From the NCBI GenBank assembly GCA_963727525.1, contig CAVSGO010000007.1, positions 1,696,001-1,760,000 of the forward strand: 64,000 bases of DNA, written 5' to 3'. The stretch comes from an uncultured bacterium (lineage in GTDB: Bacteria; Krumholzibacteriota; Krumholzibacteriia; LZORAL124-64-63). The notes beneath the pieces are model-generated. The model searched no databases. It saw only the letters and a list, made by a program, of their open reading frames with translations, and had not been told where the DNA came from. A program made the position numbers and the translations under genes. Below are positions 1-64,000 of this stretch, one piece after another; the stretch's first letter is position 1, and each line of letters begins with the position of its first letter.

Positions 1-1418
<1,418 letters not shown>

Positions 1419-1444
1419 CGTTGCCTTCCTTTGCGGACGTCGGG

Positions 1445-2284
1445 TCACGCCGCCACGAGGCGCGGGACCCGCTGCAGGAATCCGGCGACGAGGGCCTCGA
1501 TCTTCGGCGTGGCCTCACCCGCCACGCGCAGGATCTCGGGCACGGACGCCGGCTTCAGGCTGTCGGGGAAGCACGCGTCCGTGATGATCGAAAGGCCGAG
1601 CACCCGCATGCCGCCATGCACGGCGACGATGTCCTCCGGCACTGTCGACATACCGACGGTGTCGGCACCGATGCCGCGCAGGAAACGATACTCCGCCGCC
1701 GTTTCCAGGTTGGGCCCCGGGACCGCAACGTAGATCAGTCGGCGCAGCGGCAGTTTCTGGTCGAGCGCCACCTCTTCCGCCAGCGCGATGAAGGCGCGAT
1801 CGTAGGGTTCACTCATATCCGGGAAGCGCGGGCCGAGGCGCTCGTCGTTTGGGCCCACCAGCGGGTTCACGCCCATGAGATTGATGTGGTCGACGATGAC
1901 GCCCACGTCGCCGGGGTGGTGCTGCGGGTTCATGCCGCCCACGGCATTGCTCACGATGAGGCCGCCGGCACCCAGCGCTTTCATGACGCGTACCGGCAGC
2001 GTGACCTGCTCCATCGAGTAGCCCTCGTAGTAGTGCACGCGCCCCTGCATCACCGCCACGGCCCGGCCGCTCAGCTTGCCGAGGATGAGGTTGCCGTGAT
2101 GGCTGGTGGCAGTGGACTCGGCGAAGTGCGGCACCTCGCCGAAGGGAATGGTCACCGGCGACTCGATCTTGGCGGCCAGTCCGCCCATGCCGGTGCCAAG
2201 GATCAGGCCGAATTCGGGGGCCAGATCGGTGCGACCGCGGATGAAATCCGCCGCTTCATGGATTCTCGTGAACAGGTCACTCAC
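1445..2284 (-). CDS. punA: Purine nucleoside phosphorylase (PNP I family)
   Basis: Motifs GLILGTGMG, QGRVHYYEGY, GPNLETAAE, VGMSTVPE; GTG start at 2284 after GGAGG. Confidence 0.93.
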   Translation of the reverse strand: MSDLFTRIHEAADFIRGRTDLAPEFGLILGTGMGGLAAKIESPVTIPFGEVPHFAESTATSHHGNLILGKLSGRAVAVMQGRVHYYEGYSMEQVTLPVRVMKALGAGGLIVSNAVGGMNPQHHPGDVGVIVDHINLMGVNPLVGPNDERLGPRFPDMSEPYDRAFIALAEEVALDQKLPLRRLIYVAVPGPNLETAAEYRFLRGIGADTVGMSTVPEDIVAVHGGMRVLGLSIITDACFPDSLKPASVPEILRVAGEATPKIEALVAGFLQRVPRLVAA

Positions 2285-2467
2285 GGACTGCCTCCGCGCG
2301 AGGTGTTTCGAGGGTGGCCCCGGGACAGGACTCGCCGGAAGGCGGGGGACCGGCAAGGCATGGTAAGGTAATACGGCCCCCGACGCCACGAAAGCCAAAA
2401 TGCAGGAATCCGGCCTCTGCAGCCGGATTCCCGCGTCTTTGCCGATCCCGCGCTTGTTCCCCGGGGC

Positions 2468-3271
2468 CTAGCCCCAGTGCTTCGGCTCGGGCTGCTTCGC
2501 CGCATCCGGCGGCGCCGCCGCCGCCGGGAACGCGGCCGTCACGCTGACTTCCGGCGTCGGTGCAGGGGGTTCCGCCACCGCCTCCGGCACGGCCTTCACG
2601 GCCTCGGCCGTCTTCTCCGGGCTGGCCGGCTCGGTGGGTTTGCGCGGCGGCGTGACGGTGGGTTCGTAGTCGCGCCAGAGGTCGCGCTCCTGGATCGTCG
2701 CCGTCGACGTGTCCTCCTGGCCCTCGAACTGCGATTGGGGCGCCGTCGGGCGCGGCATGTCCACTCTGGCGGCATCCCGCGCGCCGTTGGTACCCTGCAG
2801 CAGGCGGTCATCGAACGCCGCGAAGTCCACGCGATGGCTCTCGACGAACTGGATCTGGGCCTCGGCCAGACTGCGGAATCGGGCCAGGAACGCCTCCTTC
2901 TCGCGGTGAACCGCCAGAGCCTCACGACGCAGTTCCTCGAGGCGCGCCCGCCCCTCGGCGAGCGTCTGTTGGACGCGCTGACGGGCTTCCAGCACCATCA
3001 CCTCGCTCTCGCGGTGGGCGTTGTCCTTGGCTTCCTTCATCACCTTCTCGGCGGTCATGAGGGTGTCGCGCAGGGTCTTCTCGATATTGCGGTACTCGAC
3101 CAGTTTCTCGTCCTGCTCGAGGATCCGCTCGCGAAGCTGCTTGTTGTCGACCAGGACGGCCTCGTACTCGTCGGCGAGATTCGCCAGAAAGGCGCGAACC
3201 TCGTCGCCGTCGTACCCGCGCATACCGCGGCGGAACTCCTGCTTGCGGACGTCCAGGGGCGTGATCCTCAT
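2468..3271 (-). CDS. divIVA: DivIVA domain protein with Pro/Ala-rich C-terminal tail
   Basis: N-terminus MRITPLDVRKQEFRRGMRGYDGDEVRAFL followed by coiled coil; yggS-divIVA-ileS context. Confidence 0.9.
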   Translation of the reverse strand: MRITPLDVRKQEFRRGMRGYDGDEVRAFLANLADEYEAVLVDNKQLRERILEQDEKLVEYRNIEKTLRDTLMTAEKVMKEAKDNAHRESEVMVLEARQRVQQTLAEGRARLEELRREALAVHREKEAFLARFRSLAEAQIQFVESHRVDFAAFDDRLLQGTNGARDAARVDMPRPTAPQSQFEGQEDTSTATIQERDLWRDYEPTVTPPRKPTEPASPEKTAEAVKAVPEAVAEPPAPTPEVSVTAAFPAAAAPPDAAKQPEPKHWG

Positions 3272-3359
3272 GCTAGCCTCCGTTCCTTATCATGGGACGC
3301 GGCGGGTACCGATCGTGCCGACCCCATCCGCGCCGGCGGTCATGCTCGGCGCTGGTTCC

Positions 3360-3375
3360 ATCAAAAGGGATGCCA
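3360..3375 (-). promoter_or_regulatory. Possible sigma-54 (-24/-12) promoter for divIVA
   Basis: Minus strand TGGCATCCCTTTTGAT (GG-N10-GA, one deviation from GC); palindrome CGGCAA-N3-TTGCCG at 3484-3498 upstream. Confidence 0.4.
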
Positions 3376-3555
3376 CATCGGACGGCAAGCCCAATCGACG
3401 GGCATCGTCCGCACGGTGCGGCGGGATGGACCTTTCGCCCGCCGACACACCAGGAGAGCCGAGCCCGGATACCGCGGCCACACCGGCAATTCTTGCCGCC
3501 CGCGTCCCCGGGGGCGCGAACGTATGTCCGGTTTCCGACCAGGTGCGGGACGCGG

Positions 3556-4272
3556 TCAAGCAGTTCGGGGGCCGAAGATGGCCGTACCCACCCGAACGAG
3601 CGTGGCGCCCTCGGCCACGGCGGCCGGATAATCGTCGCTCATGCCCATGCTCAGTTCGGGCAGGGCATGTCCGCAGGCGGCGGCGGCGGCGTCGCGCAGG
3701 GCCCGCACGGCGGCGAACGTGACCCGGGTTTCGTCTTCGTCGGCGCCGTGGCGCGCCATGGCCATGAGGCCGCGCAAGTCGAGGTTCGGCAGCGCGGCGA
3801 CGGCCGCGGCCAGCGCCGTCACCTCCTCCGGCACCAGGCCGTGTTTCTGTGGTTCGCGCGCGGCATTCACCTCCAGAAGCACCGGCTGCACCACCCCGAG
3901 CGTTTGCGCGCGCTGCGCCAGACGCTCCGCGAGATCGCGAGAATCCACACCGTGCAGCAATGCGAATGCGCCGGCAGCCTTGCTCGCCTTGTTGGATTGC
4001 AGGTGGCCGATGAAATGCCAGCGGATCGCGCGGGGATCGCAGCCTTGCTCGCGCAACATCGTCGCGAGAGCCACCTGGCGTGGCAACGCGTCCTGGATCC
4101 GGCTCTCGCCGAGGATGTACTGGCCGGCCGCCACGGCCTCGGCCACGAGCGGCAGGGGAACGAACTTCGACACGGCCACGAGGGTGACAGCGGCGGGATC
4201 GCGCCCGGCAGCGCGGCAAACTGTTGCCAGGCGCGCGCGAACCGCGGCGAGACGGATGGCGACGGTGTCCAA
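3556..4272 (-). CDS. yggS: YggS/PLPBP pyridoxal phosphate homeostasis protein
   Basis: Motifs LVAVSK, WHFIGHLQSNK, LSMGMSDDY, VRVGTAIFG; TTG start at 4272 after GAGGAG. Confidence 0.93.
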   Translation of the reverse strand: MDTVAIRLAAVRARLATVCRAAGRDPAAVTLVAVSKFVPLPLVAEAVAAGQYILGESRIQDALPRQVALATMLREQGCDPRAIRWHFIGHLQSNKASKAAGAFALLHGVDSRDLAERLAQRAQTLGVVQPVLLEVNAAREPQKHGLVPEEVTALAAAVAALPNLDLRGLMAMARHGADEDETRVTFAAVRALRDAAAAACGHALPELSMGMSDDYPAAVAEGATLVRVGTAIFGPRTA

Positions 4273-4316
4273 GGCCTTCGCTCCTCGGGCGAGCGGGGCA
4301 AAATCGGTGAACCGAT

Positions 4317-5021
4317 CTAGCTCCAGCGCAGCATGAGGCTGCGGGGATCGAGTTCCAGCGACACGTTGGCCGGCGCCGCGTTCGCGTGCTCCTTGAGGAT
4401 GCGCAGGCGGATGTGATCCGCCTCCGGCAGCAGCGAGAGCAGCACGCCCAGGTGGTGGTCGAAGCGGGCCACCTCGGCGGGCACACCCCGCGCATCCACC
4501 TCCTGCCCCTCGCGATGCAGGTTCGCGCTGGTCCAGATCTCGGCATCCCATTCGCGCGCCAGCGTGACGACGCCCTCGATCTCCCAGTCCTCGCTCATCT
4601 CGAAGCGCGGCGTGCCGTCCATGATGACCATGTCGGGCCGGAACCCGCCGGCCTCGCTCAGAAAGGCGACCGAGGAGCGCAGCTTGTCGAGCGTGAAGGT
4701 CTCACGATCATGGATCAGGATATGACGCCGCCGCTCGACCTCGAGTTGCCGCTCGAGCCGGTGATCGAGCTCCAGCATGTCGGACATCGTGACCAGGAGC
4801 TGATCGTAGTAGGCACGCAGGTGCTCCACCGTTTCCTGGGTCGAGATGTGCAGCACCCGTTCGCCGCGCAGGAGCTTGTCCAGGGCCAGGCCGATCAGGA
4901 AACTCGTCTTGCCCACGCCCGTGCGCGAGATCACGACCCCGAAGTTGCCGCGACCGAGGCCGCCGCCCAGGGCTTTCTCGAAGACCCGTACCGGACTTTT
5001 CTCGAAGACACTCTTCATCAT
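4317..5021 (-). CDS. RecA/KaiC-like P-loop ATPase of unknown function, directly downstream of fusA
   Basis: LGGGLGRGNFGVVISRTGVGKT (Walker A), MVIMDG (Walker B); exact start among adjacent ATGs uncertain. Confidence 0.75.
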   Translation of the reverse strand: MMKSVFEKSPVRVFEKALGGGLGRGNFGVVISRTGVGKTSFLIGLALDKLLRGERVLHISTQETVEHLRAYYDQLLVTMSDMLELDHRLERQLEVERRRHILIHDRETFTLDKLRSSVAFLSEAGGFRPDMVIMDGTPRFEMSEDWEIEGVVTLAREWDAEIWTSANLHREGQEVDARGVPAEVARFDHHLGVLLSLLPEADHIRLRILKEHANAAPANVSLELDPRSLMLRWS

Positions 5022-5053
5022 GCCTCTCATACCGCCAGTCTACTTGCCGCAGT

Positions 5054-7141
5054 CTACTTTCCCTTGGCACGCTTTTCCAGATAATCCTTGCGCAGCTTCT
5101 CGGCCACCTCGGCCGGTGCCGGGGAGTACCGCGCGAACTCCATCGTGAACTCCGCCTTGCCAGCCGTGGCCGAGCGCAGGACGGTGGCATAGCCGAACAT
5201 CTCGGCCAGAGGCACGTGGGCGTCGATCCGTACGAAGCCTTCTGCCTCGGTCGTGCCGACGATGATGCCGCGCCGCTGCATCAGGGTCTTGAGCACCTCG
5301 CCCTGCATCTCGCCGGGCCCCTCCACCGACACGAGCATGAGCGGCTCGAGCGCGATGGGCGACCCCTGGTTGTACACGTCGCGGAACGCCATGCGGCAGG
5401 CCGTCTGGAAGGCCATGTCCGAGGAGTCGACGGCATGGCTGTCGCCGTCCTCGAGCACCACCTTCATCCCCTGCACCGGATGACCGATGTAGGCACCCTC
5501 GTCGATGCACTCGCGGAAGCCCTTCTCGCAGGCCCCGATGTACTCGGTGGGGATGGTGCCGCCCACGACCTTGTTCTCGAACACGAACCCGCCCTCGTCC
5601 AGCGGTTCGAGGCGACCGATGACCTTGGCGTACTGGCCGGAGCCGCCGGTCTGCTTGCGGTGGATGTAGTTGAACGGAGCCGACCGGGTGATCGTCTCGC
5701 GATAGGCCACGCGCGGCTGGCCGGTCTGGATCTCGGCGCCGAACTCGCGGCGGATACGCTCCACGTACACCTCGAGGTGCAACTCGCCCATGCCGCGGAT
5801 GAGCGTGTCGCCGGTCTCGGAATCGACGGCCGTGCGGAACGTGGGGTCCTCGCGCGTGAAGCGATGCAGGGCCTTGGCCAGCTTGGCCTGCGCTTTCCCG
5901 TCGCCCGGCACCACGGCCAGCGATACCACCGGCTCGGGCACGTGCATGCTCGTGAGCGAGATCTGGCGCCCGCCCGTGAAGGTGTCGCCACTTGCGCATT
6001 CCACACCGAAGAGCGCCACGATGTCGCCCGCCGACGCCTTCTCGATGTCTTCCATCTGGTTGGCGTGCATGCGACCGAGGCGGCCCACCTTGACCTTCTT
6101 GCCGGTGCGCGTGTTGACGATGTCCGAGCCCTTCTGCAACAGGCCCTGGTAGAGCCGGACGTAGGTGAGCTGGCCGTAAGGCCCCTCCTCCAGCTTGAAG
6201 GCGTGGGCCACGAGGTCGCCATCGGGCTGGTTCGAGAGGATGAACGGCTTCTCCTCGCCGCCGGGCAGCAGTTCGATGGCCTCGTTCTTCACCTCGGTGG
6301 GATCCGGGAGATACCGCACCACGGCGTCGAGCAGGGGCTGCACCCCGCGGTTCTTGTAGGCGCTGCCCAGAAACACGGGCGTCAGTTCCTGCGAGATGAC
6401 GCCGCGACGGACCGCTTCATGGATGAGGTCCTCGGTGACGGCGTCCTCGAGGATGGCCTCTGTCAACTCGTCGCTGAACATGCTGGCGGCGTCGAGCAGC
6501 ACCTCGCGCCGGGCCTCGGCCTCCACCTGCAGGTCCGCCGGGATCTCCTCCGGCGTGATGGTCTCACCGCTGGGACCACTGAAGCGCATGGCCTTCATCG
6601 CGACCAGGTCGATCAAGCCCTCGTGATCGGCCTCCAGGCCGAGCGGGATCTGCATCATCACCGCGTTGTGGCGCAGCTTCTCGCGGAGCTGGTCGGTCAC
6701 GCGCATGGGGTTGGCGCCGCTGCGGTCGCACTTGTTGACGAAGGCGAGGCGCGGCACCTTGTAACGGCGCATCTGGCGGTCCACCGTGATCGACTGCGAC
6801 TGCACGCCGGCCACCGCGCAGAGTACGAGCACGGCGCCGTCGAGCACGCGCAGGGCGCGTTCCACCTCGATCGTGAAATCGACATGCCCCGGGGTGTCGA
6901 TCAGGTTGATGTGGTAACCCTTCCACTCCGCATGGGTGGCGGCCGACTGGATCGTGATGCCACGCTCGCGCTCGAGATCCATCGAGTCCATCGTGGCGCC
7001 CACGCCGTCCTTGCCACGCACCTCGTGGATGGCGCGGATGCGCTTGGTGTAGAACAGGATCCGCTCGGTCAGCGTGGTCTTGCCCGAATCGATGTGGGCG
7101 CTGATCCCGATGTTGCGGACCATAGTGAGATCGCTCGTCAT
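5054..7141 (-). CDS. fusA: Elongation factor G (outside an str operon)
   Basis: [49 protein letters not shown] at 7141 after GAAGGA. Confidence 0.97.
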
Positions 7142-7392
7142 CGTCGTCGCTTCCTTCTGCGACCCGGTCGAGGACCAGCCGGGCTCGCTTGCCTGGCGGG
7201 AACGGCACACGCCGCCCCGTATAAAGGTGCGCCGACTCCTGGGAGCCTGGCGCGGGCGCAATGTATGCGCGCGGCAGCGCGATCGCAACCGCGATGGTCA
7301 CGAATTTACCGGGCGGTCACATTGCCACGGTTCTGACAATGGGTTAGCTTCGGAAGCGCTCCTGCCCTGTTCCCGCACGCGGAGGTCTATCC

Positions 7393-8826
7393 GTGACCGT
7401 CTCCCTCCGACCGGCGTTTCCCTGGCTCGTGGTCTTGACCCTCCTGGCCCTCGCACCCGCCGTGCCGGGTTGCTCTTCTAGCGGCGACTCTTCCGGCGGC
7501 AACTCGTCCAAGATGATGGGCGGCAAGAACCTGAACGTCCTGCTCATCGTGGTCGACACGATGGCGGCCCGGCACCTGGGTTGTTTCACACCAGGTCTGA
7601 AGGACAGCCCCACCATCGACCGCCTGGCCCGCGAGGGCGTGCTCTTTCGCCACGCCTATTCCACGGCGCCCTGGACCCAGCCGGCGGTGGCCTCGCTCTT
7701 CACCTCGCGCATGCCGAGCGAGGTGGGCATGACCCAGATCTTCAGCACCCTGGCGGATTCCTTCGCCACCCTGCCCGAGCTGATGCGCGACCGGGGCCGC
7801 TGGACGATGGGCGTGACGAGCAACTGGATCGTCGTCGATAAGTTCGGCTTTGGCCAGGGCTTCGAGAAACTCAACGAATCGCCCGTGGGCGGCCACGACG
7901 CCATCACCTCCGACAAGGTGACCGATGCCGCCAAGCTGGTGCTCGACCGCGCGGGCAAGCGGCCATTCTTCCTCTACGTCCACTACTTCGACCCTCACTG
8001 GTACTACAACCACCATCCCGAGTTCGACGAGACGTCGGGTTACACGGGTTCGCTGAGGTCGGGCGAGGACATCGGCGAGATCCGCAAGAAGAGTGCCACC
8101 CTCACCGACGCCGACATCGCCTACCTCGAGGGTCTGTACCGCGAGGAGATCGCCTACACCGACGACCAGATCGGCAAGCTCCTCGCCCACCTGCAGGAGC
8201 TGGGCCTGGCCGACGACACCCTGGTGGTGGTAGCCGCCGACCACGGCGAGGAGTTCCGCGAGCACGGCTGGATCGGTCACACGGCGAATCTCTATGACAA
8301 CCTCATCCACGTGCCGCTGATCTTCTGGATGCCCGGTCGACTCCAGCCACACGAGGTGGATGCGACCGTGTCGTTGCTTGACGTGCTGCCCACCCTCGAC
8401 GCCCTCACGGCCACGGGCACCCCCACCCCCGCGCCCCAGCGACGCGGCAAGTCTCTCGTGGGTTACCTCGACAGCAGCGCTCCCGAGGTACCCGGCCGCC
8501 CCCTCTTCGCCGAGGTGTCGTACACCTCCCCGGACGGCTGGCCCTCCGGCGACGATCAGGTGAAGACCTACTTCATGACCGCCCTGCGCGTGGGCCGCTG
8601 GAAGGCCATCCACGACCTGCAGGCCAGCACCTGGACGCTCTTCGACCTCAAGGCCGACCCCGACGAGCAACACGGCAACTGGAACGGCCCTGCCGATGTG
8701 CAGAAGGACCTGCAGGACATGCTCACAGTCTGGGAGAACCAGCGAGGCTCCGGCGCGGCCATCACGACGGCACCGCTGGACGCGGAAGCCGTGAAGAAGC
8801 TGAAGTCGCTGGGGTACGTGCGGTAG
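7393..8826 (+). CDS. Sulfatase-like hydrolase (alkaline phosphatase superfamily), probable lipoprotein
   Basis: NVLLIVVDT, YFDPH, AADHGE, HVPLIF, LFDLKADPDE, C-terminal LKSLGY; signal peptide ending in PGC. Confidence 0.85.
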   Translation: MTVSLRPAFPWLVVLTLLALAPAVPGCSSSGDSSGGNSSKMMGGKNLNVLLIVVDTMAARHLGCFTPGLKDSPTIDRLAREGVLFRHAYSTAPWTQPAVASLFTSRMPSEVGMTQIFSTLADSFATLPELMRDRGRWTMGVTSNWIVVDKFGFGQGFEKLNESPVGGHDAITSDKVTDAAKLVLDRAGKRPFFLYVHYFDPHWYYNHHPEFDETSGYTGSLRSGEDIGEIRKKSATLTDADIAYLEGLYREEIAYTDDQIGKLLAHLQELGLADDTLVVVAADHGEEFREHGWIGHTANLYDNLIHVPLIFWMPGRLQPHEVDATVSLLDVLPTLDALTATGTPTPAPQRRGKSLVGYLDSSAPEVPGRPLFAEVSYTSPDGWPSGDDQVKTYFMTALRVGRWKAIHDLQASTWTLFDLKADPDEQHGNWNGPADVQKDLQDMLTVWENQRGSGAAITTAPLDAEAVKKLKSLGYVR

Positions 8827-8896
8827 GGAAGAACGTGGTGCCGGCACCAACGACGAGATCATTATTGGCCGCTGGGTCGTGCGCAGCGGTAGGTTG

Positions 8897-9625
8897 CTAC
8901 TGATCGGATCCCATGGCTGTCCTTTCGAACTGGCCGGATCCTGTTTCATGGCCACAGGCCGTCGCATCGATCTTGAGCACCAGTGGCTCGTCTCGATCCC
9001 CGCCCATCGACGTGATCAGTCCTCCCTCGACGTCGAAATCGACAAAGGCGGTGAAACCCAGGGCGGTTTGGCAATCGGGATGATGCAGTCGATTGAACTC
9101 CAGACGCTCGCCAGTTGCACCGGTGTCTGCCCTGGCGGGATACGAGTAGACGTAGTCGCTGTCCCGCAGAATCAGGGATCCCATGATCAGGAAATCCTGG
9201 TCCTCTTTCAGATCCGAGTCCGCATTGACAAATCCCGACGTCGCGCCTCGCGGGCACCAGAATTCCAGGCTGGGTCGTAGAAAGAGCCGGTACTGCCGAT
9301 CCTCGTACGCAGGTCCATGCACGATGATCTGATTGGCGGGCTGGAGTATACGGAACTCGTCGTCGAAGACCATCGTGCTGCGGCCAAGGGTCTCCCCGTC
9401 GTGTGTCATCTCACCCGGGCCGATGAGTATCTTCCGGGATTCGCGATCGACCAGCATCATCTGAACCGGGAAGACCGGGATTCCCGTCGTGACGGAATCA
9501 TGAGCGTAGACCGCAGCGTTCAACCGGAACTCCATCGTGAGGCTCGCGAGGAGACGGCCGCCGCGGGCACCACAGGAACCGGCGACGGCGATGATCGCGA
9601 CGATTGTGGCGATGCGTATCGACAC
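8897..9625 (-). CDS. Hypothetical exported protein, possible lipoprotein
   Basis: 242-aa ORF with hydrophobic N-terminus and VAGSC lipobox-like motif; GGGGGA before GTG; fills the gap between flanking genes. Confidence 0.55.
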   Translation of the reverse strand: MSIRIATIVAIIAVAGSCGARGGRLLASLTMEFRLNAAVYAHDSVTTGIPVFPVQMMLVDRESRKILIGPGEMTHDGETLGRSTMVFDDEFRILQPANQIIVHGPAYEDRQYRLFLRPSLEFWCPRGATSGFVNADSDLKEDQDFLIMGSLILRDSDYVYSYPARADTGATGERLEFNRLHHPDCQTALGFTAFVDFDVEGGLITSMGGDRDEPLVLKIDATACGHETGSGQFERTAMGSDQ

Positions 9626-9703
9626 TGAATTCCCCCGATTCTCGAGTCCTGCAGCACGTTGGTCGGTGCCGGCACCACGGTCGGCACCACCATGACGGCA
9701 AGA

Positions 9704-12067
9704 TCAGGGTTTGCTCCCCTGCCCCCGGCGCATACCCCGCACCTGCTCCAGGCGCTGGCGGTACGCTTGCACGTTGGGCGCCAGCCTCACGGCCTCGGCG
9801 AACTCGGCCTCGGCCTCGTTCAGCTTGCCGAGGTTGCCGAGAGCCGCGCCGTAGTTGATGCGCAGGCTGGGATCGCGCGGATCGATGTCCACGGCGCGCT
9901 TGTACCAGGCGGCCGCCTCCGGCATGCGGCCGGCCTTGAAGAAGTACGACGCCATCGCCATGGCCGGCGTGGGGTTCTGCGGGGACAGTTGCAGGGCATG
10001 CTCCGCGGCCTGCCGGCCCGCATCGAGGGAGTCGACGGCGCAGAACGAAAGGGCCATCTCACGGTAAGCGTCCGTGCTCCTGGGATCGATGAGCAGGGCT
10101 TGCTGGAACTCGTCGATAGCCTGGTGCGGGTGGCCGGCCTTGGCAAGCACCGCCCCCAGGCTGACGTGCGCGATCGCGACACCCGGCTGCAGCTGCAATG
10201 ACTCGCGCAGTTCCTTCTCCGCCTCGTCGAGCTGGCCGAGCTGACCGAGGGCGCGCCCGAGCTCGAAATGGGCCTGCGGGATGTTCGGGCTACGCGCCAG
10301 CACGGCGCGCAGATCCTTCGCAGCCTCGTCGGCGTGGCCCTTGAAGCTGAGGGCCGCGGCCAGACCGATACGGGCCTCCAGGTTGTCGGGACGATGCTGG
10401 GCGACGGAGCGGAAGTGACTGATCGCCTCGTCGTAGCGCCCCATGTTGGCCAGTAGATTCGCCAGCCCCATGTGCGCATCGATGTAGCCGGGATTCTGCT
10501 GCAACGCGAGCTGGTACTCCCGCACGGCGCCCTGGTTGTCGCCGGCGTTGGCGAGGGCCACGGCGCGGTCGGTGTACCACCAGGCCGCATCGGCCCGGTA
10601 GCTGGCAAGGGGATGGCTCGTCAGCAGCACCAGCGCGGCCGCGGCCACCGCCAGCTTGAGCGCGCCTGACCACGCGCGGGCGCCCACGGTGCAGCCGGCA
10701 CGATACAGTGCGTACGCGCCGAAGAGGAAGAGGAAGGGTAACAAAGGCACGCGGAATCGTCCCGCCACGAGGAACGGCAGGAACGACAGGAACGTGGCCG
10801 CCACGTAGAGCGCGACGAGGATCGCCAGCGGGCCCGTACGGTCAGCGGGCGCATCCGGCACCGCCGCGCCGACCACCGGCGCACCGATCGGCGCGCGCCG
10901 ACGCTCGATCACCAGCACACCCACGCCGAGCAGCGCCAGCGCCAGCGCCAGCGGGAAGGTGGGCAGGTGGCACAGCACGGGACTGTTTGCCTTCTCGAAG
11001 GCGATGGCGCGGTTGTTCGAAACCTCGGCCGGCCCCCAGAACAGCGCCGCGCGTCGCGCCGTGAGCTGCAGGAAGTGGCCGAAGTGGTGGACGATGTAGT
11101 CGAGTCCGCGGTTCCAGTAGTAGCGCTCCACCTGCGAGTATTTGAGCGACTTGCCTTCCTTCTCGCTCACGCCCTGGACGATGCGGTCGTAATCGAAGCA
11201 ACTCCATCCGGTCTGGCCGGTCATCTCCTGCACGTCGGGGATGCGCGTGGTCACGCCGTCGGCGCTCGGATTGTTTCCGATGTACAGGTTGATGGCACCG
11301 TTGGCCGAGATCAGCACGAGGTCGTCGGCCACGCGCCAGTTGCGGATGGTGGCCGGCGCGATGGCCAGCAGCGTCCCGACGGTGAGCACGACCACGGGCC
11401 GCAACGCCGCCAGGCGCGACGTATCCCGCCGCGCATACCACCACACCCACGCCGCGGCTGCCGGCGCGAAGAGGAGCACATTGGGCCGCACAAGTGCCAT
11501 GGCGCCGAGCACGAGCCCCGCCAGCAGCAGGCGCCACCAGGCTGGTCTCCGCAGCCAGGCGGCCATCAGCAGGAAGAACACCAGGCTGACGGTGACCATG
11601 AGCACCGGCGCGTGCAGCTCGGTCTCGAAGTAGATGAGCGCCCAGTAGGTGGCCATGAGGGCCGCCGTGATGAGCCCTACCGTGCGGTTGAAGACGGCGC
11701 GACCCAGCAGGTAGGCCAGCCAGCAATTGAGCACACCCAGCAGCATCTGCACGATGCGCGCACCGAGATAGCTCTTGCCGGTGAGCGCGTAGGCCAGCGC
11801 GAGGAAGTACGGATAGCCCGGTGGCCGGACGAAGGGCACCGAGTCGATATAGGGGTTGGCGTTGTTCGCCGGCGGCGTCCAGTCGCCGGTGACGAGGGCA
11901 CGTGCCCAGTAGTCATGGAACGCGGCATCAGCCGTGGGGTGCGAGAACTCCGTGGTGCCGGAAATCTCGTGCAGGTAGAGGCCGCGCAGCAGCACAGCCA
12001 CCAGGAGGATGGCGACAAGGATCAGCCAGTGCCGCAGCGGGGCGCGCGAGGTATCCGACGTGGTCAC
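9704..12067 (-). CDS. GT-C (ArnT/PMT-like) membrane glycosyltransferase fused to TPR repeats
   Basis: Multiple TM helices with ADAAFHDYWA, RPPGYPYFLA, LVRPN, RFRVPLLP; C-terminal TPR repeats. Confidence 0.85.
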   Translation of the reverse strand: MTTSDTSRAPLRHWLILVAILLVAVLLRGLYLHEISGTTEFSHPTADAAFHDYWARALVTGDWTPPANNANPYIDSVPFVRPPGYPYFLALAYALTGKSYLGARIVQMLLGVLNCWLAYLLGRAVFNRTVGLITAALMATYWALIYFETELHAPVLMVTVSLVFFLLMAAWLRRPAWWRLLLAGLVLGAMALVRPNVLLFAPAAAAWVWWYARRDTSRLAALRPVVVLTVGTLLAIAPATIRNWRVADDLVLISANGAINLYIGNNPSADGVTTRIPDVQEMTGQTGWSCFDYDRIVQGVSEKEGKSLKYSQVERYYWNRGLDYIVHHFGHFLQLTARRAALFWGPAEVSNNRAIAFEKANSPVLCHLPTFPLALALALLGVGVLVIERRRAPIGAPVVGAAVPDAPADRTGPLAILVALYVAATFLSFLPFLVAGRFRVPLLPFLFLFGAYALYRAGCTVGARAWSGALKLAVAAAALVLLTSHPLASYRADAAWWYTDRAVALANAGDNQGAVREYQLALQQNPGYIDAHMGLANLLANMGRYDEAISHFRSVAQHRPDNLEARIGLAAALSFKGHADEAAKDLRAVLARSPNIPQAHFELGRALGQLGQLDEAEKELRESLQLQPGVAIAHVSLGAVLAKAGHPHQAIDEFQQALLIDPRSTDAYREMALSFCAVDSLDAGRQAAEHALQLSPQNPTPAMAMASYFFKAGRMPEAAAWYKRAVDIDPRDPSLRINYGAALGNLGKLNEAEAEFAEAVRLAPNVQAYRQRLEQVRGMRRGQGSKP

Positions 12068-12073
12068 GTTTTC

Positions 12074-13276
12074 TTACCGTCCGATCACGCCGTGGCGGCG
12101 TCCCACCTTGGCGAAGGCCGCGAGCAGACGGTCGATGTGCGCGTCCGTGTGCGCCGCCGAGGCCTGCAACCGGATGCGGGCCTGCCGCCGCGGTACCACC
12201 GGGAAGCTGAAGCCGATGCAGTAGATGCCCTCGGCCAGCAAGTCCGCGCTCATGGCCTGAGCCAAACGTGCATCGTCATCGAACTTGCGGAAGTGCACGG
12301 GCATGATCGGATGGTCGCCCGGATCGATATCGAAGCCCAGCTCGGTGAGCCCCGCGCGGATGCGCTTCTGGTTGCGGTCGAGGGTGCGCAGGGGTTCGGG
12401 ATCCTCGCGCAGGATGCGCAGGACCTCGATCGCCGCGCCGCACACCACCGGCGGCAGCGAGTTGCTGAAAAGATAGGGCCGGCTCTTCTGGCGTAGCCAT
12501 TCCACCACCTCGCGCGGCCCGCAGGTGGCGCCGCCGAGCGCGCCGCCGAGCGCCTTGCCCAGGGTGGTGGTGATGATGTCGACGCGCCCCATCACGCCGA
12601 ACTTCTCATGCGTGCCGCGGCCGGTGGGCCCGGTGAAGCCGGTGGCGTGGCTCTCGTCCACGAGGACGAGGGCGTCGTACTTCTCGGCCAGATCGCAGAT
12701 CTCGGGCAGCTTCGCGAAGTCGCCGTCCATGGAGAACACGCCGTCAGTGACGACCATACGGAACTGCGCGTCGCGGGCTTCCTTCAGGCAGCTCTCGAGG
12801 GAAGCCATGTCGGCGTGCTCGTAGATATGGCGCTGCGCCTTGGCCAGACGCACGCCGTCGATGATCGAGGCGTGGTTGAGCTTGTCGGTGATGATTGCCG
12901 ACCCGCTCTCCAGCAGGGGCTCGAACACGCCACCGTTGGCGTCGAAGCACGCCGCGTAGAGGATGGCGTCCTCCATGCCGAGAAAGTCGGCGAACTCGCG
13001 TTCGAGCTGCTTGTGCAGCTCGGTCGTGCCGCAGATGAAGCGCACCGAGCTTAGGCCGTAGGCCCAGGTATCGAGGGTCTGGCGCGCCGCCGCGACGACG
13101 CGCGGGTCGGATGCCAGACCCAAGTAGTTGTTCGCGCAGAAATTGAGGACCTTCTGCCCGCCGACCGCGATCTCGGCGCCCTGCGGTCCCTGCAGTACGC
13201 GCTCGTCCTTGTAGAGACCCTGCTCCCGGATCGCAGCGAGCTCCCGGGTCAGATGATCCTTCAACGCGCCAAACAT
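12074..13276 (-). CDS. kbl: Glycine C-acetyltransferase (2-amino-3-ketobutyrate CoA ligase)
   Basis: NFCANNYLGL, SVRFICGT, LNHASIIDG, TDGVFSMDG, TLGKALGG, SRPYLFSNS. Confidence 0.95.
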   Translation of the reverse strand: MFGALKDHLTRELAAIREQGLYKDERVLQGPQGAEIAVGGQKVLNFCANNYLGLASDPRVVAAARQTLDTWAYGLSSVRFICGTTELHKQLEREFADFLGMEDAILYAACFDANGGVFEPLLESGSAIITDKLNHASIIDGVRLAKAQRHIYEHADMASLESCLKEARDAQFRMVVTDGVFSMDGDFAKLPEICDLAEKYDALVLVDESHATGFTGPTGRGTHEKFGVMGRVDIITTTLGKALGGALGGATCGPREVVEWLRQKSRPYLFSNSLPPVVCGAAIEVLRILREDPEPLRTLDRNQKRIRAGLTELGFDIDPGDHPIMPVHFRKFDDDARLAQAMSADLLAEGIYCIGFSFPVVPRRQARIRLQASAAHTDAHIDRLLAAFAKVGRRHGVIGR

Positions 13277-13304
13277 CGTCTTGCCTCCCGGCCGGGTCCG
13301 CGTA

Positions 13305-14327
13305 CTAGCCGCGGTACCGCTTGGCCATGTCGTCCAGGGTGTAACATTTGACCTTGTCGGCCCAGCCGGCTTGCCCGAAGGCGATCATGCGCGCCTTGAC
13401 CACCTCGGCCATGGCCACGCGGGCGGGCTTCATGTAGTCGCGCGGATCGAACTTGCCGGGCGTCTGGGCGAAGACTTTGCGGATGGCGCCGGTGATCGCC
13501 AGACGGTTGTCGGTATCGACATTGATCTTGCGCACGCCGTGCTTGATGCCGCGCTGGATCTGGTCCACGGGCACGCCGTACGTTTCCTTGATGTCGCCGC
13601 CGAACTCGTTGATGAGGTCCACCAGTTCCTTGGGTACCGAGCTGCTGCCGTGCATGACCAGGTGGCAGTTGGGCAACTTGGCGTGGATCTTCTCGATGAC
13701 GTCCATCTTGAGCACATCGCCGGTGGGTTTCTTGGTGAACTTGTAGGCACCATGGCTGGTGCCGATGGCCACGGCCAGCGCGTCGCAACCGGTGGCGCCG
13801 ACGAACGCGCCCGCCTGATCGGGATCCGTGAGATGGGCCAGGGCTTCTTCGCCGCTCAGACCGGCGCCATGGCCGTCCTCGATGCCGCCCAGGCAGCCCA
13901 GCTCCCCCTCCACCGTCACGCCGAGCGTGTGCGCCACTTCGACCACCTTGCGGGTGACGTCCGCGTTGTACTCGTAAGTCGCCGGCGTCTTACCGTCCTC
14001 CTGCAGCGAGCCGTCCATCATCACCGAGGTGAAGTTCTGCTGGATGGCGCTGTAGCAGGTGGCCGGGCTGTTGCCGTGGTCCTGGTGCATGGCGATGGGG
14101 ATCTGCGGATTGAGTTCGGCGGCGGCGAGCATGAGGTGCCGCAGGTAGGCGTCGTTGGAGAACTGCCGCGCGCCGCGGCTCGCCTGCACGATGACCGGGC
14201 TGTTGGTCTCGGTGGCGGCCATCATGATGGCCTGGATCTGCTCCATGTTGTTCACGTTGAAGGCGCCGACACCGTAGTCGTGCTCGGCGGCGTGGTCCAG
14301 AAGGACGCGCATGGGGACGAGCGGCAT
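13305..14327 (-). CDS. fba: Class II fructose-bisphosphate aldolase
   Basis: [51 protein letters not shown] at 14327 after AAGGAG. Confidence 0.95.
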
Positions 14328-14484
14328 GGTCTCTCTCCTTGTCAGCGGAAGGCGCCGACTGCGACAGGTCGCCTGCGGCGAGGCGGGAAGCCGGCGCGGC
14401 ACGACTTCGGGTTTCTCGATAACCCAAGATATCGCAATGCCTGGCGCGGCTCAAGCTCTCCCTCATGAAACAAGAAACACGCGG

Positions 14485-14525
14485 AAAACACGAGAGCCGC
14501 ACTCGTGTCGGGTGCGGCCCTCGCG
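14485..14525 (-). terminator. Intrinsic terminator after tmRNA
   Basis: Minus strand CGCGAGGGCCGCACCCG-ACA-CGAGTGCGGCTCTCGTG followed by TTTT. Confidence 0.8.
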
Positions 14526-14530
14526 GGATC

Positions 14531-14889
14531 TGGTGGAGGCGGCGGGAATCGAACCCGCGTCCGTAACCGGTACCCTGCAGGCATCTCCATGCTCAGTCGC
14601 CTGTTGATCTCACCAGCCGAGAGGTCAGGCGGCACACCGCCCAGCTGGCCAGCCCCACGTTTGTTTCGCCCTTAGCCAGGAACCTGCATCGGGCTAGCCT
14701 CCGGAAAATGACGCCCCACTGGACCAGGCCGTCGGCCCCCCGGTCCGGGGACGGGCACCTAAGCTAAGCTAGGCAGCCAGTGCGAGGTTGGACTCGTCAC
14801 TTGTTTTGTTTTCCACCGTTTAACGGGATACGTGGGATCCCGGCATGCAGCCCACAGTCCCCCGACCACGTCGAGACCATGTCGCCCCC
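14531..14889 (-). ncRNA. ssrA: tmRNA (SsrA); tag reading frame (A)DESNLALAA* at 14798-14769
   Basis: 5' GGGGGCGAC...TCGAC; 3' GGACGCGGGTTCGATTCCCGCCGCCTCCACCA; 359 nt; internal ORF ends LALAA-TAG. Confidence 0.97.
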
Positions 14890-14952
14890 TACGGATCGCG
14901 ATCCTGCGTCCCGCACAAGATACCTCCGGCGACGTCCGCGGTCAACCGGACC

Positions 14953-17067
14953 TCAACGCCGCCGCCAGACCGTCATCTGCGCCAGCGTGTGCTGGTACTT
15001 GCGCGCCGTCTCACGGATCACGAAGGGCACGTCGCGCGGCTCGCCCATGCTCTCGAAGTGGGCCTCGAGCGCCGCGTGCAGACCCGCGAGCGTGGTCACG
15101 TTCTCGCCGTCCACCTTCTTGCCGCCGATCCAGCGGTCCCGGGGCGTGAACTCCTCGAGCCAGGTGTAGGGCGAGGTGAGCACCAGGAGGCCACCCGACA
15201 CGACCCGCTCGTGCAGGCCGGCGAGCCAGCGCAACGGATCGTAGAGACGGTCGACCAGGTTGGCAGCCAGGACGAGATCGAATCCCGTGAACTGCGGCTT
15301 CAGGTTGTGCGCATCGCCCTGCCAGAATTCCACGCGGTCGCGCATCGTCGCCAGGCCAAGGGCGTCGAGGTGCGTCTCGCGGTAGCTCATAAGCTCGCCC
15401 TCGTCGGAAATAGCGTATCGAGTGTAGCCCTTCTCCTGCAGCTCGTGGCCCACGCGGATGAACCGCGCCGAGAAATCGATGCCGATCACCCTGTCGAACG
15501 TGCGCGCCAGCTCGAAGGTGGCGCGGCCGGTGGCGCAACCCAGGTCGAGCGCGCGCCGCGTGGGCCGGCCCGCGACCAGTTCCGCGCAGATGCTCGCGAG
15601 GCGTTCGCCGAAGTTGGGCACGTCGAAGTATTTCGGTCCGTAGTGGAACTCGCAATACTGCGCGACGAGCGCGTCGGTCTCGTAGACATCTTCGCGCACC
15701 TTCACCGGCGCCTCGGTCTCGATGTATCGCAGTCCGGCGTGCTGGTAGAAATGACGGCGGAAGGCGTAGCGGCTGTCATGCGTGGCCTCGTTGCCGGTGG
15801 AGATCCAGGAGCCACCCTTGATGAGGTTATGCTTGGCATCGAAGGTGGGCGTCGAGAAGTCGTCGTATAGCGGGTGCACCGCGAAGCCTGGAAAGCCGGT
15901 GATCGGCGTCTCCGTGTGCTGCCAAACGTTGCCCACGACATCGCCGAAGCCGCCGTGCACGAACATGTCCACGGGACACGACGACGCGAAGTGCGCGAGA
16001 TTGAGGTTGCCGGGTTCGCTCTCCCAGTCGGGCTGGTCAGGGAGGCCGCTCACCGCGAGGAGTCGGTACCACTCCTCTTCCGTGGGCAAGCGCAGGGGCT
16101 TGCCGGTGGCGGCGGCCTTCCAGGCGCAGAACGCGTGGGCCTCGAGCTGATTCACCTCGACGGGCCAGTTCCAGGGCATAGCGATCTCCTGCACCATGCA
16201 GCGCAGGCGCCAGGTCCCCCGGTCGTCGGCCACCCAGAAGCGCGGGTGCTCGGCCTTCTCGTACTCGCGCCAGGCCCATCCCTCGTCGGTCCACCACCGC
16301 CGCTCGCCGTAGCCACCGGCCTCGATGAACGCGCGGTACTCGCCGTTGCTCACCAGGAAGCGCGCCGCGCGAAACGCGGGCACGTCCGCCGTGAGGTGGC
16401 CGTACTCGTTGTCCCAGCCATAGAGCGCGTGTTCGCGCGGTTTGCCCAGATGTACGCGGCCGCCGGTCACGTCGCTCAAGGAGTTCTCGGGCGCGGGGCC
16501 ACGCCGATCGCACACGGGCCAGTCGGGATGCGGGCGCACGAGGGCGAGCGGGAGGTGGCGGATGAGCACCGAGCTGGTTTCCAGATGGATGCGCTCGTGC
16601 TCGATACCCATGAGAATGACCCAGAACGGATCGGCCCAGCCGATCGGCAAAGACAGCGGCAGATCACTGATCGCCTGGTCGACCACGGCGCGCACGCGAC
16701 GCCGGTACGCCCACACGTCGGCGACCGGCGGCCAGTCGTATTGACCGCCATCGAGATCGTCCCAGCTCATCTCGTCCACACCGATGGCGAAGAGAGATTC
16801 GAGCCGCGGATCCACGCGCTCGGCGACCACCTTGGCCAGAAGCAGCTTGTTCATGAAGAAGACGGCCGTGTGCCCCAGGTAGAAGATGAGCGGATGCCGC
16901 AGGGGATCCGCGCGCCGGTAATAACCCTCGTCCGCCGCGAGTACCTCGAAGAGCTTCTCGTAGACGTCGCAGGTGTCGTGGAAGTACCGGCGAATCTCCT
17001 CGCGCTTCTCCTCGGCCGTACCGGTATCGAGCCGCGGCGAGCGAGCTGCGGTGGGCGTGAGCGCCAT
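14953..17067 (-). CDS. ovoA: 5-histidylcysteine sulfoxide synthase (ovothiol biosynthesis): DinB + FGE-like + methyltransferase
   Basis: LRHPLIFYLGHTA, GVDEMSWDDL, HERIHLETS (HX3HXE iron motif), HPLYDDFSTP, RRHFYQHAG, LDLGCATGR. Confidence 0.93.
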   Translation of the reverse strand: MALTPTAARSPRLDTGTAEEKREEIRRYFHDTCDVYEKLFEVLAADEGYYRRADPLRHPLIFYLGHTAVFFMNKLLLAKVVAERVDPRLESLFAIGVDEMSWDDLDGGQYDWPPVADVWAYRRRVRAVVDQAISDLPLSLPIGWADPFWVILMGIEHERIHLETSSVLIRHLPLALVRPHPDWPVCDRRGPAPENSLSDVTGGRVHLGKPREHALYGWDNEYGHLTADVPAFRAARFLVSNGEYRAFIEAGGYGERRWWTDEGWAWREYEKAEHPRFWVADDRGTWRLRCMVQEIAMPWNWPVEVNQLEAHAFCAWKAAATGKPLRLPTEEEWYRLLAVSGLPDQPDWESEPGNLNLAHFASSCPVDMFVHGGFGDVVGNVWQHTETPITGFPGFAVHPLYDDFSTPTFDAKHNLIKGGSWISTGNEATHDSRYAFRRHFYQHAGLRYIETEAPVKVREDVYETDALVAQYCEFHYGPKYFDVPNFGERLASICAELVAGRPTRRALDLGCATGRATFELARTFDRVIGIDFSARFIRVGHELQEKGYTRYAISDEGELMSYRETHLDALGLATMRDRVEFWQGDAHNLKPQFTGFDLVLAANLVDRLYDPLRWLAGLHERVVSGGLLVLTSPYTWLEEFTPRDRWIGGKKVDGENVTTLAGLHAALEAHFESMGEPRDVPFVIRETARKYQHTLAQMTVWRRR

Positions 17068-17155
17068 GCTATTCCTTCCGGTCGGTCCCCGGTTGCGGCA
17101 GGTTCGTCGCGGGACATGGTAGGGACGTTCGCATGTCGCCGCATGCGCATGCGAA

Positions 17156-17181
17156 GCGGGGCGACCATGTGGCCGCCCCGC
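17156..17181 (-). terminator. GC-rich hairpin after gdhA, possible terminator with weak U tract
   Basis: Minus strand GCGGGGCGGCCA-CA-TGGTCGCCCCGC followed by TTCG. Confidence 0.45.
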
Positions 17182-17217
17182 CTACTCGACAGTGCCGAAC
17201 CGGATCAGCCTCGCGGC

Positions 17218-18594
<1,377 letters not shown>

Positions 18595-18755
18595 TTAGAT
18601 TTTTTGCGCCTCAAAACGCAGAAGCCGGGGCGCCATGTCCCGTGCGTTTCGAAAAGGTAGGACCCGAAAAAGTCAAAGCAAGGAAATAACGGATTACCGA
18701 GCGAAAACCCCCATGAATCAGGGGAATCAGGGCTGATGTTGTCGACGATCCGCGA

Positions 18756-19532
18756 TCAGTGTCGCGAACTGTACGTGCGGAACACGACGTCCCACAGCGG
18801 CAGACTCACACCGTAATGAGAATCGCTGTCACGGTGATGGTGCGCCAGATGATAACGCTTGAGGTAGTGCGCGATGCCATGCGCGCAGCGCGCATGATGC
18901 CACGCGAAGTGTCCCAGGTCGTAGGCCAAGTAGCCCACGAGCAGACCTGCCATGGTCGCCAGGGCCGACGGCAATGGTATGGCAAGGTGGATGAGGACGA
19001 ACAGCACGAGGGCGATCGCGTATCCGGCGAGCGGCGGAAAGACCAGCCGCGAAGGATCCCAGGGGTCCTTGTGGTGAATCCCGTGCGCCAGGAAGTGGAG
19101 CTTCCTTTGCCACGATCCACGGGGACGGTGATGGAAGACGACGCGGTGCAGAAGATACTCGACGAGGGTCCACAGCAGGAAACCCGCCGCGAAGGCCCCG
19201 CCCATCTCGAACCAGCCCATCTCCCGCCAGCGTGCCATTCCGAGCATGAGCACCGTGGTCGGCACCCAGAGCGAGAGTACCAGCCGCCACGAAATGTGGG
19301 TGTTGGCCTCGAGCCACGGGTTCGCGAAGACGGGAAACGATCCCGGAAACGCGGCATCGGGCTGCACCACCGCCAGGCGCTCGCGTACGGAGGGCCTGAG
19401 GTTCACGTGCACCCAGTCCCAGTAGCGGTCGCCGAGCTCGTCGAGCTGGGGTAAGACGGGGCGGGTGTAGTCGACGCCGAACTCGTCGACGACATTCGCA
19501 GCCCCGGCTTGCCGTGGGGTTTCCTGGCTCAC
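18756..19532 (-). CDS. Fatty acid 2-hydroxylase (FA2H/Scs7-like; sterol desaturase superfamily)
   Basis: His boxes EYLLHRVVFH, HGIHHKDP, YDLGH, YHLAHH; RLVFPP; YGVS..LWD; GTG start after GGGAGG. Confidence 0.88.
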   Translation of the reverse strand: MSQETPRQAGAANVVDEFGVDYTRPVLPQLDELGDRYWDWVHVNLRPSVRERLAVVQPDAAFPGSFPVFANPWLEANTHISWRLVLSLWVPTTVLMLGMARWREMGWFEMGGAFAAGFLLWTLVEYLLHRVVFHHRPRGSWQRKLHFLAHGIHHKDPWDPSRLVFPPLAGYAIALVLFVLIHLAIPLPSALATMAGLLVGYLAYDLGHFAWHHARCAHGIAHYLKRYHLAHHHRDSDSHYGVSLPLWDVVFRTYSSRH

Positions 19533-19628
19533 CGCGGTTGCCTCCCTGGCAACACTGGACAATGGCGCCTTCCCGTGTAGGGTTGACATGGTACACACAT
19601 CGCCCCAAGGCGAAAGAGGGAACGCGCG

Positions 19629-20504
19629 GTGCTTTGTTTCTTCGCGAGCGACCTGCACGGCCGCGCCGGCCGGTATGCCCGGCTGTGGGAACGGGTGGGC
19701 GCGGAGAGGCCGCAGGCGATCTTCCTCGGCGGCGATCTCCTACCGATGGCATGGGATCACGGTTGGGTGCGCGACGGAATGACGGGTGCCTATATCGACG
19801 ACGTGCTCCTACCGGCCCTGGCCGCGCTCCGCGACGAGCTGGGACCCGCTTACCCGCGCATCTTCGCCATCCCCGGCAACGACGATCCGGCCTGCGAGGA
19901 ACCGTCCTTCGTGGCGGGCGACACGGGGGCGCTCTGGACCTACCTCCACGGCCGCCGTGCGTCGCTCGACGGCATCCCGGTTCTGGGTTACGCCTGCGTG
20001 CCCCCCACGCCCTTTTCCCTGAAAGACTGGGAGCGTTACGACGTGAGCCGCTACGTCGATCCCGGATGCGTATCTCCGGAGGAAGGGCGACGGTCGATGG
20101 AGGTCGACCTGCGGGAGGTCCGCCACGCCACCATCGCGTCCGATCTCGAGACCCTGGCGGGCGACGCCGATCTGACGGCCGCGGTGGCGCTCTTCCACAC
20201 GCCGCCCTACGACACCTGCCTCGACCGCGCCGCACTCGATGGCCGGCAGGTCGATCACGTGCCGCTCGATCCGCATGTGGGCAGCATCGCGGTGCGGCGC
20301 TGGATCGAGGCGCGCCAGCCGGCGGTGACGCTGCACGGCCACGTGCACGAAGCCGCACGCCTCACCGGCGAGTGGCGCGTGACGATCGGCCGCACGTGGT
20401 GTCTGGGAGCGGCACACGACGGCCCCGAGCTTGGCCTCGTGCGTTTCGATCCGCGGGATCCGGCCGCCGCCACCCGGGAACTTCTCGCACCCTTGCCGGA
20501 CTAG
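19629..20504 (+). CDS. Calcineurin-like metallophosphoesterase
   Basis: SDLHG, GGDL, PGNDD, HTPP, HVGS, LHGHVHE. Confidence 0.88.
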   Translation: MLCFFASDLHGRAGRYARLWERVGAERPQAIFLGGDLLPMAWDHGWVRDGMTGAYIDDVLLPALAALRDELGPAYPRIFAIPGNDDPACEEPSFVAGDTGALWTYLHGRRASLDGIPVLGYACVPPTPFSLKDWERYDVSRYVDPGCVSPEEGRRSMEVDLREVRHATIASDLETLAGDADLTAAVALFHTPPYDTCLDRAALDGRQVDHVPLDPHVGSIAVRRWIEARQPAVTLHGHVHEAARLTGEWRVTIGRTWCLGAAHDGPELGLVRFDPRDPAAATRELLAPLPD

Positions 20505-23500
20505 TCGGCGGCCCGCAGGGGCAGGGGCCGGGCCGCGTCGGTCACGGCATCGATCTTGGCGGCCCAGCTCGTGTGCTCGGCGATGTCGTCGTCGGTGACC
20601 AGGTGTACGTCGAGGAGCCCTTCGCTGCGATACCCCGTACGCAGGTAGTTCATCTCGGCCAGGCACAGGCTCCAGCCCTCGAGCCAGGCCAGCAGCTCGC
20701 GCCGCTGCCGCGTCTCGCCCTGGAAATGCACAAGCAGGTCGATGTCGCTGCCGGGGCCGGCCGTGGCGTTCTTCGTCGACCCGAAGACGTACAGTGCCTT
20801 CACTCCGAAATGCGAGGCATCCAGTTCCTCGGCTACCTTCTCGGCCATGCGCATGCGCCAGAACCAGTACTGGCTCGGTTGCTCCATGTCATTGTAGGCG
20901 CACAATTCCTGGGCGACGGTCGGATTCGTGTCCGGCTCGGCCAGGTAGGCCACCGCGCGCTCGACGTCGGCATTCAGCAGCACGCGCAGGATGCGCCCAT
21001 CGCTGTAGCTGGCCACGTCGATCACGCGGACGCAGTGCGCAACCGCCCCTGCCTCGGGCAACAGATCAAGCAGCAGATTGGGCGCGTCGCGGAAGAATGC
21101 CTCGTTGAAGTCGCAGCCTTCCTCGTCGGGGAACAGCGGCAAGTACCGGATGCGCGATTCCACGAGATCCTGGAAGAAGTGCGTGCCGAAGCTCAGGTCC
21201 GGCTTGTAGCTGCCCTGGCTGCGGGCGATCTCGATGAGCATGGCCGTGTTGCTGATGTCGGAGTAGGAGACGTTCACCCCCAGCTTGATGTCGCCGCGGC
21301 TGCCCCAGCGTCCGGGCCCCATGAGGATGAACTGGCGTTTGGGCAACAGCTCGTTGAGCCGACCGACGACGCGTCCCACGGCCGTCAGCGCGCCCCGATC
21401 CGGCAGCGACGCGTAGGCCTCGGGATCCACGTAGACGATGTGCGTGATGTCCGGAACGTGACCGTTCGACACGTGGAACTGCGTGCCGAAGACGAGCCGC
21501 GCCTTGTCGATCTCCTTGGGGATGGGCGACGGCGCCACGTCGGCGGCATAGCTCTGCGGACGGCATTGCAGAAGGTAGAAATCGGTGCCGTCGTGCGCGA
21601 ATTCCACGTCGACGGGTACCTTCATGTGCTCCTCGAGGATGCGCATCATGACGCCCACGTGGTGCAGGAACGGCGTATCACGCACGAGTCCATCGAAGGT
21701 CGTGACGAGGTCGTCCTTGTCGGGATCCATCAACAGCGGCACGAGCTTCTTGAGCATACCCCCCGAAAGCACCGAGAACACCTTGTCCACCAGCGGATAG
21801 TCATTCCCGCACTCGCAAAGCAGGTCGTGGATGCTCATCGTCTCGAACTCGTTCGATTCGAGATTGAGCACGTCGATCATGGTGGCGCTGTAGCGAACGA
21901 TCTCGTCGGCCCGCACATTGACGCGCAGATTCGGCTGACCGGGAACGAGCAGCGTGGGATAGTCCTCGCCGATGCGATCGACGGCGCGGGTGCCCAGGCC
22001 CGGAACGACGCGCACCAGACCGTCCTCGCGGCGAATGCGCGGCGACCAGCGGAACTCGTTGCGGCTGAAAGCCACGCCCGCGAAGGCCGGCAGGTAATAG
22101 CGGCCCACCGGCGTACCCACAACCTCCTGGATGAGCAACCCCATCTGCTCGTCGAATTCCAGCAGGCCGCGGTCACGACGATACTCGATGGCATCGGGCC
22201 CGAGCAGCGAGGCGTAGATCTCGGCGACCGCGTCCAGCAACGCGGCGAGGCGCTGCTCCTTGGATCCCTGGTTGGCCAGGAAGAGGCTCTTGTACTTGCC
22301 CGAGAACGCCGAACCGAGACGATCCTCGAGCAGGCTCGAGCTGCGCACGATCACGGGCGTCTCGCCGAGATCGTCGAGAGCCACCGAGAGCCCCTTCACG
22401 AGGTCGGGAGGAAACACCGAATTCTTGAAGAGCTGGACAATGTTCGGATACTCGCGCCGGATCGTGGAGATGTCCTTGAACTTCTGCTCCCACACGTCCT
22501 CGAGGTCGTTGTAGTCGAGGAAATCCATCACGGCGTCGGAGGCGACGTACCAGGTGCGCGGGATCTTGATCACCCCCGCCGTTTCGTGGTCGCCCTGCGG
22601 CCGCGAGAGGATCCAGTAGGCGAGCAGCAGCCCGGAGCCCTTGCCGCCAAGCTTGCCGTGCGACTCGGGCGGCATGACCACGCGGTCCAGCAGCTCCGCG
22701 AAGTCCGTGACCCGCACCACTTCCTTGGCGATCTTGGTGAAATCGAGTTGCTCGGTGAGGAAGCGCTGGCAGAGCATCACGCGCAGGCTCTTGAGCGAGC
22801 TGGGCGCCAGCCCGGCGCCGTCGCGCAGGATATGGCAGTAGCGGCGCAGGGCGTTGGCGATCTCCGGCAGGCTGCTGCGCGGATTGTTGAGGATCTTGAA
22901 GAAGAAGCTGGCCTTGTCTTCCTGGATCCAGCGCTGGATGCGCTGCATGATCTCGTTGTCGGTGAGGTGCTTCGACGCGAGGTCGAACGGGCGGTCGGAC
23001 ATGAGCACCGAATCGTCGATATCCAGACGCCGCAGCGGCATGTTCTCGCCCCGGTGCTCGCCGGTCGCCGCCTCGACGTTCTGCAGCAGCTCCTGCGCCT
23101 CGACCATGCCGGTCGAGCACAGGTAGTTCACCATCTTGCGCGCCACGCGTATGGCGAGGGCCTTGTCGGTTTCCCTCATGAGCTGGACGGCGATCTTCCA
23201 GCCGGCGCTCGGCGTGCCGCCGGCCTTGGTGCGTGCCGCTTCCCACTGACGCCGCATGTGCCGCACGCGATGGAACATGAGGTAGTGGCCGAGGCGGTCG
23301 GCGATGCTGTTGAGCAGGCGCAGTTCCTCGCGCAGGAAGGGGCCGACGCCCTCGGGCGGACGCGACTCGGTGTAACACACGTCGAGGGTGCCCACCTCCT
23401 CGTCCTGCAGCATGATGGTGGCCTCGAGATGCCAGGGCGTTTGCCGGTAACCCGCCGTGCGGTACTCGCGGCCCTCGATGGTCAGCTGCGCCTCGCAGAT

Positions 23501-23671
23501 CTCGATGTACTGCCAGCCGATGGGGATGGTGTCCACCACCTCCTGCAGGACGTCGTCCTGGGGTCGATCCGACTGGTTGAGCCGGTTCTCGATCTCGTAG
23601 ACGCAGTTGAGCTCCTTGGCGCGCTCGCGCAGTTCGGAGATCAGCGGACGCTGGCCATCATGACTCGCCAT
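20501..23671 (-). CDS. PEP-synthase/PPDK-type ATP-grasp protein with N-terminal GAF-like domain and C-terminal nucleotidyltransferase domain
   Basis: GKLGGKGSG, IVRSSSLLED, FSGKY, DVEFA, LLQCRP, GPGRWGS, SFGTHFF; C-terminal LYVFGS...GSDIDLLV...LDVHL. Confidence 0.88.
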   Translation of the reverse strand: MASHDGQRPLISELRERAKELNCVYEIENRLNQSDRPQDDVLQEVVDTIPIGWQYIEICEAQLTIEGREYRTAGYRQTPWHLEATIMLQDEEVGTLDVCYTESRPPEGVGPFLREELRLLNSIADRLGHYLMFHRVRHMRRQWEAARTKAGGTPSAGWKIAVQLMRETDKALAIRVARKMVNYLCSTGMVEAQELLQNVEAATGEHRGENMPLRRLDIDDSVLMSDRPFDLASKHLTDNEIMQRIQRWIQEDKASFFFKILNNPRSSLPEIANALRRYCHILRDGAGLAPSSLKSLRVMLCQRFLTEQLDFTKIAKEVVRVTDFAELLDRVVMPPESHGKLGGKGSGLLLAYWILSRPQGDHETAGVIKIPRTWYVASDAVMDFLDYNDLEDVWEQKFKDISTIRREYPNIVQLFKNSVFPPDLVKGLSVALDDLGETPVIVRSSSLLEDRLGSAFSGKYKSLFLANQGSKEQRLAALLDAVAEIYASLLGPDAIEYRRDRGLLEFDEQMGLLIQEVVGTPVGRYYLPAFAGVAFSRNEFRWSPRIRREDGLVRVVPGLGTRAVDRIGEDYPTLLVPGQPNLRVNVRADEIVRYSATMIDVLNLESNEFETMSIHDLLCECGNDYPLVDKVFSVLSGGMLKKLVPLLMDPDKDDLVTTFDGLVRDTPFLHHVGVMMRILEEHMKVPVDVEFAHDGTDFYLLQCRPQSYAADVAPSPIPKEIDKARLVFGTQFHVSNGHVPDITHIVYVDPEAYASLPDRGALTAVGRVVGRLNELLPKRQFILMGPGRWGSRGDIKLGVNVSYSDISNTAMLIEIARSQGSYKPDLSFGTHFFQDLVESRIRYLPLFPDEEGCDFNEAFFRDAPNLLLDLLPEAGAVAHCVRVIDVASYSDGRILRVLLNADVERAVAYLAEPDTNPTVAQELCAYNDMEQPSQYWFWRMRMAEKVAEELDASHFGVKALYVFGSTKNATAGPGSDIDLLVHFQGETRQRRELLAWLEGWSLCLAEMNYLRTGYRSEGLLDVHLVTDDDIAEHTSWAAKIDAVTDAARPLPLRAAD

Positions 23672-25406
23672 CTAGGATCACCACTCCCCGGCCGTCGCGG
23701 CCGTCGATCCGAACATCGAGCGGCCGCGAGAGCCGCACGTGCCGTATGAACTTCGATTCAAACTGAGCGGGCAGCACATCGAGGCGCTCCCAGTCGATCC
23801 GGTCTTCCGCCCGGTGCCACACCGATAGATACAACACGCGGAAGCTCATCAGGTTGTGAAAGAAGTGCGAACCCTGGCTGAAATCGGGTTCCATGTCCGG
23901 CAGCGTCGCCTCCACGATCACGCGCGCGCCGCCGATCTGCGGCCACACCACGGGCACGCCCAGCCAGGGATCGCTGCTGCCCCAGCGGCCGAAGCCGATG
24001 AGCATGTACGGCCGCTGGGCCTCCACGAGGCGCCGGTTGAAATGTTCCAGTTCGCTCGCGATGTGGGGCGTGAACCGGGCCTGGAACATCTCGGGCCTCA
24101 GGTACACGATATCGGTGATATCGTGGCGCTCGCCATTGCCCAGCACCCGGTGCGACGACAGTAGCGTGCCCGGACCCTTCATCTCGGACTCGTCCACAGT
24201 CACCTGCTCCTCGAGCACCCTTAGCGGTCGCATCTGCAGGAAACCGAAGCGTGCGGGGGTCGCGTCGAGGTCGGTGGCGGCGAACTCGAACTCCACCGGC
24301 CCTCCGGCCGCGTCCGCCCCCTGCTTCAGCAGGTCCTGTACGAGGTCGTTCAGGGGCAACGCGTCGTACTGCAGGATGGGCGCGAAATCGAGCACGCGCG
24401 GACCGGCCACGCCGGGCCCAGGGCGCAGGCGGCCCGACGATGCATCCAGGGTGGACACGAGATGGGTGAGCACGCCGTCGTCCTCGGCGGTCGCGAGGTC
24501 GGCCTCCACGAGGTATTCCGACTCGTGGATCGGGTCCGGCAGCGGCGGCACGCCCATATGCACGGCCCAGAAGCGCACCTGGCTGTTGCGCGATCGATCC
24601 TCCGGGCTGGCGAACGGCGGCGGCGCGGCCGGCCACGTGGGCGCGTAGCTCCAGGCCAGCCCCCCGTCGACGATCTGGCGACCGAGGCCCAGGGCCAGCG
24701 TCACCACGCCGTCGGTGGCCTCGGCGCGGCCGGTGGGATAAGCGTTCCACGAGCGCGCGACCCCGGCAATCTCGGGATAGAACCGCTCGCCATGACGCAA
24801 CCCCACCACCTCCTGCACGATCACCGCCATCTTCTCCTGCCCCACCTCCTTTCCGATCGTGCGCAGGTAGGCCCGCGCATCACGGAAGAAGGTGGACGCC
24901 CAGACGAACTTCACGGCCTGCACGAGAAGGAGGAAGCGCCGGTCGGCCTCTTGCTGGTTGTTCGGGATCATCTTTGTCGCATAGACGCCGGCGAATGGAT
25001 GATCGAGTGCGTCCTCGAGGAGGCTGGACGAGCGCACGGCAAGCGGCTGACGCACGTGCTCCACCAGCGACCTCAGGTCTCCCAGCCACGGCACCGGGAA
25101 CTGCGCTTGCTGGAACGCATGGGCGATGCGGTCATCGCGCAGATCATCCACCGGTAGGGAAAGCAGATCATTCTGGGTGATGAAGGTATCGAAGACATCG
25201 GTCGCCAGCACGACCAGGCGAGGCACGTCCACGGCGAATTGTGGATAGGCATCAGCGGGCAACGCCGTGAGCACGTTCCGGCGCACGAGATCGAGGCCCG
25301 CGGCTTTGCCGCCGATGGCCCCGTCGCCGATCCGAGTCATGGTGTCTTCACCGGTCAGAAATCGGCGACCGAAGCGCGGCAACTCCGTACCGGGGGCGCT
25401 GAGCAT
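23658..25406 (-). CDS. Stand-alone PEP-synthase/PPDK-type ATP-grasp protein
   Basis: IGGKAAG, AVRSSSLLED, FAGVY, EKMAVIVQ, FLQMRP, GRWGSSD, SQGSHFF; ATG after GGAGG; overlaps next gene by 14 nt. Confidence 0.88.
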   Translation of the reverse strand: MLSAPGTELPRFGRRFLTGEDTMTRIGDGAIGGKAAGLDLVRRNVLTALPADAYPQFAVDVPRLVVLATDVFDTFITQNDLLSLPVDDLRDDRIAHAFQQAQFPVPWLGDLRSLVEHVRQPLAVRSSSLLEDALDHPFAGVYATKMIPNNQQEADRRFLLLVQAVKFVWASTFFRDARAYLRTIGKEVGQEKMAVIVQEVVGLRHGERFYPEIAGVARSWNAYPTGRAEATDGVVTLALGLGRQIVDGGLAWSYAPTWPAAPPPFASPEDRSRNSQVRFWAVHMGVPPLPDPIHESEYLVEADLATAEDDGVLTHLVSTLDASSGRLRPGPGVAGPRVLDFAPILQYDALPLNDLVQDLLKQGADAAGGPVEFEFAATDLDATPARFGFLQMRPLRVLEEQVTVDESEMKGPGTLLSSHRVLGNGERHDITDIVYLRPEMFQARFTPHIASELEHFNRRLVEAQRPYMLIGFGRWGSSDPWLGVPVVWPQIGGARVIVEATLPDMEPDFSQGSHFFHNLMSFRVLYLSVWHRAEDRIDWERLDVLPAQFESKFIRHVRLSRPLDVRIDGRDGRGVVILDGES

Positions 25407-25494
25407 GGCGCACCTCCTCTGGCAAGCCGTCGGTCGTACCGTCTCGTGGTGGGCGAGGCCGGACCGCCATGGCGGTCCAGCCTCCCGTGGTCGT

Positions 25495-26784
25495 CTAGAC
25501 CCAGCCGCGCTCGCGGCAAGCGGTGGCCACCCTGTTGATGGCCAGCACGTACGCCGCATCGCGCATGGAGAGCTTGCGCCGACGAGCGAGTTCGCTCACC
25601 GACACGTAGGCCGCGGTCATCTTGAGGTCGAGTTTACCGAGAACCTCTTCCATTTCCCAGAAGTAGTTCATATTGCACTGGACCTGCTCGAAGTAGCTGC
25701 AGGTCACGCCACCGGCATTGGCGAGGAAGTCGGGAATCACGAAGACGCCGCGCTCGTCGAGCACCGCGTCGGCCTCGGGCGTGGTAGGACCGTTGGCGCC
25801 CTCGGCGACGATCTTCACCTTCGCCGAGATCCGGCTCACGTTGTCCCCGGTGATCTGGTTCTCCATCGCCGACGGGATGAGGATGTCGACGTCCTGAGCC
25901 AGCCAGTCGTCGCCCGGCAACACGTCGTAGCCCGCTTTCTTGGCCTTGGCCTTGTCGATGCCGCCGAAGCGATCGGTGATGCCGCGCAGTTGTTCGAGAT
26001 CGACGCCGCTTCCGCGCTTGAACGTATACGACGTCTGGTCTTCCTGATCCCAGCTCGAGACGCAGATCACGCGTCCGCCCATCTGCTGGTACAGTTCGAT
26101 CGCATACTGCGCCACGTTGCCGAAGCCCTGCACACTCGCGGTCGTGGCGGCGGGCTTCAGATCAAGATCCTTGAGGGCTTCGCGCAGGCAATAGACCACG
26201 CCATAACCGGTGGCCTGGGTGCGTCCCTTCGAGCCGCCGAGCCCCACGGGCTTGCCCGTGATTACGCCGGGGTACCGCCCGCCGTGGATGGCCTCGAACT
26301 CGTCGAGCATCCACAGCATGTGCTGCGGACTCGTCATGACGTCGGGCGCCGGCACGTCGGACACGGGTCCGATGTTCTTGGCGATCTGACGCACGAATCC
26401 GCGGCAGATGGCCTCCTGCTCGCGGGCGCTCAGGTTGTGCGGATCACAGATCACGCCACCCTTGCCGCCGCCGAGCGGGATGTCCGCCACGGCGCACTTC
26501 CACGTCATCCACATCGAGAGCGCGCGCACGGTGTCGACGGTTTCCTGCGGATGGAAACGGATGCCGCCCTTGCAGGGGCCGCGCGAGTCGTTGTGCTGGA
26601 TGCGGAAGCCGTGGAACACCTTCATCGTCCCGTCGTCCATGCGGACGGGGATGGTGAAATGGTACTCGCGCATGGGACTGCGCAGGAGGTCGCGCGTGGC
26701 CTCGTCCAGCCCGATCAGATCGGCGATCTTGTCGAACTGCGCCCGCGCCATCTCGAACGGATTGAAGGAACCCTTGGCGGACAT
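25495..26784 (-). CDS. Second glutamate dehydrogenase (Glu/Leu/Phe/Val dehydrogenase, GdhB/archaeal-like subfamily)
   Basis: RGPCKGGIRFHP, MTWKCA, GGGKGG, DVPAPD, ITGKP, QGFGNV, EGANGP, ANAGGVTCSYFE. Confidence 0.93.
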   Translation of the reverse strand: MSAKGSFNPFEMARAQFDKIADLIGLDEATRDLLRSPMREYHFTIPVRMDDGTMKVFHGFRIQHNDSRGPCKGGIRFHPQETVDTVRALSMWMTWKCAVADIPLGGGKGGVICDPHNLSAREQEAICRGFVRQIAKNIGPVSDVPAPDVMTSPQHMLWMLDEFEAIHGGRYPGVITGKPVGLGGSKGRTQATGYGVVYCLREALKDLDLKPAATTASVQGFGNVAQYAIELYQQMGGRVICVSSWDQEDQTSYTFKRGSGVDLEQLRGITDRFGGIDKAKAKKAGYDVLPGDDWLAQDVDILIPSAMENQITGDNVSRISAKVKIVAEGANGPTTPEADAVLDERGVFVIPDFLANAGGVTCSYFEQVQCNMNYFWEMEEVLGKLDLKMTAAYVSVSELARRRKLSMRDAAYVLAINRVATACRERGWV

Positions 26785-26881
26785 GGAAGCCCCTTTCGTT
26801 GGGAAATTTAGGGCAAACAACGACGCCGCCGCGAGGGAAGTCAAGCCCAGGTTGTGATTCCTTGAACGGGCCGCTCGCCGA

Positions 26882-29872
26882 CTAGCGGGAGGCACCGTCC
26901 GTGGCCGGTCGCCGCACCACGCCGCGGCGTTGCCGACCGTCGATCACCACCTCCAGCGGAACCGCCAGGTGCACGTGCCGCAGGAACGTGCCCTCCCACG
27001 CGGCGGGCTGGGCGTCGAGCCAGTCCCAGTCGCAGGTGGCGGGCGGAGCGCCATGATTCACCGTGAGATAGCCCACCTGGAAGCTCGTGAGATTCTGGAA
27101 GAAGTGCGTACCCTCGCTGGGCGTGACGCGAAAGTCGGGCAGATCCGTCTCCACGATCACGCGGGCGCCGCTGATCTGCTCCCAGCGTACCGGAATGCCT
27201 AGCCAGCGATCGGCCGTACCCCAGCGGCCGGGACCGAGCAGGAGGTAGGGCGTCTCTGTCTCGAGCAGGCGCCGGTTGGCCTCGGCCACCTCGGCGGCGA
27301 TGGCCACCGTGTGCGCGCGCTCGAATCGCTGCCGCGGCACATAGACGATATCGCATAGATCCTCGTGCCGACCATTGCCGAGCGCCACCTCGCTGGCCAC
27401 CACCACGCGCGCCTCGTCGAGCGCCTCGCGCGCGAGGGACACGTTACCGGCCTGCAACGCCAGCGGCCGGATCTGCAGGAACCCGAACTGGTGCGGCACC
27501 AGGGACGGATTGGGACTGAGCGTCACCGCCCACTCCAGCTCCACCTGTGCGCTCATGCAGTTACGCCCGAGTTCCAGCAGGAATTCGAGGATCTCGGCGA
27601 GCGGGAAGATGCCGGATTTCAGCACGTGCGCGAAACTCACCACGCGGGTGCCCGGCCGCGTGATGCCGTCGGTGATGGCGCGGTTCTCGGCGGAATACGT
27701 GGAGCCCACCGCCGCAAGCGTCCCGTGTCGCTCGGCGTCCGCCAGGTCGAGCACGGTAAGGTCGTAGTCCTCACGCGCCTGGGGCGAGATGTCCGCATGC
27801 GAGAGATCGATGGCATGGAACTCGCGCTGGCTGCCCTTGAGCCAGTCGTCGATGGTGCCGAACTGTTGCAGGTGCTGCGGCTGGCGTGGATTGAAGCGCA
27901 GCACGTTGCCACCTTCCACGACCACCCTGCCCAGGCCCAGCGCCGCGCACACCACGCCATCGTGGGGATCGGCCCCCGGTTGCGGGTAGAAGTCGGTGGA
28001 GTGGGCCACGCCGGCGAAGTCGGGATAGAAGACGCGCTCGTGCCGACGACCGACCACCTGCTGGATGATCACGGCCATCTTCTCCTCTTCCGCCCGGCTG
28101 CCCGTGGCGGCGAGGTACGCCTTGGCGCCCCGGGTGAACACGGAGGCATAGACGAGCTTGATGGCGTCCACGAGCTGCCCCAGCCGCACGGCGAGTCGCG
28201 GATGATTGTTGGGCAGCATGTAGGTGGAGTACACCCCCGCGAACGGCTGGAACTGGCTATCCTCGAGCAGACTCGACGAGCGCACGGCGATCGGGTAGCG
28301 CACCTCGCGCAGGAAGGCCTCGAGATCGCCGATCACCGCGGAGGGGAGCGCGGCCCCGAGCAACGCCTGGACCACGAGAGCGTCGTCGACGTCGCCGTAC
28401 ACGCGATCCCGCAGACCAGGTGTATCGAGGACCTGATCGAACACGTCGGTGGCCAGCACGGCCGTGGGCGGCACCCGCAGATCGACCTCGGGGAACCGGT
28501 CCATCACGCCGTAGCGATGCAGCACCGCGTTCATGAACGCGAGCCCGCGCGCCTTGCCGCCCAGCGATCCCCCGCCGATGCGCACGAAGTCGTTGCGCAC
28601 GTCGAATTGCCGCCGCGAAAAATCCGCGACGATCCCGCGCTGGGTTTCGGTGCGGAAGCGGTCGAAGCTCTCGCGCAAGTAGCGGCGCAGCGCCCCGACG
28701 TCCGCGAACTCCCCTACCTTGCGCGGCCGGATGAGGGCCGCCAGCGCGAACTCGGTGCGCGCGCGCAGCCACGTGGAGAACTGATCGTTGCCGGCGTGAT
28801 GGATGATCGACGCGTCGGGCACCTGGTCGAGCTTCTCGACCATCTCGCGCAGATCCCGCGCGCGGCCCACCTCCGTGCCGTCGGGCAGGCGGAAGACGAA
28901 ATCGCCGAACCCGAAGTTGTCGGCCATGAAGACGCGCAGCTCGTGCAGCAGGGCGCGCGACCGCTTGTTGATAAAACCGGCGCCGATCGCCGCGGCCGAG
29001 GCGCGTAGCCCCTCGTTGGTCGACTGCAGCACCACCGGGAGATGCCGATCCACCGCCTTCACCTTGCCGATGAAGTCGAGCCCCGCCGTCTCCGGCACCG
29101 CGCCGTCCCACGGGAACTGACCGTCGCTGATCACGCCGAGCAGGTAACCCTGGTACTGGCGAAAGTAGCTCCAGGCTTCCTCAAAGGTGGTCGCGAGGAT
29201 GATCTTGGGACGCGCGCGCATCCGCAGGAGGCGGTGGCTGAGATTGATACCCTCGGCCATCAGCTCCTGCGTCTGGTGCACCACCTCGGTGTAGAGCATC
29301 GGCAGGTAGAGCGAGAAGAAGCGCACGGAGTCCTCGATGAGCAGGATCACGCGCACTTCGCCATAACGAGTGTCGTATGGCAGGTTCTTCTGGTCCTCCC
29401 AGCCCTTGATCATCGCCAAAAGCAGCCGCACGTCGCCCGACCAGAGGAACACGCGATCGATGGCGCCCTCGTGGCTCTGCCGCTCCACCTGCTGCAACTC
29501 GCGGGGATTCAGCACCAGCGTGTACACCGGCACGTCCGGATGGGTGGCCTTGATCCGCGCGGCGAGATCGCCGGCCTCGAGGTCGCCCAGGCGGGACATG
29601 GTGATGACGAGGTCGAAGCGCCGGGTCGCCAGCAGGTCGAGGGCCTCGCGGCCGCTGTTCGCGCGGGCGATACGGGGCGCGAAGCTCAGGTTCAGCTCGC
29701 GGTACTCGCTAAGGAGCAGCTCCGTGAGCCGTCCGCCCTCCTCCAGCGTGAAGGCGTCGTACATCGACGCCACCAGGAGCACTTCCTGCACCCGGAAGGG
29801 CATGAGATGGCTGAAGCCGCCGAACCTGTCCTCGGTCCCGGCCTGCAACTGGTGCCAGAAGGAGTCTTTCAT
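26882..29872 (-). CDS. PEP-synthase/PPDK-type ATP-grasp protein with two N-terminal receiver-like domains
   Basis: REC-like segments (FDLVITM; VILLIEDS...GVISD...VVLQST...FINK), GGKARG, AVRSSSLLED, FAGVY, FLQIRP, GPGRWG, SEGTHFF. Confidence 0.88.
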   Translation of the reverse strand: MKDSFWHQLQAGTEDRFGGFSHLMPFRVQEVLLVASMYDAFTLEEGGRLTELLLSEYRELNLSFAPRIARANSGREALDLLATRRFDLVITMSRLGDLEAGDLAARIKATHPDVPVYTLVLNPRELQQVERQSHEGAIDRVFLWSGDVRLLLAMIKGWEDQKNLPYDTRYGEVRVILLIEDSVRFFSLYLPMLYTEVVHQTQELMAEGINLSHRLLRMRARPKIILATTFEEAWSYFRQYQGYLLGVISDGQFPWDGAVPETAGLDFIGKVKAVDRHLPVVLQSTNEGLRASAAAIGAGFINKRSRALLHELRVFMADNFGFGDFVFRLPDGTEVGRARDLREMVEKLDQVPDASIIHHAGNDQFSTWLRARTEFALAALIRPRKVGEFADVGALRRYLRESFDRFRTETQRGIVADFSRRQFDVRNDFVRIGGGSLGGKARGLAFMNAVLHRYGVMDRFPEVDLRVPPTAVLATDVFDQVLDTPGLRDRVYGDVDDALVVQALLGAALPSAVIGDLEAFLREVRYPIAVRSSSLLEDSQFQPFAGVYSTYMLPNNHPRLAVRLGQLVDAIKLVYASVFTRGAKAYLAATGSRAEEEKMAVIIQQVVGRRHERVFYPDFAGVAHSTDFYPQPGADPHDGVVCAALGLGRVVVEGGNVLRFNPRQPQHLQQFGTIDDWLKGSQREFHAIDLSHADISPQAREDYDLTVLDLADAERHGTLAAVGSTYSAENRAITDGITRPGTRVVSFAHVLKSGIFPLAEILEFLLELGRNCMSAQVELEWAVTLSPNPSLVPHQFGFLQIRPLALQAGNVSLAREALDEARVVVASEVALGNGRHEDLCDIVYVPRQRFERAHTVAIAAEVAEANRRLLETETPYLLLGPGRWGTADRWLGIPVRWEQISGARVIVETDLPDFRVTPSEGTHFFQNLTSFQVGYLTVNHGAPPATCDWDWLDAQPAAWEGTFLRHVHLAVPLEVVIDGRQRRGVVRRPATDGASR

Positions 29873-30090
29873 GGGACGCAACTCTACTGCCCCGGCGCCG
29901 TGAAGGCCACAGGAAAGGGGTCGCGCCCGGCCTGTCACAGCGCTTCTCCGGGCGCGACTCGTGTCATGGTCAGTGCCCTTGCACGACAAAGACGACAATC
30001 GAGGTTATCTTGACGATGCTCGCAACAACCGTTAGCCTGCCCACACCACCGACCGTCACCATCGCGACGCATTTATCGAGGTCGATATTC

Positions 30091-30666
30091 ATGGCCGCCG
30101 GCGATGCCCCCGCAACACAGGGCACCCTGGACTGGGATGCCACTCGGCGGCAGCTCGCCGCGGTCCTCGGTCGGCTCGCGGGCTCCGTGAACGCGCCCCA
30201 GCTCGACGACCTCACCCAGGAGGCCTGTATCCGCCTGCTTCGCGCCATGCGGCGCGGCGGCGTGCGCGAGCCCGAGGGGATGCTGGTCACCGTCGCCCGC
30301 CGCACCTGGATCGACCACTTGCGACGCCGGCGGCGACAACGCCAGCGCTTCGTGGCCATGCCCGAGCACCTCGACCCTCCGGCCGACACGGACGAACCCC
30401 TGCGGGCCGATCTCGGCGACCTCGCCGAACGCCTGGAGCTGGTCGTGCAGGAGGTCTTCGTCCGCGAGGGCGCCGACGCCTGCCTCACGCTCGCCCACGC
30501 CTATTTCGCCGCCCAGGACTGGAAGCAGGTCGCCGCCGCCGCCGGCGACGGATACGACGCCGTGCGCAAGCGCTGGTCGCGATGCCTGGTTCTCGTGCGC
30601 CGAGCCCTCGCGGCCGATCCCGATTTTGCCGACCTGATCGATCGCCCGAGAGGAAGCGCGCGATGA
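30091..30666 (+). CDS. ECF-type RNA polymerase sigma factor (divergent)
   Basis: Region 2-like DDLTQEACIRL...VARRTWIDHLRR; region 4-like WKQVAAAAG...AVRKRWSR; ATGA overlap with the anti-sigma gene; start uncertain. Confidence 0.7.
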   Translation: MAAGDAPATQGTLDWDATRRQLAAVLGRLAGSVNAPQLDDLTQEACIRLLRAMRRGGVREPEGMLVTVARRTWIDHLRRRRRQRQRFVAMPEHLDPPADTDEPLRADLGDLAERLELVVQEVFVREGADACLTLAHAYFAAQDWKQVAAAAGDGYDAVRKRWSRCLVLVRRALAADPDFADLIDRPRGSAR

Positions 30667-31487
30667 CTCACGACACGCATGTCACCTCCGACCGCGCCTT
30701 CGCCGCCCTGGCCACCGGATTGCTCGATGGTGACGATGAAGACGGTCTGCGCCGCCACCTCGCCACCTGCGAGCCCTGCCGCAACCGTTGGGATGCGTTC
30801 GTCGCGGATCGCGAGGAAAGCGACGACGCGCGCCACCTACCGGCCGCCATGATCGCACGCTGGGATCGCGCACGCGCCGAGCTGCGCGGCCTCGAGCGCG
30901 AGAGCGTGCGCCAGCATCTCGCGCGTTGCCGCGCTTGCCAGGAGGATCTGCGTGTCGCGGGGTTCTCGCCCGACCTAGCCGGCGCCGCTCCCGCACCTCG
31001 CGCCACCGTGATCCGCACGCACCCCTGGCGCTGGTTCGCCGGCGGCGCGGCGGCGGCCGCGGCCATGGCGGCGGTGCTGGTCGCACTCCTCCTGCCGCCA
31101 CACCCGCCACGGGACATTGGGGGCGTCGTGCCCTGGGTCGCGCCCGCTCAGCTACGCGGGGCGTCCGTGGCCACGGTGACCGTCGCCCCCGGAACGCCCA
31201 CCCTCACCCTCCTGCTCGGCACACCCACCGACTTCGACCCGACCCAGCCCGCCATCGTGGACGTGCGTTCCCCCGGCGGTACCCACGTGCTGCACGCCGC
31301 GATTCCGGCCGCGGACCTGCAGCGCTCCACCCTCGCGATCATGCTGACCATGACGCCGGCCATCACGGCCGGCGTCTATGACGTCACGCTGAGCCAGACG
31401 CAGGGAACACCGCAGATCACCTCGTTCGAGGTCATTTGGGCCGCGAAGAATGGTGATCGCACATCGAGCCCCGGTCTCACCCGCTAG
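30663..31487 (+). CDS. Zinc-binding anti-sigma factor (two HxxxCxxC motifs, one TM helix, extracytoplasmic domain)
   Basis: RHLATCEPC and QHLARCRAC; TM segment AAAAAAMAAVLVALLL. Confidence 0.78.
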   Translation: MTHDTHVTSDRAFAALATGLLDGDDEDGLRRHLATCEPCRNRWDAFVADREESDDARHLPAAMIARWDRARAELRGLERESVRQHLARCRACQEDLRVAGFSPDLAGAAPAPRATVIRTHPWRWFAGGAAAAAAMAAVLVALLLPPHPPRDIGGVVPWVAPAQLRGASVATVTVAPGTPTLTLLLGTPTDFDPTQPAIVDVRSPGGTHVLHAAIPAADLQRSTLAIMLTMTPAITAGVYDVTLSQTQGTPQITSFEVIWAAKNGDRTSSPGLTR

Positions 31488-31574
31488 ACCCGATTTTCCC
31501 ACCAGGAGGCGTACTTCAACTCGTGCCCTGGGCCCCGGTGGAACCGTCACCATGCGCCGTGGCACGTTGGGTGA

Positions 31575-32633
31575 CTAGCGGAACATCGCCTTGATCGAAC
31601 CCCAGTCGATGCCTTCGGTGGCGACCCCGTCGCAGCCGTCCTCCGTGACCACGACCTCGCCCCCCGTCAAGCCCGGTCCGCCAAGGAGTTCCGGATCCCA
31701 CGACGGGCAGTTGACATGCACATCGATGCCGGCGTCGAAGTAGATCTCCGCGCCTTCAGGTGCCGTGTTCGAGACCTCGACGGAGAGGTCGTCCAGGAAT
31801 AGATCGCAGCCCGACGCCACGTAGAACGCGCCGCCATGCCCATCGGCATGATTCTCGTTGCCGCCGACGATCTGCCCGCCGCCGTTCACGGCGCCGAGGT
31901 ACATCCCACCGCCGTTGCCGGTGCAGGTATTCGTGTAGCAGTAGACCTGATCGAAGGTGACGTTCGCGTCCACGAGATTGGCACCACCGCCGTTCGCGGC
32001 CTCACAGAAGAAGAACTGGCAGGGATGCACGTCGGCTCCCGTCAGGCTGATCGACGCCGCCGAACCGTTGCGCACGCACAGACCACCGCCATCGCCCACA
32101 GCCACGTCGCTGACACAGCTGCTCGATGCGAACTGGAATGCGGTCGCCGTCGACGCGGCATCGATGAAAAAACCGCCACCGTCTCCTGTGGCCTGGCAAT
32201 CCCTGATCGACGTGAACTCGCATGAACTCGGTTCGGTCGGCGCCGCAAGCGGATCGACCACGATGCGCAGACCACCGCCCTCATCGGCCGCACCATGGGC
32301 GATCACCACGTAGGACAGGTGCAGCGGCGCGTCGCGCAGCTGCACATCAAGGATTCTCTGCGTGTCGTCGCCGACGATCTCGACGGGATTGGGCGGCAGG
32401 CTCGAGCGGATCGTGACCCCGTGATCCACGTGCAGACCGGATTCGTTGTAGGTCCCCGCGTTGATGACGATGTCGTCACCAGCCACGGAGGCATCGAGCG
32501 CCGCCTGGATCGTGGGATAGTCGCCAGGCACGATGAGATCCATGGCCGTCGTCGTGCCCGCGAACGCGACGCATACCAGGCATAGACCGAAAAGGCACCA
32601 TCTCGAGAACATACTGCACCCCCGCGTTGCCAT
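31575..32633 (-). CDS. Secreted parallel beta-helix protein with C-terminal WGSIKAMFR motif
   Basis: Signal peptide; VPGDYPTIQAALD...GTYNE; repeated GGG(L/F/M) and GGAFY units; C-terminal EGIDWGSIKAMFR. Confidence 0.8.
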   Translation of the reverse strand: MATRGCSMFSRWCLFGLCLVCVAFAGTTTAMDLIVPGDYPTIQAALDASVAGDDIVINAGTYNESGLHVDHGVTIRSSLPPNPVEIVGDDTQRILDVQLRDAPLHLSYVVIAHGAADEGGGLRIVVDPLAAPTEPSSCEFTSIRDCQATGDGGGFFIDAASTATAFQFASSSCVSDVAVGDGGGLCVRNGSAASISLTGADVHPCQFFFCEAANGGGANLVDANVTFDQVYCYTNTCTGNGGGMYLGAVNGGGQIVGGNENHADGHGGAFYVASGCDLFLDDLSVEVSNTAPEGAEIYFDAGIDVHVNCPSWDPELLGGPGLTGGEVVVTEDGCDGVATEGIDWGSIKAMFR

Positions 32634-32779
32634 TGTTCACGAAAACGCGATACCTGTCGCGTCTTGACGCTCGATATTACCACTAAGCAGCCTTCCACTC
32701 AATGGTCGGTCCGCGTTGGCCGTCGCACATTGGTCGTCGCAAACTCGCATCTGGCGAGAGTCGGTTCCGCGTCTCCTCC

Positions 32780-33685
32780 TCACTCGGCGCCAGATCGCGC
32801 CACAGGCGGCGGCAGCTTCGCGATGTTCCGTACGGCGGCGATCACCGCATCCGGCTGCTCCTCCTGGATGAAGTGCCCGGCGCCGACCACGTCGATGACG
32901 CGGACGTCGCGCAGGCCGTGCGTGAGCACCGTGATCTCCTCGGGATCGAGCCCACCCTCGTGCTCGGCGGTGCCGCGCAGCACACGCACGGGAATCGTAA
33001 TCTCCCCCAGGTGCGGCGCGATGGCCGCAGGTTCGATCTGCTCGGACATGGCGAGGAAGGCGTTGAGGGTCGCGGCGAGATCGCGGCCCGGTCCGCGCAG
33101 GTACTGACGCACGGTAGCGCGGTCTATCCAGCTCGCGTCGCCGGAGCAGGCCTCGAGATCGTCCGCGTAGCGACGGCGCACGATCTCCGCGCCACCGACC
33201 GCGGTCACGAATTTCGCGATCTTCAGGCTGCTGCGCATGGTCGGTGTGGTCGCCGACTCCACCGCCCCACCCTCGATGGACACGATGCCCGCCACCAGGT
33301 CGGGCCTGGCGAGAGCCAGTCGCAGGGCCATGCCCGTGGCCACGCCCTGACTCACGACCACGACCGCGCGCAACCCCAGGGAATCGGCCACGGCCGCCAG
33401 GCGCGCCGTCTGCGCCGCCAGCGTGTAGTCGGCGTCACCCGGCCGGGCCGACTGCCCGATGCCCAGAGGTTCCACGGACACCGTGCGGCAGCCGTCATCG
33501 GCGAGACCCGCGATCACGCGGCGGTAGCTATAGGTGCACCCCGCGAGCCCCGGCACGAGCAGTGCGGTGGGCGTGTCGGGAGCGCCGGTCACCGTGACGG
33601 CGAGCGTCTCTCCTGGCGCCACCGGGACCATCACGGGATCGGCCATGGCGGCGAGGCCGACAAGGGCGAGAGTGGCGATTAGCAT
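32780..33685 (-). CDS. Exported alpha/beta-hydrolase fold protein lacking the canonical nucleophile
   Basis: LVPGLAG, EPLGIGQS, GAGHFIQEEQP; nucleophile elbow reads SQGVA instead of GxSxG. Confidence 0.8.
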   Translation of the reverse strand: MLIATLALVGLAAMADPVMVPVAPGETLAVTVTGAPDTPTALLVPGLAGCTYSYRRVIAGLADDGCRTVSVEPLGIGQSARPGDADYTLAAQTARLAAVADSLGLRAVVVVSQGVATGMALRLALARPDLVAGIVSIEGGAVESATTPTMRSSLKIAKFVTAVGGAEIVRRRYADDLEACSGDASWIDRATVRQYLRGPGRDLAATLNAFLAMSEQIEPAAIAPHLGEITIPVRVLRGTAEHEGGLDPEEITVLTHGLRDVRVIDVVGAGHFIQEEQPDAVIAAVRNIAKLPPPVARSGAE

Positions 33686-33929
33686 GGCGCCTCCAGTGAC
33701 CGAGACGGGGCCGCGACGGCGGCACCGACGATGCATCGCCGCACATGAGGCCATGATCAATTGCAGGTGACGATCGTGTCAATCCCCCTGCGGTGTAGAC
33801 AGCCACGCCGATAACGACGCTTGTCATTTGTACGAACCTGTGGGATACCCCGCCAGGAACGGTCCAGTTCCGGCCGGCGGTCGCCGCGCCCGTCGAACCG
33901 TTGACGAGAACATCGAAAGGAGCACAGTC

Positions 33930-35255
33930 GTGAATGCGAACTCGTTGCGCAGCCGCCCCCATCTCGGATGGGCGGCCTCGCTCGTGGCGTGCGTGGTCAT
34001 CGCGAGTACCGGTGTCGCCCACGCCCAGACAGGTGTCTACACGCTGGACGCCGCCACGGCTGCGGAGACGGGGCAGACCTACGCCGCCACGGCGACGGAT
34101 GAGTCGGCCATCTACGTCCTCAACCAGGCCAACCTCACTCTCACGGACTGCACGATGACGAAGACCGGTGATGCCTCCGACATCGCTCACAGCGACGAGT
34201 TCGGAGTCAACGCCGGCGTGCTGGCCGATTCGGGCGGATCCGTCGCCCTCGTGGGCGGCTCGGTGACGACGAACGCCGTCGGCGCCGGCGGCCTCTTCGC
34301 CTCCGGCGCCGGCTCGTCGATATCGATGGCGAATGGCACGCTGGAGACCAGCGGCATCAGTTCGCCCGGCGTGAGCGCCACCCACGAGGCCACGGCCACC
34401 CTCACGGACGTGGACGTGACCACACACGGCTCGAGCGCGACGGCGCTGGACTGCCACGACGCGAGCGGGCAGGTGAGCGTCACAGGCGGTACCATCATGG
34501 CCACCGCGGACGCTTCCCGCAGTCACGCATTCGGGATCTACTCGGCTGGCCTGGTCACCGTGACCGACGCCACCGTGTCGTCCGGCGGCGACTGCGGCGG
34601 CCTGATCGACGGCGCCGCCACCATCGCCCTGACGAACGCCAGCCTCACCGGAGCCCTGCACGGCATCAAGATCTGGAGTGCCGCCGCCACGGAAGACGAC
34701 GCGACTGTGACCATGGAGGCCGGTTCGCTCACGGCTCAGAACGGCGATGCCATCTTCGTGTCGGGCCAGGCCGGCAGCCCGGTCTCGGCAGCGATCACCC
34801 TGAGCGCGAGCGCGGCGATCACCGCCAGCACCGGCCGCATTATCCACGTCATGCAGGCCAGCAGCGCCAATGTCGTCGCTGATGCCGTATCGCTGACGGG
34901 CGACTTCGTCGCCGACGACACGAGCCAGCTCGATCTCACGCTGCAGTCCGGCACCACGCTATTTGGCGTGGTCTCGGGCGCGAGCCTGCACTTCGCCGAC
35001 ACCAGCCAGTGGACCGTCACCGACGAGTCGCACGTCGCCGTGTTCGAGGATGCGGGCGGCATCTCCGGCACCAGTGTCACCAACGTTACCGGCAACGGGA
35101 ACACGGTCTACTACGACGACAATCTCCCCGGAAACGCCGACCTCGGCGGCCTCACCTACGACCTCGTGAACGGCGGCACGCTCAGACCCGAGCAGGCGCA
35201 GCCGGTGGAATCCACCGACTGGGGCACCGTCAAGTCGCTCTTCGCGAACCCCTGA
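33930..35255 (+). CDS. Secreted beta-helix (autotransporter passenger-like) protein with C-terminal WGTVKSLF motif
   Basis: GTG after AAAGGAG; signal peptide ending AHA; Thr/Ser/Gly-rich repeats; WTVTDES; C-terminal ESTDWGTVKSLFANP. Confidence 0.8.
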   Translation: MNANSLRSRPHLGWAASLVACVVIASTGVAHAQTGVYTLDAATAAETGQTYAATATDESAIYVLNQANLTLTDCTMTKTGDASDIAHSDEFGVNAGVLADSGGSVALVGGSVTTNAVGAGGLFASGAGSSISMANGTLETSGISSPGVSATHEATATLTDVDVTTHGSSATALDCHDASGQVSVTGGTIMATADASRSHAFGIYSAGLVTVTDATVSSGGDCGGLIDGAATIALTNASLTGALHGIKIWSAAATEDDATVTMEAGSLTAQNGDAIFVSGQAGSPVSAAITLSASAAITASTGRIIHVMQASSANVVADAVSLTGDFVADDTSQLDLTLQSGTTLFGVVSGASLHFADTSQWTVTDESHVAVFEDAGGISGTSVTNVTGNGNTVYYDDNLPGNADLGGLTYDLVNGGTLRPEQAQPVESTDWGTVKSLFANP

Positions 35256-35279
35256 CGCGCAATAACCGGCCGCCAACGC

Positions 35280-35307
35280 CGAAGGGCACCCTTGCGGGTG
35301 CCCTTCG
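35280..35307. terminator. Hairpin between convergent genes, probable bidirectional terminator
   Basis: CGAAGGGCACCC-TTGC-GGGTGCCCTTCG, perfect 12-bp stem. Confidence 0.75.
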
Positions 35308-35331
35308 TGTTGCCCGGTACCGGTTGTGCAC

Positions 35332-36918
35332 CTAGACGTCGAATTCCACGCCCTGGGCCAGGTGGACCTCGCCGCCCCAGTTCAGGGTGTTCGTCTGCCG
35401 CCGCATGTACATCTTCCAGCTATCACTGCCCGACTCGCGGCCGCCGCCGGTCTCCTTCTCGCCGCCGAAGGCGCCGCCGATCTCCGCGCCCGACGTGCCG
35501 ATGTTGACGTTGGCGATACCACAGTCGCTGCCGAGGTAGCTGAGGAAGCCCTCGGCCTCGGCGACGCTGTCGGTGAAGACTGCCGAGCTGAGACCCTGCG
35601 GCACGTCGTTGTGCATCGCCAGAGCCTGCTCGTACTTGCGGTACTTCATCACATAGACGATGGGCGCGAACGTCTCGGTCTGCACGATCGGCTGCTTGCC
35701 GTCGATCTCCACGATCGTCGGCAGCACGAAGGTGCGCCGGCCGAAGGGCGGCTCGAGCACCTTGCCGCCGAAAAGCACCTTGCCGCTCTGTTTCTTCACC
35801 GCGACGATGGCTGCCTCGTAGTCCTTCACCGCGCCCTCGTCGATCAGCGGGCCCATCAGCGTGTCCGGGTGCAGGGGGTCGCCGATATTCACCCTCTTGT
35901 AGAGGCCGATGAGCTTCTTCAGGTACGCGTCGTAGATCGACTCATGGATGATCAGGCGGCGCGTTGACGTGCAGCGCTGACCGGCCGTGCCCACGGCGCC
36001 GAAGAACGCACTCGCCAGAGCGCCCTTCATGTCGCACCTCTCGCTGATGATGATCGCATTGTTACCACCCAGCTCGAGGATGCTACGACCCAGCCGTTGA
36101 CCGACGATGCCACCGATGCGCTGGCCCATGCGCGTGGAACCGGTGGCCGAGATCAAGGGCACGCGATGGTCGGCGATGAGCTTCTCCCCCACGCTGGCGC
36201 CACGGCCGATGATCACGCTGCTGATGCCCTCGGGCAGACCGTTGGCTTTGAGCACGTCGTGCATGATGTTCTGGCAGGCGACGGCGCACAACGGCGTCTT
36301 GCTCGACGGCTTCCACACGGCCACATCGCCGCAGACCCAGGCCAGCGCGGTGTTCCAGGCCCAGACGGCCACGGGAAAATTGAACGCCGTCACCACGCCC
36401 ACCACGCCCAGCGGATGCCACTGCTCCATCATGCGGTGCTTCGGCCGCTCGCTCTGCAGCGTGGGGCCGCTGAGGGTGCGGCTCAGGCCCACAGCATAGT
36501 CGCAGATGTCGATCATCTCCTGCACCTCGCCCAGGCCCTCGGTGTGGATCTTGCCCATCTCCAGACTCACGAGGGCGCCGAGCGCGGCTTTCTTCGCTCG
36601 CAGGCGCTCGCCGAGCTGACGGACGATCTCGCCGCGCTTGGGCGCCGGGATCGCGCGCCACGCCACGAAAGCCTCGGTGGCCTTGGCCATGACCCTCTCG
36701 TAGTCGTCGTCGCCGGCCTGCTCGATCTTCGCCAGCAACTCGCCGGTGGTGGGGCTGTGCGACGCGATCCAGTCCTTGCTGGCGGCGAACCAGGCGCCGC
36801 CACAGCTCGCGCCGGGGAGCTTGGCACTCAGGCCCAGCTCCTTGAAGATCTTCGCCTTGGACATGACCGTCGCGGGTTTCTTCGTTGCGGTCTTCTTCGC
36901 CACCGTCTTCTTCGCCAT
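35332..36918 (-). CDS. ALDH7-family aldehyde dehydrogenase (alpha-aminoadipate semialdehyde / P6C dehydrogenase)
   Basis: GEVQEMIDICD, SERP.HRMMEQWHPLG, AFNFPVAVW, LELGGNNA, GTAGQRCT, GAEIGGAFGGEKETGGGRESGSD. Confidence 0.92.
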   Translation of the reverse strand: MAKKTVAKKTATKKPATVMSKAKIFKELGLSAKLPGASCGGAWFAASKDWIASHSPTTGELLAKIEQAGDDDYERVMAKATEAFVAWRAIPAPKRGEIVRQLGERLRAKKAALGALVSLEMGKIHTEGLGEVQEMIDICDYAVGLSRTLSGPTLQSERPKHRMMEQWHPLGVVGVVTAFNFPVAVWAWNTALAWVCGDVAVWKPSSKTPLCAVACQNIMHDVLKANGLPEGISSVIIGRGASVGEKLIADHRVPLISATGSTRMGQRIGGIVGQRLGRSILELGGNNAIIISERCDMKGALASAFFGAVGTAGQRCTSTRRLIIHESIYDAYLKKLIGLYKRVNIGDPLHPDTLMGPLIDEGAVKDYEAAIVAVKKQSGKVLFGGKVLEPPFGRRTFVLPTIVEIDGKQPIVQTETFAPIVYVMKYRKYEQALAMHNDVPQGLSSAVFTDSVAEAEGFLSYLGSDCGIANVNIGTSGAEIGGAFGGEKETGGGRESGSDSWKMYMRRQTNTLNWGGEVHLAQGVEFDV

Positions 36919-36941
36919 CGTGTCCGCTCCTTTGTCACACG

Positions 36942-38258
36942 TCACAGGGTCCGAGATTCTTCCTCGCAGATGATATCGAGATCGGCCAGCCCGGCCAGGA
37001 CGGGACCGTAGAACTCCGGCGTTACCGGCCGCACCACGCCTCGCGCGGCGATTTGGCCGCGCAGGATGAGGTCGGCCCCCAGCGCCACCGGCAGCGACAC
37101 CGTGCGCGCCATGCTCGAGAACTCGGGCGTGCCGAAGTCCACGAGGCGCGACGTGATCTTTTCACGGTGACCGTCGGGGAAGTCGGCCAGGAAATGGTGC
37201 ACCATCACCAGCATGTCGCGCTCGCCGGGCTGGTAGCGCAGCTTCTCCAGCATGAGACGGCCGAGGGCGTCGAGTGGGCTTATACGGTCGGCGCCCACCG
37301 GGCGATCGGAGAAGTAACCCAGCCAGTGCAGGTTCCACGGCGGCAAGGCGTCGGCCGGCGTCTCCATGCGGCGCGCCGCCGCATGGCGCGGATCCTCGCC
37401 CTCCCGGAACCCGAGCAGCACGGCGGCGAGCTGCGCGTAGGTCATGCCGGCCGTGTCGACCGGCTCCAGCTCGAGCAGCCCCGCCTTGCGGAAACAATAC
37501 ATCGTGTCGCACCAGCCCATGTTGCGCAGCGTGGCGCGCAGCATCGTGCGGATGCCCTGCAGGCCGTATACGTCGATGTAGCTGAGCGAGTCACGATTGG
37601 GATACGCCTCGAAGTCGCCGGCGCCGGGCACGTGCAGCAGGTGCATGTCGCGGAACAGGCGCCCGGGCGCGATCTCCACGCGGTCGCCGTCCAGCAGGTA
37701 CTCGGCGCCATTGCGGCTGGCCATGAGTACGCCGCGTGGCGCCCACGAGAACTTGTAGCCGAAGGGATTGTCATTCGCGTCGGGTGCCGGCAAGCCGCCG
37801 CAATAGGACCGAAACTCGCGGATCGTGCCACCGCGTGCGCGCACATCGTCGATCACTCGCATGGCGCTCATGTGGTCGATGCCCGGATCCACGCCGATCT
37901 CGTTCAGGAACACGAGGTCGGCCGCGCGTGCCTCGGCATCGAGGGCCGCCATCGCTGGCGCAACGTAGCTCGCCGTCACCATGGGCTTGCGATGGCGCAG
38001 GCAGAGCCGCGCCACCTCGGGATGCAGCGTCGGCGGCAGCAGGCTCACCGCGAGGTCGCAGCCGGCGACGAGCTTCTCCACGGTCTCCTGATCGGAGAAG
38101 TCGAGTGCCAGCGGCGCGCCCTGCGGATGGTCGGCGATGAGGCGCACCGCGTCGTCCAGGTCGAGGCTGGTGACGGTGAGCGCGTAGCCCTGCGCCAGCA
38201 GGTAGCGTACCAGTGGGCCGGCCACCATGCCGGCCCCGAGCACGAGGATCCTTTGCAT
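36942..38258 (-). CDS. Saccharopine dehydrogenase (Lys9 / AASS C-terminal type)
   Basis: ILVLGAGMV, VTASY, EIGVDPGIDH, SYCGGLP, YKFSWAP, AYPNRDS, SSMARTV. Confidence 0.92.
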   Translation of the reverse strand: MQRILVLGAGMVAGPLVRYLLAQGYALTVTSLDLDDAVRLIADHPQGAPLALDFSDQETVEKLVAGCDLAVSLLPPTLHPEVARLCLRHRKPMVTASYVAPAMAALDAEARAADLVFLNEIGVDPGIDHMSAMRVIDDVRARGGTIREFRSYCGGLPAPDANDNPFGYKFSWAPRGVLMASRNGAEYLLDGDRVEIAPGRLFRDMHLLHVPGAGDFEAYPNRDSLSYIDVYGLQGIRTMLRATLRNMGWCDTMYCFRKAGLLELEPVDTAGMTYAQLAAVLLGFREGEDPRHAAARRMETPADALPPWNLHWLGYFSDRPVGADRISPLDALGRLMLEKLRYQPGERDMLVMVHHFLADFPDGHREKITSRLVDFGTPEFSSMARTVSLPVALGADLILRGQIAARGVVRPVTPEFYGPVLAGLADLDIICEEESRTL

Positions 38259-38278
38259 GTCTCGCTCCCGCCCGGCGT

Positions 38279-39595
38279 TCAGACGCCCTGCCCGGCGTCC
38301 GCCAGGTGCTTCTCGAGGTAGCCGAATGCCGGCGTCAACTCGCCGCGATGGCAGATCACCGCGCGCTTGAGCGGCGTCGGCAGATCGAGGTGCGCGAAGT
38401 CGCGGTCGAAGTCGCAGGCCGCCAGCGCTGGTACGAAGCCGCGCAGCACGTGGCTGAACGACTCGGAACTCTCGCGCGGCAGCTCGCACGGCAGGTTGTC
38501 CACCGCCATGATCGACGGCCCATCGCCCGCCACGCCGTCGACCAGCGTGTCGGTGGCCGCCACCCAGGTGTAACACGGGTTGTCCGGCATCGTGGGGCGC
38601 ACCGTCAGTTCCACACCACCCTCGATATCGCAGCTGATGTCGCCGATCACCTGCACGCGCTCGCGGCGGCCCTGGCCATAGTGCTCGCGCACCCATTCGC
38701 GCGTGACGAGGCGCGGGTACTGCCCGTTCCAGTATGTCGCATTGATGAGCACGTCCAGGCGCGGCAAATCGTCGGCGAAGGTGCCGCGGTACCGCTCGGG
38801 ATGGCGGTAATACTCCTGCAGGTCGAACGCCGCCTGGCCGGCGGCCGGCACCACCATGTCCGACTCGCGATACGACACCACGACGATGGGCCCGGCGACC
38901 TCGCCCGCCGTCCGCAGCTCGGTGGGCGTCATCTCCGTGTGGGGCAGGCAGCCGAGGATCTCGCGGCAGCCCTGCGCCACGTGGCCATAACCAGCGATAC
39001 CCACCACCAGCGGCTCCGGCAGGCCGAGGCCCTCGCGCGAGATCGTGAGCGCGATCTGCCGCAGGTGCGCCTTGGCGTCGACGAGGTCGTCGTACTTGTA
39101 GGCGTGCTTGATCTCGTCGAGCGGGGTAGCGACGCCCTGCGCGTGCAGCCGCTGCGCCAGGCACCACAGCGTCTCGATCATGCCGGCGTAGCCCGCGTGC
39201 ACGCTGAAAAAAATCAGCCGCCGGCCCAGGTCGTCGGTGATCTTCTCGTAGTCGATGAGCGTGGCGCGAAGATCGAGGAGCCTGCGCAGCATGGGCATGT
39301 TGCGCTGCTGACCCTTGACGGTGTGCGAGAAGTACACGTACGCGCGATTCTCGCGCAGCAGAGCGGTCGGGATCTCCTTCACCGCGAGCACGACGTCGGT
39401 GTCGGGCATGTCATCGTCGAGCGCGCAGCCCGCCGACTCGAACTCGTCGTCGAGGAAAACGCGGTTCGCCGAAGTCTGCACCGTGATCGCCACGCCCTGG
39501 TCGCGCACGAGCGCCGCGGCGTCGGACGGGATCAGCGGCACCCGCCGTTCCCACATGTTCTTGTCTTCTCGACGGATACCCACGGACGCCGCCAT
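38279..39595 (-). CDS. Lysine-ketoglutarate reductase (AASS N-terminal type)
   Basis: GIRREDKNMWERRVPL, VKEIP, FSHTVKGQ, IDYEKI, DISCD, MAVDNLPCELP. Confidence 0.9.
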   Translation of the reverse strand: MAASVGIRREDKNMWERRVPLIPSDAAALVRDQGVAITVQTSANRVFLDDEFESAGCALDDDMPDTDVVLAVKEIPTALLRENRAYVYFSHTVKGQQRNMPMLRRLLDLRATLIDYEKITDDLGRRLIFFSVHAGYAGMIETLWCLAQRLHAQGVATPLDEIKHAYKYDDLVDAKAHLRQIALTISREGLGLPEPLVVGIAGYGHVAQGCREILGCLPHTEMTPTELRTAGEVAGPIVVVSYRESDMVVPAAGQAAFDLQEYYRHPERYRGTFADDLPRLDVLINATYWNGQYPRLVTREWVREHYGQGRRERVQVIGDISCDIEGGVELTVRPTMPDNPCYTWVAATDTLVDGVAGDGPSIMAVDNLPCELPRESSESFSHVLRGFVPALAACDFDRDFAHLDLPTPLKRAVICHRGELTPAFGYLEKHLADAGQGV

Positions 39596-39708
39596 GCTGT
39601 CACCTCCCGGATGAGCGCTCGCAGATGCGGGCGAAGCCCCGCAAAGCTAGGCCGCGGAAAGAGGGAAAGCAAGCGTAGTGACAAGTGCGCAACCGACCGC
39701 AAGCGACA

Positions 39709-40278
39709 TTATGACAGCGCGTTCACGTACCTGGCGATGATCAAATAGACCACGGGAATCACCAGCCCGATCGCCAGCAGTACGCCGCCGCGCCCAGCCA
39801 ACCCCTTGCGCCCCTTCACGAGCAGGATCCCCGTGAGGGCGAGCAGCGCCAGAATCACAGCGAATGCATCGGCGATCCAGGTCCACAGCCCCTTGCCGTG
39901 GTTCAGGTGCAGGAAGTTGACGTCGTGCAGCAGGGGCCGCGGCGCAAGCAGCGTGGCATCCACCTGGCCCGTCGCGAGATCGACATCGTAGGCGCCACTA
40001 TCCACGATCACTCGCAACTGCCCGGGTGATGCGCGCCACACGTTCTTCACCGCCTCGGTGAGCGGAAGCTGCGCGATCACGCGCGTCGCGACCTCGTCGG
40101 TAGGCCCCAGCTCCACGGGTGTAATGGTGAAGTGCACCCGCGTCTGCTCGTAGCTGGGATTGAAGTCGGCTACATGGTTCACGGCCACACCGCTGATCGC
40201 GTAGATCAGCGTGAGCCCCACGACCAGGAACCCCATCTCGCGGTGCAGCCAGCGGCAGATCTTGCGCAATCTGGTCAT
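39709..40278 (-). CDS. PepSY-associated TM helix membrane protein
   Basis: RWLHREMG...YAISG.AVNH; NFLHLNHG; W..IADAFA...LTG. Confidence 0.8.
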   Translation of the reverse strand: MTRLRKICRWLHREMGFLVVGLTLIYAISGVAVNHVADFNPSYEQTRVHFTITPVELGPTDEVATRVIAQLPLTEAVKNVWRASPGQLRVIVDSGAYDVDLATGQVDATLLAPRPLLHDVNFLHLNHGKGLWTWIADAFAVILALLALTGILLVKGRKGLAGRGGVLLAIGLVIPVVYLIIARYVNALS

Positions 40279-40353
40279 ACGTCATTCCCGGCGCATTGAA
40301 CACGACGGGCCCGACCGCCAGGCAGCCGGACCCGTCCCGAGTGAAGACACGAG

Positions 40354-40836
40354 CTAGCTCTGCTTTTGCCGCACGACGGCACCCGTACCCGCGATCTGAT
40401 AGAAGGTGACGCCCTCGGGCGGCACGGCGGCCTTGTCGAACGTCTCGTTCTGACACTTGGCCTCACCCTCGAGATACGCGCATGACTGCTCATAGGACAT
40501 CGGCGTGCCCGTCAAGGTCCCCTCCACGATGACATGCTCCCCGATGATCTCCGGCGGAAAGACGATAACCCCATCTTCCACCTTCAGCATGATTTTCTGG
40601 TACTCCTGATCCGACGCGATCTGGATCCAACATCCCCGCGCCTTGCACACCCCAACGACCGTCCCCTCCACCCGCACCACCTTGTCCAGGTACTGGTCCG
40701 GATGCGCGAGAATCGTGCTCACAAGCGTCGTATCGGTGCTGGATACACCCTTCCCATAAACCTTCTCCGCCGCCTGGGCAAACCCCGCCGCGCCCACCGC
40801 GGCCGCCAGGGCGAGAATCAGCATCATCCGGCGCAT
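40354..40836 (-). CDS. Exported DUF4920-like OB-fold protein
   Basis: Signal peptide; YG; VRVEGTVVGVCKARGCW; YQIAGTG. Confidence 0.72.
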   Translation of the reverse strand: MRRMMLILALAAAVGAAGFAQAAEKVYGKGVSSTDTTLVSTILAHPDQYLDKVVRVEGTVVGVCKARGCWIQIASDQEYQKIMLKVEDGVIVFPPEIIGEHVIVEGTLTGTPMSYEQSCAYLEGEAKCQNETFDKAAVPPEGVTFYQIAGTGAVVRQKQS

Positions 40837-40945
40837 ACCAACCACCTTGTTTCAAGACATGGCGAAACGAAAACCTATCCCCAAACTGGCCCTCGGACGT
40901 CCAGAAATCAAGTCGGGGCGACACAGCCGGCGCAAGCGATGAGTT

Positions 40946-42168
40946 GTGCCAAGAAGAATGTTGACGAGGCTTCGCACCGGGATCTCGCCCGCCAGGCCCG
41001 ACTTTCTCACTACGCGGCGTACGTCAGCTTGTGCCTCCGGTTCACCTTCAATGGCCGCGTCTCGACCCGTCGCCAGTAGTAGTCATCCCACAACGGCGGC
41101 AACTCGATATGCGACACGAACAGCCGCCGCGACAACACCTCCTCCTCGGTCAAGGGCTTCGTGGCGATCCCGATCTGCATCGCCGGCGTGCTCCAGCACC
41201 GCTTCTCCCGACGCAACTTGATCGTGTTGCGCCACACCAGGAAGATCGCCAGCCGGTAGATCGAATGCTGGCGTCGCTTTCCGAACGCGATCGTCTCCCG
41301 CGTGTGGTCTTTCAGACAATGCCGCAGCAACATGTCCAGCAAGTTGACCTCGAACAACGGGTTGCGACTCGTCCGCGGCTCACGGGAGTCGATCGTCTCG
41401 TGGATCACCTTGCAATACCGTAGCTTCGCGATCGCGTAGGGATAGGTCTTGTGCTTGTCGCTCCAGATGTGGGCCTCGGTGGCGCCGTCGAGCGAGACCG
41501 AGAGCACCTCGAGCAGCGCCCGCATCAACGACCTGGGGTCCGGCCGGCCATAGTTTTGTTCAAAGAGGGACCGTTTCCATTTCTGCTCGTCGGTCATCGC
41601 CCCGCTGCGTCGCCGCTCGGCCTCGGCGAAGTGGATGATGAAGCTGGAGGGGCGATCGACGGCCGTGACGATCTCGTAGGGGAAGTACTGGGAGTGCTCG
41701 AAGGTGACGAGCCCGTCAATGGCGATGTCCACGAAGGGTGACGCCTGGGACACCAGGTGTCGATGGAAGAGGATGCAGTGTCGGCCGAGGCGGGCGAGGA
41801 GGTTGTCGACGGTCGTCGGCGAGGTGTCGAGGAGCCTGGCGATCTGGCGATTGGCGGCGCCAGAGACGGCGTGCTTGTGGACCTTGGGCAGGAGATCGGC
41901 GCGTTTGAGCCAGTATGTGGTGCGGAAGGTCTGGTCTGAGCAGGTCCTGCCACAGGCCAGGCAGAGGTAGCGCTGGACGGTGTAGGGCGGGGATTTTCGG
42001 GAGAAGGTGCCGAAGAGCGCGAAGGGCCAGGGTTGCGGCTGAGGCTTGTGGTATTTGCAGTTAGGGTTGGGGCAGTGGGGAGGAAGCGAGGGGCATGAAG
42101 TGAGGGTTTTGGTGTTCATGAGGACGGGTCCAGGCAAGCGCTGGACCGGTCAACATTCTTCGTGGCAC
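40946..42168. mobile_element. Insertion sequence (IS1/IS1595-like), 1223 bp, 20-bp terminal inverted repeats
   Basis: Left GTGCCAAGAAGAATGTTGAC (40946-40965); right GTCAACATTCTTCGTGGCAC (42149-42168); 19/20 match; encloses a transposase-like ORF; no clear TSD. Confidence 0.85.
41010..42119 (-). CDS. Transposase (Zn ribbon + HTH + DD(E/N) core)
   Basis: CPNPNC...QRYLCLAC, RQIARLLDTS.TTV, IDGLVTFEH, WSDKHKTY, TPAMQIGI; alternative TTG start at 42137. Confidence 0.8.
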   Translation of the reverse strand: MNTKTLTSCPSLPPHCPNPNCKYHKPQPQPWPFALFGTFSRKSPPYTVQRYLCLACGRTCSDQTFRTTYWLKRADLLPKVHKHAVSGAANRQIARLLDTSPTTVDNLLARLGRHCILFHRHLVSQASPFVDIAIDGLVTFEHSQYFPYEIVTAVDRPSSFIIHFAEAERRRSGAMTDEQKWKRSLFEQNYGRPDPRSLMRALLEVLSVSLDGATEAHIWSDKHKTYPYAIAKLRYCKVIHETIDSREPRTSRNPLFEVNLLDMLLRHCLKDHTRETIAFGKRRQHSIYRLAIFLVWRNTIKLRREKRCWSTPAMQIGIATKPLTEEEVLSRRLFVSHIELPPLWDDYYWRRVETRPLKVNRRHKLTYAA

Positions 42169-42169
42169 G

Positions 42170-43144
42170 TCACTTGAGTTGCGGCGGCAGCGCAAACCGG
42201 AAGCCCGCGGCGAGACCGTCACGCCAGTTGGTCCAGTTGTGGCCGGCCGGGCGCTCGATGTATTCCACCGGGAATTCTCGCTCCGTCAAAGCCTGGGCCA
42301 GGTTGCGATTGGGGCCGTGGAGCCATTCCAGGGTGCCGGTGCTGAGGTGGAAGCGGAGGGGGCGCCAGGATTCGGTCAGGACGCGGTTGCGCCAGAACTC
42401 TTGGCCGGTGAAGGGGGTGTCGAGTTGCTGGTCGGGGTAGAAGAGGAAGGCGCCGGACTGGGCAACCACGGTGGCAAACTTGAGGGGGTGTTGCCAGGCG
42501 AGGTTGGCGCTGCAGAGACCTCCGAGGCTGGCGCCCCAGGCTGTGCGTGCGTCGGTGGTGGGGGCTGCGGTTTCGATGGCGGGGATGGCTTCGTCGATCA
42601 CGAAGCGAAGGTAGTCGGGGTTGAAGAAGTATTCCTGGGTGCGGTTGGCCGGGGTGAGGAAGATGAGGCGGGCGGGCGCCACCAGATTGGCAGCGAGGAG
42701 GGCTTCGTAGAGCTGGGGGGCTTTGCCCCAGCCGAAGTAGGCCTTGCCGTCCTGGAACCATACCTGGGGCAGGGCATCGGTGCCGGTACCAGGCGGGGTA
42801 TAGATGAGGATATGTCTAGTATCGCCCAGGATCTTGGAAGGGAGGCGCAGCCTCGTGACTTTGCCGTGAAGGGTGTCCTTGGCGGCGAGCCAGAAGGGGT
42901 TCTGTTGGTACTTCGGGCCGGCTAGCCAGCGGGCGTAGTCCCACCAGGGGTTGTGCGGGGGGTTGGGGTTGGTGGGGTCGGGTCGTTTCCGCCCTTCATC
43001 GTCGAGCCAGGCGTATTCGAAGTAGGCATCGTCGGGGAGGTCGAAGGGGGTGACGTCGGCCACTGGTCGTGGCGACTTCATCCAGTCGTCGAGGTCGCTG
43101 ATAAGATGTGTGGCCCAGGGGGGTGGCCTCAGATTGATGCGCAT
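42170..43144 (-). CDS. Esterase (enterochelin esterase-like alpha/beta hydrolase)
   Basis: IYTPPG, FQDG, GASLGG, AQSG, GHNWTNWR. Confidence 0.85.
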   Translation of the reverse strand: MRINLRPPPWATHLISDLDDWMKSPRPVADVTPFDLPDDAYFEYAWLDDEGRKRPDPTNPNPPHNPWWDYARWLAGPKYQQNPFWLAAKDTLHGKVTRLRLPSKILGDTRHILIYTPPGTGTDALPQVWFQDGKAYFGWGKAPQLYEALLAANLVAPARLIFLTPANRTQEYFFNPDYLRFVIDEAIPAIETAAPTTDARTAWGASLGGLCSANLAWQHPLKFATVVAQSGAFLFYPDQQLDTPFTGQEFWRNRVLTESWRPLRFHLSTGTLEWLHGPNRNLAQALTEREFPVEYIERPAGHNWTNWRDGLAAGFRFALPPQLK

Positions 43145-43154
43145 GGGTCTCTCG

Positions 43155-43463
43155 TCACGTTTTGAGGTTTCGGCCGGTCTTCTGCTTGAGAGTGGTGACC
43201 TTGCTGTCGAGGCGGCCGGCGTCGGCTCTGCGGTAGTCGACCTTCAGGTTCACCGCGATGCGGTCGCAGTCATTCTGCATGCGCTCGAAGCACCGGGTCA
43301 CCACGGCCATGACCTCGTCCCACTCGCCCTCGAGGCAGGTGCCCATGGGGCCCAGGCGGTAGGGCAGACCGCTGTCGTCGATGATCTCGAGGGAGCGCTT
43401 CACGTACTCGCTCACGCTGGCGCCCTTGTCGGTGGGGAACATGGAGAACTCGAGCAGGACCAT
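43155..43463 (-). CDS. MTH1187/YkoF-family thiamine-binding protein
   Basis: EFSMFP...SVSEYV...SGLPYRLGPMGTCLEGEWDEV...KVDYR. Confidence 0.88.
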   Translation of the reverse strand: MVLLEFSMFPTDKGASVSEYVKRSLEIIDDSGLPYRLGPMGTCLEGEWDEVMAVVTRCFERMQNDCDRIAVNLKVDYRRADAGRLDSKVTTLKQKTGRNLKT

Positions 43464-43485
43464 GGGATCTTCTCCTGCAGGTGGC

Positions 43486-44403
43486 TCAATTGAGATGATA
43501 CCGCGGGCCGACCACCAGGTTCACTGCCTGCGGCACGATGCGCACCGCGACGGGCGTAGTGCCGATGGATTCGCCGTCGATCTGTACGGGGATGGGCGGA
43601 TCGGCGTCCACCCGCACCTCCCGTGCCTTGAAGTGCTTCATGCGGGGGGCGCGGCGGCTACGCCACGTGAGCATGCGCCCGAGGATCACGAGCACATCCC
43701 ACAGCGTGCGGCTGGAGATGATCGTCACGTCGAAGAGACCGTCGTGCGGATCGGTGTCGGGCGTGACGCGCAGGTGGAAATCGTTGATGCGGCCGATGTT
43801 CGTCAGGAGCACGGTGTTGGCGCGCCTGCGGTGGACGTTGCCGTCGGCCTTCACGGTGACGAACGACGTCTGCCGCCGGAAGAGGTTGCTGATCGCGGCC
43901 ACGACGTAGCTGCCCACGCCGAAGAAGTTCTTCAATCGCTTGGGTGCGTCCTTGATGATGGCGGCGGGATAGCCGATGGCCGTCATGAGGACGAAGTAAC
44001 GTTCGCGTTCGGGCAGGTAGCCCACGTCGAAGGAGCGCACCGGCCCGTCGAGGATGGCGTTCACCGCCGGTCCCGGCAACCACGGCAGCCCGAGCGCCAG
44101 CGGGATCACGTTGGCCGTGCCGCTCGAGATGTGCGCCAGTGGCACCTTCTGCTCGGAGTGCACCTGACCGACGACAGCTTCCTGCAGGGTACCATCGCCC
44201 CCGAGTACGCATACGAGATCGAAACCTTCGCTTCCCGCCGACCTTGCCCACCGCGTGGCATCGCCGCTGCTCCCGGTTTCGCGCAGCGTCACGCCCACGC
44301 CGCGTTTCTCGAGCAGGCGCTTCACGCGGCGCGCATAGCGCGGCGCGAATCCCTGGCCCGCAGTGGGATTGACGATGAGCAAGGCGTTGGTGTACGTCGG
44401 CAT
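43486..44403 (-). CDS. Diacylglycerol/lipid kinase family protein (YegS/BmrU)
   Basis: IVNPTAG, GGDGT, GTAN, DGLFDV, QIDGE. Confidence 0.9.
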   Translation of the reverse strand: MPTYTNALLIVNPTAGQGFAPRYARRVKRLLEKRGVGVTLRETGSSGDATRWARSAGSEGFDLVCVLGGDGTLQEAVVGQVHSEQKVPLAHISSGTANVIPLALGLPWLPGPAVNAILDGPVRSFDVGYLPERERYFVLMTAIGYPAAIIKDAPKRLKNFFGVGSYVVAAISNLFRRQTSFVTVKADGNVHRRRANTVLLTNIGRINDFHLRVTPDTDPHDGLFDVTIISSRTLWDVLVILGRMLTWRSRRAPRMKHFKAREVRVDADPPIPVQIDGESIGTTPVAVRIVPQAVNLVVGPRYHLN

Positions 44404-44521
44404 CGTGGGCAGCCGGCGGTGATGGTCTGCCGCACCGACGTGGTGCCGCACGAAACCGCCGTCGCCATCATACGCAAAGTGACCGGGATGACCAGCGCGG
44501 GTTGCGGTGTCCGCACGATTC

Positions 44522-44986
44522 TCAGGTGACGTCGCGATCCCAGGTGCCCAGCCACGAGCGGACGCGTACGGACACGCCCGGCTCCGTATCGAGGGGCTCG
44601 GGTCCGTCGGGACCGATCGGAACGATCCAGGCGCCGAGCCACTCGTCGTTCTCGCTGGCCGTGGCCACGGCGAGGCGCTCGGCCACGAAGTCGCGGATGA
44701 AGGCGAGGGCGCGATCGAGGAAGTGATCGCCCCCCTCGTCGCCCACCACGCCGAAGCGCGTGTGGAAGTTCTCGCCGAAACCGACGGACACCTCCCACTC
44801 GCTGGTCGTGATGAAGAGTCCGTTGCCCGAGGGGTCCATGGGGCGGGACACCTCCACCAGAAGCGCTTCCTTCTCGAATTCCTCGTAGGGATCGTAGCGC
44901 GCGTGAGGCATCCAGTCGGGAAATTCGCGAAACAGCCGCAGCGCGAACTCCTTGGAGTGGGCGTTCAACCGGGAGACATCCAGCAT
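44522..44986 (-). CDS. Hypothetical protein
   Basis: 154-aa ORF with GAGGTG RBS and host-like codon usage. Confidence 0.65.
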   Translation of the reverse strand: MLDVSRLNAHSKEFALRLFREFPDWMPHARYDPYEEFEKEALLVEVSRPMDPSGNGLFITTSEWEVSVGFGENFHTRFGVVGDEGGDHFLDRALAFIRDFVAERLAVATASENDEWLGAWIVPIGPDGPEPLDTEPGVSVRVRSWLGTWDRDVT

Positions 44987-45130
44987 GCATCACCTCGCGC
45001 GAGGACGGACGACCGGCGAGAATCCCTCCATACGTCACAACCCGCTGCAGGTTCCAGAACACACCGGCTCCTGCGAGTCGGCTGCGTCAAGGTACGTGCA
45101 AACGGGTGGAAGTGGAAAGGGTCTGGTATC

Positions 45131-46438
45131 TCAGGTCTGGAGCTGGCCCTCGCGGACCCGCCGGGCGAGCTGGGTGCGCTGGACGGCCATGACGTAGCGG
45201 CCGAGCAGGTCCATACCCTGGCGATCGGTGCCGCTGCGCACCTGGAACTCGATGCCGATCTGGGCCTGACGGCGGTTGCGAGCGCTCAGCACCACGGCCG
45301 CGCGACGTACGGCGCCGGTGATGAGGCAGGTGCGTTCGTGCCCGGGCAGCGTGAAGCGGAGCTGCACGAGGGTGCCGAACGGGCAACTCGCGGCCAGAGC
45401 CTCGTCGCCGAGCATACCGGCCCCGGAGAAGCTGAGGTCGACCACCGTGACCGGTTGCGCGTCGGTGGACGCGGCGACGGTGGTCTCGAATGCGGGTCCG
45501 ATGGTCGTGTTGGGCACGAGCACCGCGAGCCAGCCGGGCAGCGGTTCCTCGGGCGCCACGCGGAACTCGCGCCGGCGCTGTCCCAGGGTAAGGCACCGCG
45601 GCCGCGCCACGGCCAGACCGCCCACCACGAGGTCCTTGGCCAGCACGACGGGCTCGGAACCCTGGATCCGCGACTGGAAATGGAACACGCGCCCGCTCGT
45701 GCCGAATGACGCCTCGAGCATCTGTCCGGGCACCAGGGCGCGCCGCTCCTCCGGGCTGAGATCGAGGGAGAACACGAGGTCGCCGCCATCCTGGTCGCGA
45801 TTCTGCGTCTGCAGGATGCCGTGATGCGGGAAGGCCACGCCGTCGGGCCCCGGCAGCAGGATCTGCAGGTCGAGCTCGAGCTTGCGGACAGCGGTAAGGG
45901 CGGCGTCCACCTCGAAGGGCCGGCTCAACGACTCGCGGGTGGCAAGGTCGATGGGTAGGTAGCGGCTGGCCACGGCTTCCTCGTAGCCGCTCTCCTTGGC
46001 CGCCTCGAACTCGGCGCGCGAGCAGAGATCGGCCATGACGTACAGGGTGCCCTCCGCCGTACGCAGGCGGCAGACGTAGCTGCGAAGGCCGCGCAGGGCA
46101 TGGGTGCCGCCCGTGGCGGGCAGCACCTCGTAGCGGCCGATGGGGCGCTGAGTCGGCATACGGGCGACGAGGGCCTCGGTGAAGGCCTCCAGGAACGCGT
46201 CGAGGTGGCCGCCCCGGCCGTCGGGCCCCACGCCGAGATACCGCGCCAGCGCGGCGTCGCCCCCGACGTAGGCGGCGTGGACCGACCCGTTGCGCACGTG
46301 CACGGCGCCGATCATGGGCCAGGCGAAATCCCAGGCGCGCACCTGGGTCACACGAGCCTCGGCATCGGCCAGCCCGGCCACGTTGGCCAGGGCCGTACGT
46401 CCCGCGCGATAGAGTGCTGTCAGTGTTTCCTTGATCAT
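45131..46438 (-). CDS. PilZ-domain (YcgR-like) c-di-GMP effector
   Basis: QRRREFRV (RxxxR) and DLSFSG (DxSxxG), IGIEF. Confidence 0.8.
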   Translation of the reverse strand: MIKETLTALYRAGRTALANVAGLADAEARVTQVRAWDFAWPMIGAVHVRNGSVHAAYVGGDAALARYLGVGPDGRGGHLDAFLEAFTEALVARMPTQRPIGRYEVLPATGGTHALRGLRSYVCRLRTAEGTLYVMADLCSRAEFEAAKESGYEEAVASRYLPIDLATRESLSRPFEVDAALTAVRKLELDLQILLPGPDGVAFPHHGILQTQNRDQDGGDLVFSLDLSPEERRALVPGQMLEASFGTSGRVFHFQSRIQGSEPVVLAKDLVVGGLAVARPRCLTLGQRRREFRVAPEEPLPGWLAVLVPNTTIGPAFETTVAASTDAQPVTVVDLSFSGAGMLGDEALAASCPFGTLVQLRFTLPGHERTCLITGAVRRAAVVLSARNRRQAQIGIEFQVRSGTDRQGMDLLGRYVMAVQRTQLARRVREGQLQT

Positions 46439-46486
46439 CGACGGGTCTCCGCCCGGCGGCCCCGGCTCAGGGCCGTCCTGAGCGTG

Positions 46487-46513
46487 TCATCGGCAAGCCG
46501 GGAACCGACTTGA
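46487..46513 (-). promoter_or_regulatory. Sigma-28 (FliA)-like promoter for the PilZ gene
   Basis: Minus strand TCAAG-N14-GCCGATGA. Confidence 0.7.
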
Positions 46514-46569
46514 CGGGAAATCCCGTGACCATATGGGGCTTGACCGGTATCGTGCTCTTTCGAGGTATC

Positions 46570-48648
46570 ATGATGCCAGGAACCGATCACGACGCGATCG
46601 AGAACGCCGCCCGCAACGTCCGGCCGGGCGCGCCCGCGCCGCTAGGCGCCCATGCCCGCGAGGCGGGCGTGAACTTTTCCGTGCTGGCGCCACGGGCCCG
46701 GCGCGTCGATCTGCTGCTCTACGCCACCCCGGACGCACCCCAGCCGGTAGCCGTCGTGCCACTTGGCTCCACCCGTCACCGGACGGGCAGCTACTGGCAC
46801 GCCTTCGTTCCCGATCTCGGCCACGGCCTGACGTATGCCTACCGGGTGATCGCGGGCGCCGGCGATGAAGGCGACGGCCAGAAGGTGCTGCTCGACCCCT
46901 ACGCCCGCGCCGTCGCCAACCTGGAGCACTACGACCGACGCGCCGCCGCCCGCCCGGGCGACAACGGCCCGAACGCGCCACGCGCCGTGGTCGTGGACCT
47001 CGACCGCTACGACTGGGAAGGCGACCAGCCGCTCCCGCCGCCGGCCGGACGCGAGATCATCTACGAGATGCACGTGGGCGCCTTCACCCGGGCACCGTCA
47101 GCACCGGTTCCCGAGGCGCAGCGCGGCACCTACGCGGGGCTTGCCGCGCAGATCCCCTACCTGAAGAGCCTAGGCGTGACGGCTGTGGAACTGCTGCCGG
47201 TGCAGCTCTTCGACGAGCAGGACGCCCCGGCCGGCCGCACCAATCTATGGGGCTACAGCCCGCTGGCCTACTTCGCGCCGCATGCCGGCTACAGCGCCGC
47301 GACGAAGCCGGAAGGCGTCGTCGATGAGTTTCGCGACCTGGTGAAAGCTCTGCACCGCGCCGGCTTGCGCGTGATCGTCGACGTCGTCTATAACCACACT
47401 GCCGAGGGCGGCCGCGACGGCCCCATGCTGTCGTGGCGCGGTTTCGCCGACCGCGATTACTATCTGCACGACCGCGACGGCCGGCGCTACCACGACGTCA
47501 CCGGCTGCGGCAACACGCTCAGCGCCAACCATCCGGTGGCGTTGCGCCTCATCGTCGATTCCGTGCGCTACTGGGTCGAGGCCCTGCACGTGGATGGTTT
47601 TCGCTTCGATCTCGCCAGCGCCCTCACCCGCGACGAGTTCGGCGTGCCGCACCCGCGGCCCCCGGTGATCCGGATCCTGGAGACCGAGCCCGCGCTGGCC
47701 GGCACCACGCTCATCGGCGAGCCGTGGGACGCGGCCGGGCTCTATCAGGTGGGCAGCTTCCCCGCCACACGCTTCGCCACCTGGAATGGCCCGTTCCGTG
47801 ACGACGTACGTCGCTTCCTGCGGGGCGACAACGGCACGATCGAGACCCTCATGGCGCGCATCACCGGCAGCCGTGACCTCTTCGCGGCGGCCGCCGCGAA
47901 ACCCCTCGAATCGATCAACTTCGTGACCTGCCACGACGGCTTCACGCTGGCCGACCTCGTGAGCTACAATGTCAAGCACAACGAGGCCAACGGGGAGCAG
48001 AACCGCGACGGCAGCGACCAGAACCACGCCTGGAACTGCGGCGTCGAGGGTCCCACGTACTCGCCCACCATCGGCGAGGTGCGGCGCCGCCAGGTGCTCA
48101 ACGCGTTCTGCCTGGTGCTGCTGTCGCACGGCACCCCCATGCTCCTGATGGGCGACGAGGTGCGGCGCACGCAGCACGGCAACAACAATGCCTACTGCCA
48201 GGACAACCCCACGAGCTGGTTCGACTGGACCGCCCTGGAACGCCACGCCGACACGCTGCGCTTCGTGCGCGGCCTGGTGGCCTTCTCACAACGCATCGGC
48301 CTGCTGCATGAGAATCGATGGTGGCGGGCGACGAGCCACCTCGAGTCGGGGGACATCAGCTGGCACGGCGTCTCGCTCGGCAAGCCCGACTGGACGCCGT
48401 CGAGCCACAGCCTCGCCTACACCCTCGCCTCGGCCGGCAGCACGGCGCGCACGCACGTGATCGCGAACGCGTGGTGGCAGCCGCTCACCTTCGCCCTGCC
48501 GGGCCTGCCGGCGGGGCGGCGCTGGCACCGGGTGGTGGACACGTCGCGGCCGTCGCCCGACGACCTCACCGACGACGACGCTCCGATCGTCGCGGGCGAC
48601 ACCCTCACGGTGCCGTGGCACACGGTGATCGCACTGGAAGCGCGCTGA
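46570..48648 (+). CDS. glgX: Glycogen debranching enzyme (isoamylase, GH13)
   Basis: GVNFSV, LLDPYA, IYEMHV, WGYSP, DVVYNHT, DGFRFDLA, EPWD, NFVTCHDGFTL, GNNNAYCQDN. Confidence 0.95.
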   Translation: MMPGTDHDAIENAARNVRPGAPAPLGAHAREAGVNFSVLAPRARRVDLLLYATPDAPQPVAVVPLGSTRHRTGSYWHAFVPDLGHGLTYAYRVIAGAGDEGDGQKVLLDPYARAVANLEHYDRRAAARPGDNGPNAPRAVVVDLDRYDWEGDQPLPPPAGREIIYEMHVGAFTRAPSAPVPEAQRGTYAGLAAQIPYLKSLGVTAVELLPVQLFDEQDAPAGRTNLWGYSPLAYFAPHAGYSAATKPEGVVDEFRDLVKALHRAGLRVIVDVVYNHTAEGGRDGPMLSWRGFADRDYYLHDRDGRRYHDVTGCGNTLSANHPVALRLIVDSVRYWVEALHVDGFRFDLASALTRDEFGVPHPRPPVIRILETEPALAGTTLIGEPWDAAGLYQVGSFPATRFATWNGPFRDDVRRFLRGDNGTIETLMARITGSRDLFAAAAAKPLESINFVTCHDGFTLADLVSYNVKHNEANGEQNRDGSDQNHAWNCGVEGPTYSPTIGEVRRRQVLNAFCLVLLSHGTPMLLMGDEVRRTQHGNNNAYCQDNPTSWFDWTALERHADTLRFVRGLVAFSQRIGLLHENRWWRATSHLESGDISWHGVSLGKPDWTPSSHSLAYTLASAGSTARTHVIANAWWQPLTFALPGLPAGRRWHRVVDTSRPSPDDLTDDDAPIVAGDTLTVPWHTVIALEAR

Positions 48649-48650
48649 TC

Positions 48651-49901
48651 TCAGCTCGGGCCGAGCCGCTCGGCACGCTTGAGCAGGGCCTGCGCCATGG
48701 CCTCCTGGTCAGTGTAGGTGGATGCCACCCGCAGGTTCGCGATGGCGACCTGCCGCTGGCCCATCTCGATGGCGCAGTATCCGAGCATGAGGTAGCCTCG
48801 CCCGCGGTCAGGGTCCATCGCCACAACCTGCTGGTAGGACTGGGCGGCCGCGGCGTAGTCCCTGCGCAGGTAATGCACATCGCCCAGTAGCGACCACAGA
48901 CGTACCGTCGGCTCCTTCTTCAGCCCTCGCTCGAGAAACTGCATGGCGGTGTCCGGATCGTGGGCGGCGACGTAGGAGGACGCCACGCGCTCGTAGTCGG
49001 TGGCCTTCGCGCTGTCGCCAAGCGCGTCCTCGTACTGCTCACCCGCGAGGCGCGGCACGCCCACCACGCTGTAGAGGTCGCCGAGCGCCTTCTTCTCCTG
49101 CGCCGTGGCGTCGCGCAGGTAACCCACGATGGTGAGCGCGACGGCGGCGCGCTCGAAGTCCTGCCGGCCTGCCTCGAACTGATAGTCGAGATACCAGACC
49201 TCGGGATCGTCGGGGTTGGTCTTCAGCAGGTCGTCCATGGGTGCCTGGGCGAGTTCCGGCTCGCCCAGAGCCACCGCCGCGGACACGAACGCGCGGAACC
49301 AAGCGAGCTTCGGCGTGCCCCAGCGACCGGACACCAGTTCCTGCAACAGCGGCACCGCCCGGTCGGTCTGATTTGCTTGCAGGCGCGCCGCCGCGGCATA
49401 GTAGAGCACGTCGGCGGGCGGATCGGCGGACAGCCGGAATCCACGCTCGAACGCCGCGGCAGCCGCGGCGTAGTCCTGCAGCGCATAGGCCGCATCGCCG
49501 AGGCCGAGCCACGGCTTGGCGAAATTCGGCTGCAGCCGCGTCGCCGCCTCGAACTGCACGCGCGCGTCGGCCGGCTTATCGAGAGACGACAGGCACTGCC
49601 CAAGATGCAGACGCACGAGCATGTGGTCCTGGTCGGGATGGCCGCGCAGGTGGTCCTGCAGCATCGTTGCCGCCTCGCCGAAATCGCCGCGATTCTCCTT
49701 CGTGATCGCACGGAAGAGCATCTTGCGGAGCAGGCGCGGAACCTGGGACAGATCCTCGTAGTCGGTGACTTGAGTCGGCTGCGTGGGATCGAGCTGCGCC
49801 GGAACCGGCGCGTCCTCGGCAGCGCGACCGACTGCCACGGCGGCGACCATCACGGTGGCCGCCAGCAGGCACGCCGACGCTCGGGGCCAGGGCTGACGCA
49901 C
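48651..49901 (-). CDS. Exported TPR protein of the TonB operon
   Basis: Signal peptide and TPR repeats; last gene of the DUF3450-exbB-exbB-exbD-tonB series. Confidence 0.8.
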   Translation of the reverse strand: MRQPWPRASACLLAATVMVAAVAVGRAAEDAPVPAQLDPTQPTQVTDYEDLSQVPRLLRKMLFRAITKENRGDFGEAATMLQDHLRGHPDQDHMLVRLHLGQCLSSLDKPADARVQFEAATRLQPNFAKPWLGLGDAAYALQDYAAAAAAFERGFRLSADPPADVLYYAAAARLQANQTDRAVPLLQELVSGRWGTPKLAWFRAFVSAAVALGEPELAQAPMDDLLKTNPDDPEVWYLDYQFEAGRQDFERAAVALTIVGYLRDATAQEKKALGDLYSVVGVPRLAGEQYEDALGDSAKATDYERVASSYVAAHDPDTAMQFLERGLKKEPTVRLWSLLGDVHYLRRDYAAAAQSYQQVVAMDPDRGRGYLMLGYCAIEMGQRQVAIANLRVASTYTDQEAMAQALLKRAERLGPS

Positions 49902-49915
49902 GGGAGGCCTCCTCG

Positions 49916-50536
49916 CTAGTTCTGCAGATCGAAGCGGATCGTCGTCGTCACCCAGGCGGTAACCGGCTCGCCGCCGATCTTGCCGGGCTCGAACCTCCAG
50001 CCGGGCAAGGCCTTGCGCACGGCGTCGTCGAAGACTTCGGGCGGCCGCGACTTCAGCACGACCACCTGGCGCACCGTCCCCTCGTTCGTCACCAGGATCT
50101 TCACCGCCACCAGACCCTCGATACCGCGCTCGCGCGCGCGGCGCGGGTACTGCGGCGGTGTCTTCACCAGAGGCTGGGGCGCCTGATCGAGATCCACGGA
50201 GTCGAACACCACGTCCGCGGCGCGGGTGCGCGCGCCGGTGCCGCCGAGGTCGATGTTCACGCTCACGGCGGGGCCTGCGAAATCGCCCACGCTGGGCTGC
50301 AGCAGATCGGGGGCGAAATCCGGCTGCGGATCGGGCTTCGGCGGCTCGGGCTCCTTCGCCTCCTCGCGTTCCGGCGGCGCCGGCAGCACGAGTGTCACCA
50401 GGCTCACCGCCACCGCGTCCGGCTCCTCGGCGCGCGCCTTGTGCACCTGCGACAGCACGCTCGTCAGTCCGAAGAGCCCCAGATTCACGGCGATCGCGAG
50501 CAGGATCACCAGCAAACCGTTCCCGAGCTTGCGCAT
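49916..50536 (-). CDS. tonB: Energy transducer TonB
   Basis: N-terminal TM, Pro-rich linker, PQYPRRARERGIEG.V...FDDAV...WRFEPG. Confidence 0.9.
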   Translation of the reverse strand: MRKLGNGLLVILLAIAVNLGLFGLTSVLSQVHKARAEEPDAVAVSLVTLVLPAPPEREEAKEPEPPKPDPQPDFAPDLLQPSVGDFAGPAVSVNIDLGGTGARTRAADVVFDSVDLDQAPQPLVKTPPQYPRRARERGIEGLVAVKILVTNEGTVRQVVVLKSRPPEVFDDAVRKALPGWRFEPGKIGGEPVTAWVTTTIRFDLQN

Positions 50537-50537
50537 G

Positions 50538-50957
50538 CTATGCCTCCTGTTCGACGCGCTTGGCGGCGAGGCTCACGTTCTGGGCGCCGGCGAGTCGGCA
50601 CTGATCCATCACCTTCACCACGTCGCCCGTCTCGCTACCCTTGTCGGCCACGATCACCACGCCCGAGTCCGGGTCCTCCGCCAGCGCGCGTTCCACCAGG
50701 CCACGCACGCTGCGCACGTCCACCTTCTTGCCCTCCATCCACACGTCGCCGCCGGTGGACACGCCGATCATGATGCTGGCGTGCGCCTTCACCTCGGCCG
50801 TCGCGGCGGTGGAGCGTTGCACGTCGATGCCCGACTCCTTCACGAAACTGGTCGTGACCATGAAGAAGATGAGCAGCAGGAACACCATGTCGATCAGCGG
50901 CGCCATGTTGATCTCGGGCTTGTCGCCGCCGCGCAGGGTCTTGCGCACGTTGATCAT
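50538..50957 (-). CDS. exbD: ExbD/TolR
   Basis: INMAPLIDMVFLLLIFFMVTTSF, IVADK. Confidence 0.92.
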   Translation of the reverse strand: MINVRKTLRGGDKPEINMAPLIDMVFLLLIFFMVTTSFVKESGIDVQRSTAATAEVKAHASIMIGVSTGGDVWMEGKKVDVRSVRGLVERALAEDPDSGVVIVADKGSETGDVVKVMDQCRLAGAQNVSLAAKRVEQEA

Positions 50958-51586
50958 GCCGTCGCTCCCTTCGCACGCTGGCGTCCGGCCAGCTTGAGGT
51001 TGCGGTCCAGGAGATGGGCGAACTCGTCCAGCGAGGTCTCCAGCCGCCGGCAACGGCGAATGAGCAACCCGGTGAGGACCAGCCCGGGAATGGCCACGAG
51101 CAGCCCGGCCTCCGTGGTGATGAGCGCCACCGAGATGCCGCTGGCCATGGCCCGCGCGTTGCCGGTACCGAAGAGGGCGATCACGTTGAAGGTCTCGATC
51201 ATGCCGAGCACCGTGCCCAGCAGCCCCAGCAGCGGCGCCGAGGAGGCGAGCACCGCGATCACCGACAGGTTCTTGCGCAACAACGGTCGCTGATGCAGCA
51301 TGCACTGGCGCAGGATGTTGCGGTCCAGTTGGCTGTCGCCCGAGCGCGCCGCCAGGAACGCCCGCAGCAGGGCACGCCGCAGGCCGGGCCCGTCCAGCGC
51401 GACGTGCTCGCGGTCCAGGGCGCCGATCGCCGATCGCGGATCGATGTCCCCCCGGGACAGGCTCTTCAGGACCAGAAAGCGGTCGAGAATCAAGGCCCAC
51501 ATGGCGAACGAGCAGATGGCCAGTGGGATCATCACCCACCCGCCTTGCTGCACGTATTCCCACGTGCCCTCGAGGAAGCTCGTCAT
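50954..51586 (-). CDS. exbB: ExbB/TolQ/MotA proton channel protein
   Basis: APLLGLLGTV.GMI..F, GISVALITT.AGL.VAIP. Confidence 0.9.
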   Translation of the reverse strand: MTSFLEGTWEYVQQGGWVMIPLAICSFAMWALILDRFLVLKSLSRGDIDPRSAIGALDREHVALDGPGLRRALLRAFLAARSGDSQLDRNILRQCMLHQRPLLRKNLSVIAVLASSAPLLGLLGTVLGMIETFNVIALFGTGNARAMASGISVALITTEAGLLVAIPGLVLTGLLIRRCRRLETSLDEFAHLLDRNLKLAGRQRAKGATA

Positions 51587-53028
51587 CAGGCGTCCCCGCG
51601 CGCCACGAGTGCCCGCACTGCGTTCTGCTTCTGGAAGATGTTGGTGAGCTGAACCGCCCGCTCCTCCATCTCGCCCACGATGTGATCCACGCGCCGCGAC
51701 AGGAACGTGTGCAGTAGTAGGATTGGGATCGACACTGCCAGACCCAGCTCGGTGGTCACGAGCGCCTCGCTGATGCCACCGGACATGAGCTTGGGATCAC
51801 CGGTACCGTAGAGCGTGATCACGTGGAACGTGGAGATCATGCCTGTCACGGTGCCGAGCAAACCCAGGAGTGGTGCCACGGCGCCGAGCACCGCCAGCAC
51901 GGCCATCCCCCGCTCCACGCGCGGCAGTTCGTGCAAGATCGACTCCTGCAGCACGCTCTCCTGGGTTTCACGATCCTCGTGACGCACGGCGAGTCCGGCC
52001 GACAGCACCTGGACCACCGGCGAACGCTTGCCGCGCGCGATGAGATCCTCAGCGGCTTTCCAGTCGTGGCTCTCGGCCAGCTCCGTCATCTTCCCCATGA
52101 GGCGGGTGGTGTTGAGCTGCACCGAGCTGAGGTCGACGACCTTGTAGATGACGATGATTAGCGCCAGCAACGCCAGGCCTAGGATCGGCCACACGATCGG
52201 TCCGCCGGAGCGCAGATGATCGGTGAGAGACTGGGCATGGCTCACCTGGCGCAGGGCCGTACCCGCGGAAATGTCCACCGGCACGCGGGCCGACTCGCCG
52301 CGGAAGTAGTGCTCGAGGTCGCTCTCCACACCCCCGCCGGGTAGCGTGGAGAGCGCCACGAACTGCTGGGTCTCCGGGGCATAGTCGAGGAACCCGGTCT
52401 CATGCGGCGTCTTGTAGGCCGCGGTGAACTTGCCCAACGTCAGGACCTTGCCCTCCTCGGGCTGCCCGTCGCGCCCGATGAACGTGCCGCGAACGAGGCG
52501 CACCTGGCCCCCGCGTACGATCTCGTCGAAGAGCACCCGCGTGAGGCCGGAGATGTCGTCGATGTCGGGGAAGTACCCGGGCTCCACCAGCTTCGACACC
52601 GCCGAAAGGCGGTCGGGGCGATCGGCCGAGAGCGGCGACTCGTGCACCAGCGTCTCCACGTCCTTCGCCGCGAGCCGCACGTTGCCCGAGATCTCCTTGA
52701 ATTGCAGCTCGCTGCCGGCCCAGCGATCGGCCAGCTTCTCGCGCTGAGCATCCTGCGTGTCGATGTGTGTCTGGACTACGGCGAGTTGCTTCTCCAGTTC
52801 CGCCTGCTGGGCCTCCAGCCGCTCCACCTCGGCCATGAGCTTGGCGCGATCGGCGAAGATCTGCTGCTCGGTCTCGTGCGCCAGGGCCGCCTCGCGCTCG
52901 CGCGCGGCCTCGGCCTTCTGCATGGCCTGGCGGGAGTCCTGGGCGTGCGCGCCGCCGGCGGCAGCGATCATGGCCAGCACGGCCAGTCCAATCACGAGGA
53001 ATCGTGCGATCACGATGCGGTCCTTCAT
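51586..53028 (-). CDS. Large ExbB-like protein with periplasmic coiled-coil N-terminus (TtpC-like)
   Basis: Signal peptide, coiled coil, APLLGLLGTVTGMISTF, GDPKLMSGGISEALVTT. Confidence 0.88.
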   Translation of the reverse strand: MKDRIVIARFLVIGLAVLAMIAAAGGAHAQDSRQAMQKAEAAREREAALAHETEQQIFADRAKLMAEVERLEAQQAELEKQLAVVQTHIDTQDAQREKLADRWAGSELQFKEISGNVRLAAKDVETLVHESPLSADRPDRLSAVSKLVEPGYFPDIDDISGLTRVLFDEIVRGGQVRLVRGTFIGRDGQPEEGKVLTLGKFTAAYKTPHETGFLDYAPETQQFVALSTLPGGGVESDLEHYFRGESARVPVDISAGTALRQVSHAQSLTDHLRSGGPIVWPILGLALLALIIVIYKVVDLSSVQLNTTRLMGKMTELAESHDWKAAEDLIARGKRSPVVQVLSAGLAVRHEDRETQESVLQESILHELPRVERGMAVLAVLGAVAPLLGLLGTVTGMISTFHVITLYGTGDPKLMSGGISEALVTTELGLAVSIPILLLHTFLSRRVDHIVGEMEERAVQLTNIFQKQNAVRALVARGDA

Positions 53029-53783
53029 GGCTGGATCCTCCCCAGCGGCAACGATGTCAACTCGACCAGGCGCAACCGCGAGGCCATCTCCATCACGCGC
53101 CCCACCGAGCGGCGGTCGCCGCCGGGCAAGTCGGACCACTGCGAGCGGGCCGGATCCCAGGTGCCCACGCGCGCGCCGTCGGGGGTGCGCCAGAACAACG
53201 CGAGACGCCCGATCCGCAACATGTCGACGAAGGTCTGCTCGCCGTCGAGGTTGATCGACTCCTGCGTCACCTCCACGGAACTGCCGTACTGGGCCTCCGC
53301 GAGCAACGCCTCGAGCAGTTGCCGCAGCTTCTCGGCCGACGGCACGTCGGGTTTCACCAGCTCCGTCCGCATCGACGCGAGCCGCCGCGTGCGCTCCTCG
53401 GGCAGGAAGGGCAGATCGTTCTGCACGCTGCTCTCGAGATGATGGAACACCGCCACCAGCGTGTCCTCGATGACGGTCTGGAGGCGGCCCGACTCGTCGA
53501 GTCGCCGTTGCAGTTCGGCCACGCGGACGTCGAGCGCCGTCGCGCGCTCCTGCTCCACCGCGATGCGGTCCTGCAGGTAGGCGATGTTCGCCCTGGCCAC
53601 GCGGTAGCGATTCTCGAGGCTCCCCTGCTCGGCGGCCCAGGCGTCGGCCTTCTCCTGCGTGGTCTTCGCTGTATCGACCGCCTCCGTCACCGCGCCCTCG
53701 AGCTGCTGCGCGGTCTGGGCGTGGAGCGCGCCCGCAGCGAGCAGGAGGTACGCCGCCACCGCCGTGGATGTCCATCTGCGCAT
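53025..53783 (-). CDS. DUF3450-family periplasmic coiled-coil protein
   Basis: DLPFLPEER..R, AEKLR.LLEA...EAQYG, LRIGRLAL; ATG after AAAGGA. Confidence 0.85.
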   Translation of the reverse strand: MRRWTSTAVAAYLLLAAGALHAQTAQQLEGAVTEAVDTAKTTQEKADAWAAEQGSLENRYRVARANIAYLQDRIAVEQERATALDVRVAELQRRLDESGRLQTVIEDTLVAVFHHLESSVQNDLPFLPEERTRRLASMRTELVKPDVPSAEKLRQLLEALLAEAQYGSSVEVTQESINLDGEQTFVDMLRIGRLALFWRTPDGARVGTWDPARSQWSDLPGGDRRSVGRVMEMASRLRLVELTSLPLGRIQP

Positions 53784-53840
53784 CGGCCTGTCCTTTCGCA
53801 TACTGCCTTCGTTCGTCGCACTCGATCGACGACGCTCCAG

Positions 53841-53895
53841 AAGCTACTGGACGCCGGTCAAAGCGCCGTGAAATCCAGGTCAAGATTCTGTAAAA
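53841..53895 (-). promoter_or_regulatory. Promoter with four 11-bp-phased repeats (Pho-box-like) and -10 TAGCTT
   Basis: Plus strand GTCAAA/GTGAAA/GTCAAG/GTAAAA at 53857, 53868, 53879, 53890; minus-strand TAGCTT 10 nt after the last repeat. Confidence 0.7.
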
Positions 53896-53923
53896 GCGGC
53901 CCCGCACCGGAGTGCGGGACCGC
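53892..53923 (-). terminator. Intrinsic terminator after the secreted protein gene
   Basis: Minus strand GCGGTCCCGCAC-TCCG-GTGCGGGGCCGC-TTTT. Confidence 0.8.
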
Positions 53924-53945
53924 CTCTTTCTCGCGAAACGTGAGA

Positions 53946-55622
53946 TCACTTCACGAGCTGCATCTTCTGCACGGCGCTGAAGCCGTTGCCGTCGAGGCGC
54001 GCGAAGTAAGTACCGCTGGCCAGGTCGTTGCCAGCGAACTGCACCGCGAAGCGGCCAGCCTGCATATCGGCGTCATGCAGGTTGGCGACCATGCGGCCAC
54101 GCACGTCGAACACCTTCACGCTCACGTGGCCGGACTTCGGTACGTTGAACGAGATGGTGGTCGATGGGTTGAACGGGTTCGGGTAGCTGGCGATGCTCGC
54201 CACCGGCGCCGGCACGCCACCCAGATCCTCGACACCGACGATGTAGCTGGTGTTCTGCGGATCGAAGTTGGTCCAGCCGGCCGTCCACTGCTCGCTCATG
54301 GGCAGGGCCGGATCGAAGGCGCCGCGGTAGCTGACGACATCGAAGCCCGCCAGGTAGCTGTCGCTGAAGTCGGCCGTGCCGTCGAGCTCGCTGCCGACCA
54401 TGGGCACGGGGTTGGGATTGTTCAGGTCGCTCATGTCGGTAAGGCCCACACTGCTCGGGTTGCGCGGCGCGCTGCCCAGGTTGTCGTAGGCCGCGGTGTC
54501 GAACCAGCTGCAGACGTCGGCCCAGCGGGAGGTCTCGTGCACGCAGCCCGCCGTGTCGCCGTCCCAGGTGCAGGTGATGCTGACGTTCTTCACGCGCAGG
54601 ATGTCGTTCTGGCAGTCGGCGATCGTGTTGGCGTCACGTACGCTGAAGCCACGCGGGTAGCCGGCGAGCACGCTGTTGAAGATGCTCGTGCGCGTCGAGC
54701 GACGCAGCAGCGCGCAGTTGCGGAACTTGTTGGTCGGGGGCAGGGTGCCCACCATCGCGTCGGTGCGCTCCGGACCGACCAGGGTCACGTTGCTGAAGAT
54801 CGGGAACGTCCGGGGCTCGGCCGTGGTGCCGGAGCCGTCGTTGTCGGACTCGAAACCGTTCGACTCGCCCTGCGCATCCCAGGTGGTCTCGTCGCGCAGA
54901 CCGAAGCAGTACTGCAGGTGGCCCTGGAAACCGAAGTCGGTGTCGAACTCATCGTCGGTGCCGCCGAAAGCCACGAGGTGGTGCGGGTTCACTGTGCCGC
55001 CGAACCACTCGTAGCTGTCGTCGAAGGAGTAGCTCACCTGGATGTGGTGCACCTCGGTACCGGCGCCGACGCCACCTGACGTCAGACCGTTGATCTCGTT
55101 ATTGAGCTGATAGCGGTAGCCGCAATACTCGATCCGGACGTAGCGCAGGATGCCCGAGCTATCGTTGGGATCGTTGCCGCCGAAGGTACCGGAGATGATG
55201 CCACCCTCGATGAGCGGATCCACCTGGTTCACCGGTGCGCGCCCCAGCAGCACGATGCCGCCCCAGTCGCCATGGGCACGCTCGCCGGCTGGCTTCATCG
55301 ATGTGAAGACGATCGGCTCATTGGCGGTGCCGGTCGCCATGATCTTGCCACCCGGCTGGATGATCAGCGTGGCCACGGTGTCGGCCTGCACGACGCAGCC
55401 CTGCGGAATGGTGATGGTGTAGCCGTCGGTAACGTAGTAGAGGCCGGTCAGGGTGTAGAGGGTGTCCGGGCTGAGCGTCCGGTCCCAGTTCTGAAAGAAC
55501 TCGGTGCGTCCGGAATTCAGCCCTGGGCCGAGTGTCGCCTCGCCGAGATAGAAACCGTTCGACGCCTGGGCAACACCGGCGAGTGCCAGCAGAGCCCACA
55601 GCAAGGCCATTGACTTCTTCAT
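53946..55622 (-). CDS. Secreted acidic beta-helix-like protein with T9SS/FlgD-Ig-like C-terminal domain
   Basis: Signal peptide; GDWGGIVLLG, SSGILRYVRIEY.G, NEINGLT.GGVG.GT, DDSYEWFGG, NGFESDN; C-terminal YPNPFNPSTTI...VFDVRGR.V...LASGTYF. Confidence 0.82.
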   Translation of the reverse strand: MKKSMALLWALLALAGVAQASNGFYLGEATLGPGLNSGRTEFFQNWDRTLSPDTLYTLTGLYYVTDGYTITIPQGCVVQADTVATLIIQPGGKIMATGTANEPIVFTSMKPAGERAHGDWGGIVLLGRAPVNQVDPLIEGGIISGTFGGNDPNDSSGILRYVRIEYCGYRYQLNNEINGLTSGGVGAGTEVHHIQVSYSFDDSYEWFGGTVNPHHLVAFGGTDDEFDTDFGFQGHLQYCFGLRDETTWDAQGESNGFESDNDGSGTTAEPRTFPIFSNVTLVGPERTDAMVGTLPPTNKFRNCALLRRSTRTSIFNSVLAGYPRGFSVRDANTIADCQNDILRVKNVSITCTWDGDTAGCVHETSRWADVCSWFDTAAYDNLGSAPRNPSSVGLTDMSDLNNPNPVPMVGSELDGTADFSDSYLAGFDVVSYRGAFDPALPMSEQWTAGWTNFDPQNTSYIVGVEDLGGVPAPVASIASYPNPFNPSTTISFNVPKSGHVSVKVFDVRGRMVANLHDADMQAGRFAVQFAGNDLASGTYFARLDGNGFSAVQKMQLVK

Positions 55623-55897
55623 GAAACGAATCCTCCTCGATGAACCCATGATGCGTGCGCTTCCCTGCGGGACAGTTGTCAAGTGATGGGTCTCTCGCGT
55701 GGGAAGGAATGCTCGTGATGGACCACGTGCTCGCCAGGCGCCGGTGATTGGATCCGCCAGGCGGGGCGCGGCAACGCCGCGCCCCGCGGCCAGCGTCAGC
55801 CGGACAGGGGCAGTCAGGTCACTGGGAGCAACGATCCAAGTCGCGTGAATGGTTGCCCGTGCCGGGTACTGCCGCATGTCCAGCCAGGACGAACCGC

Positions 55898-55952
55898 AGT
55901 ATAGGCGGGTCACGTTTCCAGGAGGTTAGGACGCGGTTATTAAGACGTGAGG
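55898..55952 (-). promoter_or_regulatory. Promoter with four 11-bp-phased repeats and -10 TATACT
   Basis: Plus strand GTTT/GTTA/GTTA/GTGA at 55914, 55925, 55936, 55947; minus-strand TATACT 10 nt after the last repeat. Confidence 0.6.
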
Positions 55953-55960
55953 AAGGCGCG

Positions 55961-58708
55961 TCAGAACGCAGCCGAAAGGGACGCCGAGTACGCCGTGCCC
56001 TGGCCCTCGCGCGAGTACTCGTTGCGCTCGGGACCGCTCGTGGTGATGTGGTCGTGCCCCTGGATGTCCTTCACGGCGAGCTTGAGCTTGAGCGCAGCGC
56101 CGATCCGCTGGGTCAGGGCCACGTCGACGAGGTCGCGCGGCTGGTCGTAGACGTCGGTGTCGCGCGTGTCGCCCACGGTGGCCAGGCGCCGTCCGATCTT
56201 GTTGTACAGGATCGCAATCGACGTACCCAGGGCCGGCTGCTCCCACGTGAACGACAGGTTGATCGACCACGGCGACTGCCCCTGCAGCGGGCGGGTATCG
56301 GTATACGGCACCGGAACGATGGTTCCGCCGTCGAGCGTGTCGCTGCGTGCCGCCTGGTACTCCACCTCCGACCACACGCGCGTGTAGTTGCCCGCCACGG
56401 TGATGTCGCCGAATTCGCCGTCCCAGAATCGGAACTGCTTGCGCGCCTCCAGCTCGAAGCCGTCGTTGCGCCCCTTGTCGGAATTGAACCAGGTCAACAC
56501 GTTGCGCTCGGGCGACGGACGCAGGCGCTCCTCCACGGCGTCGCGCAGATCCTTGGTGAAGTAGCTGACGGCCAGCACCTCGCCGTACTGCGGGAAGTAC
56601 TCGAGGCGGACGTCCCAATTCTCGATGCGGGCGCGCTTGAGGTCGGGATTGCCGATCACGTTCTGAAAACGGTTGAAATCGTAGTAGCGCACGGCCGACA
56701 TCTCGCGAAACTCGGGCCGGTTCACCGAACGATAGTAGCCCAGACGCAGGTTCACGTGCTCGTCGTAGAGATAGGTGAAATTCACCGACGGCAGCGTGTC
56801 CTTGGTCTCGATCTTCGACGTCACCACCGTGCCCACGTCCTGCGCCACCACGGCGTCGACGGCCTGCGACGAGTCCTCCACGCGCACGCCGCCCGCGATA
56901 CGGAACTCCTCCTGATGCACGGAGAAGGGCAAGTCGAGCATGGCGTAGTAGGCGTTGATGAAGTGGGTGCCCGTGTAGGTGCCCGAGAACGCCGTCACCG
57001 GGATGAATCCCCAGCCGCGGTCGGCACCCCACAGGCTGTCCGGGAAGATCTCCGCCGGGGGCAGCCACGCCGGCGACCACGCGTAGTCCAGGGGCGTGGC
57101 CGCCCAGGCCTCGAGATCGAAAGAACGGCGCCGCGAGCTCAAGCTCGTGCCCACCTTGATATTCGAACGCACATCCTCATCGCCGAACGGTACCGTCACG
57201 TCCACGTCGACGCCGCGGCGGAACTCCTCGAGCCACGACCACGACCGCAGGTTGTCGTTCATGATCGGAATTTCCGGATCGTCGGCATTGTACTCGATAA
57301 ACTTCAGGTCCGGTTCCTTGGCGCTGTTCTCGTTGTAGTACAGGCTCCATTTCAGCTCGAGACCATGCCACCGGGGAAAGCGGTCGGTGCCGGTGAGCTG
57401 CGTGAGTTCGAGGTCGCGTTCCTGCCACTTCGTGGACTCGTGGATCCAGTTCTTCGAGGAGTCGCGCCCCTTGGCCTGCACGACCTCGTCGGACCCGCTG
57501 CGACTGTAGTTGTTCTTCAGTCCCATGCGGTGATTCTCGTCGAATCTCCAGTTGAGATTGAAGAGGCCGCCCCAGAGCACGGACGTCTTCGACCGGCGGC
57601 CCGCGCCGCGTTCGTCGGTCGGATAAGTGCGCGTCTCGGCATAGGGCCCGCTGGCGTAGTTATTGCGATAGGTGAGAGCGGCCAGCACGCCCAGTTCGTC
57701 ACCGAGCACGTTGAACCTGTTGCCATGCGAGATATTGAACGAGTACCTGGACGGTGCGTTGCGCGAGCGGGTACCCCAGTTGTTCGGCAGCGAGCGCGCC
57801 AGGGCGAGGCGTTCGTCACGCGTCACGTGCGGCTCACCGCGCGGGTAGTCGCGGGTTCCGTCGTCGATCGCGAGCCAGTCGGTGTGACCGCGCCCGGCCA
57901 TCTGCAGCAGCTCGTCGCCCGTCACGCCTTCCGTGCGTCCCACCGACACGCCCACGTTCGTCGTCGCGTGGTCGGGAAATTCCAGCGTGTTCACGCGCAC
58001 GAGGCCGCCGCTGAAATCGCCCGGCATGTCGGGCGTGGCGGTCTTGATGACCACGGTATTGGCCAGCAGGTTGGCCGGCACCAGGTCGAAGGCGAAGCTT
58101 TTGCGGTCGCGATCGGTGTTGGCGCTGGTCACCGGCACGCCGTTGAGTTCGGTGGTATTGTAGCGATCGGTGACGCCACGTACAAAGACGTACTGCCCCT
58201 CGACCACCGTCAGACCGGTCACCCGCTTGAGGGCGTCGCCGCTGGTGGCATCGGGGGAACGGGAGATCTGCGCCGCGCTGATGGCGTCGCCCACCACGGC
58301 CGCCTGCTTGCGGTCGGCCAAGATGGCGCTCTCGGTGGTGAGGATACGGGAGGCGGACACCACCACGTCGTCCGTCGCGTACGCGCCGAAGGAGGAAAGC
58401 TTCACCGGGACGCTGGCGGCCTTGTCGGCTGTCACCTGGATGTCCGTGAGAACCTGTGTATTGTAGCCGAGATAGGCGATGCGCAGGTGATACTTGCCCA
58501 CGGCCACGTCTTCGAAGGTGTAGACGCCGTCGAGGTCGGTCTGGGTGGCACGTCCGGTGCCGATGAGCACCACGTCGACGGCGATGAGTTCGTCGCCCGT
58601 GTCGGCATCGGTGATCTTGCCGGTGACGGTGCCGGTCTGGGCCAGCGCCGCGGCCGTGGTTGTGAGCAACCACGCGGCTGCGAGGATGGACGCGAGCCGA
58701 CTCGTCAT
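55961..58708 (-). CDS. TonB-dependent receptor with N-terminal CarboxypepD_reg-like domain
   Basis: GTVTGKITDADTG...TDLDG.Y; plug VFVRG..DRYN...LNG; SVNRPEFRE, GNPDLK, RPLQGQSPW; terminal Phe. Confidence 0.93.
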   Translation of the reverse strand: MTSRLASILAAAWLLTTTAAALAQTGTVTGKITDADTGDELIAVDVVLIGTGRATQTDLDGVYTFEDVAVGKYHLRIAYLGYNTQVLTDIQVTADKAASVPVKLSSFGAYATDDVVVSASRILTTESAILADRKQAAVVGDAISAAQISRSPDATSGDALKRVTGLTVVEGQYVFVRGVTDRYNTTELNGVPVTSANTDRDRKSFAFDLVPANLLANTVVIKTATPDMPGDFSGGLVRVNTLEFPDHATTNVGVSVGRTEGVTGDELLQMAGRGHTDWLAIDDGTRDYPRGEPHVTRDERLALARSLPNNWGTRSRNAPSRYSFNISHGNRFNVLGDELGVLAALTYRNNYASGPYAETRTYPTDERGAGRRSKTSVLWGGLFNLNWRFDENHRMGLKNNYSRSGSDEVVQAKGRDSSKNWIHESTKWQERDLELTQLTGTDRFPRWHGLELKWSLYYNENSAKEPDLKFIEYNADDPEIPIMNDNLRSWSWLEEFRRGVDVDVTVPFGDEDVRSNIKVGTSLSSRRRSFDLEAWAATPLDYAWSPAWLPPAEIFPDSLWGADRGWGFIPVTAFSGTYTGTHFINAYYAMLDLPFSVHQEEFRIAGGVRVEDSSQAVDAVVAQDVGTVVTSKIETKDTLPSVNFTYLYDEHVNLRLGYYRSVNRPEFREMSAVRYYDFNRFQNVIGNPDLKRARIENWDVRLEYFPQYGEVLAVSYFTKDLRDAVEERLRPSPERNVLTWFNSDKGRNDGFELEARKQFRFWDGEFGDITVAGNYTRVWSEVEYQAARSDTLDGGTIVPVPYTDTRPLQGQSPWSINLSFTWEQPALGTSIAILYNKIGRRLATVGDTRDTDVYDQPRDLVDVALTQRIGAALKLKLAVKDIQGHDHITTSGPERNEYSREGQGTAYSASLSAAF

Positions 58709-58775
58709 GCAGGAGCCTCCGGGCATGGATGCCTTGCGCAGCGATTCCCCGGGCCGACGCGGACCCGGAACGCGC

Positions 58776-58830
58776 ACACTAGCCGGCTCATGTCAAAGGT
58801 CGGTTACGGTTCTTTGACGATTGTGTCAAA
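58776..58830 (-). promoter_or_regulatory. Promoter with four 11-bp-phased repeats and -10 TAGTGT
   Basis: Plus strand GTCA/GTTA/TTGA/GTCA at 58792, 58803, 58814, 58825; minus-strand TAGTGT 10 nt after the last repeat. Confidence 0.65.
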
Positions 58831-58870
58831 ACGCGATCGGGCGCTGCCGCGATCGCGCCAAGGAGACTCG

Positions 58871-59995
58871 ATGCCACCGATCTATCTCGACACCAACGCC
58901 ACCACGCCCCTCGACCCGCGGGTGGCCGACGCGATGCGCCCCCACCTGAGCGAGATCTTCGGCAACCCGAGCAGTACGCACGCCTTCGGTGCGGCGGCGC
59001 GCGCGGCCGTCGACCGTGCCCGCGACCAGGTGGCCGCACTGCTCGGCGCAGCGCCCGACGAGATCGTCTTCACCAGCGGTGGCAGCGAGGCCAACAACCA
59101 CGCCATCAAGGGCGCCGCCTGGGCGCGGCGCGACCGCGGCCGCCACCTCGTGATCTCCGCGGTCGAGCATCCCGCCGTGGCCGAGGTGGCCGCCTGGCTC
59201 GAGCAGGAGGGCTGGCGCGTCAGCCGCCTGCCGGTGGATGGCAAGGGACGGGTGGACCCTGCCGATCTGGCGGGTGTCATCGACCACACCACCGTGCTCG
59301 TGAGCGTGATGCACGCCAACAACGAGGTGGGCACGCTGCAACCCATCCGCGAGCTGGCCGCCATCGCGCATGACCATGGGGCGTGGCTGCACACCGATGC
59401 CGCGCAGTCGGTGGGCAAGGTGCCGGTGAACGTGCACGATCTGGGCGTGGACCTGCTCACGGTGGCTGGCCACAAGCTGTACGCGCCCAAGGGCGTGGGT
59501 GCGCTCTTCGTGCGCCGCGGCCTCACGCTCACGCCGCTGATCCACGGCGCCGGCCACGAGGGCGGCCGCCGCGCGGGCACGGAGAACGTGCTCGCCGAGG
59601 TGGGCCTGGGCGAGGCCTGCGCCCTCGCGGCATCCGCGTTGCCGGCGACGACGGCGCGGCTCGCCGCCTTGCGCGATCGGCTACAGGCCGGACTCCTGGC
59701 CGCGTGTCCGCAGGCCGTCGTGCATGGTGATCCGGCGCACCGATTGCCCAACACGCTGAGCATCGCCTTTCCGGACAAGCGCGCCGACGTGATCCTCGCC
59801 GCCGTGAGCGACCGGGTGGCGGCCTCGGCGGGTTCGGCCTGTCACGAAGGGTGCGACGTCATCAGCGGGGTGCTCGCCGCCATGAGCGTGCCCCCGGCTC
59901 TCGCCAGGGGTACGTTGCGGCTCTCGGTGGGGCGCTTCACGACGGAGGCGGAGATCGACGCCGCCGTCGCCACCCTCGCGGGCGCCCTGGGCTAG
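58871..59995 (+). CDS. Cysteine desulfurase (IscS/NifS group I family)
   Basis: IYLDTNATTP, GNPSS.H, FTSGGSEANN, HTDAAQ, GHKLYAPKG, SAGSACH. Confidence 0.92.
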   Translation: MPPIYLDTNATTPLDPRVADAMRPHLSEIFGNPSSTHAFGAAARAAVDRARDQVAALLGAAPDEIVFTSGGSEANNHAIKGAAWARRDRGRHLVISAVEHPAVAEVAAWLEQEGWRVSRLPVDGKGRVDPADLAGVIDHTTVLVSVMHANNEVGTLQPIRELAAIAHDHGAWLHTDAAQSVGKVPVNVHDLGVDLLTVAGHKLYAPKGVGALFVRRGLTLTPLIHGAGHEGGRRAGTENVLAEVGLGEACALAASALPATTARLAALRDRLQAGLLAACPQAVVHGDPAHRLPNTLSIAFPDKRADVILAAVSDRVAASAGSACHEGCDVISGVLAAMSVPPALARGTLRLSVGRFTTEAEIDAAVATLAGALG

Positions 59996-60699
59996 AACCT
60001 GCCGAGAGACACACCGGCGCGCACGGCGATGTGATCCCAGTTGTACTTGGTGCCGCCCGACTCGGAGGGCAGGTTCTCGCTCTTCGTGCGGTTGAAGTCG
60101 TAGTAGCCGCCCAGCTCCACGGGCCCCAGGCGCAGCCCGCCGCCGGCCTCGAAGCCGATATTGTTCGACGACGTCTTGAAGTCCGCGAAGCCCGACAACT
60201 CGTCGCGATAGCGGTTGTGGTAGAGGCCAACCCCCGCGCTGAGGAATGCCTGGATCTGCGCGTCTGGCTCGCCGAAGAACCGTTGCAGATCGATCCCGTA
60301 GCGAAACGTCTGCGTGTCGATCTTGAATCCGTGCTCGGTGCCGTCGACGTCGGTGACTCCCTCGAAGTTGCCGAAGTTCGCGTAGTGGATGGCCGGGCTC
60401 ACGGCGGTGTGCGGATCGAGGTAGTAGCGATAGCGCACGCCGAACGCGTAACCCGTGTCCGCCCCGAGCCCCTTGTCGGTGCCGAAGAAGTCGTCGCCGA
60501 GATCACCTTCGGGGATCACGGCTCCGACCTCGCCCACGAACTCGTTGCGCAGGTCCCACGGCGTCGTGGACACGTATTGCCCGTGTCGATCGCGCTGGTA
60601 GGGTCGGGCCGCGCTGGCCTGACACGGCAGGCCGAGGTCGAGAAGTTGCAGCCCCAGGAGCACCATCAGGATCGCGAGAAGTCGTCCACCGGTTCGCAT
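59992..60699 (-). CDS. Outer membrane beta-barrel protein (8-stranded type)
   Basis: Signal peptide, alternating aromatic/Gly beta strands, terminal Phe. Confidence 0.72.
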   Translation of the reverse strand: MRTGGRLLAILMVLLGLQLLDLGLPCQASAARPYQRDRHGQYVSTTPWDLRNEFVGEVGAVIPEGDLGDDFFGTDKGLGADTGYAFGVRYRYYLDPHTAVSPAIHYANFGNFEGVTDVDGTEHGFKIDTQTFRYGIDLQRFFGEPDAQIQAFLSAGVGLYHNRYRDELSGFADFKTSSNNIGFEAGGGLRLGPVELGGYYDFNRTKSENLPSESGGTKYNWDHIAVRAGVSLGRF

Positions 60700-60788
60700 G
60701 ACTTGCCTCCTTGTCGGGTCCCGGCTGCGGCATGCATGCGCGGTGCCCATATCCGCTGGTTCTCTCTAACTTGCTCTCCACCCTAGCG

Positions 60789-60815
60789 TTATCGGCGCCA
60801 TCCGGCCACCCCTGG
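60789..60815 (-). promoter_or_regulatory. Possible sigma-28-like promoter for the beta-barrel gene
   Basis: Minus strand CCAGG-N14-GCCGATAA (perfect -10, imperfect -35). Confidence 0.5.
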
Positions 60816-60869
60816 GCCGTGGCCGCAGTGTCCCGTCCGGGACAGCGGTGTCCTGCAAAGGAGACGCCG

Positions 60870-63455
60870 TCAGCGGTCGAGGATGGCGCGCACCCGCGTG
60901 AGCAACTCATGCGCCCGGAAGGGCTTCTGCAGCAAGTCCCCTGTCACCTTGAACATGTACTCCGACTCGAGCACGCTGGCGGGATGGCCGCTGCAGAACA
61001 GTACCGGCACCGCGGGCTTCAGCTCGCGAATGTTCTCGAAGAGCGCGCGGCCATCCATGCGCGGCATGACCACGTCGAGCATCAACAGCTTCACCTCGGC
61101 GGCGTGCGCCATGAACAGCTCGAGAGCATCCTCGCCGTCGCGGGCCGCGATCACCTCGTAACCCGCATCCTCGAGCATGTGAGTGGTGAGGTGTCGGATC
61201 AGATCGTCGTCGTCCACGAGCAGGATCAGCTCACCGTGCCCGCGCGGCCCGGAGGCGGTGCCGGTCACCGCGGGCTCGGCCACCGTCACCGCCATCACCG
61301 GCAGGTAGATCGTGAAAACGGTGCCGCGATCCAGCTCGCTCTCGAAGTCGATGTACCCCTGATGCTGCTTCATGATGGAGTACGCGGTGGCGAGCCCCAG
61401 GCCCGTGCCGTACCCGAACCCCTTGGTGGTGTAGAACGGTTCGTACACGTGGTCGCGCGCCGCGATGGGGATGCCGCACCCGTCGTCGCGGACGGACACG
61501 CGCACGTAGCGGCCGGGACGCGCCCAGGGGCGCGTGATGCGGAATGCCTGATCGATCTCGAAATTGGCGGTCTCGATCGTGACGGTGCCCTCGCCGGGCA
61601 ATGCGTCCCGGGCATTGAGCACCAGGTTCATCAGGACCTGTTCCATCTGGCGCGGATCGGCGTACACCGGTGCCAGGTCGGGCGTCTTGTGCACCTCGAC
61701 ACGGATGCCCGGCCCCAGCACCGAGGCGAGCAGGCGCACGAGTGCCGCCACGGCATGGTCGAGATCGACGACCTGAGGATTGATACTCTCGCGCCGACTA
61801 TACGTGAGGAGCTGTCGCACCAGCTCGATAGCGCTGCTGCTCGCCGCGCTGATATGCCCGATGGCCTCAGCGCCGGCACTGTCCTCATCAAAGGAGCGCT
61901 CGAGCAGCTCGGCGTAACCCTGGATCACCTGCAGCAGGTTGCTGAACTCGTGGGCCACGGCGCCGGCCAGCCGTCCCACGGCTTCCATCTTCTGCGCCTG
62001 GCGGAGCTGCACCTCCAGCTCGTGCCGCTGGGTGATGTCCTGCAGGAACGAGTAGATCTCCTGCTCGCCCGTCACCGGATTGGCCGCCAGGCTGGCCGAG
62101 ATGTCCGCCGCGAAGAGCGAGCCGTCGGCGCGGCGCAGCTCGCCTGTCATGCGAGTCCACCCCTCCGCCGAACCGAACAGGCGCTGGATCAACGCGTGGC
62201 GCTGCTGGCCATCGTTGTGCACGATCGCCACGCCGCCGGCGGCGTTCACTTCACGGGTCATGCTCTGCACATCGGCGTAGCCCAGCATCTCGGCCATGGC
62301 CGGGTTCGCGAAGCGCAGCCGGCCGTCGCGCGTCGTGATGGCGATGCCCAAATGGGCCGCCGCGAAGAGGTTGCGGTAGATCGCGTCGCTGTCGCGTAAG
62401 GCCGCCTCGGCCTGCTTGCGCTCGGTGATGTCCTCGGCTACGCCCACCACGAGCGGGCGCCCCTCCGCCGACGTGTCCACCAGCACCGTGCGCGCGTGCA
62501 GCCAGCGTACGTCGCCGTCGGGCCGCACGATGCGGAACTCGTGGTCCAGGGCGCTGAACCGTTCGATGGCAGCCTTGAGCGCACCGGCCAGGGTCTCGCG
62601 GTCCTCGTGGTGAGCCATGTCGAGCCACACGGTAAGGCCCTGCTGCATGATGACGTCGCGCGGCAATCCGGTCACCGATTCGAAGGCGGGATTGAGGTAG
62701 AGGATCTCGTCGCGCGAACGCAGCCACACGATCTCGCGCATGCCCTCGGTGATGTAGCGTAGGCGCTGCTCGCTCTCGTTCAGGGCGCGCGACGTCTCGC
62801 GCGACGCCGTCACATCGCGCGAGACGCAGACCACCTCGGGCTGACCCGGCACATCGGCCGACTCGCCCACGTGCGCCACCGTCTCCAGCCACACGATCTT
62901 GCCGTCGCCGCGCTGAATCTGTACATCGAGCCGGTCGGCGTCGCCCCGCGTCACGAGGTCGCGCCAGCGACGGGCCAGGTCGTCGGCACCGATCACCGCG
63001 AGCCCCGCCGTAGGTGTGCGCCGCCCCACCAGATCGGCCGGCGCCACGCCGAGCACCTCTCGGCAGGCCGGCGATGCGTAGAGCACGGTACCGTCGGCCG
63101 CGTGGCGCGAGAACAGGTCGCCCGCCGCCTCGAACTGCAGTAGCAGATGCTGCTGGCGCTCCCGCAAGCGCTCGAGCATCCGCACACGCCGGTGCATGTA
63201 CCACGCAAGCAGCACGCCGCCCGCGAGCCAAAGGGCGACGTACCCTGTACGCAGCGCCAGGTGCAGGGGCGGCACGTCGGTGATCAGGGCACCCATGAAG
63301 CTGAGCGACTCGTGGCCGGGCACGGCCACCTGGCACGTACGGCAACCCAGATAGAGGAAGAGCGCGTCGAGAACCCAGTGGGCCAACCCCAGGGCCAGGG
63401 CAACGGGCAGTACGCGACGCAGCAGGAGCTTCAAGACGTCGTCCTCACGATTCAT
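60870..63455 (-). CDS. Membrane-anchored multi-PAS hybrid histidine kinase with receiver domain
   Basis: Two TM helices, three [47 protein letters not shown]...LDVVMP...KPF. Confidence 0.92.
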
Positions 63456-63639
63456 GGGGATCGGTCGGGCTCGCTTTCCCGGACAAAAACTGAATAGTCG
63501 ATTTCCCGGGAAACGCACCCCCATTCGTGGCCGGCAAGGCCTGCGTTGCTGCCCGTGGGCCCGATCTGGTATCCTTGGGAGGTCGCCATGCACCCGTCGC
63601 CGGCCGGCGCCGGTGACCCGCCCCGTCCGGGAGACCGCC

Positions 63640-64000
63640 ATGCGCCGAATCCTGACCGTCATCGTCCTGTTGCTCGCCGGCATCGCCGCCGCCACCCCGG
63701 CAGCCGACCGCAGCCTCGTGCTCGTGCGCACCGACGAGGGGGGTGGCCGGGCCGTCACCAGCAAGGGCCTCATGCTGGTGGCCCCGGTGCCCGGCGGCTA
63801 CCTGGCGCTCCTCGGCGCCGACGAGAGGGCGCACCTCGACGGCTGGGGAGTCGCCCATACGGTGGTCGCCGCGCACGACGATCCCGCCGACGCGTATATC
63901 GTGCAGTACGACGCGGCCAACGACCACGGCCCGTCACTGCCGCCGACCGCGACGACGCTCTTCACCGGCGAGGGCTACCGCATTGTGCGGCTGCCCGCTG
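63640..64000 (+). CDS. Secreted protein, N-terminal fragment; runs off the right edge
   Basis: GGGAG RBS, MRRILTVIVLLLAGIAAATPAA signal peptide, frame open to the window end. Confidence 0.7.
   Translation, partial: MRRILTVIVLLLAGIAAATPAADRSLVLVRTDEGGGRAVTSKGLMLVAPVPGGYLALLGADERAHLDGWGVAHTVVAAHDDPADAYIVQYDAANDHGPSLPPTATTLFTGEGYRIVRLPA

Follow-up and report, generated by a model that had tools for sequence, protein, structure and literature searches.

The window analysed here, a 64,000-nucleotide stretch from an uncultured bacterium of the Krumholzibacteriota, carries on its minus strand the genes of three multidomain proteins, designated A, B and C, with a glutamate dehydrogenase (GDH) gene lying between C and B. 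The start of B is most likely Met52 of its reading frame (base 25406), and protein B is 582 residues long; the true start of C is likely the Met at residue 43. Residue numbers given below for the C-terminal domain of B (R525, G534, E550, S561, G563 and H565) refer to the reading frame starting at 25559. The genes and their domains are arranged as follows:

19629..20504, plus strand: calcineurin-like metallophosphoesterase, convergent with A (PF00149, E 8.5e-7)
20501-23671, minus strand: protein A gene
20504..20956, minus strand: terminal domain of A, a minimal nucleotidyltransferase of the Pol-beta type carrying the motif G-S...D-I-D (NTP_transf_2 E 3e-8, Polbeta E 5e-6)
20957..21511, minus strand: C-terminal His domain of A, residues 721-905 (alignments, motifs, domain profile E 2.5e-41)
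21515..22654, minus strand: PPDK_N-type ATP-grasp of A, residues 340-719 (PF01326, E 6.4e-55)
22667..23671, minus strand: N-terminal stretch of A, ~335 residues, matching no Pfam family at E <= 0.01
23658-25406, minus strand: protein B gene
23661..24167, minus strand: C-terminal His domain of B, reading-frame residues 465-633, corresponding to P0001 residues 414-582 (motifs, AlphaFold2 model, fold matches)
24183..25319, minus strand: PPDK_N-type ATP-grasp of B, reading-frame residues 81-459 (PPDK_N match, E 3e-32)
25495..26787, minus strand: gene for glutamate dehydrogenase, flanked by those of C and B (ELFV_dehydrog and ELFV_dehydrog_N)
26882-29998, minus strand: protein C gene
26885..27406, minus strand: C-terminal His domain of C, residues 865-1038 (alignments, motifs, domain profile E 2.6e-81)
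27452..28567, minus strand: PPDK_N-type ATP-grasp of C, residues 478-849 (PF01326, E 9.3e-35)
28589..29998, minus strand: N-terminal part of C, with a degenerate receiver-like module and then a receiver keeping the acidic and Lys positions (Response_reg match at residues 109-180)

In each of the three proteins a PPDK_N ATP-grasp is followed directly by a tail domain of ~170 residues. Their membership of PPDK_N is indicated by matches above the Pfam gathering score and by the retention of the nucleotide- and phosphate-binding motifs: GGK, VRSSSLLED, E-x-E-F/W and LQxRP are common to A, B and C, are invariant or at least 90% kept in 124 aligned relatives, and match by eye GGKGANL, SVRSGA, DVEFT and LQTR of the ordinary PPDK that the genome encodes separately, along with a PtsI-like protein. 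No third (PEP/pyruvate) dikinase domain was found in A, B or C by Pfam and NCBIfam scans, and matches to the NCBIfam PPDK and PEP synthase models were restricted to the ATP-grasp, far below the cut-offs. Neither HATPase_c nor HisKA/DHp gave a Pfam match in the three proteins; a GHKL kinase is therefore rejected, in keeping with the initial annotation, which had set these proteins apart from that class. Grouped at 50% identity, the family to which they belong makes up 1,489 clusters or more, and relatives are encoded at no fewer than 630 places in species-representative genomes, culturable Lutibacter and Gillisia species among them.

The tails share the motifs G[PF]GRWG and S-x-G-[TS]-H-F-F, which follow the ATP-grasp core in all three proteins exactly where the initial annotation had placed them:

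21173-21193, minus strand: SFGTHFF of A, with the His831 codon at 21179-21181; GPGRWG at 21302-21319
23859-23879, minus strand: SQGSHFF of B, with the His565 codon at 23865-23867; GFGRWG at 23979-23996
27098-27118, minus strand: SEGTHFF of C, with the His965 codon at 27104-27106; GPGRWG at 27218-27235

The landmarks described along with them (LG, IS/IG and [IV]E) are likewise conserved, as is the His itself, the proposed phospho-acceptor. Among representative domains, R525, G534, E550 and G563 are each found in 141/141, and S561 and H565 each in 139/141, the His being replaced by Arg in P0140 and by Tyr in P0153. At 77 genome loci the His is kept in 133/133 tail copies (40 A-type, 38 B-type and 55 C-type, where 2 A-like, 1 unclear and 3 C-like copies are counted with the nearest type). 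When searched against the window's own genome, a tail profile recovers B (E 4.5e-83), C (2.6e-81) and A (2.5e-41), together with a fourth copy on another contig (E 1.4e-30, motif VSFGSHFF); the sole further match beyond these four paralogs has an E of 0.15. Because one domain profile finds all copies in the genome, the likeness among the tails of A, B and C is, as judged from their sequences, homology; chance recurrence of the motif is rejected, the three copies being homologous paralogs.

No sequence method that we applied links the tail to the classical swivel domain, PF00391. In the Pfam scan A, B and C have no PF00391 match at E <= 0.1, and 0/28 tail domain sequences match it even at E <= 10. 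A search of PDB sequences with the tail profile yields no PEP-utilising enzyme (best E 0.29, an unrelated longin domain), and the profile does not touch the swivel domains of the genome's own PPDK or PtsI-like protein, while phmmer with the whole of B returns 0 matches from the PDB. Profile alignment with hhalign was not significant against 31 canonical swivel domains (P 0.057), against 42 (P 0.1), or in nine subfamily pairs (best P 0.016, probability 2.8%). His fell on His, at low stringency, only in the 31-domain comparison and in one of the nine pairs; in two subfamily pairs the motif fell on the loop before, ‘sPSDT’, and the 42-domain alignment was off register by one beta-alpha unit. The resemblance to GGxT[SC]HAA that had been proposed at first is a loose one: the family motif is S-x-G-[ST]-H-F-F-x-N, not the canonical G-G-x-T-[SC]-H-A-A, and only [ST]-H and the two hydrophobic residues after it are shared with GGMTSHAAVV and GGATSHVAIL of the genome's PPDK and PtsI-like proteins, GG-x-T being absent.

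The predicted structure, by contrast, argues for a swivel domain. An AlphaFold2 model of the isolated B tail (pLDDT 94.1) runs through a hairpin, helix, strand, helix, strand, a helix starting at the His, a strand and a beta-meander ending in DG-x-x-G-x-V, with the His as model residue 101 at the start of the third helix (100-108). The central domain of PPDK has the same order of secondary structure, and its catalytic residue can be compared with published work, in which the catalytic His sits in a helix (PMC5371819). The swivelling beta/beta/alpha fold of the tail model superposes on solved phosphohistidine domains; model residues 1-166 cover PPDK 392-509 end to end with 107 aligned residues. 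Over both domains together, the full-length model of B can be superposed (rmsd 4.2-5.2 Å) on PEP synthase and on those crystal forms of PPDK in which the His domain faces the ATP site; of the RPH entries, 5HV2 and 5HV3 align with it as far as residues 866-867. In these G527Y structures of RPH the swivel domain is reportedly docked on the ATP-grasp. The His loop falls in the tail blocks of lowest confidence, with pLDDT values of 76 and 72 for the full model and of 79 and 85 for the domain on its own, as would be expected of an exposed, mobile site. The equivalence of this His with that of the canonical domain would rest on the aligned ranges and the order of secondary structure: its place at the start of the third helix fits a collinear whole-domain alignment, whereas the profile alignments disagree on the register. 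The comparison with the PEP-utilising mobile domain suggested in the initial annotation agrees in fold. Foldseek returned nothing at E <= 0.001 for the isolated tail and only ATP-grasp relatives for the full model, and the ESM Atlas held no usable match for the tail. It is distinctly improbable that the likeness merely reflects a common alpha/beta arrangement, the tail being a new domain (dimerisation, regulatory or DRTGG-like, for example) whose His binds a ligand or metal: the list of fold matches is dominated by one fold and is no random mix, canonical domains are covered end to end, and the agreement of both domains with PEP synthase and state-I PPDK was obtained independently of the search with the single domain.

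On the strength of these models we think it fairly probable that the tail represents either the dikinase swivel phospho-His carrier domain in extremely divergent form or its structural and functional equivalent; predicted fold and domain placement thus favour the divergent phosphohistidine domain first suggested, while sequence methods and the canonical motif do not. Further invariant polar residues of the tail, namely R525, E550 and S561, also D530 and N569, count against a carrier, since carrying alone does not obviously call for them. The same fold is found in other superfamilies, including cyclase/kynurenine formamidase, RraA and the LD-carboxypeptidase C-domain. The tail might accordingly be a fixed catalytic or ligand-binding domain in which Arg, Glu, Ser and His form a site of their own, with the ATP-grasp acting as a ligase or kinase on a tail-held substrate. 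The metal motif of the cyclase/kynurenine formamidase superfamily is HxGTHxDxPxH; a cyclase-type metal site is rejected for the tail because its ligands are absent, Ser standing in place of the first His and Phe in place of the Asp. We regard a fixed domain as unlikely, since the tail follows the ATP-grasp in the order known from PEP synthase and PPDK and is placed by the model as in the ATP-facing state of PPDK. To our knowledge, all characterised PPDK_N enzymes use a swivel His, located either in cis or in trans. This mode of working is described for RPH (PMC4844700) and VadK (PMC13400623).

VadK (Rv1127c of Mycobacterium tuberculosis) is described as a truncated PPDK consisting of PPDK_N and a His domain with no third domain, a histidine autokinase that autophosphorylates on His422 with ATP and Mg and whose proposed role is regulatory, not metabolic (PMC13400623). 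A, B and C resemble VadK in having a PPDK_N ATP-grasp and one His-bearing domain without a PEP/pyruvate domain. However, VadK is described there as PPDK-derived, with a His domain recognisable by PPDK overlay, whereas the tail of A, B and C is not matched by any PF00391 profile, shows S-x-G-[ST]-H-F-F and G-x-G-R-W-G as against GG-x-T-S-H, and is longer by ~50 residues. As partners of VadK the report gives methylcitrate-cycle enzymes, in contrast to the GDH gene neighbourhood found here, and the receiver, nucleotidyltransferase and unknown N-terminal fusions of A, B and C are unlike VadK as so described. By sequence, then, A, B and C do not show the PPDK descent with a classical His domain that characterises VadK. 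RPH-Lm (PDB 5HV1, 5HV3 and 5FBS) has a ~450-residue rifampin-binding domain between ATP-grasp and swivel, of which A, B and C have none, and a swivel domain that matches the classical family, which the present tail does not (PMC4844700). PPDK and PEP synthase (PDB 1KBL, 1DIK and 2OLS) possess a PEP/pyruvate TIM-barrel domain, for which A, B and C give no Pfam match. The His domain of A, B and C also differs from that of PPDK and PEP synthase in escaping sequence detection. Phenylphosphate synthase is a split dikinase, with the His domain and the substrate site on a partner subunit and small aromatic substrates. The hydroxyphenylethanone kinase HpeHI is reported to be of the same kind (PDB 9GOJ; PMC12167813). 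Here, by contrast, ATP-grasp and His tail are both present on each partner.

From the predicted fold and position of the tail, A, B and C are probably histidine enzymes that phosphorylate themselves, and the family they represent is unstudied and very widespread. By analogy with PPDK, PEP synthase, RPH and VadK, the ATP-grasp would bind Mg-ATP; the tail would dock on it, and the His at the N-terminus of the third helix (H831 in A, H565 in B, H965 in C) would attack the beta-phosphate, yielding AMP and pyrophospho-His, which trimming would convert to phospho-His and phosphate. The tail would then swing off on a ~18-residue linker, and the phosphoryl group would be passed to a target or serve as a phospho-switch. 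Since A, B and C are without a PEP/pyruvate or drug-binding third domain, the target would lie in trans. Input or additional output roles may fall to the receiver domains of C and, in A, to the N-terminal region and the nucleotidyltransferase. An alternative, raised in the initial annotation, is that the phospho-His feeds receivers (that of C itself or others) and so takes the part of a histidine kinase in two-component signalling: transfer from His to Asp is ordinary chemistry, and the C receiver has a conserved acidic pocket and Lys positions (29 C-type representatives and C itself, 30 rows). That receiver, however, sits at the N-terminus, where input domains usually lie, A and B carry the same tail without a receiver, and the conserved neighbour is GDH and no response regulator, which leaves such a transfer very improbable in our view.

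The gene neighbourhood is conserved beyond the window. GDH lies directly upstream of B-type genes, on the same strand, at 25/27 assessable loci; A directly follows B at 34/35, and a metallophosphoesterase adjoins A-type genes at 20/29. GDH, B and A thus form a conserved module of which the metallophosphoesterase is a frequent fourth member, and the nucleotidyltransferase domain is present on 31 of 35 assessable A-type genes of other genomes. Because of this conserved gene order, the target of the proposed phosphotransfer is most likely connected with GDH. A predicted complex of B (residues 15-582) with the neighbouring GDH scored 0.00 in both of two runs, in which the controls were not folded, and has no bearing on whether the two bind. 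Literature searches found no publication on the module around GDH or on the family, general dikinase papers aside.

More speculatively, and with considerable doubt, we envision a class of dikinase-type His autokinases, very large, unstudied and gated by sensors, in which a PPDK-like ATP-grasp would load a cryptic swivel His domain with its own Arg/Glu pocket. Members fused to receivers, sensors and nucleotidyltransferases would jointly place a covalent mark (phosphate and/or nucleotide) on GDH or a partner, and the neighbouring metallophosphoesterase would erase it, providing a post-translational carbon/nitrogen switch across many bacterial phyla. If the tail is indeed a swivel carrier, thousands of proteins now listed as ‘PEP/pyruvate-binding domain-containing’ or ‘hypothetical’ would gain a testable chemistry, ATP-driven self-phosphorylation on one named histidine. 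Dikinase-derived regulatory histidine kinases, of which VadK is the example, would then extend from one actinobacterial lineage to many phyla, the conserved gene module around GDH would acquire a mechanistic handle, and the tail would be a case of a domain missed by sequence profiles and recovered by predicted structure and domain placement. Within the module, B and A may work as a pair; proteins in which B and A are fused were found in three instances (P0121-P0123).

Proteins A, B and C each combine a PPDK_N ATP-grasp domain (PPDK_N, PF01326) with a shared tail of about 170 residues that carries a histidine motif, and their genes, together with a glutamate dehydrogenase gene, form four closely packed minus-strand genes in the order C, dehydrogenase, B, A. 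There is an overlap of a few bases between the frames of C and the dehydrogenase, as there is between those of B and A.

Genes in and around the cluster
30010-31487, plus strand: ECF-type sigma factor (Sigma70_r2), then a zf-HC2 anti-sigma-like protein; in divergent orientation to C
26882-29998, minus strand: C; receiver region, PPDK_N ATP-grasp, tail
25495-26787/26895, minus strand: glutamate dehydrogenase gene, directly after C
23658-25406, minus strand: B; ATP-grasp and tail; 582 residues, P0001 in the public collection
20501-23671, minus strand: A; N-terminal region without family assignment, ATP-grasp, tail, pol-beta-type nucleotidyltransferase
19629-20504, plus strand: metallophosphoesterase gene, convergent with A
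18756-19658, minus strand: fatty acid hydroxylase family protein, between the metallophosphoesterase and the second glutamate dehydrogenase
17218-18579, minus strand: second glutamate dehydrogenase
14953-17067, minus strand: 704-residue protein with DinB_2, FGE-sulfatase and methyltransferase domains, which we take to be the OvoA architecture (ovothiol-type sulfoxide synthase)

The initial annotation had read one domain with the motifs G[PF]GRWG and S-x-G-[TS]-H-F-F into all three proteins; both motifs lie exactly where it placed them, and the three tails align along their full length. A tail profile run against the 4.66-Mb genome retrieved four paralogs, with E-values from 1e-30 to 5e-83, so that the resemblance reflects homology and not chance, and beyond these gave a single match only (E 0.15). 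The fourth paralog, on a different contig (G000:C5:143300-144856; L004:808-3231), is A-like and carries the His tail, with VSFGSHFFQD; a search of it found no nucleotidyltransferase match. Relatives of the tail are very numerous: a word-indexed search yielded 4,186 candidate proteins, of which 3,787 match at E <= 0.001, an exhaustive search gave at least 1,489 clusters at 50% identity, and in species-representative genomes at least 630 pattern-matched stretches encode a relative (630 of 631 among the matches listed, whose record titles cover many phyla). Across 141 aligned domains R525, G534, E550 and G563 are invariant (numbering of the B reading frame starting at base 25559), and S561 and the motif histidine, H565, are each kept in 139. 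Arg or Tyr replaces the histidine within a degraded motif (GSRFFQY, GSYFFYQ) in two B-type proteins, P0140 and P0153; sequencing errors could account for these, or they could be inactive copies that serve as partners. At 77 genome loci the histidine is present in all 133 copies, 131 of them with the strict pattern, one with a G-to-A change and one with a match beginning within the motif.

The proposal that the tail is a divergent form of the classical swivel domain (PF00391) fared unevenly: predicted fold, placement and the order of elements around the histidine speak for it, whereas the PF00391 profile, the motif and sequence comparison do not. Pfam and NCBIfam scans of A, B and C left the tail without a classical swivel match, PF00391 was found in 0 of 28 domain sequences with Pfam at E <= 10, and the genome matches PF00391 only in a single ordinary PPDK and a single PtsI-like protein. 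Neither the tail profile against PDB sequences nor a language-model atlas search with the tail returned a relevant or usable match. Aligned with hhalign to 31 canonical swivel domains from this genome and 30 relatives, the tail gave a non-significant P of 0.057 (0.1 with 11 more divergent domains added), and the best of nine subfamily-by-subfamily pairs reached P 0.016 at a probability of 2.8%. The first run, at very low stringency, placed strand on strand and histidine on histidine, as had been imagined from the sequence, whereas the second displaced the register by one beta-alpha unit, and only one of the nine pairs put histidine on histidine. Since all sequence comparisons are negative and the hhalign registers disagree, sequence comparison provides neither support for swivel homology nor a reliable register; since the profile and motif tests both fail, we do not class the tail in PF00391.

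Structure comparison gave a different picture. The B tail modelled alone has a pLDDT of 94.1; Foldseek returned nothing significant with this model, but an exhaustive VIA-align search of 48,161 chains placed solved phosphohistidine domains among its top matches (scores in brackets): a DRTGG domain (6.8), the C-terminal extra domain of B. stearothermophilus pyruvate kinase (477-582; 6.6), presumably of the PEP-utiliser type, the PPDK phosphoryl-carrier domain (6.3), maize PPDK 394-511 (6.0), RPH 763-867 (5.8) and Enzyme I (5.7). Nearly all others, among them aconitase domain 4, LeuD, chaperonin apical domains, PA domains, RraA-like proteins, cyclase, kynurenine formamidase, LD-carboxypeptidase C-domains, the CPS small-subunit N-domain and the fumarase beta subunit, we take to be further superfamilies of the swivelling beta/beta/alpha fold (SCOP c.8).

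From its N-terminus the tail model runs through a hairpin, a helix, a strand (YMLIGF), a short helix, a strand, the His-helix, a strand and a beta-meander ending DGRDGRGVV; the histidine, residue 101, starts helix 100-108, between strands 81-87 (..RVIVEA) and 112-116. The PPDK central domain comprises a ..PG..G.. hairpin, a helix, the VILVR strand and the SPEDI helix, then the GILT strand, the GGMTSH-AAVVAR helix, the PCVAG strand and a meander ending NGTNGNVI. The two orders are the same, as an agreement of secondary-structure order and not a residue-level superposition, and the PPDK catalytic histidine is likewise located in a helix (PMC5371819).

Placement in the whole protein was compared separately from the single-domain search, and this comparison acts as its own control. 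The B model aligned over 342-354 residues (model about 7-580 to chain about 3-511) with PPDK entries 1dik, 2dik, 1kbl, 1ggo and 1jde, which represent conformational state I (PMC5371819), whereas with 5jvl_A, 5jvj_A, 2r82, 1vbg, 1vbh, 5jvn and 5lu4_A only the ATP-grasp aligned. The model thus places the tail where the phosphohistidine domain of PPDK lies in its ATP-facing position. With an rmsd of 4.2-5.2 Å the fit is loose, and these very PPDK structures may have taught AlphaFold the arrangement.

In PPDK, nucleotide and phosphate are presumably bound by the GGK motif, the Arg of VRS, E-x-E and Q-x-R. All three proteins share these motifs, which are also strongly conserved across 124 relatives; in RPH the counterparts are named as Lys22, Arg117 and Thr136 (PMC4844700). 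The most economical reading is that the tail is probably a very divergent dikinase-type phosphohistidine carrier, because the ATP-grasp needs such a partner and the tail has the right fold, chain position and predicted docking site, with an invariant histidine that would start the right helix. There is also a precedent in VadK, described as a dikinase reduced to ATP-grasp and His domain that autophosphorylates (PMC13400623). Our claim is that the tail would function like a PF00391 domain without belonging to that family. The additional invariant Arg, Glu and Ser, placed near the two His-flanking loops by the positions of strand ends, may form a phosphate pocket of the domain's own. A literature search, which reached few subscription journals, found no publication on the family or module.

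Gene order points to glutamate dehydrogenase as a candidate phosphoryl acceptor. Among the 77 related loci a glutamate dehydrogenase gene lies directly upstream of B-type genes in 25 of 27 assessable cases, and 20 of 52 C-type genes lie within about 3 kb of one; an A-type gene directly follows B in 34 of 35. The nucleotidyltransferase is present on 31 of 35 A-type genes, and a metallophosphoesterase adjoins A in 20 of 29. Three representatives (P0121, P0122 and P0123; 1,523-1,654 residues) are B-type proteins fused ahead of A-type ones and contain two copies each of PPDK_N and the His tail; such fusions speak for joint action of B and A. P0122 also carries the nucleotidyltransferase. In C-type proteins the first receiver is degenerate and the second retains its acidic and Lys positions, as would be expected of an input domain.

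Several further observations concern these genes and their surroundings. The two dehydrogenase genes (17218-18579 and 25495-26895, both minus strand) are diverged and less than 9 kb apart; in other genomes relatives of the former adjoin C-type genes and relatives of the latter lie upstream of B-type genes. Nine loci from Bacteroidales and relatives (L078-L083, L087, L097, L101) hold a tandem pair of C-type genes, preceded by a short gene like part of the A N-terminal region and often followed by a glutamate dehydrogenase gene. Four C-type proteins (P0150, P0226, P0149, P0255) have weak DUF5752 (PF19027) matches between receiver region and ATP-grasp, with P0150 alone passing the cut-off (26.3 bits vs 23); the literature search found no publication mentioning DUF5752. 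Elsewhere in the window, positions 42001-44000 show a GC skew of +0.21, against about +/-0.05 in the remainder, and a slightly lower GC content.
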